A stretch of DNA of 59,815 nucleotides, filler included, from Sphacelaria rigidula (lineage: Eukaryota), in NCBI GenBank assembly GCA_964200075.2. It is 6 parts of 6 records of this genome, joined end to end, with 100 filler letters (N's around TTAATTAATTAA, not from the genome) between each part and the next. Parts side by side here need not be neighbours in the genome. Positions count along the whole stretch, not along the records: positions 19,974 to 29,859 come from CAXNAA020007555.1; 5 more parts are not named here. One strand, written 5' to 3'. Within the stretch, counting starts at the first letter, position 1. Every line of letters begins with the position of its first letter. This document shows, one piece after another, positions 1-59,815 of this stretch. Made by a program: the position numbers and the translations under genes. The notes under the pieces were generated by a model. The model searched no databases, was not told where the DNA came from, and worked only from the letters and a program-made list of their open reading frames with translations.

Positions 1-301
1 GGAAAGCACGGCTTTTGAGTTGAACCTCATTTTTTTTTTCAACCCCATTTTCGAGAATCGGCTGTTATATGCATGATCGTAGCATAGCTCTTCGTATATG
101 TACTGTATACATAACATGCATATAGTGATCGGTGGGTCTGTATCCGGTCGAGAATGCTATCCTGGTTGGATAATTTTCGAGCATAATCGAGCATGAATTC
201 CACGTTGCGAGCATAAATCGAGCAAAGTTTGTTTGAACATACGAGCATGAATCGAGCATAAATTCCACTTTACGACCACTATTTTTAGTGATATTAGAGA
301 T

Positions 302-492
302 TTTCGGAAAACCCTTTCTTGTCATTTTAGAGTGCAAATATCTCAGGATCAGAGTGTAACGAAAAATTAGTTCCCACTCCGTCTAATGTGGTATCCCCTT
401 GACTTCTTTTCGAGGAGTTGTTTTTTATTCATCTACACTCTGCTCCTGAGATATTTGCACTCTGAAATGAAAAAAAAAAGCGTGTTCCGAAA
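302..492. repeat. Imperfect inverted repeat (hairpin), ~65-bp arms, probably part of a non-autonomous DNA transposon
   Basis: 302-366 (tttcggaaa...agagtgcaaatatctcaggatcagagtgta) matches the reverse complement of ~424-492 (tacactctgctcctgagatatttgcactct...ttccgaaa). Confidence 0.75.
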
Positions 493-2882
493 CTCTCTGT
501 CACGAGCATAAAGAAGGACCTTCCTAGCATCACAAGTAGAAGACTATTTGTAAGATAGGAGTCAAGTGCCGCTTCGTGCCTTTCGGCCGCATGTTTTTAA
601 TCTCAAACGATTGTTTCATACCTCGTTGCATTCTTCTCCGCGCGCCGCTAGTTATATAATTTTGAGTTGAAGCCTTCAAGGAACGTGAATGCGTGGCCTA
701 TGAGACCGTCAAAAACAAATTCGACCGCATTTTTTCGATCGAAAACAAAAGTGCTAAGACACGCCCTCAGAGCCCCAAAGAGTCGATGGATCAAAGGTGC
801 TTGGCCCTAAAGAGGCAGCAGAGCTAGGAAAAGTGCACCGAAGGCCTTCTGCAGATGACCTTCTGCAATTCTGAGGTTCTATTCTGACCGACCGGACGAA
901 CCCTTTGTTTCTGACTGGCCGGGTAGATTGTTCACTAAATCGCACTTCCTGAATCCAACCACCCTGGGATTGATTCGGCTACGTAGCTCTTTTTCATCGT
1001 CTAACTCTCCCAAACGCCAACTAACCTTCACCAGGTGAAGCTGGCGGAAGCGCGTGACTTCGTCGTGTCAGACGGCGGTTTACCCGGAAGCGGTGATCAA
1101 ATAACCGAGACGGCGAGCGTTTTCGAAGCTATTTGCGAAAGACGCAAGCCTCACGTGCCAGCGAACTGGCCGGACACGCGCCAGCAACCTCCAGCTGGTT
1201 TTGCTTACGCGAGAATCTGTAGGGATCTCGTGGAGGTGCCACGTTACTTGCTCCGTAGACGACCACAGCCTGCGGACGATAACGCCCGAACAATCTGCGG
1301 CTTTGCGTGATCCAGCTGTCTTCATGGTTCCTCACGGAAATAGTAGAACTCTGCAGGCCGCCGTGGTTGATTGAATTTTGGGAGGTACTTGTCTTGACTT
1401 TTCTTACCCCGGGGCGGGAGTTTGTCCGTCATGCGGGATCATCCCATCGGACATGTGTTTTTGGAATTTCCTGCCTTTCTCGGCTATCAACGCCCCCGAC
1501 CGCCTATTTATTTCGTCGAGTGCTGCTGCCGTCGACGCAGTCGTTGGCTTCCCCCCCGACGCGTCCGAGACGCTCTCTTTAGGCGTAGAGTACTCCTTGA
1601 TCTCGGTTGTGTAACTCATCTGGGTGGGCGCCCACTACGTCACGCACTTCCGTTTGCAGTGGAAATGGCTCAAGTACGATTGCACTACTGGGGGTGATTC
1701 TAGTGCGTTTGCCTACTGGCATTCCGGGAGGCACGTGTTGTACGTGTACGTAAAGACGAATCTACAAGTAGTGGCCCGAGATAGATCGAGGGAACCTAGC
1801 GGGAACTTGCCGAGCGACGACTCCGGTCTCAGCTCCGCCTTCCTGCGCACCCTTGCGCACGTGGAAGAACGTCACTCGGACTAGAACGATATTGTCTGGA
1901 ACTTGCGTGGTGCGATGCGCGAAAGAGTTGTCATCGTCAATCTTTGACCCTTACTTTATTTCGTCCCTTCTTCTGCTTGTATGCCGTTCTTGCTTTTCTT
2001 CATTGAGGGCGTCTGTCTTTTCTGCCCCTTTCCCATTCCATTTCAATGTGAGAAAGGATAGGAAAATTGGAAATGTGATGCGAAGCAGAGCGATTCATTG
2101 AAAGACAAGGCAATGATGCCGCCATCGCTACTACTGTTCTTTGTCACACACATGCCAGCAAGGGCGGTGGTGCGGCCAAAACTAATAGATGCAAGTTGAA
2201 CTTGAGGGGTGTTATTCATCATTGAGTTTACCCACATCTGATCCTCGAGGTGCCCGACGAGAACAGCCTGCCACACGCCAGTTGAAGTGGGTGCATGAGA
2301 GAGCAAACACTTGTAGAGAACGTTTTGACATGCGAAGTGAAAAAGATACGTATGGTGGTGACCTAACTGTTGCTAGCGTGGCGCATAGGAGTCCGTCCTT
2401 GCTGCAATCTGGAGCACACGCTGGTCGCGTGAACACCTGGGTACACTATGAGTAGCTTTCCAGAATTATTCCAATGTGAGGAGGTCATGCATTACAAGCT
2501 GGGACAAGAGTGCTCTACGATCAACCACGTGTCGTTGCATTCGAGACCCACGCCATCAACCGGCGACAGCAAAGGTCTTGTGGCTTTCACGCAACGCTGT
2601 CGGTAGTACGGCAGGCAAACCGGATCATAGCTACCTTTCGTTGCTACCGTACTCACTCCCAACCGGAGTTCGCAACGGGTGTGAAAGCTAAACAGTTGAT
2701 TTTTCTCAACTTCATCCACACAATTCAAACGACTCTCAATACCTGAGGGAAGGTGGCCACCTCGGGTCCGCCTCAATACGCAAAGATACCGTCGAACAGC
2801 AATACCAAACTTTTCTGGGACCGGCATCAGCCAGTCCGTGGAGAACGGAACAGAAATCGACAAGTTACCGTTCGTATTAGAA

Positions 2883-3580
2883 AGGGTAATTATATTTCCA
2901 AGTCGCGACTTGGACATAGCGACTTGGACATAGCTTATGTCCAAGCCGGGACTTGGAAATACTTATGATCACTACCGGCTGCGATTTGACTACCCGCCCG
3001 CGTTCATTTCATGTGCCTTGCATCGACACCACAGCACCTGCAATACACTCACACAGTCCGTGGCCTCTTTCAAGCCATCGCACGGTGCCAACGGCCTCGT
3101 AGCGAGCGAGAGACGCGCCTGCTCCGCAGTGCCAAAAAATACAGCCAACCGACTGGAGGTGGACATAGGCTATGTCCAATGGCGAATTGAACATAGCTCA
3201 TGCCCACCAACGACTATTGGAATACCTGCCCACGCTCGTCCCATGTGCCTTGTATCGACACTACAGCACCTGCAATACACCCACACAGCCCGTGGCCATC
3301 GTTCAAGCCATCGCACGTTGCAAACGGGTTGACGGTATTCTTGGCACTGAGCAGCAGGCGTGTCTCTCGCTCGCTACGAGACCGTTGGCACCGTGTGATG
3401 GCTTGAACGATGGCCACGGACTGTGTGAGTGCATTGCAGGTGCTGAGGTGTCGATGAAAGGCACATAAGACGAAGGCGGGCGGGTAGTCAAATCGCAGCT
3501 GGTGGTGGACGTAAGTATTTCCAAGTCGCGGCTTGGACATATGCTTTGTCCGGGTCGCGACTTGGAAATAGCATTACTCT
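2883..3580. mobile_element. Foldback/MITE-like non-autonomous element with long (~250 bp) terminal inverted repeats
   Basis: Left end agggtaattatatttccaagtcgcgac...tgcgatttgactacccgcccgc is mirrored by right end gcgggcgggtagtcaaatcgca...gtcgcgacttggaaatagcattactct. A third internal copy of the subterminal unit lies at ~3240-3330 and a related fragment at ~9625-9670. Confidence 0.8.
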
Positions 3581-4195
3581 CAAGAAATAAGGGGGAAAGG
3601 AGCGCTCAGACGCAAGGTAGACGAGGAAGAACCCCTGAACATGTACCGGGGGTTGAGAGAGGGGATACGGATGAAATCATATCTGCATGGCCCCATGAAC
3701 GCGGCGAAAAAAGGGAAACTGCGATTTCGGGTGGGGGACCTAGACCTGCCAGAAAGAAGAGAGAAATGTACCAGTCGTCGTGTGGAGGTGGAAGCAGATA
3801 CACAGAACTGCCCCTGTGGCAAAGTAATAGAGAGCAGAAGTCATGTAGTGGTGGAATGTGAACTATACAAGGACGAACGGGACGTGCCAGAGGGGGAAAT
3901 GCGGGACATGAACGGCGGTGGCATGAAATCATTTGATGCATTAGACAGTAGTGAGAAAACGATGGTTTTACTAGGAGATAAATGGTGGCCTCAGACGGCG
4001 AAACGGGACGTGGATAAGATATGTACAAGGTTTTTGTGTCATGTACGGAAGAAACGTAATGCGCGCCGGAATCTTGAAAGATGTCTCTACTAGAAGAAGG
4101 AACGGTGCTCCATCTCGAAAGGGATGCATGGTCACTGGTCAAAAGGCTAAGGCAAGCAACAATGAAGTAGGCCCCTCCGTCCCCTCCCCCCTCCC
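3581..4195 (+). mobile_element. 5'-truncated non-LTR retrotransposon (LINE): C-terminus of ORF2 with CCHC zinc knuckle, 3' UTR and C-rich tail
   Basis: ORF 3641-4093 has KLRFRVGDLDLPER...CPCGK-x-ESRSHVVVEC, the CCHC pattern typical of LINE ORF2 C-termini. The same 3' terminus recurs twice at 45399-45543. Confidence 0.75.
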
Positions 4196-6026
4196 TCAAA
4201 GGAGTGATGCGTTGGTCCCGCTGTCGTATCTTCTCTCCATCATGGTGAAAATATCCCAATCCAAGATTTTGGAGTATGAGCCCGAATCCTCTTCCCGTGT
4301 ACCTATTGTGTGGTCACGCTTTGAATCCCTCCCCTTCCTCGGGAGGAGTCGGTAATCCCAAGAGGTCAACCCATGTCGCCCCCGGTACATGTCTCGCACT
4401 TCGGAACCGCGGGTTGGATCAGCACTCCCGTGTTCCTTGATGCGTGATCCGTGCACAGGGACAGCTGGACACGACTGATGAAGTCGATCAAACGACACGG
4501 CTGAGCCGATCATGTTGTTGTAGAAGAATAGTATTACATAGCTTGACTTAGCAAGTCAAGGAAGGAAAAGAAGGAAGAGAAAGAAGTGAACTCGTGTGGC
4601 TACCCAACACCGGGGTAAGTGGAGCCCCCCAAGCAGATATTGCGTACGTGAGTACAAGGCATGCGCCTACTATGGTATCAAATCCCACCTCATGTAACTG
4701 TCTCAACCCGTGAAGACAGGTACCTTTGTACCGTAGTTTGTCAGTACTGTAAACTACACTGAAAAAGCTGTTCACATCAACATCCCGTACCCCGTCAACT
4801 CTCGTCAAAGAAACTTTCGTTGAACTACTCAAGCACTCAGGTTGTCAGCGACGGAAACCAAATACTTCTAAAGCAAAACAGTCGCCTATGTCGTGAATCT
4901 AACCGGCATCCTTCCGGCCTAAATGATTTCCGCTTCATCAAGTACACCACCGGGGCCTATCATGGATCGTGTGCGTAACACGACGTGTAATAGCATCATG
5001 TGCAACACGGGTTTATATGTACTTCGGATCTTTGTAGTGGCTATCCCTCCCACATGCTCCTAGATTGCGAAATTACGGGTGGTTAGCTCACTGTTTTGAA
5101 CGTGTTATTGTGCTCTCGTGCTACAGCCGAGAGGCCGTACGCACACGACACATTTGCCTTCCATACTGAAAGTGCAGTACTGTACCTTACTTAACACGGG
5201 GATTTCGCAGATGACCGTACTTGGACAGACTGTACTCTCCGCCGACAAGCTAGCCGTTATTCTCCGCTGATAATTTCACCGCTTTTTTCCGCCTCCTCAC
5301 TCTTCGGCGAAGATCTTCCTTTCCAGCAGCGTGGAAATTCGGGAAAAAGAAGCGAGTTGTGCGGCGGCACGGGTGCACGACGGATGCGGGAGGGGGTAAT
5401 TGAATATGCTCGCGCTCCGTCATGAACAAGATTGATGTAGGATATAGTGCGGCACAAATAGCATCAACCATGTTGCGATTGCGGAGGGTTAGGTAACCAA
5501 TCAGAGGAATAATGTCTAATGACGTAGGTTATGCGAGTATAATCACGTGTGCAGTCCGGGCAATCGAGTCGCCTGACGCCCACTGTCATTCAATCAGTCA
5601 GGTCGGGTTCTGGGTGCTATCTGTCTGCCTTGCTCTGGGGGTTTGCACAAGTGTATGTGGTGAGTCCGTGTGTGTGGTATTGAGTGGGAGAGATTGAACG
5701 TGTGTTATCGTGCGACTGAATGAGGTTGATTAGAATATGATTGAGTAAACAGGGTGAAGAGAAATAATCAAAACGTGTTCTAGACTACTATTATCTACCT
5801 GAACCAAGGTGCTGACTGCTGTTCCCGCACTTGAGTTGTGTGGACGCTTACCCCCGCATCCGAGCGGTTTATTACGCTAGCGGAAGAGATTTACCGCCGT
5901 TGCAGTAGGGTTTGAAATTGGAGAGGGTTTAAGCAAGAGGAGAGTTTAAGTCGAAGAGGTTTTGAGAGAGGTGTATGAAGGTTTTCAGGTTTGAGTAAAG
6001 GTTGACAATTCAACTAGGCTTTAATA

Positions 6027-8650
6027 TGGAAGAGTATCAGCACCCCACGACCATGGAAGAGCAAGTGAAATTTCTAACTGAACAGATAAACAGAATGCAA
6101 CAGACAATGAACAGTACACCGGTGATGTCTGCCAAACAGCACAGCAAGCACCGTTTCACAACCCCAATTCCCACCGTGTTCGCAGCAACAAAAGCATTCC
6201 GCCTTGGTATGAAAAAGCTGTAACATCCACTAATGCCAGGGACAGGTTCGATGTGTTTTACATCCAAATGTGTGCATAGTTCAAGGATGAAGACTGCTAT
6301 GGCGCTTTGTCAGTTGACAACCCCATCAGAACACATCGTGAAAACGAGGAGGATTTGCAAGCACATTTCGGAAACGTAGCTGTCGACAAAGCCAAAAAGG
6401 CCATGAAGATAATTCTCGATAAGGTAATCTATCCCCCCTTAGTAAGGCACATCGATATGCTTGCGAACCCAAGCCAAGCATGAGATTACATCGTCAAGTA
6501 CTACAGGATTCCAGGAGCCAAGGAAAGCCAAGTTGGAGTACGAATGGCGAACCTTGCAGATGGCTAACGGTGAATTGCCGATGAACTTCCTCTCTCGCGG
6601 GCACAGTTCATTCGCACGAAGCGCAAAGAACTCAATGTAGTTCTCTCGGACTCCGTGGCGAACAGGCATATTGTTCGATGCCTTTCGTCAGAATACGAGC
6701 ACGAACGTAGGAATTTATTAGCACTACGCCAGATAGGCATAGAAGAGGTCACCCGACAACTAGAAAATGCGTGCGCTGAAGCGCAATTGACAAGAGAGAC
6801 GCAAAAGACAACCTTGAACCATGCACTTTCCTCCTCTAGTACTAATGGTGGAAGGGGTCATGGTTCACCAGGCAGAAGACAGAACGGGGGCGGGCGAAAT
6901 TCCCACAATTCCCAAAATCAACACAACTACCACAACATCCCTCCAAACCGCACCAATGCCCCACAGCAATCCAGTTTCCATTCCAATCATGGCCCACAGC
7001 AACACTTGGTCATGGTGGTCGAGGGGGGTGGTACTCCCTGACACAACATCAATGGCGACCGCACAGTCCGTGGAATCGGTCGGGACCTGGCCGTGGTATG
7101 GTACACCAACCCAATCAACGAACCTACCAAATTCGTTGTCCATTTATCTGTCCTAACTGCCCTCCTCGCCAGCACCACGCCCAGCAGACCACACCCAGCA
7201 GCACCACACCCACCAATCAACATACACAGGCCCAGGTCACCACCGTTCCTCAGGTAATCAGGGGCCAACACACCACCAACAAAAGTCCAACCACACAACC
7301 AACCATACATCATCACAATCCCATTACCCGCATCCACAACACCAAATCCACAACCATCCACCACAAGCCAACACCGTCCAGCAGACTGATCCCGCTCACC
7401 AGCACCATGAGAGCATTGATAACTTTGTCTATGAGGACGATGCTTTCAACGATGCCGGTTTTGCCCACACAGTACAGTACCATACCTCTCAACATCAACT
7501 GCAGCCGCAACCTACCACCATCACCGAACATCTCCCCTGCTACCCATCACAACCTCCACCGCCAGACCAATCCCACCATGATCCTTCCGCTGCATGACCA
7601 CCATCATACTCGTCACTCTACCACGAGTCATCCGACCAATGTTCCCATCCGGTGAACCCCCACCGAACGTCAACTGCCGAGCTGCCGCGTGCTGATAATC
7701 CTGGTGGTAATGTGTACATGGCGGTTTCTGCCGCACCAAAACAATCAGTTTTTCAGTTTGGGTAATTTCGATGTCAAGGGTAGGATGTTGCTTCAGATGA
7801 AATCTCCGCCCCTTTCTCATTCAGAAATATGGATTGCAGACTCAGGTACATCGCACCACATTACAGGCAACATGACCAACGTTTTCGATACTCGTCCTTC
7901 ACCAGTGGGGGAAGAAAATGTTGTTCTAGGGGATGGTAAAGTGCTACCGGTTAAGGCTGTAGGGAGTCTCAAGTTGACATTTTATCAAGCACGTGCGAAC
8001 AACTCCCCCGATGTTGATGCAGTATGTGTACTGCTGACGGATGTGTATGTTCTGGAGGGAATCCAGTTCAACCTATTCTCTATCCACAGGGCTCAAAAGA
8101 GCCAACAAGTCATCTGCGATAAAGTAGGTGTGCATCTATTCGACGGCAGACTACGTTTCGATTACAACGACCGTTCATCATCACAATTTGCCACACGCTT
8201 GCCATCAACCTACGGACAGCTTCAACTAGTCACTCCTATTGTCGCCACTGAGAGTGACACTACATCCATCCCACAATAAGCTGGTGTTAGTAAGATTCCC
8301 TCGGGTTTTGCTTCTGATCAACAGCGAGTTAGTGTCAGTGAGGTTCCCCCGGATTTTGATTCTGCTCCCCAACGAGCTAGTGCCCGTAAGTTTCCCCCAG
8401 ATTTTGCTTCTGCTCAACAGCGAGTTAATATCGGTAAGATTCCCACAAATTTTGCTTCTATTCCACAGCGAGTCGATGTCAGTAAGATTCCCTCTGATAC
8501 TGTTCCAATTACACGAGAAGCAATTGTCAGCGAGTTTCCCCTGGCTCCGGATTCCACTCCACAGCGAGCGAATGTCAGTAAGATCCCCCCGAATTCTGCT
8601 TCTACCCCACAGCCTGTAAGTGTCGACTAAAATTTCCGCAAATATTCTGG
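6027..8650 (+). mobile_element. Decayed Ty1/copia LTR retrotransposon fragment (gag + aspartic protease); integrase and RT not seen
   Basis: ORF 7689-8279 has the copia protease signature WIADSGTSHHITG...VVLGDGKVLPVKAVGSL...LTDVYVLEGIQFNLFS. Upstream gag-like pieces (RHIVRCLSSEYEHERRNL) are broken by stops and frameshifts. Confidence 0.85.
8272..8645 (+). repeat. 48-bp tandem repeat (~7.5 copies) in the copia pol frame
   Basis: The cagcgag-like anchor recurs at 8322, 8370, 8418, 8466, 8562 and 8610. In the protease frame it reads as a 16-aa unit, roughly PQRVSVSKIPPDFASA. Confidence 0.85.
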
Positions 8651-9887
8651 TACTCGGTTTTCAAGTGTTGGGGATTTGAGTGAGGAGGAAAGAAGGTACA
8701 TGGCAGTGGCACCCAACCAACGACCCTTCACGAACGGCTAACCACAACGTAAAATGGGCATCACCGACAGCGTCGCGTGGAAGGTAACTCGTCAGCAATT
8801 TCCCACAGCGACGTCGCTCGACGGCGGGGGGGGGGAAGCAACATAGACCGCGTCGCCAACACCGCCGGTATACCAACACTATATCGTCACCCTTCCCCGT
8901 TGCCGCATCACCACCGTTACCACCTACTACCACAGCTACACTTCCTACTCCTACAGCCCCGCGGTTAACTTCCGCTCCAACAGTCCCGCGGTTGCACCAC
9001 ACGCGACAACCATCTTCATTCCCAGTCCCTTTATCATCGCCGACAACACCGCAGTCGCCGCCACTACCACCTCCTCTGCCAACAACATCGTCAACAATTT
9101 AACGACAACCGCTGCCGCTGCCGCTACCGCTACCACTGACCCTGTCAGCGAAAATCTTTTCACGCATGGCGCGGTGCCGGTCATATTGATAAGGGGGGCG
9201 CGTAGGGACTCCCATGTGGTTGAGTACGGACAGTCAAGGAACCGGGGGGGCAAAGAAGCAGGAGGGCACGAAAATGGCATGGAAATACGGAGAAGTATTT
9301 TGATTGGAATGGAGCGCGAAGATGGATTCACGGCTTTTGACCAAAGGAGAAACGCAGAGGTCGTAGATGGATGTTGACATCTCCAACTTATCAGAAGGTT
9401 TATACTTTACATGATTCTTGTTCGAGGTTTGACACCTATCGGTTATGAATGAGGATAAATTTATGCGACTAATGCCTGGCAGTGATGATTTATTTGATGG
9501 GTCTTGCTCTTGACGTCAACGTTGACGCACTGTGTTACATCCGCCAACGTTGACGTAATCTGTTACATCCGTCAGCGTTCAGCATCCGCCCCACAAGCCC
9601 CGCATGGACACAGTAACACATGGAAAACACTCACACAGTCTCTAGCTATCGTTCAAGCCATCGCACGGAGCAAACTGACCCGTAGCGGATGAGATACGTG
9701 CTTAGCTGTCACAACGTTGTGCTACACACGATGCGCTGATAACAGATAGGTGATCGAAAAGGCCGCAAGTTCGAATAGACAAGCCCAGGCGCCGGTCGAC
9801 ATAAGATGAAGTTGTCGCCGTGAAAGCTGAGGTCATGGGCTGGGTATAGGCAGCGGGAAGACTTGATTCGTATCCGTACTTTTCACA

Positions 9888-9987
9888 NNNNNNNNNNNNN
9901 NNNNNNNNNNNNNNNNNNNNNNNNNNNNNNNTTAATTAATTAANNNNNNNNNNNNNNNNNNNNNNNNNNNNNNNNNNNNNNNNNNNN
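9888..9987. other. Artificial contig linker N44-TTAATTAATTAA-N44
   Basis: 100-bp spacer with stop codons in all six frames; identical spacer occurs five times. Confidence 0.98.
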
Positions 9988-10204
9988 CGGCTGATGCACC
10001 CACATACACCGAAAGGTGTAGACTGGTGCCCAGAATAAATGGGACGACAACACAACACAACATCTCGACTTCGAGAGCTGGGCTTTCAAATTCGACAGGG
10101 AGAATCGCTACTGTTGTGGGGCATGGTGAAAAAAAGTAAGTTTGAGGTGATAATGGGCCTTCTACATACAGATCCGCTGATAAACTGTCCCAGATCCCGG
10201 ACCG

Positions 10205-10350
10205 GTCGCCCCGGTGGTTCAGTTGGTAACCTCGAGACCTTCTGGTGACAGGTGGGTCTTGGGTTCAAATCTCGGAGCGACCTGGGATATTTTCTCACAC
10301 CATGCCAAACAGTGGAGAACGACTCTGTCGTGGGGACACAAATGGCGACT
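10205..10350 (+). mobile_element. tRNA-derived SINE head (RNA pol III A and B boxes)
   Basis: A box tggttcagttgg at 10215-10226 and B box ggttcaaatct at 10262-10272 with tRNA-like spacing; no convincing cloverleaf. Confidence 0.6.
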
Positions 10351-10353
10351 CAA

Positions 10354-10575
10354 CCCTGAGACCGCGATGTGGGTAGTTCATCTGCATCACTATTACCTTC
10401 TTCAAGTGAAAATTGATGCCGATTCCGCAGGTGACGTACCCTCGCGGTCAAAGGATTAACCCTTATTAGACCATGGTGCGGTAGCAGTACGGGTAATCCA
10501 TCTGGACCACGCGTACTTTTTTTACGTGAAAAGTGATGCTGATTCAGCAGATGACCTACCCCCGCGGTCTAAGGG
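10354..10575. mobile_element. Two tandem ~100-115-bp TTAA-targeting (piggyBac-type) MITEs
   Basis: 10354-10455 and 10460-10575 each have CCCT..AGACC...GGTC.AAGG(G) termini and share a central TTAA at 10456-10459. Confidence 0.7.
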
Positions 10576-10579
10576 TTTA

Positions 10580-10792
10580 CGGTCGACGAGGGAGAGGGAC
10601 TGCTGAACCCTTCTCGCGATAAAAAATAAAGGCAGTCACCGCAGAAGGGAAATGGAGTACTAAAAACAGATGAAGAAGAAAAATCTTCTGTGTTGGCATT
10701 CCTCCTGTGTAACCCTGGCCTGTGCGTCCACAGGTACCAAAAGGTGTAGACCGGCGTCCAGGATAGATGGGACGACAACACACACACACACA
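10580..10792 (+). mobile_element. Dispersed SINE/LINE 3'-end repeat ending in a (CA)n tail
   Basis: Ends aaaggtgtagac...gggacgacaacacacacacac; a second copy of this end is at 9988-10062. Confidence 0.6.
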
Positions 10793-12650
10793 GATATCCC
10801 GGAAGGTTGCCGCCGACAAAAGTATGAGTGCCCACTGTAATTCCAATCGTTGACAGTGCCTCAGTGGCATCCACACCAGCATTTCAGCATTTTCCCGTTG
10901 ATGACGGGATATAACACCCCCGGACAACGCTTTCTTTCAACCTTCTTGGATTCGCGACGAGGGAGGTTTTTATTGTCCAGGAATACCCCTTGTATCAGCA
11001 GCTTTGTACGGTATATCTTCCTCTGATCCACGATTCCAACGACAGGGGCATGTTCAGGTCCGTGTTGAAGTACGAATATATTTGCACAACAGCGCAGTTA
11101 TTAGGGGGCACGAGAATCATTTTTGCATCGGGATAGACTTCGTGCACGATACTAGTGTTCAGGGCAATCGTGAGTGCTGTGTTCAGCAGGAACACTGGGC
11201 AATACGCGATGTTTATCTGTATGGGAATGACCATGCGGTACGACTTATTTCGGTACACTACCAGAGGCATCTTGTCGAAGAGCTCGCTTGCAAGCAGCAA
11301 CGATACTCACGCTCTGTACTTCGCAGTGTTAAGTAAAACGCGTGCACGCGGTGCACTTACATGTGTGAAACGTCACGGCCGTGCAAGGGTTGCGGCTGCA
11401 GTCCATTCCATTTTTTGTAAGTTGATTTCGTTGACAGGCGGTCATACTCGGAACAGTTTTCAAACCCTCTGCTTTTGAGGCTGACACGCCCGACATACTT
11501 GCATGTGTGTTGAAGGCTTGTTCTCCCGGCTGGCTGTTACGCATGGCATATATTGCAGTACATCACATTGCATTGCTGTCAGCATGCATTACTCGTAACT
11601 CTGGGTTTCGACATCCTTATAATCAGTGTCGTCTTTGACGATGAAAGCACTGTATTGTACTGTACCGCACGATCGGCTGTGGGCGTCGATTTGGCGCGCG
11701 GAACGTTCCAGCAGGTGGGTTGCAAAGCTGGACAGGCACATGTCAGAAGTTCCATTAATCCTCTCAGGTCGGCGTGGAAAGGAGCGGTACGCGTCGAGAG
11801 CTCTCAGCACCCGAACATCAATAGCGACGTTTCTCCACGGAACATACCCTATTGTCTAACTTCGTCACCACTCACTTCACGTTCCGTGTCTCCATCCACG
11901 GCCGTGCTGATCGCCTAACCGCAACCTAATGTCAACATACATACGCTGCTACCGTCGATCTGTTGAAGAGGGGTACAACAACAACCTACGAGGCCTATAA
12001 GCAATCCGACAGGAAACACATTGAATGCTGCATCTGTCACGCGGCCATTCTTACTATCAAGCAACTCGTTTCTGCGGCCATGACACATCTCCAACGTACC
12101 GTACCACCCAGGCACATGTGGTCAACATAAGACAGCACAGACAACACACTCCGTGCGGTACTAAGCTGCTCGGGGGGATGGGCCGACATTCAAACCAAAT
12201 GTATGGCAGTTAGATAATTATGTGACATGCCGGTGGTTCAATGACTACAGCAGACTACAGTTGTAATAATCTTCAACTGTCTGTACCGAACTGGGGTACG
12301 GGACGGTAGGCACAGCCGTTGGCAATTTGGTTTCGAAGTCGGGGCACATCACGAGAGCACCCAGCCTTTACCACAAGCGCATGAAGAAGTCATGCGTAAA
12401 TCATGTGAGTAGGGTTAGTTCCCCATAAATATTTGGGCGTGCGTCGTGACGCAGAGCGATGGGAGGAAGGAAGACAGCATGCACAGCTCCTGGACAAAAG
12501 AGCTCTTGGAGCGCACAGACGAGTAACATACCAAAGAACCCAGGAACGTCAAAACATGTTTCACGACGACTGTCCTCTCACGCAAGAAAAACCGAGACAC
12601 GGACATCATACACCAAGCGAAGTGTGTACTCAGCAATAAGATGGACGCAC

Positions 12651-13780
12651 CTGCACCCCCAGCCGCGCAGCTTAGATCCAGCTTGGTTGGCCTTATCGGC
12701 TCGCACACCTTGCCCACCACGATTGACGACCTCTTCCCAATGCCCCCGTTACCCTCCACGGTGAAAACACGACCTTGGTCCTGGAGCTTTTCAACACTTT
12801 CAGGACTAACGCCAGGCATCCCAGCATGATCATTACCCATCTTGTTCGATGCTGCGCTTTCTTTCAATGGCCAAACCCACTCTGCCAGAGACCGCCCGCG
12901 CCGAGACGCCTCAACTGCTCCCTGGGGCGGCGTGGCATTGCTCGTGGCGACTGCTGATTGCTGCCGTGTCCCGTGTGTGAAGTCATACCGCGCCCTACTC
13001 AGCGGCTGGATCTCGGGCGGTGACATGTCCTTCATTTCTGTTCCCTCCACTGCAACAGGCGATGCGTGGGCTTGTCGTTGCCGCGCGGCGGCGGCTGCCG
13101 CTGCCACCGCCTTCTGTCCGCGTTTGGTGATGCTTTTGCTGCTGTTACCTACGCGGGAGAAGCCTGGCTGCTCACTCGAGAGGCCGCTTGTGCGGGCATT
13201 GATTCCTCTTGGCGAGACCATGGTACTCATGTGGTGTCTTGGTGAAGCCACCGCCTCGGCCGATCTGGCCAACATCATACCTTCTACACGAACTATGTTA
13301 TGCTGTAATCCGCTTGCCTGTGGCACGTTACCTGCTGCCCCACCCGCCGCACCCAGGCTTACTTGGCTTTGCAGCGGCTTACTGCTTGTCCTCTATGGTC
13401 GCCCGGCCGCGCAGAGTGACGTTCCTGACAGGCCTCGGATGGCCCAGCGGCCGGGTTAAGACCGGCAGATCTGTTCGGCGTGTGGTGGCTGGTCGTATGG
13501 TGGCCGGCGATCGTCGTTGACTTTTTTCACTGTTGGACGCTCTGATGGCTGCCTTCAGTTTTTGGCGGGTAAAGTCTTTGTTCCAAAGGAGAGTCCTTGC
13601 AGGACGGACAAACGACCTCGATTTGCACACGCTCCTCGCTACCGTGGGATAGTTGTAAGGTGTGCGCGGCAGTTGTCTTTCGCTCACATTGATCGGTGAT
13701 TCGGAGTCCGTAATTAGGTCGTCGACAGGTGCCGTGAAAGATCTACTGATGACTGACTGTGTCCTGTATACTGTACGCTG
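12651..13780 (-). CDS. Possible large exon(s) of an unknown low-complexity protein, with an apparent frame break near 13380
   Basis: Open frames 13948-13379 and 13326-12415 are Ala/Ser/Arg-rich and end at a good donor (GCAG|GTGCGT, 12651). The frames differ and no family motif is recognised. Confidence 0.3.
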
Positions 13781-15115
13781 GTAATTTGTAATTTTCGCCA
13801 CTTTAAAAGGGCAGGACAGAAAAATGAACGCCCATACCCCCGAGGCTCCGAAACTCGAAAGAGTATACAGTGATACCGTGAATATCACGCTCAGACTGAA
13901 GACAAGGGGTGCGGAGTATCGACCACCACGCCCCAGTCGACCAAACAAGCCAAGTTTTTTTTCAGCGAAAGATCACGGTGAGAGTGTTCCAAATCGTACT
14001 TTCTCGGTGATAGTGCTCTCTACGCGACCTCAACCTAACCATCTAACTGAAAATCGAGGTTGTCAAGCTCATTAAAATCTTCGAATAAAGTTACTTTCTG
14101 TTTGGTGTGAAATTGGATGTCGTGGCTGTCAAGCCGGTCCAATGAGGGGTGTTATCCACCGTCATGCTAATTGAGGAGGCGTGCACATTACTCCACGGAT
14201 CGTCGCGTTTATTGCGCGAAACCACGCCCCAGTGCATGCTTCCCAGCTCGCACTGAACAACGCAGTATCGGCGATGGCTGAGGCAGCAAGTTATGTCGCT
14301 GACGAGGGTTCCACTCGAGAGGAGCATTCCATGGAAGGTGTTGATGTGATTGAACACGAATTCCATCGACGGAAAGAAGGCGGTAGGGGTGATGAGATAC
14401 CAGACCACCAGGTGGCAACTTGCGAACCAAAGATATCGGCGGCTGGTGGTTATACAAAGCCGCCGAGGGAAACGAAAAGGGCGGAGGAAGAAGGTCGTAA
14501 ACATTCAGAACATCACGGAATAAGGGCTGACAGTGGTGCCGAGAGTCGTGGCTGTCCCAGGTGCGAAAACCACTTGGTCGCAAGTACTACTGCATTCTAT
14601 CGCACTGTTCTGTCTTTTACTGTACTGTTTGTTCCTGGTACAGCAATTCACCCCGTGAATTTGGCGGGAACGAAGATCGCCGCGCGTGCCGCCTTCGGGC
14701 GGCGGCGTGATGTGATGAAATTATGATTGCGTCGGTCCGCTACGACTTGAAGTTGTCGGTCAATAGTGCTGTCGGTGGGGTTGATGGACAGTTGTGGTTT
14801 GAGAGGCGGGATTCAAGCACTTGTGTACACGGGGGCCTTGGACAACGGGCATGGCGAGTGATGAATTGCCCTGTGCAGTCTCCACACGCCCGTACATGAT
14901 ACTTATAACAGTATAACAAGGTGGTCGCCTCATGAACGCGGTCAGATGGCGTCGATGAGGGCAAAAATGGATAGATTCGTGTCCGCTCTAACCCCACTAC
15001 TAACGGGGCCATCGTAATATAGGAAGAAGGTACACACCTCTCACCGCAATCTACATCTTAACCAGGATCATCCTCCTTTTGTACTTGCCTGTACAGTACA
15101 GTGACTTTGTTCACG

Positions 15116-18100
15116 ATGGCACCCGCCCAATCGCGCACTTCATATCCTCTCTGTGCGCGTAGCCAATCAGCGAATCCCTCAACAACTCCCGGCCAATCGA
15201 TCACATCCTTGGGCGATGCTGGCGTGGGCGCCGAAGTTGGCCACCCCTATAACGACAACATCCCAACATCCACCGTGTATAAGGACCACACAAACGATGA
15301 CAGCGACGACAACAGCAACGGTAGCAGCTACAACAAAGTTCGCCGCGTCGATGGCGACACTTTCTCCGACTCTTCACAATCTCGCTCAGGTGGATCTGCC
15401 AGCAGCATCAGCACATGCCTCGGACCCGGTTCGTACACATCTTCGGCCGTATCAGGCGAAGATGACGATAGCGAATCTTGGATGCGTCCCGGACCCAGCG
15501 GGGTCGGAAGGATGGTCGGTGTCGCAGCCGGTCGATTCGGGCGTGGGGGGTTAGTGGGTGATCTTAGCCATGGAAACGTGTTTGGGTCACTAGGGCAAAT
15601 ACTGTCGGAAGAATCTTCCTCTTCGACATCGGCCACTTTATCGCTACAGCTACCATTTTCGGAAGACGAGGCTGCATGGATGGACGGTCTTGGGCATACG
15701 TTTCCGATTGGTACCGTCGGGAGTGCGGGCGGCAGCGGCGGCAGTGGAGTGGTTGGTGTGCGCTGTGTCGGCGAGAATAGTAACAGCGCACCATTTGCGA
15801 CGGGGCACGGGCAGCAGAGCGGCATTTTGCTTGAAAGGTTGACTGCGGAGACCATGAAGGTCCGCATGCTCGAGCTGAACGAGGAATTAACCCACTTGGA
15901 CCAGTGCCGCAGGTCGCTGGAAGGACAATTGACGCAAGAGCGCGCCAGGTAACGGGTGTGGCACCAGTGTGCGATAGGTGACATAAGAGTTTTCTTGTGA
16001 ACACCCGTTTGTCGAACGGTTGGTGAATTGGACTCTTCCCCCAGAAAGCTGGTTAGGTCTTGCTTGTACGAGAAAGCAGTCATTCTGAATGATACCGGCA
16101 CGTAACCCAAAGCACCCTCCCGTGGTCGTCGTCCAGTCATGTCCAAATGTCCAAACCGACGCTGCGCACGTATGGCGTGGGGTGTTTCCAAGGAGGTGCT
16201 AGTTCTTGTTCTGGTCCAAAAATCGGTTTGCAGGCGGGTAGTTATGTCTGCGATCAAGGGGTTTTGTGGTTCAACGCCGCATAAAAAGCCGCGTCCGCGT
16301 AAGGACATTGATCTCCGACAAGCACTGGTTATTTTATTGCGGGATGTAAAGTTGAAGTGAACGTCATCTTCGTGCTGCTCTCGTTGTCTAATCGATCGGG
16401 CATGCTTCCATCGTTCTTTATCATCATGAGTGGTAGGCACGAAGAGCAGCTTGCAGAGGTGGAGAAGCGCTGGCTGGAGCAGGTTGAAGGACTGAAGAAG
16501 AGCCAAGAGACGCTTGAACTTGAGAGGCACGTTCACGTCTAGAGGGTACGATTAACGTGTACATCACCAACAATTTCGCTTCCCTGAATCTCGCTGTTGC
16601 TGCCCCAATATCGATAGATCCAAGACGTTTTTTTGTTGTGCGGTCTTGTTTCCTTTAGGGTGTATATTATGCACTCTTGTTTTTCTCATGAGCTATATTT
16701 CCGAACATCGTCCAGGGACGGGCTGAACACGCGATTAAAAGACAAGAAGGACATGTATACGGACTTGGAGATGAGCGGCGCTTTGGCCAGGGAGCTCAGG
16801 AGGATGCCAGAGGAAGACCTGACAATCAAGGTGAGGAACTTGACTCCGAGTCAGTATCCGTTGACGATGAATATGCGTTCTTTTCAAGCACATTTCCTAC
16901 GCGTTCCAAATATGGCGTGGAAATACATCCTCGCTACAGAAGCAGCACGAAAATTCCGTGTGACGGCGACTGTTCTCTAGGTACCGCATGTCGATCCATC
17001 TGAGTACGACTACGTCCCCACTACCATGCCATTATCGATACACACGTTGTTGAGGGGTCTGTTCCTTCCGGCGACGACGTCGAGTATGACGTCATAAGAC
17101 AACCCGCCCTTGCATCATGGTTCATTTTTGCTGTAGTTTCGCTCTCCGCCCGCCCTCCCTCCGCATCAGGACGAGTCCGGTAGCTCAAGGGATGGACCCA
17201 TGTCTCCCTCGGTACTCGCCTGTAAGTCGGGTAGTGGGTCAAAACCCGCAGTCCCGTCGACGTCTTCGTCGCATTTTCATTTTTGCTCACTTACGCCCGA
17301 ACCTTTTTGGACGACGAAGACCTCTGCAAAGGCCATTACTGTGAGATTTAGAGCCCACAAGATCAGCACAAACTGATGGTTAATATACCAATTGGTCAAC
17401 CTGGGCCCAACGGTCATAACCTCGCCATTGGCGCCGTACGTTCCCAAGTAGAAATCACAGCGCATTCTCATGTGCGGTCCATGACTCAGGACGACATCAT
17501 TGTTTCGCAACTGTTCACCATGAACCTGGGTTCCCGTTGCTTTCTAATCCCTCTCTCTCCCAACTCGCGAACACTTCTCCTGTGGTCGACGTGGTGGATC
17601 AGGAGTACGTTTCATTGAAGACATACGATCTCGTGGCACAGAGCAAGACGGAGCTAGAGCGAACACGAAGGTAGGCGTACGACGCATAGATTGCAGTGTT
17701 GGTATTGGTGCCAAAAAATCCGGTGCTTCGGGTTGGCCTTACCTTAAGTGAGCTCGGCACGATCTCTCCCCATATACAGAACCCATATCCCGACTTCGGT
17801 AGCTTTCTGCTCCTTGCTCCATCTCTTGTTGCGGCTATGTCTTGCACCTCCTCTCCCCGGAGTACTTTGTCTAGCTGAACGTAGACTTCTGGGCTCTTAA
17901 AGAAGGTGCTCATATGGAGGGTGGACTGGTTTTACATTTATGTATGAGTTATTTGAAAATTTTGTAGGGCGCGGCGACGACAGCCACGGCGGAAGTATTA
18001 TCAAACCCGCGCCTTGAACACGCCTAACCAAGCAACGGCCACCGTTTCCTTCAGCAGACGTCGAATAGTGCCATAGCTGCCAGTTAATCTGCAAGTATAG

Positions 18101-18337
18101 GGTAGTTGCTCACCTGGTATATCTTGTTTTTTTGTCCTTACCCAAGCACTCGTCTTCCGTGATGTACATGGACCCCAAACCCAAATGCCCATAACCGTGT
18201 TGCATCCCACTCGTCGCATCTGGCATGAATCCAGGGAGCTGGAAAAGACGCAGGAACAGCTGCTGGCCACGACCGAGTCAGGAGAACTGCAGAGGAGGGA
18301 GGACGCGCGGGCCAGGCGCCTCGCTACCGTAAGAGAG
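15116..18337 (+). CDS. PIBF1: PIBF1/CEP90-like coiled-coil centriolar protein, 5' partial (at least 5 exons)
   Basis: Phase-consistent exons 15116-15948, 16437-16526 (GC donor), 16716-16830, 17603-17670 and 18235-18337. They splice to ...ELRRMPEEDLTIK|EYVSLKTYDLV..., matching the PIBF1 block PEDQLSIPEYVSVRFYELV as I recall it. Confidence 0.75.
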
Positions 18338-18625
18338 GTTAGAAAGTCAGTCTCGCTACCGCAAGAGAGGTCGGGCATTCATACATCTACAGCTCGTGCA
18401 GTTTGCTGTTTTAGTCGGGTTGAAATGTCTGTCTCGCGATGCAGGACGTGCATACACTTTCTTTCCGCAGTACAGAGGCGAAACCAGCGAGCTACACACC
18501 ACGATGATGCTTTATTGCTAGGTATGTCGAGGCTGGGTGTTTCCTATCGATCCCTGAAGAACCATAGTTTCCTCACCAAAATTCAGCCTGATGGAAAGTT
18601 GGTTGTCGTCGGTGTTTATGGCGAG

Positions 18626-18647
18626 TTGCTGTTGCTGTTGCTGTTAC

Positions 18648-18705
<58 letters not shown>

Positions 18706-18706
18706 G
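18626..18706 (+). repeat. (TTG)n/(CTG)n microsatellite, probably intronic
   Basis: Direct trinucleotide run. Confidence 0.95.
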
Positions 18707-19873
18707 CCTTCATATTAAAAGCCGCTCAGATATCTGCGTAGTACTCTGTACTGGGTATCTGATGCGGACGCCTTCCGTGGTCAAAGGCTAACCACCCCAA
18801 GCTAGAGTATAAAGAAGTGAAAAATATATAATCGGGCCCCGAAAAAATCGCAGAGACACGATAGAAAATGTTGAACCTAAAATGAGCAAATTGCGTATGA
18901 GACGGGAAAACGCGAAAAGCTCATGCCGTGGGTGCGTACGCGCATCGGGAGTCGGACCATTCAAGCCCCGTAGTAGCATGTGTAGAGATACGCAGGACGA
19001 CTTGAATATACTTGTGTTGAGCGTTTCTGTATTAGAAAGACTCATTTCTAGTGTGCGGATGCTACTGTTTAACTCACGGCGGACACGGGATCGAGAGGAC
19101 ACTGGCTCTTACAGAGTTGGCAACTGATTACGTCCCCTAGTAAGGTTCTCACCTGCTCAAATGTGCTCCTTACTTGGCCCGCCCCCCCGAAGATTCTGCA
19201 AGCAAGCTACTGGCGGACATGTCTAACAACACGACTAGGCAGACATGTATAGCACACGTCATTCCTCGCCGCTGCTTGTTGAAAACAAGGACATAGCTCC
19301 AGTCACTTTGGCAGTCATCACTCTAGCTATCCATGGCGCGTGAACAAACGCGGAAAACGCACGTACACACTCGCACACACTCGCATCTTCCAGCACGCAC
19401 GGACAAACGTCGGTCAACGACGCCGACGCCGACGGCAGGCCACCGCACGCAACCCCGCCAACGCCTGAAAGGCGCCCCTTCGAAATATATCTCAGCACTG
19501 ATACCCCGTGTCTATCCTTGCTGCAGGAGTCCTACCACGCGGCAAGGTGTATGTTCATGGTGCCGTCCGCCGCGCTGGCGGTCAAACTGGTACATCAACG
19601 GCCGACTTGGGCGGATTTCGTATGTTAGAATCCAGAGAGATATGATACTTGTAACGAAGCCTGACTTCCATCGTCAAGGGCATGGGGGCATGAGTAGCAC
19701 AATGGACAATTCGATAAGAAAAGCCACGGGCTGCCGGCATGCCAATCCAAAATTCGAAAAAGAATGTCAGGCATGTGCCGGGGGGGGGGGGGGGGGGGGG
19801 AGAATTGTGTGGGGTCGGGGCCCATACGGGGCGGCCCGACGCACCCCCACCCCACGCGGGAGGGCCCCCACAA

Positions 19874-19973
19874 NNNNNNNNNNNNNNNNNNNNNNNNNNN
19901 NNNNNNNNNNNNNNNNNTTAATTAATTAANNNNNNNNNNNNNNNNNNNNNNNNNNNNNNNNNNNNNNNNNNNN
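19874..19973. other. Artificial contig linker
   Basis: N44-TTAATTAATTAA-N44. Confidence 0.98.
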
Positions 19974-20103
19974 TTGTTTCTGTTTCCCCGGTCTTCCGCC
20001 TCTTGTTTCATTTTTTTTTTTTTTTGCCCCGCCCCCCCCCCCCGGCCTCTCATCGTGGCAGCAGTGCTGAATCCACCCGGCCGCACTCCATCGTCGGAGG
20101 TGT

Positions 20104-21147
20104 TCACACCGCCGTCGTCTTCTGAGCCCGGCTTTGGTGTCGTTGTGCACTCCACGGTAGGGGGGACAGGGAATGCCGCCCCTGCGATCCTGCGATATTG
20201 CCCGCGGGCAGGAAGGCGCCGCAGTACTTCTCCTCTTCCCCTCTCCGATCCGGCGGCGCGAATGACACCACATCCGCGGTGGAGGTGGAAGTAGGAGTTG
20301 CACCTACCGCTGCCACACCGCGTGCAGGTTCGAACGACGGGGTCAGGGGATTATTGACGGCGACAACATCCAGCGAGGGGCGAATGCTTGGGGGCGGCCT
20401 GGAGAGCGCCGCGCGCACACCCGCGCCTACCGCAGGCGTCACCCCCCCTTCGAAGGCCGGTAACCCGCTGCAACAATTTTTCCCTCTTCCACTCCGGAGA
20501 TCCGGCGGTGCGGATGCAACCATTTCCGCAGGGGAGGTGTCTCTCGGAGTTACACCCACCGTCGCCGCACCACGTGCACTTCCCAACCCTGGCGGCAGGG
20601 GACTGTCGACGGCGAAAGGAGCCAGCGGCGGACGAATGCTTGAAGGCGATCTGGATGTCGCCGGCAGACCACCGTGTGTCGCCGGCGCCACCCCCCGCCC
20701 GACGGTCGGCCACCCGCCGCGATATCTCTCTCCTTCACCCTGTAGATCCGGCGGCGGGGGCGACACCACACCCGCAAAGGAGGCAGCTGTCGGACTTACA
20801 CCCACCGCCGCCACGTAGCGTGCAGGTTCGAGCAAGGACGGCAGGGGACTGTTGACGGCGGCAGGAGCCAGCGGCGGGCGAATGATTTGTTCCACGCTGC
20901 GCAAAGGTTCGAACACCGGCATCAGGGGAATGTTCACGGCGAGAGGAGCTTGCGGCAGCTGTATGCTTGGCGACGGCCTCGATACCGGCACGCGCATAGT
21001 GCCCCCCGCCGCCGGCGTCACCCCTCGCCCGATGTCCAGCAACCCGCCGCAATACCTGTCTCCTTCTTCATACCGGAGATCCAAGAACGGGGACGATACC
21101 GTGCCCGCAAAGGAGGTGGCGGCCGGAGTGACACCCACCGCAGGCAC
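20104..21147 (-). CDS. Pro/Ala/Gly-rich ORF made of ~3.5 diverged copies of an ~84-aa repeat, probably transposon-associated
   Basis: The unit AVGV(T/S)P...S.PPDL...RYCGG...GRGV.P...SRP.PSI..P.A..AV..PL.P..EP recurs with the frame kept open for 347 codons. Confidence 0.5.
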   Translation of the reverse strand: MPAVGVTPAATSFAGTVSSPFLDLRYEEGDRYCGGLLDIGRGVTPAAGGTMRVPVSRPSPSIQLPQAPLAVNIPLMPVFEPLRSVEQIIRPPLAPAAVNSPLPSLLEPARYVAAVGVSPTAASFAGVVSPPPPDLQGEGERYRGGWPTVGRGVAPATHGGLPATSRSPSSIRPPLAPFAVDSPLPPGLGSARGAATVGVTPRDTSPAEMVASAPPDLRSGRGKNCCSGLPAFEGGVTPAVGAGVRAALSRPPPSIRPSLDVVAVNNPLTPSFEPARGVAAVGATPTSTSTADVVSFAPPDRRGEEEKYCGAFLPAGNIAGSQGRHSLSPLPWSAQRHQSRAQKTTAV

Positions 21148-22800
21148 ACTGCGTGTTGCTCCCGGCGACGGTGTGTGGGGGGATCGTTCGCGGATAGAAG
21201 ACCCAGGATCGGCTGATTGTTTCGAGGCGGCCGCGCGACCGCCGAGTGCAACCCTCCATCTCCTGTCGTAGTCATATCGCCTCCGTCGGTCATGTCATAG
21301 CATGGCGCCATGTCTGCCGCGCCCGATGCACCGCCATTCGGTGCGGGGGCAACGCACTGTGCGGCCTCTCTCGGGTTTACTGCGGTATTCTCGACGCCCG
21401 GGGTAATTCATCTCACGTCGTGGTATGCGACTCTCCGTTGGTCTTGCCCAACGGCTCCCTCCCCTGCACTGGGTGCGGCCTGCGGCGGCGATATATCGCC
21501 TGCCCGCTTTTCCCTCGTGGGAGCTGTCACAGTCGGGGCTGGTGAGGAGCGAGTCACAGCAGACTCCCCTATGCCCCGAGTTCCTTCGCCCGATGACTTC
21601 AGGTGTTTTCGACCCCGTAGAACACCACCTTCGTGCCACATTGTGCTGATGCCGAGCGGTAACGCAGGCTGTACTCGCAAATCGACTTTGCCAGTGCCGT
21701 GCGGTTCCCAGTCACCCGCAGGTAAGCCTGAAAGTCAGAACCGGCCGGTAGACTCTCAGATCACGTCGCATCGAAAACGCAGTCGCACTTCTTCACCTTG
21801 GCCTGTCGGCCTGCCTGCTCGTGCGCTTCAATCGGCGGCACAATGACATCTCGATCGTAACAAACTGCGACGAACCTCACCCCACGTCGGCAGTTTGCCA
21901 TAATTTTCAGGTGGTGATAGTCCACCATCGCTGCCTCGCCAAGTGCAAGAACATGCGGCGGCGGTACACTGTGGAGCTCGCACGGAAGATCAATCGCATG
22001 TCTTTCTGCGGCGAAAAATCTATTCCCTTGAACGGCATCCGGACACTGCTCCTCTATGAAACGCCTCGGTCCAACAGACTTGTTCACGTGCCGCGCACCT
22101 GAAATGCGGGGCGACGGGAGAGGAGGAGCTGCGCGTTTCAAATATCCCCATGCCGTGATCAATATTAGCGTCGGCTGCGCACTGCCGTATTCCCAATATC
22201 CCACGAATTTACTCCGAGTCATGGGGCACACTGCTTCGTCCCCGCCGATGGGGTTGCGTTTCAATATGTGGAAGGGAGGCCCTCTACAAGACGTGTATAC
22301 TTGGGACATGCAAACATGTTGGATGTCACATGTGGGCATTTCGGCGCACCCTACGAGTTTGGCCAGCCTAAGAATGGATTTAAGCTCGGAAAGCAATATG
22401 CCATCGACACAGGCGAGTTGGGCCGTGATCCGCAGATCGCATTAATCGTCTAACCAAGGGGAAGGTGCCCATCTGCTTGAAGCTTTGGGCCCATATTTTC
22501 TCGTCGATTAAACCCCAGTAATTCCTGTACCTCACGGAGATGGCGTCCATACTAAAATATCTATGAAACCCCCGATCGATGCATTCAGCGGATGACGACG
22601 AAGTTTGGTGTGGCCATTCTCTGGAGCAAGGGGGGACGATAGATACGCTCAACTTTACCTCATTCGTTATCTATCTCGAGATGTGACGTACATGAGTTTC
22701 CGTACCGAAATCAATACACAACGAGCAGAGGCACTGCATGCCCTAAATCTGGATATGGCGTCTCCGTTTTTGAGAGTTGTTCCATAACATTTTGTGTGGT

Positions 22801-23047
22801 GACTAATGCCGAGATAGCCCCCCCATAAAAAGTGCACCGGCACCATCCAACGAACCGGCTGCGATCCCACTATTGGGCTCGTTTGCGCAATTTCGACCAC
22901 ATGAGAGACGTGTCGCATTCCGAAATCAGCTATAACGTCCAAATCAGTCGCGTCGTGCAGCACGAAACCAGCTTTAACGGCAGTTGTGATCATCGCCTTC
23001 GTGCACGTTTTCGGCCGGTTTTGGGGGGGACTATCTCGGCAGCAGTC
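22801..23047. mobile_element. 247-bp MITE with ~25-bp TIRs and a 4-bp TSD (TGGT)
   Basis: gactaatgccgagatagccccccc...ggggggactatctcggcagcagtc, flanked by tggt at 22797-22800 and 23048-23051. Confidence 0.75.
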
Positions 23048-23559
23048 TGGTGAACCGCTAGTGCATAATGAAAAAAATGAAAACAGCTGGTTACTTGTTT
23101 CATTTTTTTTCTTTTTCTTCACTTTTTTATCGTGTTTTAGTGGAGTTTTGAGCAGGAATAAACATTTCTCTTGGGCTTCGTCTCATTGTTCTAGCTCAGC
23201 TTTTAGAATTGTGATTTGAAAGTTAGCATAAAGAACCACAAAAGTGTGCCGAATGAAAAAAAATGGCCATTCCTTTATTTCTTCTTCATAGATGCTAGGG
23301 CGTTCTCGTGAAGAAATGGCCTTTACAATAGTCGAACGCCCGAAGCCCGTGAAGCAAATAATTTTTAAAAAGCTGATCAACGGAGTGTTGTTAATTATGA
23401 TTCGGAGAGCGCCCACACAAAATTGCAATACACGAAAACCAAACGTGGGCCGGTGAGTGGCCTTCGAAATACTGTTCCGAATTTCTACTTATCCGGTTTT
23501 TCAAAGGCGTTTGCTCACCCCAATATGTAGATTTGGAGCGTAAAAATTGGCATGAACAA

Positions 23560-23720
23560 TGCATGTGGCATGAACAAAAACTAACCTCGGCACCAGAAGT
23601 TTTTTTCTTTTCATGAGTTAAGGGCAATAGTCCGTTTTCAGGTATGAGTAAAATGCCCTTAACTCATGAAAAAAAAAGCTTTGGTACCGAGGGTATTCTT
23701 TTCAATGCCCCATGCATTTT
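23560..23720. repeat. Imperfect hairpin with ~65-bp arms inside an AT-rich insertion
   Basis: atgcatgtggcat...cctcggcacca...ttcatgagttaagggca versus tgcccttaactcatgaa...tggtaccgagg...atgccccatgcat. Confidence 0.8.
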
Positions 23721-24035
23721 CCATACCAAACGCATGTAAACGTACACCGTCGTGGTCGCCCAAAAGTCACGGGCAACATGAACAAATCCATCCAGCGCGG
23801 ATATGTTCTGCCCAACACCGCTGTAACTGCGCGCCTGTAATATACGGATCCACTACCTTGCATGTTATACTCTTACCTCCCTTCTTGATGGCCATGGCTT
23901 GCGGGACGACGGCCCCCATATGGAGGACAGCTGTGAAGAGATCATCCGACGTTATGAACTTCTTGCGACTGAGCAGAGAAGTGAGGATGCGATGTTGCTC
24001 CATGGCTCGAGCATTGAGGCTGGTGACGCTCTTCT

Positions 24036-27000
24036 TCAACGCGGACGATTTACCCTCTTCTTTCGTGGATTTGTTGCTTGTGCGGGCGGGGGGGTGGACT
24101 TCAATTTCGTGTTCACCGCACCTTTCACCGTCTTGTCCTTCAACACGGTGTTCTTGATCACGTTCGCCCATATCTCCTCGCAACGACGGGGGACCGCCAG
24201 GACCCCCTCTCCTTCCTTGTCCGTGAGCACACGTCCGTTCAGCGCCACGAGGTTACGCCGGCCGTCGACTCGGAACGCCAGCGAGTCGGGCACCACTTTC
24301 ATGGCCTGCGCGACGGCGGGTTGGCGTTTCTTGAAGAGCTTAGCCACACTGTCGCCCTGGTTCACACCCGGAAAGAAAGCTTCCTCGATTTTCGCTATCG
24401 CCCTCTCGCGCGCCCCGACGATAGCGGCTAGCTTCGCAACAAAGGCGTTTGTGATTGTTTTCGTGGCCCCCTTGTACCCGCGATTCGCGATCTCTTGCCG
24501 CTCGTCCAAAGAGACTCGGAAGTATGCATCGCCGCCCAGCGAGGTGGAAAACATCTTGCACATCACCTCGTAATCATCGTCCGTCATGCGCGTCAGGTCC
24601 CCACAGTGCCCGGCCATAACCACCTGATATTTGCTCTTACCACAGGAGCAGAATATGGGCGCGGCGATGCGAAGACAGGCGTTGCGCAGCTTCAGGTTTC
24701 CGGTGCGCACACCCCTTCGCACACCGGCGTACGCCGGATAGCCCACGAGCAGGAATTGCGTCCAAAACCTGAACGTCTTGTGCGTGCGCGCTTGGCGCTC
24801 GATCCAGTTTTTCACCTGCTGAGCACCCTCCGCGCCTTCCTCGAAAGCAGACCCCAATTCGTCCTGTACCGCTGCCGTTATCACGATCATGAAGGACTCA
24901 TACAGGACCGTGATTTGGTGGTGCGCGCGGCGGTAGTTACTGCCTTCTGCGGCCTTAGCGTCGTCGCCGCCAAAACCTTTCGCCACCAGTTCGATGCCAG
25001 CTCCCTAGTTACGTTTCAGCACTGCCTTCGCAAGATGCCATGGGATATGGAAATCTCCGGGCCACAGAAACAGCATATCTGCATATTCCGGGTGAAATTG
25101 GCAGTAACGACGAACCCAGCCGTAGGTCTCTTCGTCCCCAGATAAGATGGTCCGCTGTCGATCCCCTTCCTTGCCCAACTTCAGCACGTCGCAGATCCGG
25201 TGCAGGGCGCGCTCCATCGCTTGATACTCCTTGGTCGATCCCTCCTGGATGAACATGTGAATGGTCTCTTGCGGCATGCGATCCTCCGGAGTGGAAACCT
25301 GGTCGCAATTGAACGGGGGCGCGGGTATCGAGGGCGTTAGTTGGCATGAAGCCCCATCCGGTCCCCACTCTCACGTATTTCGTTCTGGACGTCCACGGCG
25401 GCGCACCTGAGATTCCGGTCTGTATACTAAATAGCGGCAGCCGATGCAAAAGATGCAGTGGATGCTAACATCGCGACTGACATTGCGACAATAGCGCTTA
25501 GAAATGTTTGATGTAGAATCGCTGGCGCCTACCACCACATTCTCAATTCTTCTCAGACTTCCCGCTTTTTCGTCACGTGCTCTTTCTTCTCTCGCCTGCT
25601 GCGTGCGTTTGAAGGTACGAACGGGCATCGCTATTCACCCGTGTTCAAGTATTGGAGATCGCTACCTGCACTTGTGATTCGGACCTTTGTGTGAAGGACT
25701 GTAAGGGCACGCAGAAAAAACAACGTGCGCCGTCGATGAACCGTCCTCCTCAGGTCACGAAAGAAGTGCAAGGTATCAACCGCCCTCTTTTATTTTTCTA
25801 CACATCATGCGAGACTGCCGCCACGCAGTGCATTTTAAAGAATGAGGACCAGGCCTGCTCCGACAAGCACCTTACAAGTTAGACTTAAGAACATATAGTT
25901 ATCGATTTCCCAGATCGCCCCGCCTCACCGCTATAATGACAGTTGCGTGTTGAAGGCCGCCATGGACGTGGAATAGGGCACACCGCATGAAGAATATATA
26001 TATACAGTATATATATCGGAGCGGCAGTATTTGCTTCTCCAACAGTTAAAGGCAATACTCAGTATCCACGTTTCACTCAACCTCCGGCTAACTTGGATCG
26101 ATTGATCGATTGTCGCATTTTAACCGACCTCCAGGGGTCCAGCTGTGGTGTCATGCTAGACGTACCCAAGAAAAACGAAACTGAAACACGTTCTAAGCAG
26201 GGAAAAAAAAGAAACAGAAAAATAAATAAATGAAAGAGGGGTCGAACAGAACGACATAGCAGACGACGTCGAGAACAAAAAACAGTCATAAAAAGTCAAC
26301 ACAAGCAAAGCACAGAAAGAAATGGCCGACGTAAAACAATATAAAGCAAAACAAGAGGAAAGTACAAAGGAAATAAAATAAAATATAAAGAAACGATGAA
26401 GAAAAAAAAAAGCCGAAGGGATTCAGGGCAGCGGAGTATATACAGACACACACCAGCGGGTACCGCAGAGCTAGTGACTGAGGGCATGATCAACAACCGA
26501 TATGAGAGAACAGGATTTTCCGATCGGCAGCCCTTAACTGTTGAACTGGATTAAATGTTGCCTCGTCGTGTTCCTTTCCGCTATGCAGTATGCATTATCC
26601 GTCGAAAACTTTATAGTTCAACTGTTGAGATCGAGGCAATGGGCTGCCTGTCAACTCAAATTGCACTTACTTGTTGATAGCACCCACCAAAACCACGTGA
26701 CGAAACAATGACCATAACGCTACCCCACCGGCTGAAATCACCCGCGAGCGGACCTACCTTGCGGAGCTCTGCCTCCATGCACGTCTTCTCCCCCTTCCGA
26801 AAACTGCCTGCGCTCCTGCACGCACTCTCCAACAACTCCATGGCATGTTCGTGGAATACACGGTGGGTGTCGTGGCGAGGCAAGGCATCCCTCACACACT
26901 CAAGCGTGAGTTTGTCAAAAAGAACACAGCCGGAGTTGTCGTCGCGGCGGATGCACCGGATTCGTTCCCATGGCTGTCGAGGCTATGAAGGATCCATACT

Positions 27001-27897
27001 GCGACCCAATCAAGTTCATTACTGCCTTCATGTCGCAGTTGTCGAACGCGACCGCAATGGTCTCCAGCCATAGGGGGATCACGCCTTCATCTACGGCGGC
27101 CTGGACGATATCCTCCTCCCGCTTGGAGCATTGACTCTCTGTCAGGCACAGCCCAAGAGCCGCGAGGAAATCGTTGGCTTTCCTGATTCCACCGTGAGAC
27201 CTCAGCACCTGAGCGAACATGAACTCGTGGAGAGTCCTGTTGACCGACGCAGCACGACTTTGACGACCATTGTCGCCAAGAAGTAGGAGAAGGTTTGCCC
27301 CATTTTATGGCGATTGTCGCCCCGCCCCTGGGGGGGTTGACCCTGCGCGCTTTCTCTCGCCCTGTCGAGCCCCATGTCATACCCAAAAACTTCCCGGAAC
27401 AAGATGCGTAACGTTGCCGGCAACACCGCCATATATTCACGCGGCGGCACAAGATCTCGCTCGATGTTCTCTGCATGTGTCTTCCCCTGTGTCACATTTT
27501 TCAGGCCTGGGCTAGACACAACATCCTCGCGTACGATGCGCCCGGCCTTTCGTACGGCTTGTTCACGTTCCCGAGGTGAAAGAGAGGTAGTGTCGGTACC
27601 ATCGCAAGACGCCGCCGAGGTACCCTGGCTCGAAACCCCCCACCGCATGAGGGCCAATTTTCGCTCGAGGTTAGAGATCGTGTGTGCCCTGTCACTGGCC
27701 AGGAGATGAAGTCTCGCTATCTCCTCTGGCGGGTACATCTGCGGCACAAGATATTTGAAATTTTGCCGCCCATCACACCCCGAGGCGCAATCACCCCGGA
27801 GGATCACCAATGTTACGCCAGTGACATCGTCAGCGACGTGGGTCATGATTGCGTGCGATATTTTCCGCAGATGTCCACGGCTTATATCAGGGTACAT
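24036..27897 (-). pseudogene. DUF6589-like / Academ-type DDE transposase, disrupted
   Basis: Ordered motifs: FLAALGLCLT and AFDNCD (~27040), ILSGDEETY (~25135), WPGDFH (~25055), FRFWTQFL, RTGNLKLR, PIF...GKSKY and LDERQEIANRGYK (~24500). There is a premature TAG at 25005-25007, frameshifts, and ~1 kb of inserted or intronic DNA at ~25650-26650. Confidence 0.75.
26090..26496. mobile_element. Probable SINE-like dispersed repeat inserted within the transposase
   Basis: A-rich low-complexity core bounded by repeat-like segments (accgacctccaggggtccagctgtggtgtcatgctagacgtacccaag; gcgggtaccgcagagctagtgactgagggcatgatcaaca), compositionally unlike the flanking coding DNA. Confidence 0.45.
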
Positions 27898-28079
27898 TTA
27901 TTTCTCCCGGTTTTGGAGCACCCAACCCTCCACCTCCACGCCCCGCACGATACATCCCGCACGCAGAGCTACCTGCACGCGATCCGTGGTGGGACACCCC
28001 CCCTCTTGTTCTTGTTCGCCCATCGCGGGGGCTTCACTCGCGGCGTTCCTGTCCTCGTCCTCTCCAGTGGTCCCTCCCC

Positions 28080-29033
28080 TTAAGGCTTTAAGGTAGACGT
28101 ATTAGCAAGTTCAGCACAAGATACGCTTCTCCTCCAACGCCTTCTTCCCGTCCGAGACGAGAACTGTACCGCGCCGGCTCCCCCCCAAACCGTAAGTAAG
28201 CGAGTCATTGCAGCGCACGAAGCACCGGCGGCATTCCATCGTACTCTTCCACCGCTTTTCTTCCGCTGTCGATCGCCGCAAACATCACACCTGTCGCGCT
28301 CCATATACTGTTTGGCATTTTCGAAGGCACAGAACCGGTGGTAAAAGCAGTTGGCTTTTACACACAGGTAGTCCGACGTGGGTTCGTACGCGTCAGTGAC
28401 CGCGGTAGCCGACAGGTCCCCCCTATTTATGTTCCACCAGTCCACCGCAGGATCGATTTTCTCCGGTGTCAGATGCCGAAAGTGAGTGGCGGGGCGGTGG
28501 CAAGCAGCACAAAGTCTGTCACCCTGCGCATGTCTCGTCTTACACCATGTGCAGACACCGACAGCCCAACCACCGACCGCCCCACATTCAGCCTTGCCGC
28601 AGTGCGCCTGCCGACCCTTCCGACGTACCGGAGCAGAACTTCCCCTTGTACGGCGCACCGGTGAAGGCTGCCGCCTTTCCGCGGCCGGCACGCTGGAGTG
28701 GTGATCATGTTGCCGACCGCGCACCCTCCGCGTGGCCTGCCGGCCAGGGGCTTCATGGAGGGTGGCATCCGGCGCCCTTCTCGGGCTTTCCAGCGGCGCC
28801 GGCGCGAATACCGTCGTGCAAGTGAAAGAGTACGAGTCGTTGTGTTGGGCTGCGGAGTCCGCATGCACCGTACCTGTCAGGGGGCTACGCATCAACCCCC
28901 TACCGGCGTCGGTCCCGACGGACCGCTTATGCAAGGTGCCGTCTCGTTCCGTGCTCCCGGCACCATCGGGCCTGGTCCTCTTATGCCTGAACTGCTGCTC
29001 CCCTGACCCCGGGCGGCTCCCGCCGGAATCCAC
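28080..29033 (-). CDS. Cys-rich (multiple CxxC) N-terminal region of the transposon protein
   Basis: HCGKAEC, CTWC, CAAC, CVKANC..HRFC and CDVC in a 317-codon open frame directly upstream of, and on the same strand as, the transposase. Confidence 0.55.
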   Translation of the reverse strand: MDSGGSRPGSGEQQFRHKRTRPDGAGSTERDGTLHKRSVGTDAGRGLMRSPLTGTVHADSAAQHNDSYSFTCTTVFAPAPLESPRRAPDATLHEAPGRQATRRVRGRQHDHHSSVPAAERRQPSPVRRTRGSSAPVRRKGRQAHCGKAECGAVGGWAVGVCTWCKTRHAQGDRLCAACHRPATHFRHLTPEKIDPAVDWWNINRGDLSATAVTDAYEPTSDYLCVKANCFYHRFCAFENAKQYMERDRCDVCGDRQRKKSGGRVRWNAAGASCAAMTRLLTVWGGAGAVQFSSRTGRRRWRRSVSCAELANTSTLKP

Positions 29034-29859
29034 AGGCGCCTCCCTTCTCTTCTGCGCGCGCGCGGGCGGGGTCTCGCAAATTCCGGTGCAACGCCGGCGT
29101 GCCGGGCTTCATTGTAGGTTTCCTCCTGGCTTTCCCCGCCCGCCGTTACCGGAGGGCCGCCGGAAATTGAACCTGCGCCGGCGCCCGCAGCGCGGAGAGG
29201 AGAGAAGAGGAGAGAAGAGGAGAGAAGAGGAGAGGAGGAGGTGGTGAAGGTACGCCCTTACGCTTAGTATAGGTGCACATGACTGGTGCTCGATTCCTAC
29301 ATCTTGCACGTCTTACTGAGGCAGCATGCTGAAACAAATTCGCGAAGCCTCAAGCTGCTTCTGCATGACGACCATTCACCTGTGCGAGTGGTAGATTCTT
29401 GTGCAGAGTATCCCGCCGCCGCGAGCCGAATATCCGCGAGGATTCCCGCAACCACCTGCATGCGGTCGCAAACACGCAGGGAAAGTAGTCACGATGGCGA
29501 TCGAGGCCAGGGGTGGGAGGGGATATTGACACGCGTTCGAATTACATCACGACAGGCTGTAGTCTTCCTGTGCGCACATTTATATCGAGAGGATGCTGCA
29601 TGGTGGGAATTATGTGCCCGTTCCTTGGTCAGACGCCGGATACATGTTCAAAGTTCCCCAAAATGAAATTCCACCGCCTATATTCACCGGATGTTAATGA
29701 GTGCGACACTCATTAACATCATACGGTAACCTTCACCGCTCGTGAAGTGAGGCCAAGCTCAAACCATGTATGTTAGCCCGATTTCCGGTAACACATGGGG
29801 GCTGGGGCGGGGGCGGGGGAGGGGTGTACTGATTACCATGCATGCCATAGTCATCAGAC

Positions 29860-29959
29860 NNNNNNNNNNNNNNNNNNNNNNNNNNNNNNNNNNNNNNNNN
29901 NNNTTAATTAATTAANNNNNNNNNNNNNNNNNNNNNNNNNNNNNNNNNNNNNNNNNNNN
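29860..29959. other. Artificial contig linker
   Basis: N44-TTAATTAATTAA-N44. Confidence 0.98.
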
Positions 29960-30424
29960 CGTCTGGAAATTACTTGGTTTTAGTATGATGAGTCGACTCG
30001 TGACGAATCAATCCCTAGGCTTCATTTCAGCGTTGCAATCCAGGTACACGCCGACGCAGCCGAAACATGTGGAATGGCACAAAAGTTGCGTGGATACCCC
30101 TTGGACCAGCGATCAACTTTTTTGTTCCTTTTGAGCAATCAGGCCGAAGAAATCGTGAATTTGGTGATTTTGAGTGGTGATGATTTGTCCTCACCGTGGA
30201 ATATTGCACGCGGCGACTTAAGCAGGTACAACGAGAGACTCGCCGCCAGTCACTGTACCATGCTAGATGATTTATCACGTTAGTTCCGGGATTTATGTAT
30301 GACGGCGAAGTGAGCGACATATGCGACACCCTTTAGCATAAAACTGCATTCGTCACATCATCTTCACATATCTCGTTTACCCTAGCCAGGGAACATAACT
30401 GACACACCAGTAACGCTACGCCAG

Positions 30425-33400
30425 GTTTTTACGCGAGGGCTACCGCTTGCCGAAACCACTGATCAACATCGTCGGACGTCCAATGATCTTCTGGCTTCTT
30501 GACAACCTCAAGTTTCGACACGAAGACACTCTGTGGATCGGAATCCAGCGAGGCCTATGCTCAGATTATGCAGTTGAAGCGCGTCTGCGGAAAGAGTACC
30601 CATTCCTCGATCTTCGATTGGTGTTGCTAGACTTTCAAACACGTGGTGCTGCCGAGACTCTGTTTATAATGCTCCAGGTGACCCCATGCTTTGCGCCGTT
30701 TTTGGTGTCATTCCTGTTTTTCAAGTGGAAAATACTTTGATGTGGGAGCTAAGGGATGAGATAGCGGGGTGAATCATCGGGCCTACTCTGCAGCACTTGA
30801 TTTTGTAACGATGTTGCAGTACACGTGAATCATTAATAGTTACTGATTTCCATTCAGCGCTACTGTTCATATATATATATATATATATTATATACTCCCA
30901 TCAAGTGGCGTGACCCGGTGTTGTTTTTTTCGGCGTTTTCACAAGCAGGGCATGGCACCAGAGGAACTCAAGCGCAAGACTATATCTTTGGACTGCGACA
31001 CCCTGTACTTCTCCGATGTGCTAGGCGACTTTCGGGATTGCCAACCCGAGTGCGGCTGTAGCTTTTACTTTGAAGATGACGGAACAAAGGTAATAGGGTG
31101 TGTGCTGATCCCGAAGTCGTACAGCATCACATCGGGGCGGTGGTGCGAGATGTGTGGTGTGGTGGCGAGTGGACAAAATCCGACTCCTAGCAGGAGCAAC
31201 GAAAGAATCAGTTGTTCGCCATCCATGAAATGGAAACATGAGCCCAAATGACTGAGCGAATCGGTCCCTGAACATTCAACGTTTATGGAAAGGCTATGTC
31301 GCTAATGGACAACGCCATGTTTGACAAGGCTATGTTTCCTGGAGCTACCCACCACCGTTTTGAGATGTGATTAGTTCGTTGTGTTCGTTCTACAAGAATA
31401 AATGTGAGCTCTCTGGACAAGTACCCGTCACCCAAAAGAGTGACCGCGTGCAGTCTGGCGCAAATCGATGAAATTTTCAGCACACCGTAACAACTGCATT
31501 CCTCAATACTCGCTCCTTTCAATCGTTGTCTCGACGATGCCTCTGCTTCTTCTTTTGCCCAGCCCATATTCTCGTACATTCGTTTTGAGCCGAGCACGAA
31601 TAAGATCGTCGACATCCGGGAAAAGGTAGCCGTTTCTCGGTATGCCAATACCGGTGCATACGCGTTTCCGTGCGGGGAGATGTTGCGCGACGCCTGCTGC
31701 GGGGTGCTGGATAACCCTGTCGGAAAGGCAGGAGAGTTCTACACGTCCACCATCATCGAAAAAATGATTCGCAACGGTAAACAGGTCAGTTAGATCCGTT
31801 GCGACCGTACCGTCGGTTATGTGTCATGTTCGATGTTTGCTCTACTTTTTGTCGTTAACATTGAGAACCGAGATGTCATGTTCGCACGATATACGGACGT
31901 CGCCCTACATTCTTGCGCTTCGCGTGTACTGTGAAATGCAGTCAGTCTACAGTAAGCATATGTGCATGCTACTCTGCAGACGTATCAATGAATGGCGTAT
32001 TTCAACCCATCTTCCTACCTGTACTAGCGTGTCGACACGACGAAATGGGGCAATATCGATATACACATGTCTACGCTCTTGCAAATCCTCCCGTCTATCT
32101 ATTTTGCACTGCCGTTAGTTTGTGGGTATACATGTGTCTAGCTTTTGGTGCGTGGGCACTCCGGTACAACTCCGTGCTTTCTTGGACGCGCTTAGGGGAG
32201 GCACAGTGCTACCACGGCACAAGGCTCGGTTTTGCTTCGACCTCGATCGCACCCTGTTAGCTGTTTCCACGCCGCGCCGGGGAAGTGGTCAGGATGATCG
32301 TGTTGAACCGCTTGAAAGAAACATACGCCTTCTCCAGGTGATCCAAGGTTTGCGTTGAGATGGTATAATGACACATCGGTACGTAGACATAAGAAACGGG
32401 GCGTGGAGCTTCCGCGTCAAGGCGACTATCCGATGGCAACGGTTCGATATGATACGTATGCAGACAACATCGCATGGCAGAATTATACCACCAACGTGAA
32501 CGGCCACCTTTTAACCCGCATCATCATGTAGGTAGGTGTCAGCTATCTCACATCGACGTTTGATCAAATGCTCGCTAAAATACTGCAACGTATGCGATTC
32601 GACAGCCGCGAGTTGTTCAAGTATGCGCGTCATGTATTCGCTTATCGATAGATATGCCTCTTACGATAAACTAACGCACAGGAGTTGAGAAGCGCGGGGC
32701 ACTACATCATAGTTGAGACATCACGAAAGAGACTGAGACAAGGCGACAGCGGTGAAGATGACAACATATCCGGACCAGGCTCCTTGACGTTGGAGGTAGG
32801 AGGTGCTACAGGCCCGGCCGCGCTTATCCGAAGATTGTCATAACTGGTGACTTCAACCGAGCAGTGCACCCAACAATCCCGACTAGCTCTCGAGGGCAGC
32901 CACATAAAAAAATCGTGTACTTGTCGGATGTCTGCCGCGTTCACGGAGGAGCCCTTCTATGAACACATCTCGATTTGTGAGTGATGGTGATAGCAAAACC
33001 TGTTGTTGCTGACACCGAGTAAAAGAAGCATGACGATCCAGGGTCGGTACTGCCTTGGTCTCATTTGTAACACAACATTAACAGTCGCTGCGGGCGCTAG
33101 GGATCTGCTTCGACGAGATTTACTTTGACAGGCCCATGGCGGACGTGTACGTAAACGGCAGGGCAGGTATCGACCACGGGGATGTTGAAAGAGAGGTGAG
33201 ACTTGTATGCACGACTTGTGTTATCTTTGCTCGTACGCGGTGTCGTAGTCCGGAGCCTCTTGGCACGTGTCTCAGCATAGTGTTCAAAATAATGCAATGG
33301 GCGGTGTTCAGACTTACTGTAGCTCTAATGGGTAACGGTTTTACGATGCGGCCGAGCAGTGTAGAAGCCAGGCTCTCAATGCTAGCAACATATCTGGGTA

Positions 33401-36400
33401 CGTTTTTCCGTCGTCTTGGAATACCAGACTGCCACATGTGCAGATCCGATCGTATGATGCACTAGGAGAGGCGAGGTGTATCGCCACCACCAGAATTCGT
33501 TCACCCTTTGCATATCCCGGCGTACCCGTGTGCCTGCTCTTTGGGTGTAGTGTCTACAGAATAAAACAGTGCAACATGCGTTACCGAATCTTTCTTGCGC
33601 CTGCACTGGCGAAGAAGAGCATGTGATCGTGCTTTTCTATCAATTTTGTGGCAAAAGATCCAGCCACCAGCTTCACACTTTTTACGCGATTCTCGAGTGT
33701 CCATGAGCGCGCATCGGGCAAAACGTTGACCGGTCTTTCTGCGATAACATCGTTAGAAAACAGAAGTCGCATTCGAATGTGGCGTTTCGCTTGATGGCAG
33801 ATCGGGTGGCGTTCGGAGCACTCCAGCGACGAGGATGGATACACACTTCGTAAGGACAACTTCGTTGCTACGAGATCATTTAACAAGTGAGAGGTCAGCT
33901 CTATGCTACTGACAAGTGATGGGTAGAGTATTTTGACGTGTGCGTGACTACCTGTTGTTTGACAGGACAAACTTCACCTTTGGAGTCCCAAGAAGATTCA
34001 AATAAACGCGTGCAAAGTGGACAACAATGCATCTTGTTTGGTCCGCCGAGGCGGTTTTAGGATTCATGACTGCCCAAATGCCAGTATATACCAATTCCTA
34101 AATATACATACACCAATAGCTGGGAGTCAATGTTGGAAGTATCAAGTGAGATATATATATCGAGGACCGCGAGTACAAGTATCAAGAGATTCGAGTGATT
34201 AAGACGGGCAACTGACTGCCGTCTGTGCTTTCAGCTCCCTCTGCTTCCCCCGTCTATCCTCTCCACCTGTCGTTTATTCTGATGATCTTTGTTCGATGAA
34301 GAATCACCAGCATAGGCGACAGGCACATAGTCAAGTCTGGACCGTTCGAGTTTCTACGAGGGGAGCTTCATTTTTACAAATCAGTCCCACCAGCTCTCTC
34401 CCAGTTTTTCCCGAAGTTGGTGGAGCAAAACGTCGAGCCAGGCCTGGAATCTTCTTCGATCACCATCACCAGGGTGAGAAGAGGACCATCATCACCATCG
34501 TGAAAAAAAAACATGATCAGCAGAGCACAAGCAAGAACGGACCTCGTCCGAGGTACTTTGTTATTGTCTCATGCACAATATATACATCGGGACGCTGAAA
34601 ATTCTGCATGGATGTTGAGTATAGAGTGTATGCGTCCATAGGCAGGAATACCGACGTCTCTGTACTGGTAGAGAACTGGGAGTATGGAGTGTGATTTGTA
34701 ACGCCGTTTTGAAAGCCTCGAACTCTTTGCACTGAACATACTTTAGGTGAAAACCAATCGAGTGCTTTGAAGGAGAAAAGTCTCCCGTCATCCAATACCA
34801 AGCTGAATCAGACAGCACGTGCCCGGACGCGCTACAACCAACAGCGATCGTTGTCGTGCCGTTGCGTTTCGCTTTAATCCGTCATTTTCTCAGATCGATG
34901 GAGTGAGCTACTCGCATCTTGTTACCAACCACTGCGTCACTCGCGGTCGGTTCCTCAAGCTTCTCTGTGGACTCAGAGCAATACATACCACTCGAGATCC
35001 CTCTCGGAAAAAAAACAACGAAGGGACCGGCACTCCGGTGGTGGTAGTGGCGGCGGCCGCGGCTTCCAAAGCGACAAAGAGACGACGCGATTCAGAAGAA
35101 CGTGAGGGAAGACGTTTTGCAGCGTGTAATTCCACACTGCTTCTCTAACTCGGTTGGCCCGGGGAAAATATTCGAACTGTTATTTCAGACGACAAAGTCA
35201 TCTTGTGCATCAAAAACACTTAAAGGTCAAGTCGTCCTTACTATGTGCACCTCGTAATCTGTCGAGAGTGCCCTGTGCACATACTAAAGGGCGTGAAAAC
35301 AACGTCACGTATAGCGCATAGGTTTTCAACACTATCAAGATGCCCAAGTATTCTGCCCTACTGTAGAAAATGCCCGCCCCACGAGCACGCATCTCCATCG
35401 CCTATATCATCTTATGTTTCTCATTGTCTGTGCCTCAATCACAGTTCCAGTTTCTGTGGCACCGGCATCAGACCCTGTTCGCCGAGCCATATCTTCAGAG
35501 CGATCGCCTGAAGATCTTCACCGGTCCACACTGTGCGCAAACCTACATTCGAAGGTCAGTAAGACGAGAAACTCAGCGCGTGCAGAAAACAGGTGAACTC
35601 AGATGTCCGTTTCCATAGGCCACGCCTGTTTTTTGGCCTCTCAGATACATACGCATTGTTATCAAACTCACCATCGTTTTTTCTTCTTGACATAATGTGG
35701 GATTTGCCGTCACCATTCGGCAGGTATCAAGCAGGATACAAAACCATGCGATGTCGTACGATGGCTTCGAAGCGGTCGATATCCCGGCAATGGTAGCTGC
35801 GGTTCTGTCCTACCTGCAAACCTATCAGGTCAGACCTGCCTTGTTTCTGTGTCGTTTTATACGCCTCATGGAACAAAGTAGTAGTTGGTGTCACCCTTCT
35901 GAGCGTATAACGATCAAGTCTGTTCTATGACACCGACAGCGCTCGACATATGGCAAAATATTAATTCACGCAGTATCAGCGCACGTTTGGTGTGCGGTAC
36001 CCACATACAACGGTTTATACACAAGAATAAGACTGCAATAATCGAGTGGTGTCAGATCCTCGGTGGAAGATAAATACTTTGACATAGCATGCCCAGCGGA
36101 TGGAGACCCGCACTCAACTTCCTACGTAGGTTTTGAGACTATGATCTCTGTGGTAGGTGTGTTCTTAATCCGAAACGTAACTCTTGTTTCGTTTCTTTCT
36201 TGGTGATATGCCTCGTTCCGCGCAGGAGGAGGGTCGTTTTCGTCAGGCAGACTTTGTTCACGGAGATCCTGTTTTCAGCAACTGCTTACTCACTAAGGCG
36301 AGTCAAAGAGAGTAGATGATAATCGTCGTAATGCTGAAGGGCTTTGGGGTCAGGGTCCCACCATGTATAAGAACAACCACAAAATTAACGTCAAATATAT

Positions 36401-38105
36401 GCCTTTTTTGAGGATATTGCGACTCTGCTCTATCATCACTCGTGCGTCAGCAGTGGCAATAACGGCCATATTCGTTCGTTTAGCAGACTATGTTGTTCAG
36501 TATACAGTATGTCAGGTGCTGCCGTTCACGGTTGTGTCGACCAATACGTCGTTGGCCTCATGGTACGTTGAAAAATTATGTGAGACGCAAGGAAGGTGTC
36601 TATAGTGGCGGAAATCACTCTGATTCGGAGGCAGGTTTCCGTCCTTCATCTTTGGGGGAGTAACGCCTCCGGAATCAAAACGTATACCGAATGAGAGCCC
36701 TCGTCAAGGGTCTTTTTAAACGAGGACATCTACATCTTACCGTCTCGGGGTTGAGGGGTCCGAGGTAGGTGAACATAATTATTTGCAAGAAACAAAATGA
36801 ACGTTGTCTCTCTTTTCTCGACATCAACTTGAAAGCGGCAGATGTTTACCGGCACTGGGATAACGAAGCCTGCGGATATTATTTCCGAAAAATACCCTGT
36901 TTATGCCGTGATTAACTATCCCCACGGTACATTGAAGCAACGAAAACGATATGTCGATGTGCTGTCCATAATTTTCATAGCCTAATGTGTCGCCATTCTC
37001 AATACAAGCGCGGTATCTGCGGTCTGATTGGAGCTGGTACAACGCACTCAACATGCATTTCGGGTGATGGACTCGTGATCTACCACGTATTGAAAGCACA
37101 TGCTACACCTCGCGTGTGACGAGTATCCGGATGAGAGCTCTACGCCGCGCCAATCTCCAACATATGTGTAATAGCCCGAAACGCTTCGGTTGAATCCCCT
37201 GAAGTTTATTGATGCTGAATTCTCAGATGAACTTGCAGCGCTCACAAAAGTTAGCATTAGGATCACGTTCAGATCAGCTCCAATATTTCCCTCGCAAACG
37301 AGAAGAAGGCTCAGGGGTGCACGTTTTGGCCGAGAAGTGTTTCCCACTGTTGTACCGTATTCCTACTATCAGCATCACCGTTCCCTGACGATATCATTGT
37401 ACAGACACTTTGCCTATGTACGCGTATGCATGTTGTTCCTATTCCCCGTTGCGGTACTACAGAAGAGCAACGTGGTTTTTGTGGACATGCGCGGACTGCT
37501 GGGAGACCTGGTGTGTACAACAGGAGACGTCCACTACGACCTGTCCAAGGTGTACCAAAGCCTCTGCGGATATGACTTCATAATCATGGAGAGAGATATG
37601 GACTCTGCCGCAGCAAACATACTGTGCGACTTGAGAGAGGTAACTTACGACATGCTCAGACTATTCCATCGTCGCTGCGGTCCCTGCAGGGGTCCTTCAA
37701 GAACACCACTTAGCCCAGTATTGGTACCCGATTCAGGCCAGAAGCAACCGCATGATGTAGCACGTTCAATCTCTACACGTCGTCAGCCTGCTGTAAATGT
37801 AAAAATATCGGACGGAAAAAATACTTGTCCCCTTGATTGCCCGTTTCCCCCCACAACAAACGGGCGACGCTCTCTGCCGTCTGTTACTGCACACTACACA
37901 GAACGTGTTTTGGCCATTCGTGCGGGAGCATTACCCGGAAGCGTTGCCGCGGGACATTGAAGTTTTGGCGGCTTCGCACTATTTGTCCATACTGCCCCTG
38001 CATGAAGATCGAAGGCACCAAGCACAATTCTTGAGTGTCTGCCAAGATATTCTGGCAGCAAACGACTTGCTACAGCCAGCAGATGGCGATGTACCTATCT
38101 GCTGA
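30425..38105 (+). CDS. Three-domain fusion: nucleotidyltransferase (GT-A, NTP_transferase-like) + HAD-like 'capsule biosynthesis phosphatase' domain + APH/choline-kinase-like kinase; first exon uncertain or missing
   Basis: 14 phase-consistent exons: 30425-30677, 30949-31089, 31563-31784, 32119-32337, 32682-32795, 33085-33195, 33801-33886, 34302-34473, 34894-35101, 35445-35554, 35724-35828, 36226-36297 (GC donor), 37463-37639, 37902-38105; about 730 aa. Transferase motifs: LPKPLINIVGRPMI, TRGAAET, LDCD, IREK, ANTGAYAF, GEFY, VGTP. HAD motif: FCFDLDRTL. Kinase motifs: GELHFY, HGDPVFSN, VDMRG, GDVHYDLSK. Confidence 0.9.
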
Positions 38106-39845
38106 CCTGCGGGAGAGAACGCAAAGTGTGGGATAAATGAAGTCATTGAGCCGATTGATCCAAAGGGGGTGTACACTAATTCGGGAACTTTAGTGTTTTG
38201 GTGTCAGCTGTGGTGGCGTGATACTCAGGGCTGAGAGGGATGTCGCAAAAAGAGGAAAAATCGCTTAGATCTAGGCGCCTATCTGGTGGCATGATCCCCT
38301 GCAACCGACCACGTGATTGCACTTCTCAATTTGCTCAGTGTTGGGCAAAAACAAGCGGTTTGGCATAACTTGATTTGCTCAGGGCTGGAGGCTAAGTCAG
38401 GACTGAGCACGAAGCTAAAATTGGCAAAAAGATTCCCACTGTCTAGTCACGCATAAAATCATGCCCTGGATTATTCTTTATACCCGTCTCAAAATAGATG
38501 TGCTCACTGTCCGTCTACATTCTTCTCCAGACTTGCTGTGTTTGTACTGGTTAAATGTGTGATTTATGAATACAGTATGTCACTTTAACATGCGCTCGAA
38601 CGCTCGAAAAAAAACTCCTGTTGAAGGGGCGAGGACATGTCCCGTGATTGAGAGGCGGCCTGTTTGTTTTTATTTAACGGAAAGAGACCCATCGGCGCTG
38701 GTCGGAGCACTCATGTCCGGAAAACGGGAAAAACATTGGCGCGATACACACTTCGTGTGATCCCCCGGTATGTCGGAAACCACGCGACTATCAAAGATTC
38801 CTGAGGGCATCAAATCCCTCGAATGTTTTACGTAGCTGAAGTAGGTTCCAACTATGTATCTCCGAGCCCCCCCATCGACAGAGACCACTGTCGTGCATAT
38901 CGCGACGCGGGTTTAATGCCCACCACAGGGCGAGTTAGGCCTCTTTTTCGATGTGTGTCTGATTCCCACCGCCGAAAGCGCCAGGAAGCGAGTAGACACA
39001 AAGTGGCTGACTGGGTTTGTTGACGATAGTTGACGCGGTATGGGAGTGCCGACCCAATCAGCGAGACCAAAAAGCAAGGGCTGCGACGGGGAGAGATGGG
39101 TTGATCCCTTGGGACCACGGGCTCGTCCAGAGAAAGGGGAGGGTTCAAAGTGCAACAATCAAACAAAAATGTACACATTAGTTAATGTGGGCAGACTGAC
39201 AAGCCAGAATAATGCAAATGAGGGCGCTTGCGAATATCTGGTGGCGGACATTTACTTCATACATGCGTACCACACAGTTTTAATTATTGAAAAATGTGAT
39301 CGTTTTTTTCCTAATTTTGTAAAGTGACACTCAGGTGTGCGTATCTTTGTACTATATACAACTGTAGTAATTTAATGTGTACTGGGTAATTGGTTGTGGT
39401 AAGTCGCTTCTTAACTTCGTGCGAATAATGCACATGGGGCCTCATAGAGAAACATGACGGCAATATATCATTATGATGAATCGAAAGACAATAATAATGC
39501 GTTGGTGTTCTGTCCGTACCTTATATAAACCAAACGGCGTCACGGTGATAATCAGCGATCGATCCATGCAACGATAGGGAGGAGGGGTGTACGATCCCAC
39601 GGGAAAATGTACTCATAGATGCGTCAAACGACCTGAAACACTCGCGGTGCGCTTGTATCTAGGTAAACGCGGTGTAAAGCAGTATAAACGAGCGTTATTT
39701 GTCGGGAGCAAGCGCGTTCGAACAACTGTTGGCTGCTTTCAATGGCAATTGAAGTGGAATGTCGTGGAAGAAAACGGCCCAAACTACCCCCCCCCCCCCC
39801 CCCCCCCACCTAATACCACACCACCCCCAACCAGCCCCCTACACC

Positions 39846-39945
39846 NNNNNNNNNNNNNNNNNNNNNNNNNNNNNNNNNNNNNNNNNNNNTTAATTAATTA
39901 ANNNNNNNNNNNNNNNNNNNNNNNNNNNNNNNNNNNNNNNNNNNN
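39846..39945. other. Artificial contig linker
   Basis: N44-TTAATTAATTAA-N44. Confidence 0.98.
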
Positions 39946-39971
39946 AATCGAGTGCGAGCCTGGTCCGGCGA

Positions 39972-40080
39972 AAACCCGGCGTGCTCCGTCCCGGTTTTGT
40001 AGGGATGCGAAGTCAATGGCCTTATGACTACGGCATGCATGATCATGACTACACCCATCCCCTATGCCCCCCCCCCCGCC
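39972..40080 (+). repeat. Dispersed repeat (retroposon-like 3' end followed by a C-run); inverted copies at 49749-49830 and 29800-29859
   Basis: aaacccggcgtgctccgtcccg...tgtagggatgcga.gtcaatg...atgacta.ggcatgcatgatcatga is shared by these contig ends. Confidence 0.8.
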
Positions 40081-41009
40081 CTATGCAGCATGTATCGCTC
40101 GGTTGGGCAAATTTCGTTGTGTATCATTCCTCAATCTTTACTGGTACAGTATTCTTCCTTCGTACCTCATAATCGTGGTGTCGAAAACATCGGGAAAATA
40201 ACGAGGTTTTGCTCAGGCCGCTCCTTATGGCAGACAAAAACAAACGATTGGAAAAAGCGCCATTTGGGAGCTTTTACGTCGTTTCACGCCCTAAAGATAA
40301 CCAGGCGGATTTTGGCACCTTGGTCGGCCTCGCTGTAATCCTTGAGACGGTTCCAGCACACCTGTGTGTTTGTTAGGTGGTTGCAGTTTTGTCTTGGCCG
40401 AACAAGTATTTTTCACGGAGACCGCTGATTTTTCTCCTAGACCAGTCAAGTTCAGAAGAAGTTCCGACAGGTTGAAAGCGGGTATGTGGAGGTCGTCACG
40501 CATTCCGGCGGACCAACGGCAGCGCCTAATTGTCTTTAGCGCATGTATACCCTGAGCATGTGCGACGTGGTTGGTAGTATGTCGCCATTGGGATGTGCAC
40601 AGGAGACAAGGCAGCAAGACGACGAAAGCTGCCGCGACCCTGAATTCGATACCGCCTATCCACTCGAGCTGGGAAAATCTAGACCTATGAACATAAAAGG
40701 GAAAACACACGGGTTGTCGGAGGAGGAAGCCGCAACGAAAATGGTGTGCCCCATCTTGGAAAGATATAGGGGGGCGCCGGCTGACCATGACAGGCATCTT
40801 GTTAATGAAAAGTGGGAGGCATCTCTCACCGGTGTCGTAGTAGCGGCATCTACTTCGTTTTCTGTGATTGCTGGCCGATCCAGTGAGGTTCTTCGGATGG
40901 CGATACGTGGCGGGGGCCGCCGAGTGAGGACGGTGGCATAAACCTGCCAATAATCGGGGCGGTGTACCTAACCGTTTACAGCAGCACACGGCAATAATGC
41001 GTTGGGCAA

Positions 41010-41400
41010 CTAAATACAGTGCAGTGCAGTGCACAAGCGCACATGGCCGTACCCAGAAGTATACAATTCTGGACCGTGCACGACCGTTTTCAGTACAGTA
41101 TAATGGAGTGGAAGACACTCCAGTACCGTGCGCATCAGCAGAGGGTAGTACAGGTGAGTACAAACGAGTACAGTACACGTCATCGCAGGCTAGTGCACTA
41201 CGGTACACCGTACTGGGCCGGGCGCGACAATTTCCAGTGCAGATTGTCGAGTAGATTACAATGGAGTACACTACACACCAGCATCGGGCAGCACGCAACA
41301 GCGTGTTTTGTGTTGTCATCGCACAGGCCCTTACTGGATCGCCCCACAGTTGACAGTACAGGGCCGTACAGTAAGATACACTCGAGTACAGGACACATAA
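41010..41400 (+). repeat. Degenerate tandem repeat rich in tacagtaca/cagtac motifs
   Basis: Many tacagt, cagtac and gtaca motifs; the overlapping long ORFs are Y/C/T/V-biased artefacts. Confidence 0.55.
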
Positions 41401-44149
41401 GGACAGGGTGGTGCGGTGGTTCACCAAGTTTGATGCTGGAACGCATGTGTACTTTGCAAATATCAGGCGGCCCCGCCTCAGCAGCAGACTTGCTCGCAGT
41501 CACTCGCCTGGGTTGATATGCCCCCAGAACGAATCAGGAACATGGGCTACCCCATACACATCCTCCGGCCGTGGCATGCCTGGCTTGACTACCACCCGTC
41601 AGCGTACCATCACGTACCATTCCGGCCACGAGGAACCTATATAGAGCACCAATATTGAGACCGGTCAACTCAGGAAGCAATCGCCTTCTTACCCAGAAAC
41701 GGGCACCGACGATCTGCCTTGAACACAGCTTGCCACCGGTATCGCATGTTGGACCGGTGCTCGTTCGTATAGGGCTCGCCACCCGGGTGAAGTGCAAGTA
41801 CTGCGCGGCTAATAATGGCTGATTTCGTGCACAATGATTCTCCTATGCGGGCGTGGGGGCTTACAACTGTTTTGTTTCCCTTTTTGCGCAGGACTGTGAT
41901 GAAAAGGAAATTCGCCGTGCATGCGATACCTTAGATTGTGTAAGTTACCCACGGCTAAGGTCGGCGAGCACATGGGACAAGTGGGAACACTTGAGGCACT
42001 CTTGAAGAGAGGACGTTCAATATTTGTTCCGAAAAGAGCCACCGCTTGCCGCAAAGTTGCGGTAGCATTACCATTTCGGACTTTCTGTGAGCTGTGGATG
42101 TGCATTAGCTGATTTCCAGTTTCGGATTATCCCCTCTTCTTTGCCGTAGTTGGGCACACGATCAATGTATGGCGGAGGCACAGACAATTGTTACAGCTTT
42201 CTTCAACAATAAACGAGATTTCAAGCATTCCATTTCTTCAACTGTTATTCGGCGACTCGAAACTATCGTAACCAGAGAAAGGTTCGATGAAAGTTAAATA
42301 GCTCCAGCACGTCGTCCGATCAGCCTAGATTCCTCTGTTTCGAAGCGTTGTATAATATTTTCCCGTCGAGTTATATCGCGCCCGAGTGAGATGTTACCCC
42401 GAGATTCATTCAGCTGACGGTTCCTGATGTAGGGAGAAAAATACATTCTCAGAAAATGCCGCTATCGGAGGTCACACTGCTGTTTCGGCGGTGTTTGTAT
42501 TGTTTTCGGAGTCTTCGTACAATTGCCGGCATTACCGGGTGTTCCTTCTTTGTCGTTGGAGAGTTTCGAAAACGCTTAGTTTTTGCAGGAGGTATCCTTG
42601 GTCAGCGTATGTAGTTCAGGACTTTGACGCTTTCGAAAGTTTGCAATAATCCTCTTAGCGTTTCGAGTTTCGCATGTGTTGCGTGGAGAGAAAATTATGT
42701 AAGTATCTGAACTCCATGCGCTACTGAAGTTGACACAAGGTCAGCGGACCAATAGAACATGTCTCCGAAACTATCTGTAATTGCTTGTTAGATTAATATC
42801 GATTTCTTGAAACCAGAGATTTCCCGAGAGGCGCATACAGTTTTGTCAGCATACCTTTTGTCAGCCCAGGTCTGGCAAGAGGGGCTGTTATACTCACGAT
42901 ATTCTCTGCATCCTCGATTTTTTTGACGTGAAGTCACTCTCACGTGAGCCTGACAAACAGCGGTGGATGGTCAACTTGTCAGCTTGGGAAGGGAGGGGTT
43001 CAAGCTGCAGTTTGCCACCTGTTGCCACCCGGGTGTGGGCAGTATGACTTGTTCATATAGCATATACAACCATGGAAACGGGTTGGGCATGCCTAGTGAT
43101 GCAAGATTGCCATGTCGCTGCTATTATAGCGTGGCCCGCATGTTGGGGTTATGGCAAACTGTAAGCTGTGAAGTTGGGGGTGCAATTGGGTTACAGTCAG
43201 TACATATGCACGGATGTTGGCTTCATGTTCGCAAGTGTTCTTCATTCGGCCGCGGCCACTACAACTTGGTGCACACGCGAAGTGTGACATTTTCGCGACT
43301 AGGGGCGGCTTGCTTACACACAAACTACTTGTCATTTCATGTGTAGGCCATGCCGTCGAGTGCTAATAGACAAAACCTTACCTGAGAACTATCTCGTTTT
43401 CCCAGCTGCGGAGAGATAGGCACCGTCACAGGGGCAACTTGGTTTTACCTGTAGACAGCAAAATTGTTGACACGTAAGGACGGACACCACCGTCAACGTA
43501 TACACTCTCAAACGTTGGCTTGTGCTACAAAGTGCCAGGCCATTGAACCACCGCGGTACTTGGTGGCGGCTCCTGCAGTGCACGGTTAGGTCAGCGCGCA
43601 GTGACATGCGCCACGTATTGTAGGATGACCAGACGGTATCGTATTACGTGCAACAGACATGCTCAGGCATGTGCATAGACCCGGCCTCAGAGCAGGTGAA
43701 ATAGTCGTTCCGGTTGAAGCTAATCAAACCAGTACATCGAAAAGGAGCCGCGTCATGCCAAGTAACGCTGACTACGCTTTCCCGGGGGGGGTGGGGGGGG
43801 CTATAACTTTTCGTTTAATTTGCCTAATAGCTACGCTACCACTGTAAAACGTTCGTGCATTGTTTCCGATGGCATCCATTGAGGATCTACCCATGCGTTG
43901 CACCGAGAAAGTGACCTTCGCACAAGATTCCCTCACTGGAGATGGGCTCTAGGGTTGTTTTTCTGGATTACTATATCATTTGAATGTTGGAATTGTATTG
44001 TGTTCACGTGACAAATATATCTGTGGGAGATAGTTGATGCTCCGTGAGTGTCTAGATTCTCTGAGACCGTTTCTTCTCGGGACAGTTGGATCCTTTTGAC
44101 GTCGGACCCCTCAGGTGGACCCTCAATGAACACGCGAAACAATGTGAGT

Positions 44150-44880
44150 AGAGGCCGCTGTGCCTACCTTGGAAACACATTATTACGTGAGCAAGGAGCT
44201 CAGGATCCCGAATTTCTTTAAAAGGGAGTGTCATCGGGAGTAAGTGTGTGACACTGGAGTGCACAAAAACACGATACAGGCTGGTTCAGGTTGAACGCCC
44301 AAAATGTACCCCCCAGCGATTTGCCACGCGGGTTCTTCGAGTCAAACCATTGTTTTTCGTACAAACCGTTTCAAACTCTGCTTATGCGTAAGATTCCGTA
44401 GCTGCTAAAATTTGATTCATGGTGAGATTGGGTAGATATTATGTCGAGAATTCGCATATTCAGCTCCATAACATTTCACACTATAGGAAAGGGCGCAAGG
44501 AAAATCCTGGCTGTGCAACCCTCACTGTTCGCTTGCTCGTGGGGCTCTCTATTACATCCTTTATATTTATATCGAGCTAGTTTCTCGTTCTCTATCTTGT
44601 GTGGAATACATTTTGGTCATTTACCGTGAACCCGCCGGTAATCATATCTGGACAACGTCCTTGCTCTTTAAGTGGGACGTATGGACAACCTGGTAGCTAA
44701 GCACGTATCGATCGAAAGGTTCGTAGCACCACATTTGCTCAGCCTCCCCCACCCGGTGCCGGCGCAGCAGTGTTATTGTATGCGAGTGTTTCATAACAGT
44801 GCTGAGTGCCTTAGACGGGAGAAGGGCGATGACGGACCGCTGTACTGTACTAATGCAATCATTACATCTTGTACACACGG
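44150..44880 (-). mobile_element. Possible highly decayed LTR-retrotransposon (gypsy-like) integrase remnant
   Basis: LPSKALSTVMKHSH...HRVG...YEPFDRYV...KDVVQI loosely resembles the integrase H2C2 zinc-binding region; many stops. Confidence 0.3.
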
Positions 44881-45398
44881 TGTAGTCATGGATGGGAATG
44901 GGGTGCGAATTTGGGCACTATATTCCGGGAAAGTGTCCATCGACACCTCTCTACAGAACAAATGAAGCCTAAACGAGCCAATCAAAATCAGTTACAAGTA
45001 CACGCGTGACCTCGGAAGAACGACCCGGCCCATATGAGGTGTGCTATCATAGTATCATTCCTTTAACAAGCCTGCAACTGACGTTGCCGTACATCTGTAC
45101 ACGGGGTTACAACAGCAGGAGAGCAGAAACTGTCGCTTGTATTGTTGCTGTGCCCCTGTCATTGCACTTTATTGTTTTGCCAATCTTTCAACCCGGACTC
45201 CTTGGCAACCACGCAGAGGATTGGACTACGGTTTCTTGCGTGCGGTTGCCACACACCCAAACTAGGGGGCTATAGAAGAGGTTTCGTTGACTCGTTTCAC
45301 GAACGTTGCACCAAACTAAATGTACTCGGAAAGGCTGTTTTTTGCAGTCGCTTTCGAATTTTGTCACATGAGGCACTCCCGCCCCCAACCCAGCTTGT

Positions 45399-45543
45399 GG
45401 GGGGGGGGATACTCATTTGTTGCTTGCCTTAGTCGTTTGACCATTGACCACGCATCCCTTTCGTGGGGGGGGGGGGGGGGGGCTCATTTGTTGATTGCCT
45501 TAGTCGTTTGACCATTGACCACGCATCCCTTTCGAGACGGAGC
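45399..45543 (-). mobile_element. Two tandem extremely 5'-truncated copies of the LINE 3' end, each with a poly(C) tail
   Basis: The reverse complement gaaagggatgcgtggtcaatggtcaaacgactaaggcaa.caacaaatgag(C)n occurs twice and matches 4117-4165. Confidence 0.85.
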
Positions 45544-47400
45544 TTTCGGGGGGGGGGGGAAACCGGCGAAAAAATCCGGGACCACACCGGGGGAGAAAAA
45601 ATCTTGGTGTAACGATCCCCCCCCATTTTTTGCGAAAAATTGGGGGGAAGCTGAGATCCCCCCGATTTCGAACAGGTACGTACGTACACTGACGCACAGT
45701 GGTAGAATTTCGAGGCGCTTGATATTTTTGCAATCATAGCTGAAGACAGTCGCGTGATAGCGGAGGGCGTGCCTGCTCGCGCCAGCTGCTGAAGCAGCTT
45801 CGCACGGGGTTGGACTAGCGGATAATAAGCATTGACGCCATACGCGGCGGCGATGGTAATATTTCATGCTGCAATGCGCTGCCATGTGTATCACCATAAC
45901 GAGCGGTGCTGTACCATCCTAGTTCATTGTTGCTGTACTTGCAAGGTGATATATATATCACCGCACTACTGAACTCTTCTCGCGCACTGTTTGTTCACTG
46001 TTCTCGCAATACCGACGGTGCCATCATGCATCACCACACGGCAATGTCATATACTGTAATGATGGAGTGTCCTGGACCGTATTACCCTAGGGTACTACGG
46101 GACGACACTGCCCTCCAAGGATTGTTCACCACCTGCCTGCACTTCTGCTTCAAGAGTACGCGAGACAGAGAGTACCACTCAACCATATTTTTCAAGTAAT
46201 GGACTCTCCCCCGTCCTGGAAGTCATGCCGTCCAACGAATCTCTTAATCATTGTAATTCAACAAGTGAACCATTCAATATTTTGTTGGCGAGCAGGATAT
46301 TTATACGAGAGCTATTTCGAATCAGTCCGAGAAGAAAGAAGTAGGCGAGAGTGTTGCGTCGTTCCTTTGGCATACCTCGGAGTAATTTGTGGAGGAAAAG
46401 TGATCTGATTTATTAGTCAGTTGGATCTTTGCCTATGAGGTTACGCTGGTTGATGAATCGGCATCACTCTTACTTGGAACAATGCCGTGACCCGGAGCCA
46501 GCAAACAAACCTTGAACGTCGGGGGTATTTCATACACAAAGTTCCGGTATTTTCTCCTGTAAATTATTGTTGAATATACCGGGAGCTTCAACTTTGAGAT
46601 GCCTCTGTTGTGTACGAGCTAATCACCTCTCAGGGTATGCACTATTTTGTGGCGATCAGCTGCAAAAAAAGTGAATGGCTGTCAGCTGCCCACGGAAAAA
46701 CATTCGCCTGTGGCTCTCTGCCCTATACAGACAACCCGCTCACCCCCCGCTCTCCACCGCATAACGAAGGAGCAAGGTGACCGTTTGCGTAAAGAAATGG
46801 CGGTCAAGAACAGTAGAAAATGGACGCATCTTTTTAGTACAGCTAGTCGGCCGACCGCTAGTGCCGAGTACTGAATGGTGGTGGTTCGACAACGTCAGAC
46901 GATGGCATCTCGCAGGGGTCGAGGAACAATGACTGTGCCGTCTTGCCGCGTCGATGGGTTGCGGCAATTACTCGTGTACTGGAGGGCGTCAAGACAGCAA
47001 TCGCCAGCATCGATGTTCTGCAGGGACATCGACTCTACAAAGTCCCGTCAACCCCGAAGGCCATGCGATATTCCAAGTATGGTGTATGCTTTGAAAAAGG
47101 TCCAGACGTGATGGATGCCGAAGCCCGTGCAGACAGGGAAAAGCTTGAAAGGAAACCCGGCTACGGAGAATTGTTGAAAGGGTTCGATATATGTATTGGC
47201 CGGAAAATATGGTGACAGAAGAGGCGACCCAGTATTAATGCTTTCTGACGTCTCTCTGGCCAGCGGTGCGGTGTCGCCCATACTCTTCACAGTACGTGGT
47301 ACATCTTGGCTGAGCTGTACGACGGGAGAAAAAGCGGGTCGATATGCGCCTTTTGGTACCCGTCTGGTCACTGGTGCTGTGTTGCTTATATCCTGGATGA

Positions 47401-48328
47401 TACAACATGTTACAATATGATATGAATACTTTATATTGAAGACAGTGCGAATCTTGACCTTTTTATATATGTTATGTTCAAATGCACTCGGAAACATTGA
47501 AGCAGCAATAGATAGGTCTCGTGTCATGATCGTCAAGTAATGCATGACAATAAATATTGAACACGTTTTTGCTCCGGGGACAGAACATTCAATATGCTTT
47601 GTGCGTGCCGACCGTGTATGTATTGAAGTGTCAATATATATTGAGTCCAAGCGATGCATCGCATATTGTCGTCACAATATATATTGAGCAACAAACCATG
47701 CAAAAGTATATTATTACCAATATGTATTTCACACGATCATCGCACAGCTTTTGTGTAGCCAGTGTATACCTGACACGCTCGCGGAGGACTATATTGAGCG
47801 TTTTCGGCATCTGGTGATATGTATTTCAATTGCGCCCGCGAACATGAAACTGCCCACCATACTAATTCCTATACACTTTCCTATATACATATTGAACCGC
47901 CAATATATATATATATATTACTACACCAATATGTGTTGTGACGGTCGGCTCCCTCGTGTATTGTTCGCCCAATATATATTGAACGCATCGATGCACGACA
48001 TATTGGGGCGGCAACATATATTGGCGCCCGGGTGTTGAATATATTGAAACATCAATATATATGTTAACCTCGTGTGGCAGCCAATACATTACTCGACAAA
48101 TATATTGTGGTGCCTTACCGCACCAACATATTACACGGCCAATATATATTGAGGTGGCGCGTGTCGTGATATTTTGTTCGGTCGATGTGTATTGCACATC
48201 GCGAGCCTTGACATATTGATTACACAATATATCGACGTGTCTCTTGTGCCATCATGTTGCTCGCCTAATCTTTATTGGCCACCCGACGCGTCGACATATT
48301 TAGCGAGCAATATATATTACACGTTGTA
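47401..48328. repeat. AT-rich element containing an array of palindromic CAATATATATTG-type motifs; candidate MITE
   Basis: Motif or variants near 47632, 47676, 47900, 47970, 48052, 48140 and 48308. The ends tacaacatgt and acacgttgta form a 10-bp inverted repeat with one mismatch. Confidence 0.55.
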
Positions 48329-48476
48329 CAAGCCATTCGGGACCAGGGCTACCGCCGTCTTCTTGGAGGGTCGCGATATTCTTGCGTTGCCAAGCTGCCG
48401 TGGGGAATGAGCCGCGGCTGCAATTTGATGTTGAAGACGGCGAGATACATAGGAGGAGTCCCGCCATGCGGGTTAA

Positions 48477-48574
48477 CCCTTAGACGACGAGAGTAGGCCA
48501 TCTGTTGAATCGGCATCAATTTCACTCGAAAACTGTATGCGTGATCGAGATGGACTACCCTCGCGGTCTAAGGG
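48477..48574. mobile_element. 98-bp piggyBac-type MITE with perfect TTAA target duplication
   Basis: TTAA|CCCTTAGAC...GTCTAAGGG|TTAA, with TTAA at 48473-48476 and 48575-48578. Confidence 0.85.
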
Positions 48575-49158
48575 TTAAACAATAAGAGAGAGTAGATAGA
48601 AACGACCTACTTACAGTTTATCTTTCTCGGGCAGGTGTCGGCGACACCGGCCCCATAACATCCACTACGGCCGCCCGCACCCATCGTGTCACGGTGACCT
48701 GTTCGATGATTTCCGACGGAGGTGCCGGTACACTCAACGGGCACTCAGCGACAAACATATACTGTTTCACCTGTTTGATGATTCAATCACGCCCTGAAAA
48801 GGCTGTCCGGTTCACAAATATGTAATTATCCCCGTGTGTAGTGACCACTGCTCCTAACCCTTGAAAGAGGATACCCGCCCTACATTCACTATCGCTGTAC
48901 CTATAATGTTTACGGTGTGATGGATTGATTGATTATCTCACATTAGCTGACTGCAACAATCCAACCCGTGGTCAGGAGCAGCAAAACCCCCCAGAATATC
49001 AAAAGAAAGTAAAAGAACGAAAGAAACAGGAAAAGACAGAAGCAACGGCCGTATTAGAAAGGAAAGAAGAGAGGGAAGAACGAAATGAAGCAGCACGGCA
49101 TGAAAACTGTTCGGTGATTTTCGGTGAGAATGCTCAACGGCAAACATACATAATTTCA

Positions 49159-49258
49159 CCCTTGGACCACGAGGGTAGTTCATCTGGATCATGCATACTT
49201 CTTCCGAGTGAAATTGTAACGACGATTCAGCAGATGACCTACTCTCGCCGCCTAAGCG
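49159..49258. mobile_element. Diverged copy of the ~100-bp TTAA MITE
   Basis: cccttggaccacgagggtagttcatctg...cagatgacctactctcgccgcctaagcg. Confidence 0.7.
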
Positions 49259-49830
49259 GTAACCTGCCTGATGATTCGATGACGCCTTGCGACGCGTAAA
49301 TGGGAGCTCGGGTAAATTGTCGGTGTATACTTCAGTGTTCTCATACCGTCGCGCAATGCTCAAGTTTATTATTCCGTGCCTATTTGGGTTGGCGGAATAT
49401 TAAATTTGATCTAGTTCCTACGGTATCAACATTTTTTTTTCCCCTGTGCGGTGGCCACTGCTCATCAGAGCTTGAAGGCGTCTGGAAAGACAGTGCGCGT
49501 GGACTTCCAGATCTGGGAAAAATCTCGTGTGAGACATGTGGATGGCAACCTCCGGCAAATTATCCGTATACCCCCCACCGTCCCACTACCGCTGTTCAAC
49601 TGACAGTTCGACACTATGACGTCTTCGATGTTTCTCATAACCCCGCAGCACTATCCACTTTATATTTAGCCGTTCATTAGGGTTGAATTTTCGTGTGCGC
49701 TATCGGGGTTGCCGGGATAAACTGTTGAATAATCTTTGCACAAAGGTATATACTCATGATCATGCATGCCATAGTCATCAGATCATTGACCTCGCATCCC
49801 TACAATGTCGGGACGGAGCACGCCGGGTTT

Positions 49831-49930
49831 NNNNNNNNNNNNNNNNNNNNNNNNNNNNNNNNNNNNNNNNNNNNTTAATTAATTAANNNNNNNNNNNNNN
49901 NNNNNNNNNNNNNNNNNNNNNNNNNNNNNN
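49831..49930. other. Artificial contig linker
   Basis: N44-TTAATTAATTAA-N44. Confidence 0.98.
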
Positions 49931-50701
49931 CGCTACCGTGCGCTCGTGTATTGCACATGAATGTGTGTGAGCGTTGCCGGCATCCGAGGTCATCGGGATA
50001 GGGCGGGCAAGGAGCAGAAGCAAATATACGAATCTCGCAAAGCCCGCCAGAATTTCTGGTTTGTTAGTGTTTGTTGATCAACTTATTTTCACTATTTCAA
50101 TAAAAAATTGGAGAAAATCACAAAAAATTCACAAAAAGAAAACAGCCATGACGATTTTCGAAAAATTGCCTCCGGGAGGGGCGGAGGGCCCCGTGTCCGA
50201 AACTTTTCTCTCGACAGACCCTTGCATGCAAACATAATATCCCTTCGTGCGTACATACACGCATATACTGTCCGTAGTTTGATATTTCATTCGTTGCACG
50301 CCACACTGAAGAATAAAGATAACTTGAACAACCTTGTACTATCATACTCCATTATACACCTCGACAACAACAGACCAAACCCATATATACGCGCGGACGG
50401 TCATGCGTGCACTGCTTATCGCAATTCTACTATAAAACAGCGCAACGGAATACTTCCAGGGTGACAACTTGGTACAAAACCCGTTTTCATCTGGATATAG
50501 GTCATTTTTAACAACATATAGGTGAGGTATAAAACCAAGTAAGGAGAACGGACAACGCCGATACTTGCGCCTGATTTAATCGCCAGTTCTCATCCTATGT
50601 CAACTCAAGGGTCTCGATTTTGGATTTCGAGAAATTACAGTCAAGTACGGTACCACTGTATAATACAACGTATCGCGGTGCACTTCAATGAGGAGTCGTA
50701 C

Positions 50702-53339
50702 ATCGTCCGTCCTTGGGATGGCCTTGACCGCCACCTTGAAGTGCTTGTCCCTGCCTAGTCTGATCATCCCCAGCTTGCCTGCTCAGTGAATGTCACCAGG
50801 ACGCACGGGGTAATAAACATGAAGCGGCGTGTTATGTAGCAAGGATACAGCCACCACATCATGGCATGTACAAAAAACAACAGCACGGTCACAGTAACAC
50901 AGAAAATGCAGGGGACGGTTAACCGAAGACAACAATCACTGCCTGTAGGACATGCTTGAAATATTCACATGACCTGCCGAACAAACGGTCGACGAGTCTT
51001 TCAATCAACTCGAGTCTCAATTTCCATATTCATTCTGCACCGAGGCATCTCCACTTTCACCAACAGCCGAGTGCGTTGGAACATTGACGCTCAAGCCGCA
51101 GCCAACCCCGCAGGAGCGTATGGGGCAGATCGTATCTTACTTGTCCCCCAATCTCGAGCATACAAAAAAATGCAAAGGCACGACACACAAGACGCCCACG
51201 TACTGACATCAACAACTGTACTCGTAGACTCACCGAAGCGCCCGTCTGTCTGCCAGCCGATCGTGTGCGGCAAGTCACCACGGCACAGCCTGCGCATTGA
51301 CTCGTTCGTCGCGTCACGAAGGGTGCGGGTCATGTAGGTAGCGTCCGGGGTCTCGCTGCCCTGGCCCCTCACTTCGCAAATTGCGCTCACCCTACCCCGT
51401 GCGAAGCCCTGGGCACGGGCCCTACTCTCGGCTTCCTTCATGGCCGCCTGAGCTAGCTCCCTCTGGACCTGGACACCCTTCCCCAGCTCGTCGCAAGCGT
51501 TCACCAGTTGCGCGTTGCAGTCTGTCAGCGATGCATGGTCTCTCTCCAGTGCCACGTTGCGCCGCGACAGCTGGGCACATTGCGCTTCCTTGACTTCCTC
51601 TGAAGTGCGGGCCTCGGCGAGCTTAGTGGCGAACGTTTGTGCTGCAAGCCGTGCGCCGGCGAGCTCCGCGACGTTTGCTCGTTGCCGGCCATCCACTGCT
51701 CTCTCGAGAGTCCTGTAGCCATTTCTGGGAGTTTTGTTACAGGCGAGTCACGGGTGGGGTTAATGGTCAGGGCGAGGGCAAGGGGTAGGGACAAGCGGGG
51801 TTAAGGGGGAAGGGGTGCCGAACAGCGGGCACGCGTTGTTCGACACCCTGGTGAGACTCTTGGACCTGATGGTGCTCACAAACGTCATGGGCAAGGGCGC
51901 GTGTAATAGGAGGATGGATCCATATTAGCGAACAAGCGGTGGGCGAGAGCAGTACACCAGTGACACACAGTAGCTCTTTTGATGACCACGTGTGGTATGT
52001 GAGCACTCCACCTCCCACGCAGCCCAGTACGGATGTTTGCATTCTGCGATGCGGTAGAGCGTGTTTCAAACAAACCGTGAAACTAACAATGTGAACACTC
52101 AGTCGTTTTTTATGGTCTCATGCCCCTGCCTTATTACCCCCACTCTTTCATCGCAAGTACACACGACATCCATCACACCACAGTATTCACCACCCTCTAG
52201 CACACGTGCCGCCACGCAAACGTTCAACGTCCTCACTTGAGGTATGCGTTGCAGACGACGAGGTTCTGCCTCTCCGCCAGCAGCTGGTCTCGTTCCTTCC
52301 TAAGCGAGTCCTGCTCTCTCCCCCTTGCCATCATGCCCGCAGCGTGTCCCACTTCAAACGCACGACGCTCGGCCGCCGCCGCCGCCTTCGACGCTTTCCT
52401 CTCCATCTCCGTCGCGCGACGCCGTACTACCAACAGCAAAATGCGATATTGCAACAGAGGCGGTGATCGGCCAGTGTCGTCGTGTTAGCGTGTCGGTACG
52501 GGCAGGGGGCCGGGCGGGCCTAGTGGGGGTCAAAGAGGAGGAGGAGGAAAGACTGACAAGGCGATATGGTGGACATCATTTCTTTCTACGATGATTCCAA
52601 AGGAAACAAGACAACATAGCCTCGCAGACTGAAAATACACAAAAAAAGCGGGAAGGAATGGGTCCTCCTAACCTGCAACGGCCGTGCTCCACACCAAGAC
52701 CAGTAAGGCCACATACAAAAACCCCATGACCGTGATCCAATCCGCAGTCTGTACCGGCACCTCCTCCCGGCGACCGTCAGCAACTGCCACCGCGTACAAC
52801 TCCCCCGCCCTCTCCTCCCGTACCGGGACAGGGCACATTGCCTCAGCGCTTGGTACGAGCACATCCTTCTCCGGCACACCTCCGTATAGGACAAGGGAAT
52901 GCCCGGCTGGCGCCAAGCAAACCGGTGGAATGACCGACCGAAGAGGACTAGGAAGGAAGTGTTTCACTTCTTGGTCTCGACCTTCCCTTCCATGACGACC
53001 ATAAGTCAAGGAGGCAGTAGCGGTAGACCGGTCCCCGAGCAGGAGGAAGACCGGATGGTGGGGCGCAGGCGGGAGTAACCGACTCGTGACCTGGTCCACC
53101 TCCGCAGTACGTCTCTCACGAAACACCTGTATCAGCTCATCATAGTCATGGTGGCTGTTCGTGCGGTTCTCAGACGGGGGTACACCTCTGCTGCTCGGCA
53201 CCCGCTGCGGCTGGCGAAATGCCCTGGAGCGCACACGGCGACGTAGCAATGGTAGCAAGCAGCATCGATCGGTGGCGTGCGTGTATCCGTGCGGCGCCGC
53301 AGCGGCAGGGGGGGCAAGGGGAGACGGGGAAAGACTCAA
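50702..53339 (-). CDS. Spliced gene for an unknown protein with one predicted TM helix followed by a coiled coil (partial)
   Basis: Phase-consistent exons ~53339-52673, 52426-52237, 51712-51396 and 50778-~50702 give ...WITVMGFLYVALLVLVWSTAVA|VRRRATEMERK...NAYLK|TLERAVDG...QGFARG|KLGMIRLG...; start codon uncertain. Confidence 0.65.
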
Positions 53340-56155
53340 GTCGACGTGGCGTTGTCATGGATCATATGATCACACGGGTGCACTGTCGAGGTGTTCAGAG
53401 CACAGAGCAAAAGAACAAAGAAGTCTACACCACCACATTCGTGTGAAACGCCGGTGGCCAGACCACTAGATATGCACGAGATATCCGGCATCCGACACAA
53501 ATGTGCATGACGCGACCAGACGATAGGAGGCAAGGTCGACCCAAGCGTGAACACGATGCCGGCGTGTGAACGAACAAACTATGCAAAGGTGCTATTCGGC
53601 TTACAGGGTCCGTGAAGCATTCTCGTCGGTAGGCCTAGGTAGCGCTTGCACCGGTTTCACAGCCACGACAGCATTCTCCTCACCCTGCCCCTGGATCCGG
53701 GAAACGAAAACGCACGTAGCAGGAGACATGTCACGTGACGACGGGGGCATCCAACACACCAAGCCCGTGAGTGGCGGTTTGACGAGGTACTATATTGCTG
53801 CAGTCGGCTGAGACAAACATGGTGATTGAACACATACCACACTCCTATGATGCTGAACAGCGGCGCTTGTAAACGCCCCGACACAATCGTAGAGCGCCTT
53901 AGCTTTCGACATCCTTCCCACTCTTACCGCGCCAAACGTTCCATTTCCCGGAGCATCCTTGTTTCCATCAGCTGACTCACAAATGGACATTGCAAGCTCC
54001 GTCTACAGGAGAATATCAGAGTCATGAAAGTGCAGTACAAGTGTTGCGAGTTGCTTGAATAGCACCAAGAAATAGCAGTCAGCGGTGAGCATTCCGCGAA
54101 TATATTGGTTGGCGAATAATACAACTTGTTTCCCGCGAATGTTTACCTTTTGTCCAACGCCCTTCCCCACGCCCTTTTGCCCTCCGCGCTTGCCGAGCCT
54201 GAAGCCAACAACCGCCGCACAACAACGAAGCACGAGCACACATCAGGTTCCAGTCGAGCAGCGCGTGCACGCATGTGATCCGAAATGCGTGCTACGATTG
54301 AAAACGCAAAATTCATCATGAACACTACGATTTTGCGGAGATAACTTCCCCAGATTTGTTCGCTATTTCCGCTGGAAATACGGTCGCCGTGCATGACCCA
54401 CAACGACATCATCTCGGCACCAAACACTGCTCTTATAGCTGTTGAACACTGCTACATCACACCGCTCCCATAGCAAGGCCATCGCACTCACCTCATGCCA
54501 ACACCAACCCTTTTCTTGCAGAGGACACCTCCGGCCACTACCAGGAAGCTTTCTATCATGGCGCAAAATAGCGGCTGCCCAGCATAGCTCCGAAGCACCG
54601 CGAGTGCAGACGCTAAACCGAACACCATGATTTCGAACTGAGCAGAGCAGACGATATCGGTCACACGATCAATAACATAGACCGAGACGGAAGGCACGTC
54701 ACACACACAGAGATATGTATAGAAGGAGAGATTTCTCACCTCTTTGCCATATTCTCAACCCCTCTCGATATTCCCATCATACTCGCTCGGGACGAGTCCA
54801 TAGTCTCAAGGGATCAACCGGTCTTTTTCCTCTCTTTCACTGCATGCCCGACATTTTCTTCATCGCAGAGTGGATCCCCACACCTGCACTACGTCGCCTT
54901 TCGTAAAACTCACTTCGCTGTTCAAGTCCTCAAGTGTTCAACTCCGTATAGCATTCATGGTGTATGCTGGGATGCGAACCCTAAAGTCCACCCTATTGTA
55001 ACAGTAACCGCTATTAATACTGTACTGTACATTTTTACCACGAATCCCACCGGGGCGGTCATGTGACAATCAAAAAGTGGTTGCTCATATACAGTAGCGG
55101 AAATGCATTCGAAGCACCGTTTCAGCAAAAACGCCGACTTTCAGGTCGCCACCCTGGTGCTGGGGCCAAGGTGATACACATACATCATATCTTCTTACAA
55201 AATTGCGATTGACTCTTCGTGCGAGAGGCATTTCGTCGATGCTTGGGAAAGCGAGCTGCACGTAACCACAGCAAGCTATCTGTCTGTGTCGAAAATAGGA
55301 GGGCATGGTGGGAGGACGAGCGCAGAGTGTGCTGCCGTAGAGGTGGCGAGCTACAACGATGCTAGCATGCTCGCAGTGCCGAAACAATTCGATTTGAGCA
55401 TGAAAAACATGCACTTGCTCTCGGGCAACAAACAGTAGCCCAGAGAAAAACGAGGAGAGAAAAGCAATTTGAAGAGCGAGCGAGGAGATAATGTATAACA
55501 TGCTGCGAAGAACATATTTGTACAACAAAAACAATATACACAAACGTACCTGGTACATACTGAATTGACGCAGGAAATATCCCGCGATAAGTTAACGCGT
55601 GGATCGTGCAGTATTTCGAGTTATCTCCCGAGTACCACTCTACCGGCCTATATATATGACAGCCGACTTTCAAAATGGAGGATGGGGCTTCTCACTGAAA
55701 ATGATAACCCGGAAAATTAAAACGTTTGTATTCACACCAGATCTTCAAAATATATTTGCATTCCTTCACCTACTACAGTAGTAGCTATTGACAACTAATA
55801 CACGCCATGAACATTTGAATTCCGATTTCCGAAAGTTTGGGATCCTGGGTTAAAAAACGATTCTCAGAAATCTAGGTGATCCGTTTTTAATTCTTCTCGA
55901 CTTGACCGGTCTTCGAGAAAAACGAGCGATCTTTGAGAAAAACGAGCGGTCTCCGACAAAAATGCAAAGTTTGGCCAAGGAAAAAAACCGCGGCCACCGG
56001 AAAAACGCACAGGTGTGCTGCAACAGTCTCACACGAGTACAGCAAGGCATTTCAAGGCGTCAAGATCCGCCTAACTCTCTCCTTGGGCGTAAGAAGACGC
56101 AGAAGCTCCAAAAAGACAAGTCTCCTGAATTTTCTTCTTGTTCATCATAAGGAAT

Positions 56156-56349
56156 GGCCCAAGAGCGTGTCTCTGCACATTATTTTTCGATCGAAATGTG
56201 AGGTGGAGAAGGGAAAATTCCCATCTGACAAGTAGTGATTTCAACTACCGATATTTTGATTGAAGTCACGACCTATCAGATCGGATTTTCCCCTTTTCAA
56301 GCGCACTTTTTCGATCGGAAAATAAATTGCAAAGACACCTCCTCAGCCC
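56156..56349. repeat. Imperfect hairpin with ~90-bp arms and a ~16-bp loop
   Basis: gtgtctctgcacattatttttcgatcgaaa...gggaaaattcccatctgacaagtagtgatttcaa versus the reverse complement of ttgaagtcacgacctatcagatcggattttcccc...ttcgatcggaaaataaattgcaaagacac. Confidence 0.8.
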
Positions 56350-57144
56350 ATGAAGAAACACACAAAGATAGCGTCCTAACGATAGACCTGATGAGCTGAC
56401 ACAAGAACTCGGCCACGCGGGAAGGGCTCTTGACTCACTGTATTGTTGTATAGCTAGTTTTGCAGCAACCAACCGATCTGTGTGGCCATAGTCATGGTTG
56501 ACATAGGCAGCAATGGTCATCGTATCTACGTTTACAGATACTTGTTTAGGTTCACTACTGCTGCTCCTATAATAGCAGGCAGTTATTTTGTGCAAGCTGG
56601 AGTAGGAATTTTCGGAAACAACGTGTTTTTCATGATATTGTGTTAACTCTTGTCATCTTGTTATTTTATCTCATGAATTCAGCACTTTCGAATATTTTTA
56701 CCCCATGCAACACACGTGCGTGCGAAACTCTTCAAACTTAGATTGCGAGCGTTGCCTCAGAATATTCTCGCCGGCTGACGGTCCAGGACGAACCGCGGGT
56801 TTCCAGGGCGCGAGGACGTGGTTTTTGACAGGGAGGCGAGGGCCTCTTCGTAAAACAGACCGAAAACTCACGAAGGTTTATATTAACGAACTTTTTTTTT
56901 ACTTTTTCGATTATTTCGGAATATTTTTCGACTACTCGAAAATAAAATGTTGAAAAAAAACTGACGCAATACTTTCCGAGAAATGTATGGCCAGTCTTGA
57001 ATTATTATATTTCTTGACGTGGTTGTGCAATCTGCTGCCACGTTTTTCGGGTAGGAAGTTTTTTTCTTCCGAAACAAAATTGGAGGGGTCTGACAAACAC
57101 AGCCCTCTCNNNNNNNNNNCCTCTCAACCCTTCCACAGCGACCC

Positions 57145-58360
57145 CTCCTGCAGGTGCGTCTGAGATGAACTATGCCACGTTTGGGGTTCAGAACAGCTCC
57201 TTTCTCGCTACGAAACGCCTTTATTCATAAACACGTGGATGTTGGGCATCTACGCAGAAAAGAGTCCCGGACAACCCCCGGAAGGTTTTGACCCTGCAGT
57301 CTGTTGTGTGCAGAGTCAGTTGTTTGTCGTTTGTCTTCGCTGGATACAACGGCAAGAAACAGTGTGCCATCGCTCTCAACTGAACAGTCTACTGCATGCT
57401 GCCGGTGTGTCTGCTCAGTGTTCCACAACAACACTACAGGCAGTGCGTGAGACTGTGCTGGTAACACAGGAGGGGCCAGGCGGGCGACATAGACCACGAG
57501 CAGAGCAAAAATCACGCTTTTTGTGCTCATGTTATCTATGGTTGAATTGTCATGACCAGAATGAGAAGTACGGCGAGACAGTTACGTTCTGCAGTCCAGC
57601 AGATGGGGAACAAAGCGACCGTTTTGATAGCCGTGATTGGTCAGAATGGTCACTCAGCTTCTCTCGGGCCTCGTTCCTGGCTTTTCATTCTCCGTGGAAA
57701 ATTCTGAACACGCATGGTTGACTTAGCAAGCTTTCCGGCTGTTCTGCGAACAGGCAGGACTCACTCCCCTGTCGAAAACCACTCCCTCGCCCCCTGAAAA
57801 CCCCCGGGTGTCCCTGCCTGAAAACCCCGGATGTCCCTGGACTGTCAACTTGTGAAACTGTTCCGAGGCGACTCTCGCTGTCTGATGGTCAGCATGTCAC
57901 ACCCCGGACTACAGGCGGACTACTGTACCTCGCAGGCTAGCCGTATTTCCCATTTTGGCCATGATCAGTCAACCATGTGGAAGATGGGCGCAAACAGCAT
58001 GCTTTCTACTCTGCTCGTGGTCTTCGCTGCCTGCCTTTCGTGCCAGTATGGCCTCATACTGTCCGAGGTGTTGTTGTGGAACACCAAGGAAGGACACGAG
58101 GAGCATGCGGTAGACTGTCAGTGTTCAGTGGAGAGTGATGGCACGCTGACTGTACCTTGCCATTGTATTCAGCGGGGATATACAACATACACACTGATCC
58201 TGCACGTACTAGACTGACGGCACGGTCGATCCAGTCAGGGGTTCTGTGTTGTACATACATGCCCCATATCCATATGTTCATGAAAAAAGGCGTTTTGTGC
58301 AGTGAAAAGAAACTGTCCTGAACACCAAATGTTACACAATTCATCTGAATCTGTCTGCGG
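57145..58360. repeat. Old inverted duplication / foldback element with ~450-bp arms
   Basis: 57145-57600 is similar to the reverse complement of 57905-58360, with shared blocks gtgttccacaacaacac, agaccacgagcagag, acagtctac and gtgccatc. Confidence 0.75.
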
Positions 58361-58393
58361 GGGGTTCGCGATACTGTACTGTATAGGGGTTAG

Positions 58394-58474
58394 CCCTCAG
58401 ACCGCGATGCGGGTAGTCCAAGTCAAATTGATGCCGCTTCGGCAGTTGACCTACCTACCCTCGCCGTCCAAGGG
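58394..58474. mobile_element. Internally shortened copy of the TTAA MITE
   Basis: ttag|ccctcagaccgcga...tcgccgtccaaggg|ttaa. Confidence 0.7.
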
Positions 58475-59815
58475 TTAAATTTGACGTCTCAATGACCCTA
58501 ATTGGTACTTCTTGGCCGCGTTTTTCTTCACAGCGCAAAGTAGAGCAAGAAAAGATCAGGACTGCCGTAGAACCAGCTTGCTTGTGGTGATCGAACGGCC
58601 GAGGAAAAGAAAGCACGGGAGAGAGCCCCCCTTTTGTACGGTGTATGGCGTGATTGTGCGTTCATGCATAATGGATGTCAAGATTATATTGCTGTCTGCA
58701 ACTGTTAGTGCACAGATCGCCACTGTTGTACCGGGAAGGGCTGCTGAACGGACTCTGAACGGCAGCGCTCACGAGCACGATAAAAAAAAAGAAACCAGTA
58801 CAGTAAACACATTTATACCCCCCACATACACGATAAGCTGATGAGCCGCTACTTGTGCCCGTCCGCGCACGGTGCAAGGGTTGTCAAATAGAACAAAAAC
58901 GCGGACCTCGGTACATACATACACATGCAGACACACGTAGGCGCCAGCCACTCTCACAGTGCGTTGCGATATCGTTCTTTGCACAGCTAAACAACTCCAA
59001 GCTGCCGCAGCTCTCAACACTCAAAACACGGTTATGACATAAGTCGTGTATGGTTGGCCCTGCCCTGTACCGCCCTGTACTGTGTGTGATGAATTGGACA
59101 TAACTCAAAACTCAACGCAAACATGCAAAACTGACCGCGACGATCCTTCCTAGTGAAAGTGAGCAGCCCTGCTGTACAAGCACGATCCGCTAGAGGGTGT
59201 AGCGCCGCGCCAGCAGTACCGCAGTCAGTACGCTCACAATCCTACCAGTGCCTGAAGAACACCTTGTCTCCAAGCCAATAAGCTCTGCCTGGCTATCAAA
59301 CTTCGGACCTGTCGGTGTGAGAGACACATGTGAAATTTTGGTGTCATTGCGGAGTTGGATTCATTGGTTGGCTTTCGTTCGTGTGTGTATTCATCTTTGC
59401 ACAAGACCTAAAAAAACTCGGTTCCCGCCGGTCACATATCCACTACCCGTTACTTTTTTGTTTACAATGCCAAGCTAGACGACAACTTCAGTAGATAACA
59501 GAAAGCGCGTGCACAAATTGCAAAAGCTGTGGCGTATCCTGTGACAACCCTGCACAACAAGGTGTGCCAAGCGCTAATAATAATGCTGGATACTTGTAGC
59601 GAAACTGGCCCAGATACAAACAAACGCACTCGACCCATACATACCCTACAACAACGGGTGTGGACGTTTTCACGGTTAAGACAAATCATCACGACTCAAA
59701 ATCACCAAATCCACGATTTGTTCGGCCTAGGTGCCCAAAAGGGAGAAAAAAGTTGATCGCCGGTGCAAGGGGTATCCACGCAACTTTTGCGCCATTCCAC
59801 GTGTCTGGGCTGCTT

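Follow-up and report, generated by a model that had tools for sequence, protein, structure and literature searches.

The contig analysed here (G000:C7555, hereafter C7555) occupies positions 19974-29859 of a 59,815-nucleotide window from Sphacelaria rigidula, an N-spaced chain of contigs of which it is one part. Its minus strand carries an element with Zn fingers, an Academ-type DDE transposase and the N-terminal half of a nuclease, and the lower contig end falls before the remainder of the nuclease. The original prediction placed the upper limit of the element at 29250, which is too low: sister matches carry the 5' part to about 29820, through a subterminal non-coding region (29354..29820, minus strand) that matches five sister contigs at 80-88%, and the element also continues beyond the lower contig end. 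The 5' terminal inverted repeat (TIR) of sister copies lies about 1.47 kb farther out than this region (in C5947, TIR at 4273 versus match at 5741-6194). At the contig end the 5' part is interrupted by the end of an unrelated, unstranded high-copy repeat (29810..29859), visible as a depth spike; 32 of the 40 matches of the contig's 5' end region are restricted to it, and it is here that sister contigs part from C7555. Rfam gave no match. The C7555 copy is decayed and truncated at both contig ends, with in-frame stops at 28113, 28104, 27900, 25007, 21763 and 21601 and frameshifts near 29080, 28190, 27290, 26985, 24090 and 21600. As first read, the copy is dead (TAG at 25007-25005, frameshifts), and in itself it is ordinary.

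The coding parts, all on the minus strand, begin with a putative small upstream exon (29380..29455) that has AG and GT borders and an ADIRLAAAGYS motif kept in C21345, C1330, C25130 and C5034. A putative 207-bp intron (29173..29379, GT...AG), for which the sisters are too similar for a homology-loss test and whose phase agrees with the reading frame that is open in C5034, would separate it from an exon encoding a low-complexity N-terminus, the Zn fingers and the N-part of the transposase (26758..29172; 3 stops, 4 frameshifts). Intron A follows (25299..26757; 1459 bp, GT...AG, phase 0): the homology of 11-12 copies ends at its donor and restarts at its acceptor, and its length is 644 bp in one sister and 771 bp in another. 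The next exon (23877..25298) holds the second Asp, the GxxH motif, a helical insertion and the catalytic Glu, and is damaged by the TAG and the frameshift near 24090. Intron B (22099..23876; 1778 bp, GT...AG, phase 1), delimited by comparison of sister copies, measures 424 bp in one sister and 624 bp in another, and is missing in the C9893 lineage. Splice sites of both introns are conserved and in phase across copies. The nested insertions originally proposed are thus real as repeats, at about 26131-26500 in intron A (a high-copy repeat with a depth spike) and at about 22376-22700, 22801-23047 (with 29-bp TIRs) and 23270-23730 in intron B (depth spikes among the grounds), but two of the supposed insertions are conserved GT-AG introns with the repeats nested within them, so that transposase and nuclease are predicted to form a single spliced ORF. 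The sister copy C16536 has no stop over 1,633 spliced codons. In three presumed-RNA runs, a 4.2-kb contig from a sister about 80% alike spans the transposase exon, with a joint at 25280-27014 that is compatible with splicing and with its absence.

The Cys/His-rich Zn-finger region (28200..28620, minus strand) has the order C-x4-C, CxxC, H, CxxC, H, C-x4-C, and its ligands are kept in 10 aligned copies from two lineages; Pfam gave only zinc-ribbon matches there, all sub-threshold. Downstream, the predicted transposase motifs do lie on one strand in the claimed order: AFDNCD with the first catalytic Asp (27049-27032), SGDEET with the second (25142-25125), PGDFH as the GxxH motif (25061-25047) and DERQE with the catalytic Glu (24506-24492). 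Every catalytic position is conserved across sister copies, the first Asp in 22 of the 27 copies that cover AFDNCD, and given this conservation the motifs are not due to chance. The C7555 transposase itself scores below the Pfam cut-off for DUF6589 (PF20231; 17.8 bits, E 0.0015, against 27 bits), a family that we take to be linked with Academ transposases. Its homologues score higher (P0001 32.7, P0003 42.5, P0007 28.7 and L189 50-54 bits), and of the 9 A5 members, 8 reach E <= 0.01. DUF6589 is the best family match, with no other transposase superfamily ahead of it by that measure, which bears out the assignment to an Academ-type DDE transposase. The motifs of the DNxD/second D/GxxH/DxxxE signature agree with the published Academ HMM profile (PMC5751038) as judged by eye over consensus columns 1-40, 220-270 and 450-465, with the columns around the second D lying outside the comparison. 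Foldseek found zero matches for a transposase half-model lacking the first-Asp strand, and an ESM Atlas search with the C7555 exon gave no usable match.

The nuclease N-half (21600..22098, minus strand, with the stop at 21763) contains HAIDL with the first nuclease Asp (21991-21989), CYDR (about 21862-21851) and PIxAxEQ. It had been placed at 21761-24183; its start is 22098, whereas 23876-22099 is intron and 24183-23877 belongs to the transposase. Nor is VDG a nuclease motif, since its two occurrences fall in the transposase C-terminal region (24269-24261) and in a high-copy repeat of intron B (22408-22400). The N-half is 33-67% identical to 18 sister segments, with dN/dS of 0.10-0.18. Beyond it lies a low-complexity insert within the nuclease (19974..21599, minus strand), built of direct repeats of about 250 bp (families D1-D3), and the contig end cuts this insert before the half with GEGE, SVDTD and GCDF and before the Cys-rich tail, which is found in sister copies. 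A 46-aa block of the insert is 48% identical to that of C16536 (E 2e-06); a search for the insert gave 4 matches and no close sister, and the missing half of the C7555 nuclease was for that reason not located. All seven nuclease acidic residues are kept, each in 20-27 of 23-29 copies. C7555 has the N-half only. The fold was modelled not on this copy but on a homologue, P0021 (39% identical to C16536), whose top 17 VIA rows all belong to the 5'-nuclease superfamily (Z 14.6 to 7.8). Structural likeness to FEN1, XPG, EXO1, GEN1 and XRN (Z 11.5-14.6, rmsd 3.8-4.8, 233-361 residues aligned) and the acidic residues in the expected motifs contrast with 10-14% identity and with the fusion of the family's nuclease to a transposase. 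Pfam scans of 16, 9, 19 and 4 proteins gave no XPG/PIN match for any nuclease copy, and the nuclease profile A1 retrieved from PDB sequences only small Cys-rich inhibitors (E >= 0.045) and no nuclease. The modelled fold and conserved residues favor the original claim of an XPG-superfamily nuclease, and we predict that the accessory enzyme is a nuclease of the FEN1/XPG/EXO1/XRN fold.

At least 73 transposase matches and 117 nuclease matches, falling into three deep lineages, occur in the genome and exclude a single-copy host gene. Among 46 contigs examined, 39 bear a transposase, and in 29 of these the nuclease N-half comes immediately after it; 23 of those 29 also contain the C-half; the same fusion occurs in the Ectocarpus prediction P0196 and in the metagenome locus L189. 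Between subfamilies dN/dS is 0.10-0.31 for both enzymes. Named relatives among the matches listed are all brown algae, in keeping with the predicted host; the word-based searches, which are blind to distant kin, led to no named Academ protein from animals, fungi or red algae among these matches, and for this reason no tree places the family within AcademX. The tree that was built comprises algal rows plus one metagenome row. Longer fused relatives were absent among 8,000 candidates, which is weak evidence.

Termini are absent from the C7555 contig, as originally noted, and were located instead in sister copies, as short CAGTC...GACTG inverted repeats. Target-site duplications (TSDs), measured on non-autonomous copies, are 4 bp long: 8 of 16 are exact and 11 of 16 have at most one mismatch, against a shuffled mean of 0.066. 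None of the 16 is exact at 6-10 bp, and none shows a 9- or 10-bp duplication even with one mismatch; the 4-mers vary in sequence and are neither TTAA nor 7-9 bp. The same 3' TIR ends the coding copies C1330 and C2943; C1330, the only near-complete coding copy, is degraded at its 5' end and shows no clear TSD. The median distance of an inner CGG from the element's ends is 36 bases at one (n=31) and 34 at the other (n=25), with no long/short asymmetry. Many copies with internal deletions have been mobilised by the family. For the C9893 and C10900 lineages, ends were looked for and not found.

The AcademX lineage of the Academ superfamily is reportedly the subject of work by Kapitonov and Jurka in 2010 and by Kojima in 2020. 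AcademX elements carry a Cys8 finger and a PHD finger, join the transposase to a domain of XPG type that has a Cys-rich tail, and have YR...YR termini. The brown-algal family resembles them in its Academ DDE motifs, nuclease accessory, 4-bp TSD and TIRs and, going by this general picture of AcademX, in the XPG-type fusion and Cys-rich tail. By contrast, its host is a brown alga, a long low-complexity insert splits its nuclease, its introns are lineage-specific, its N-terminal Zn finger is not assignable to PHD, its nuclease fold is nearer XRN1/EXO1 than XPG, and its sequence is too distant for any named non-algal protein to turn up. With AcademH it shares the Academ-type DDE core and DUF6589 match; AcademH has a RecQ-like helicase, of which Pfam scans of the long ORFs examined found none. 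TSDs are 3-4 bp in AcademX and 9-10 bp in AcademH (PMC10045372), and the family's nuclease and 4 bp set it apart from the latter. Taken together, we assign a probability of about 0.88 to the element being a cut-and-paste DNA transposon of the AcademX type, brown-algal and roughly 13-16 kb long.

A single ORF of the family, interrupted by introns, encodes the Zn fingers, the DDE transposase and its helical insertion, the 5' nuclease with its long low-complexity insert, and the Cys-rich tail. The Zn fingers would bind the element ends, and the DDE core would nick the 3' ends and link these to target DNA at positions staggered by 4 nt. The fused nuclease may then remove the 5' flanking strand or overhang at each end, a role that we propose tentatively, at somewhat under even odds; excision or integration could in that event be completed without waiting for host flap-repair enzymes. 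The nuclease of the same element might instead act on the donor site, resecting the empty ends to steer repair, or on RNA or R-loops. RNA and recessed DNA ends are substrates of XRN and EXO1, which are processive 5' exonucleases, and both outscore FEN1 and XPG in the fold search. Against this, the nuclease's fusion to the transposase and the purifying selection seen in mobile copies point to a step from which the moving copy gains, and across Academ lineages TSD length goes with the accessory enzyme (PMC10045372); we consider a donor-site or RNA role rather unlikely.

Whether the family is AcademX proper can also be questioned. A separate Academ branch with AcademX-like working, its transposase nearer fungal DUF6589/AcademH and its XRN-like 5' nuclease gained independently, would fit the ESM Atlas features of P0001, which lie nearest DUF6589 clusters from Basidiomycota and Arthropoda (0.95, with low recognition), the first rank of XRN1 in both fold searches of the nuclease homologue, and the absence of animal AcademX among the named matches listed. 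Yet EXO1 follows XRN1 within 1 Z unit (XPG is lower, Z 11.5), the word-based searches are blind to distant kin, and 523 weaker matches lie outside those listed. Domain order, the Cys-rich tail familiar from AcademX, and the 4-bp TSD (PMC10045372) all fit AcademX, and we judge a separate branch improbable. Slightly more doubtful still is its broader form, an old third Academ branch, brown-algal-wide, in which a DUF6589-type transposase was independently fused to an XRN-like 5' nuclease; as part of that reading, C16536 and C20591, which are 96-97% alike, may represent a recently active member. If true, the helicase-or-nuclease module would have been swapped more than once, and TSD length would follow the module, not the transposase.

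A different DDE superfamily with a captured nuclease gene is very unlikely. The fold matches of the core are P element (6p5a), Hermes (8edg) and Transib (6pqn) transposases, which share its RNase H-type core and helical insertion over model residues 15-311 at 5-7% identity and Z 4.5-7.5 (sister model versus P element: a modest Z 7.5, rmsd 6.2). We know of no Academ structure in the PDB, and neighbour superfamilies are therefore expected to lead such matches; moreover, their TSD lengths and C/DxxH motif differ. The core has GxxH in place of the C/DxxH that defines hAT, P, MuDR and Kolobok as well as Dada (PMC9587614), the TSDs are of the wrong length and sequence for these, and homologues exceed the DUF6589 cut-off, although Sola elements of Ectocarpus also have a 4-bp TSD (PMC12477816).

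Brown algae carry endogenous viruses, and the introns and one lineage's faint EsV-1-7 motif (E 0.018) might suggest a viral gene cluster or a host gene family. The TIRs, TSDs, deletion derivatives and mostly broken copies speak against either, as does the lack of any relative in viral contigs, in a scan that left out the nuclease. We give this reading almost no weight: the TSD test refutes it, unless the CAGTC ends prove unrelated to the coding copies.

The AcademX-type family extends a known, little-studied group to brown algae. That the lineage is undescribed holds insofar as no literature description was found, with Repbase and Kojima 2020 outside the comparison; Academ is absent from a curated Ectocarpus library of 2025. 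The superfamily is one of the least studied of the cut-and-paste type. This family offers defined ends, a TSD length, active sites that are conserved and a fused ORF without stops, in a lineage remote from animals and fungi; it lends support to the proposed coupling of TSD length to the accessory enzyme and could serve as a test system. It also closes a gap in the annotation of brown-algal repeats, as public databases carry such proteins as unnamed host genes.

The element at positions 19974-29859 fills one contig (G000:C7555) in the chain of ~10-kb contigs with N spacers between them; the assembly, 244 Mb in 27,214 contigs, breaks at both of its ends. It is a genuine but inactivated member of a brown-algal family that probably operates as AcademX elements do and has their DDE signature, accessory nuclease, target duplication length and inverted repeats, an assignment made by features and not by tree placement. 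Six-frame translation places its motifs on the minus strand in order, from a Cys-rich region (28620-28200) through AFDNCD (27049-27032), SGDEET (25142-25125), PGDFH (25061-25047) and DERQE (24506-24492) to HAIDL, whose Asp codon is at 21991-21989, and finally CYDR (about 21862-21851). VDG has to be dropped as a nuclease motif, as one VDG lies in the transposase C-terminal region and the second falls within an intronic repeat. The copy is dead, as first thought, because it carries six stops (28113, 28104, 27900, 21763, 21601 and the TAG at 25007-25005) and six frameshifts (near 29080, 28190, 27290, 26985, 24090 and 21600). A repeated low-complexity insert (21599-19974) splits the nuclease, the contig stopping short of the second half, and the 5' part is broken at about 29820 by another repeat, ~1.47 kb inside the element's 5' end. 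The end of a very abundant repeat, present at many contig ends, occupies 29810-29859 and is probably a cause of assembly breaks.

DUF6589 is linked to Academ; the window exon scores 17.8 bits against it, below cut-off, and homologues exceed the cut-off. Searching with a sister exon returned 19 relatives, 10 labelled DUF6589 and 10 named, every named one brown algal (Ascophyllum, Scytosiphon, Laminaria, Ectocarpus). Catalytic residues are kept in most of the genome copies that cover them (first Asp 22/27, second Asp 30/33, His 34/35, Glu 36/38). Compared by eye over five of its roughly nineteen parts, the Academ profile of the PMC5751038 supplement agrees with the family motifs; it has a DNxD start, g-f-f-H at columns 220-223 and DxxxE followed by r and K at its end. 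An AlphaFold2 model of the transposase C-half (pLDDT 68) had no Foldseek match; over the core, VIA-align paired it with the P element transposase (Z 7.5, rmsd 6.2, 245 residues), with Hermes (4.8) and with Transib (4.5), modest but coherent matches for a predicted fold. In the C10900 lineage, one locus (L045:3673-6123) has a ~270-aa insert in the transposase helical region that bears a weak, below-cut-off resemblance (E 0.018) to the EsV-1-7 cysteine motif.

Sequence methods (Pfam on the nuclease copies, a profile against PDB sequences) named no family for the nuclease. We modelled a homologue, the public protein prediction P0021, in an alignment with 28 further sequences, the N-half of the present copy among them (pLDDT 75, pTM 0.76), and its modelled fold bears out the XPG-superfamily nuclease of the original prediction. 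Foldseek matched it to XRN1 (E 6e-7), FEN1 (5e-4) and EXO1 (7e-4), and in VIA-align the 5'-nuclease superfamily took all top 17 rows before a drop to 5.9: XRN1 Z 14.6 (rmsd 4.1, 347 aligned), EXO1 13.9 (3.8, 271), FEN1 12.5, GEN1 and XPG 11.5. The predicted fold is XRN/EXO1-like. Seven acidic residues in motifs IDL, YD, GEGE, DTD and GCD, which we take to correspond to the FEN1 active site, are kept in 27/29, 24/28, 22/23, 22/24, 20/24, 22/24 and 21/23 genome copies. The nuclease profile matched 673 cluster representatives, and 10 relatives looked up among the best 150 of these comprised 3 named brown algae, 1 'hypothetical' and 6 unnamed.

At two places the homology of 11-12 copies stops at a GT donor and restarts past an AG acceptor, defining minus-strand introns A (26757-25299, phase 0) and B (23876-22099, phase 1). 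These gaps had been taken for nested insertions; the gaps themselves are conserved GT-AG introns, and insertions are indeed present inside them. Introns A and B are shorter in two sister copies (644/771 and 424/624 bp) because repeats landed in those of the window (22376-22700, 22801-23047, 23270-23730 and 26131-26500). All four repeats are high-copy; the one at 22801-23047, inside intron B, is MITE-like with 29-bp inverted ends, and joints at 22585-23409 and 22610-23277 suggest that it lies within another repeat. Intron B is absent from contigs C9893, C19798, C8629 and C12991, the transposase of the C9893 lineage running directly into the nuclease, and sits at the same position in the C16536 and C10900 lineages, a pattern that reads as a DNA transposon having lost or gained an intron. 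Spliced at the introns, C16536 (L031) is open for 1,633 codons between the contig end and its stop codon, and it is the leading candidate for recent activity; its 96-97% alike near-twin C20591 (L032) has one earlier stop. The public Ectocarpus prediction P0196 joins transposase C-half, nuclease and Cys tail in a single chain. A metagenome contig (L189) has a 1,454-codon frame (2-4366), 25% to the algal query in its transposase, with DUF6589 at 50 bits (cut-off 27) and then a weak match, probably the nuclease N-half (hhalign probability 50%, E 1.6e-4); it is likely another lineage of the same transposase-nuclease kind. Because of the conserved splice sites, the C16536 open frame, P0196 and L189, fusion of transposase and nuclease in one predicted spliced ORF is well supported; none of the reads demonstrates the splicing.

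The original prediction saw no termini in this contig; in other copies we found CAGTC inverse-repeat ends and 4-bp duplications. Most of 30 loci (the best 30 of 41 matches) share the 5' boundary CAGTC(C/T)TGCGC(C/G)AAAA, and at the 3' boundary the inverse of this sequence occurs (best 30 of 44 matches). Among 16 copies with both ends (1.2-2.6 kb, judged non-coding by size; one row is one base off register), a 4-bp duplication is exact in 8 and within one mismatch in 11, one of the exact cases, TTTT, being also compatible with 2 or 3 bp; 5 bp fits 1/16 and 6-10 bp 0/16. Shuffled pairing gave a mean of 0.066 and a maximum of 1 in 2,000 trials. In two coding copies, C1330 and C2943, homology ends precisely at this 3' terminal repeat; some 13.6 kb from it, C1330 keeps a decayed 5' repeat, and the copy shows no clear target duplication. 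As described in supplement 3 of PMC12477816, TcMar-N5_Ec32 (1,344 bp, CAGTC-GACTG ends, preliminary class) resembles these non-autonomous copies in ends and size but differs in its TA duplication. Five other contigs matching the 5' region of the present copy are deletion derivatives: in C25130 a 5' end is fused to a segment that matches 27465-29603 at 83.5%, and in C5034 a segment that matches 28615-29817 at 81% is fused to the nuclease C-terminus and a 3' end. Runs guessed to be RNA contained contigs of related copies, namely a 4.2-kb transposase contig about 80% alike (window 23934-25583) and 1-1.6 kb contigs beginning at 28615, the C5034 deletion junction (28615-29162), no more than a hint of transcription.

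In its own genome a 322-aa transposase segment has at least 73 matches (29-78% identity, self excluded; 124/125 candidates scored); for a sister's nuclease C-half the count is at least 117 (113/413 scored). Across 46 surveyed contigs (45 fetched plus the window's), the transposase C-half is present in 39. The nuclease N-half comes next on the same strand in 29 of them, of which 23 also carry the nuclease C-half and Cys-rich tail; most of the others run into a contig break or have suffered deletion. Selection acts on both enzymes; between subfamilies, transposase dN/dS is 0.17-0.30 and nuclease dN/dS 0.10-0.31, with some dS values close to saturation, and the two closest copies give 0.38 and 0.66 respectively. 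A midpoint-rooted tree of 25 transposase rows, one of them long, separates three lineages in this genome: the window's clade (99/99), the C9893 clade (100/100) and the C10900 clade (100/100). A protein of Ectocarpus falls with the C9893 clade, and proteins of Laminaria, Scytosiphon and Ectocarpus fall with the C10900 clade, so the lineages either predate the splits of these hosts or have moved between them.

Academ occurs in a red alga, and AcademX has YR termini and PHD and Cys8 fingers. Our literature search, with Repbase, Kojima 2020 and Yuan and Wessler 2011 outside it, found no report of a brown-algal Academ. The relevant portion of PMC10045372 gives target duplications of 9-10 bp for AcademH and 3-4 bp for AcademX, linked to helicase versus nuclease; PMC9587614, in part, enumerates the C/DxxH superfamilies, and passages of PMC5751038, PMC10294476, PMC10799480 and PMC4455052 put Academ in fungi and animals or merely name it. 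For the curated Ectocarpus library of PMC12477816, neither the text nor five supplements mention Academ; since it contains 51 unclassified DNA families and its consensus FASTA files lay outside the comparison, these elements may be present there unnamed.

Architecture, ends and target duplication of the family were read directly from its copies. In transposition, the Zn fingers would bind the element ends, and the DDE core would nick the 3' ends and transfer them with a 4-nt stagger. Trimming of the 5' flanking strand or overhang at both ends may fall to the fused 5' nuclease, a role that we hold tentatively (probability about 0.45). The less likely alternative, suggested by the XRN/EXO1-like fold, is that the nuclease resects the donor site or removes RNA.

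Two further features lie on other contigs of the window. Positions 30414-31790 (+), on the next contig, hold exons of a probable nucleotidyltransferase-like host gene with a weak Pfam match only and no relation to the element. A Copia-type Pol fragment (Pfam Pol_BBD, E 1.5e-10) lies at 7656-8276 (+) on a separate contig.
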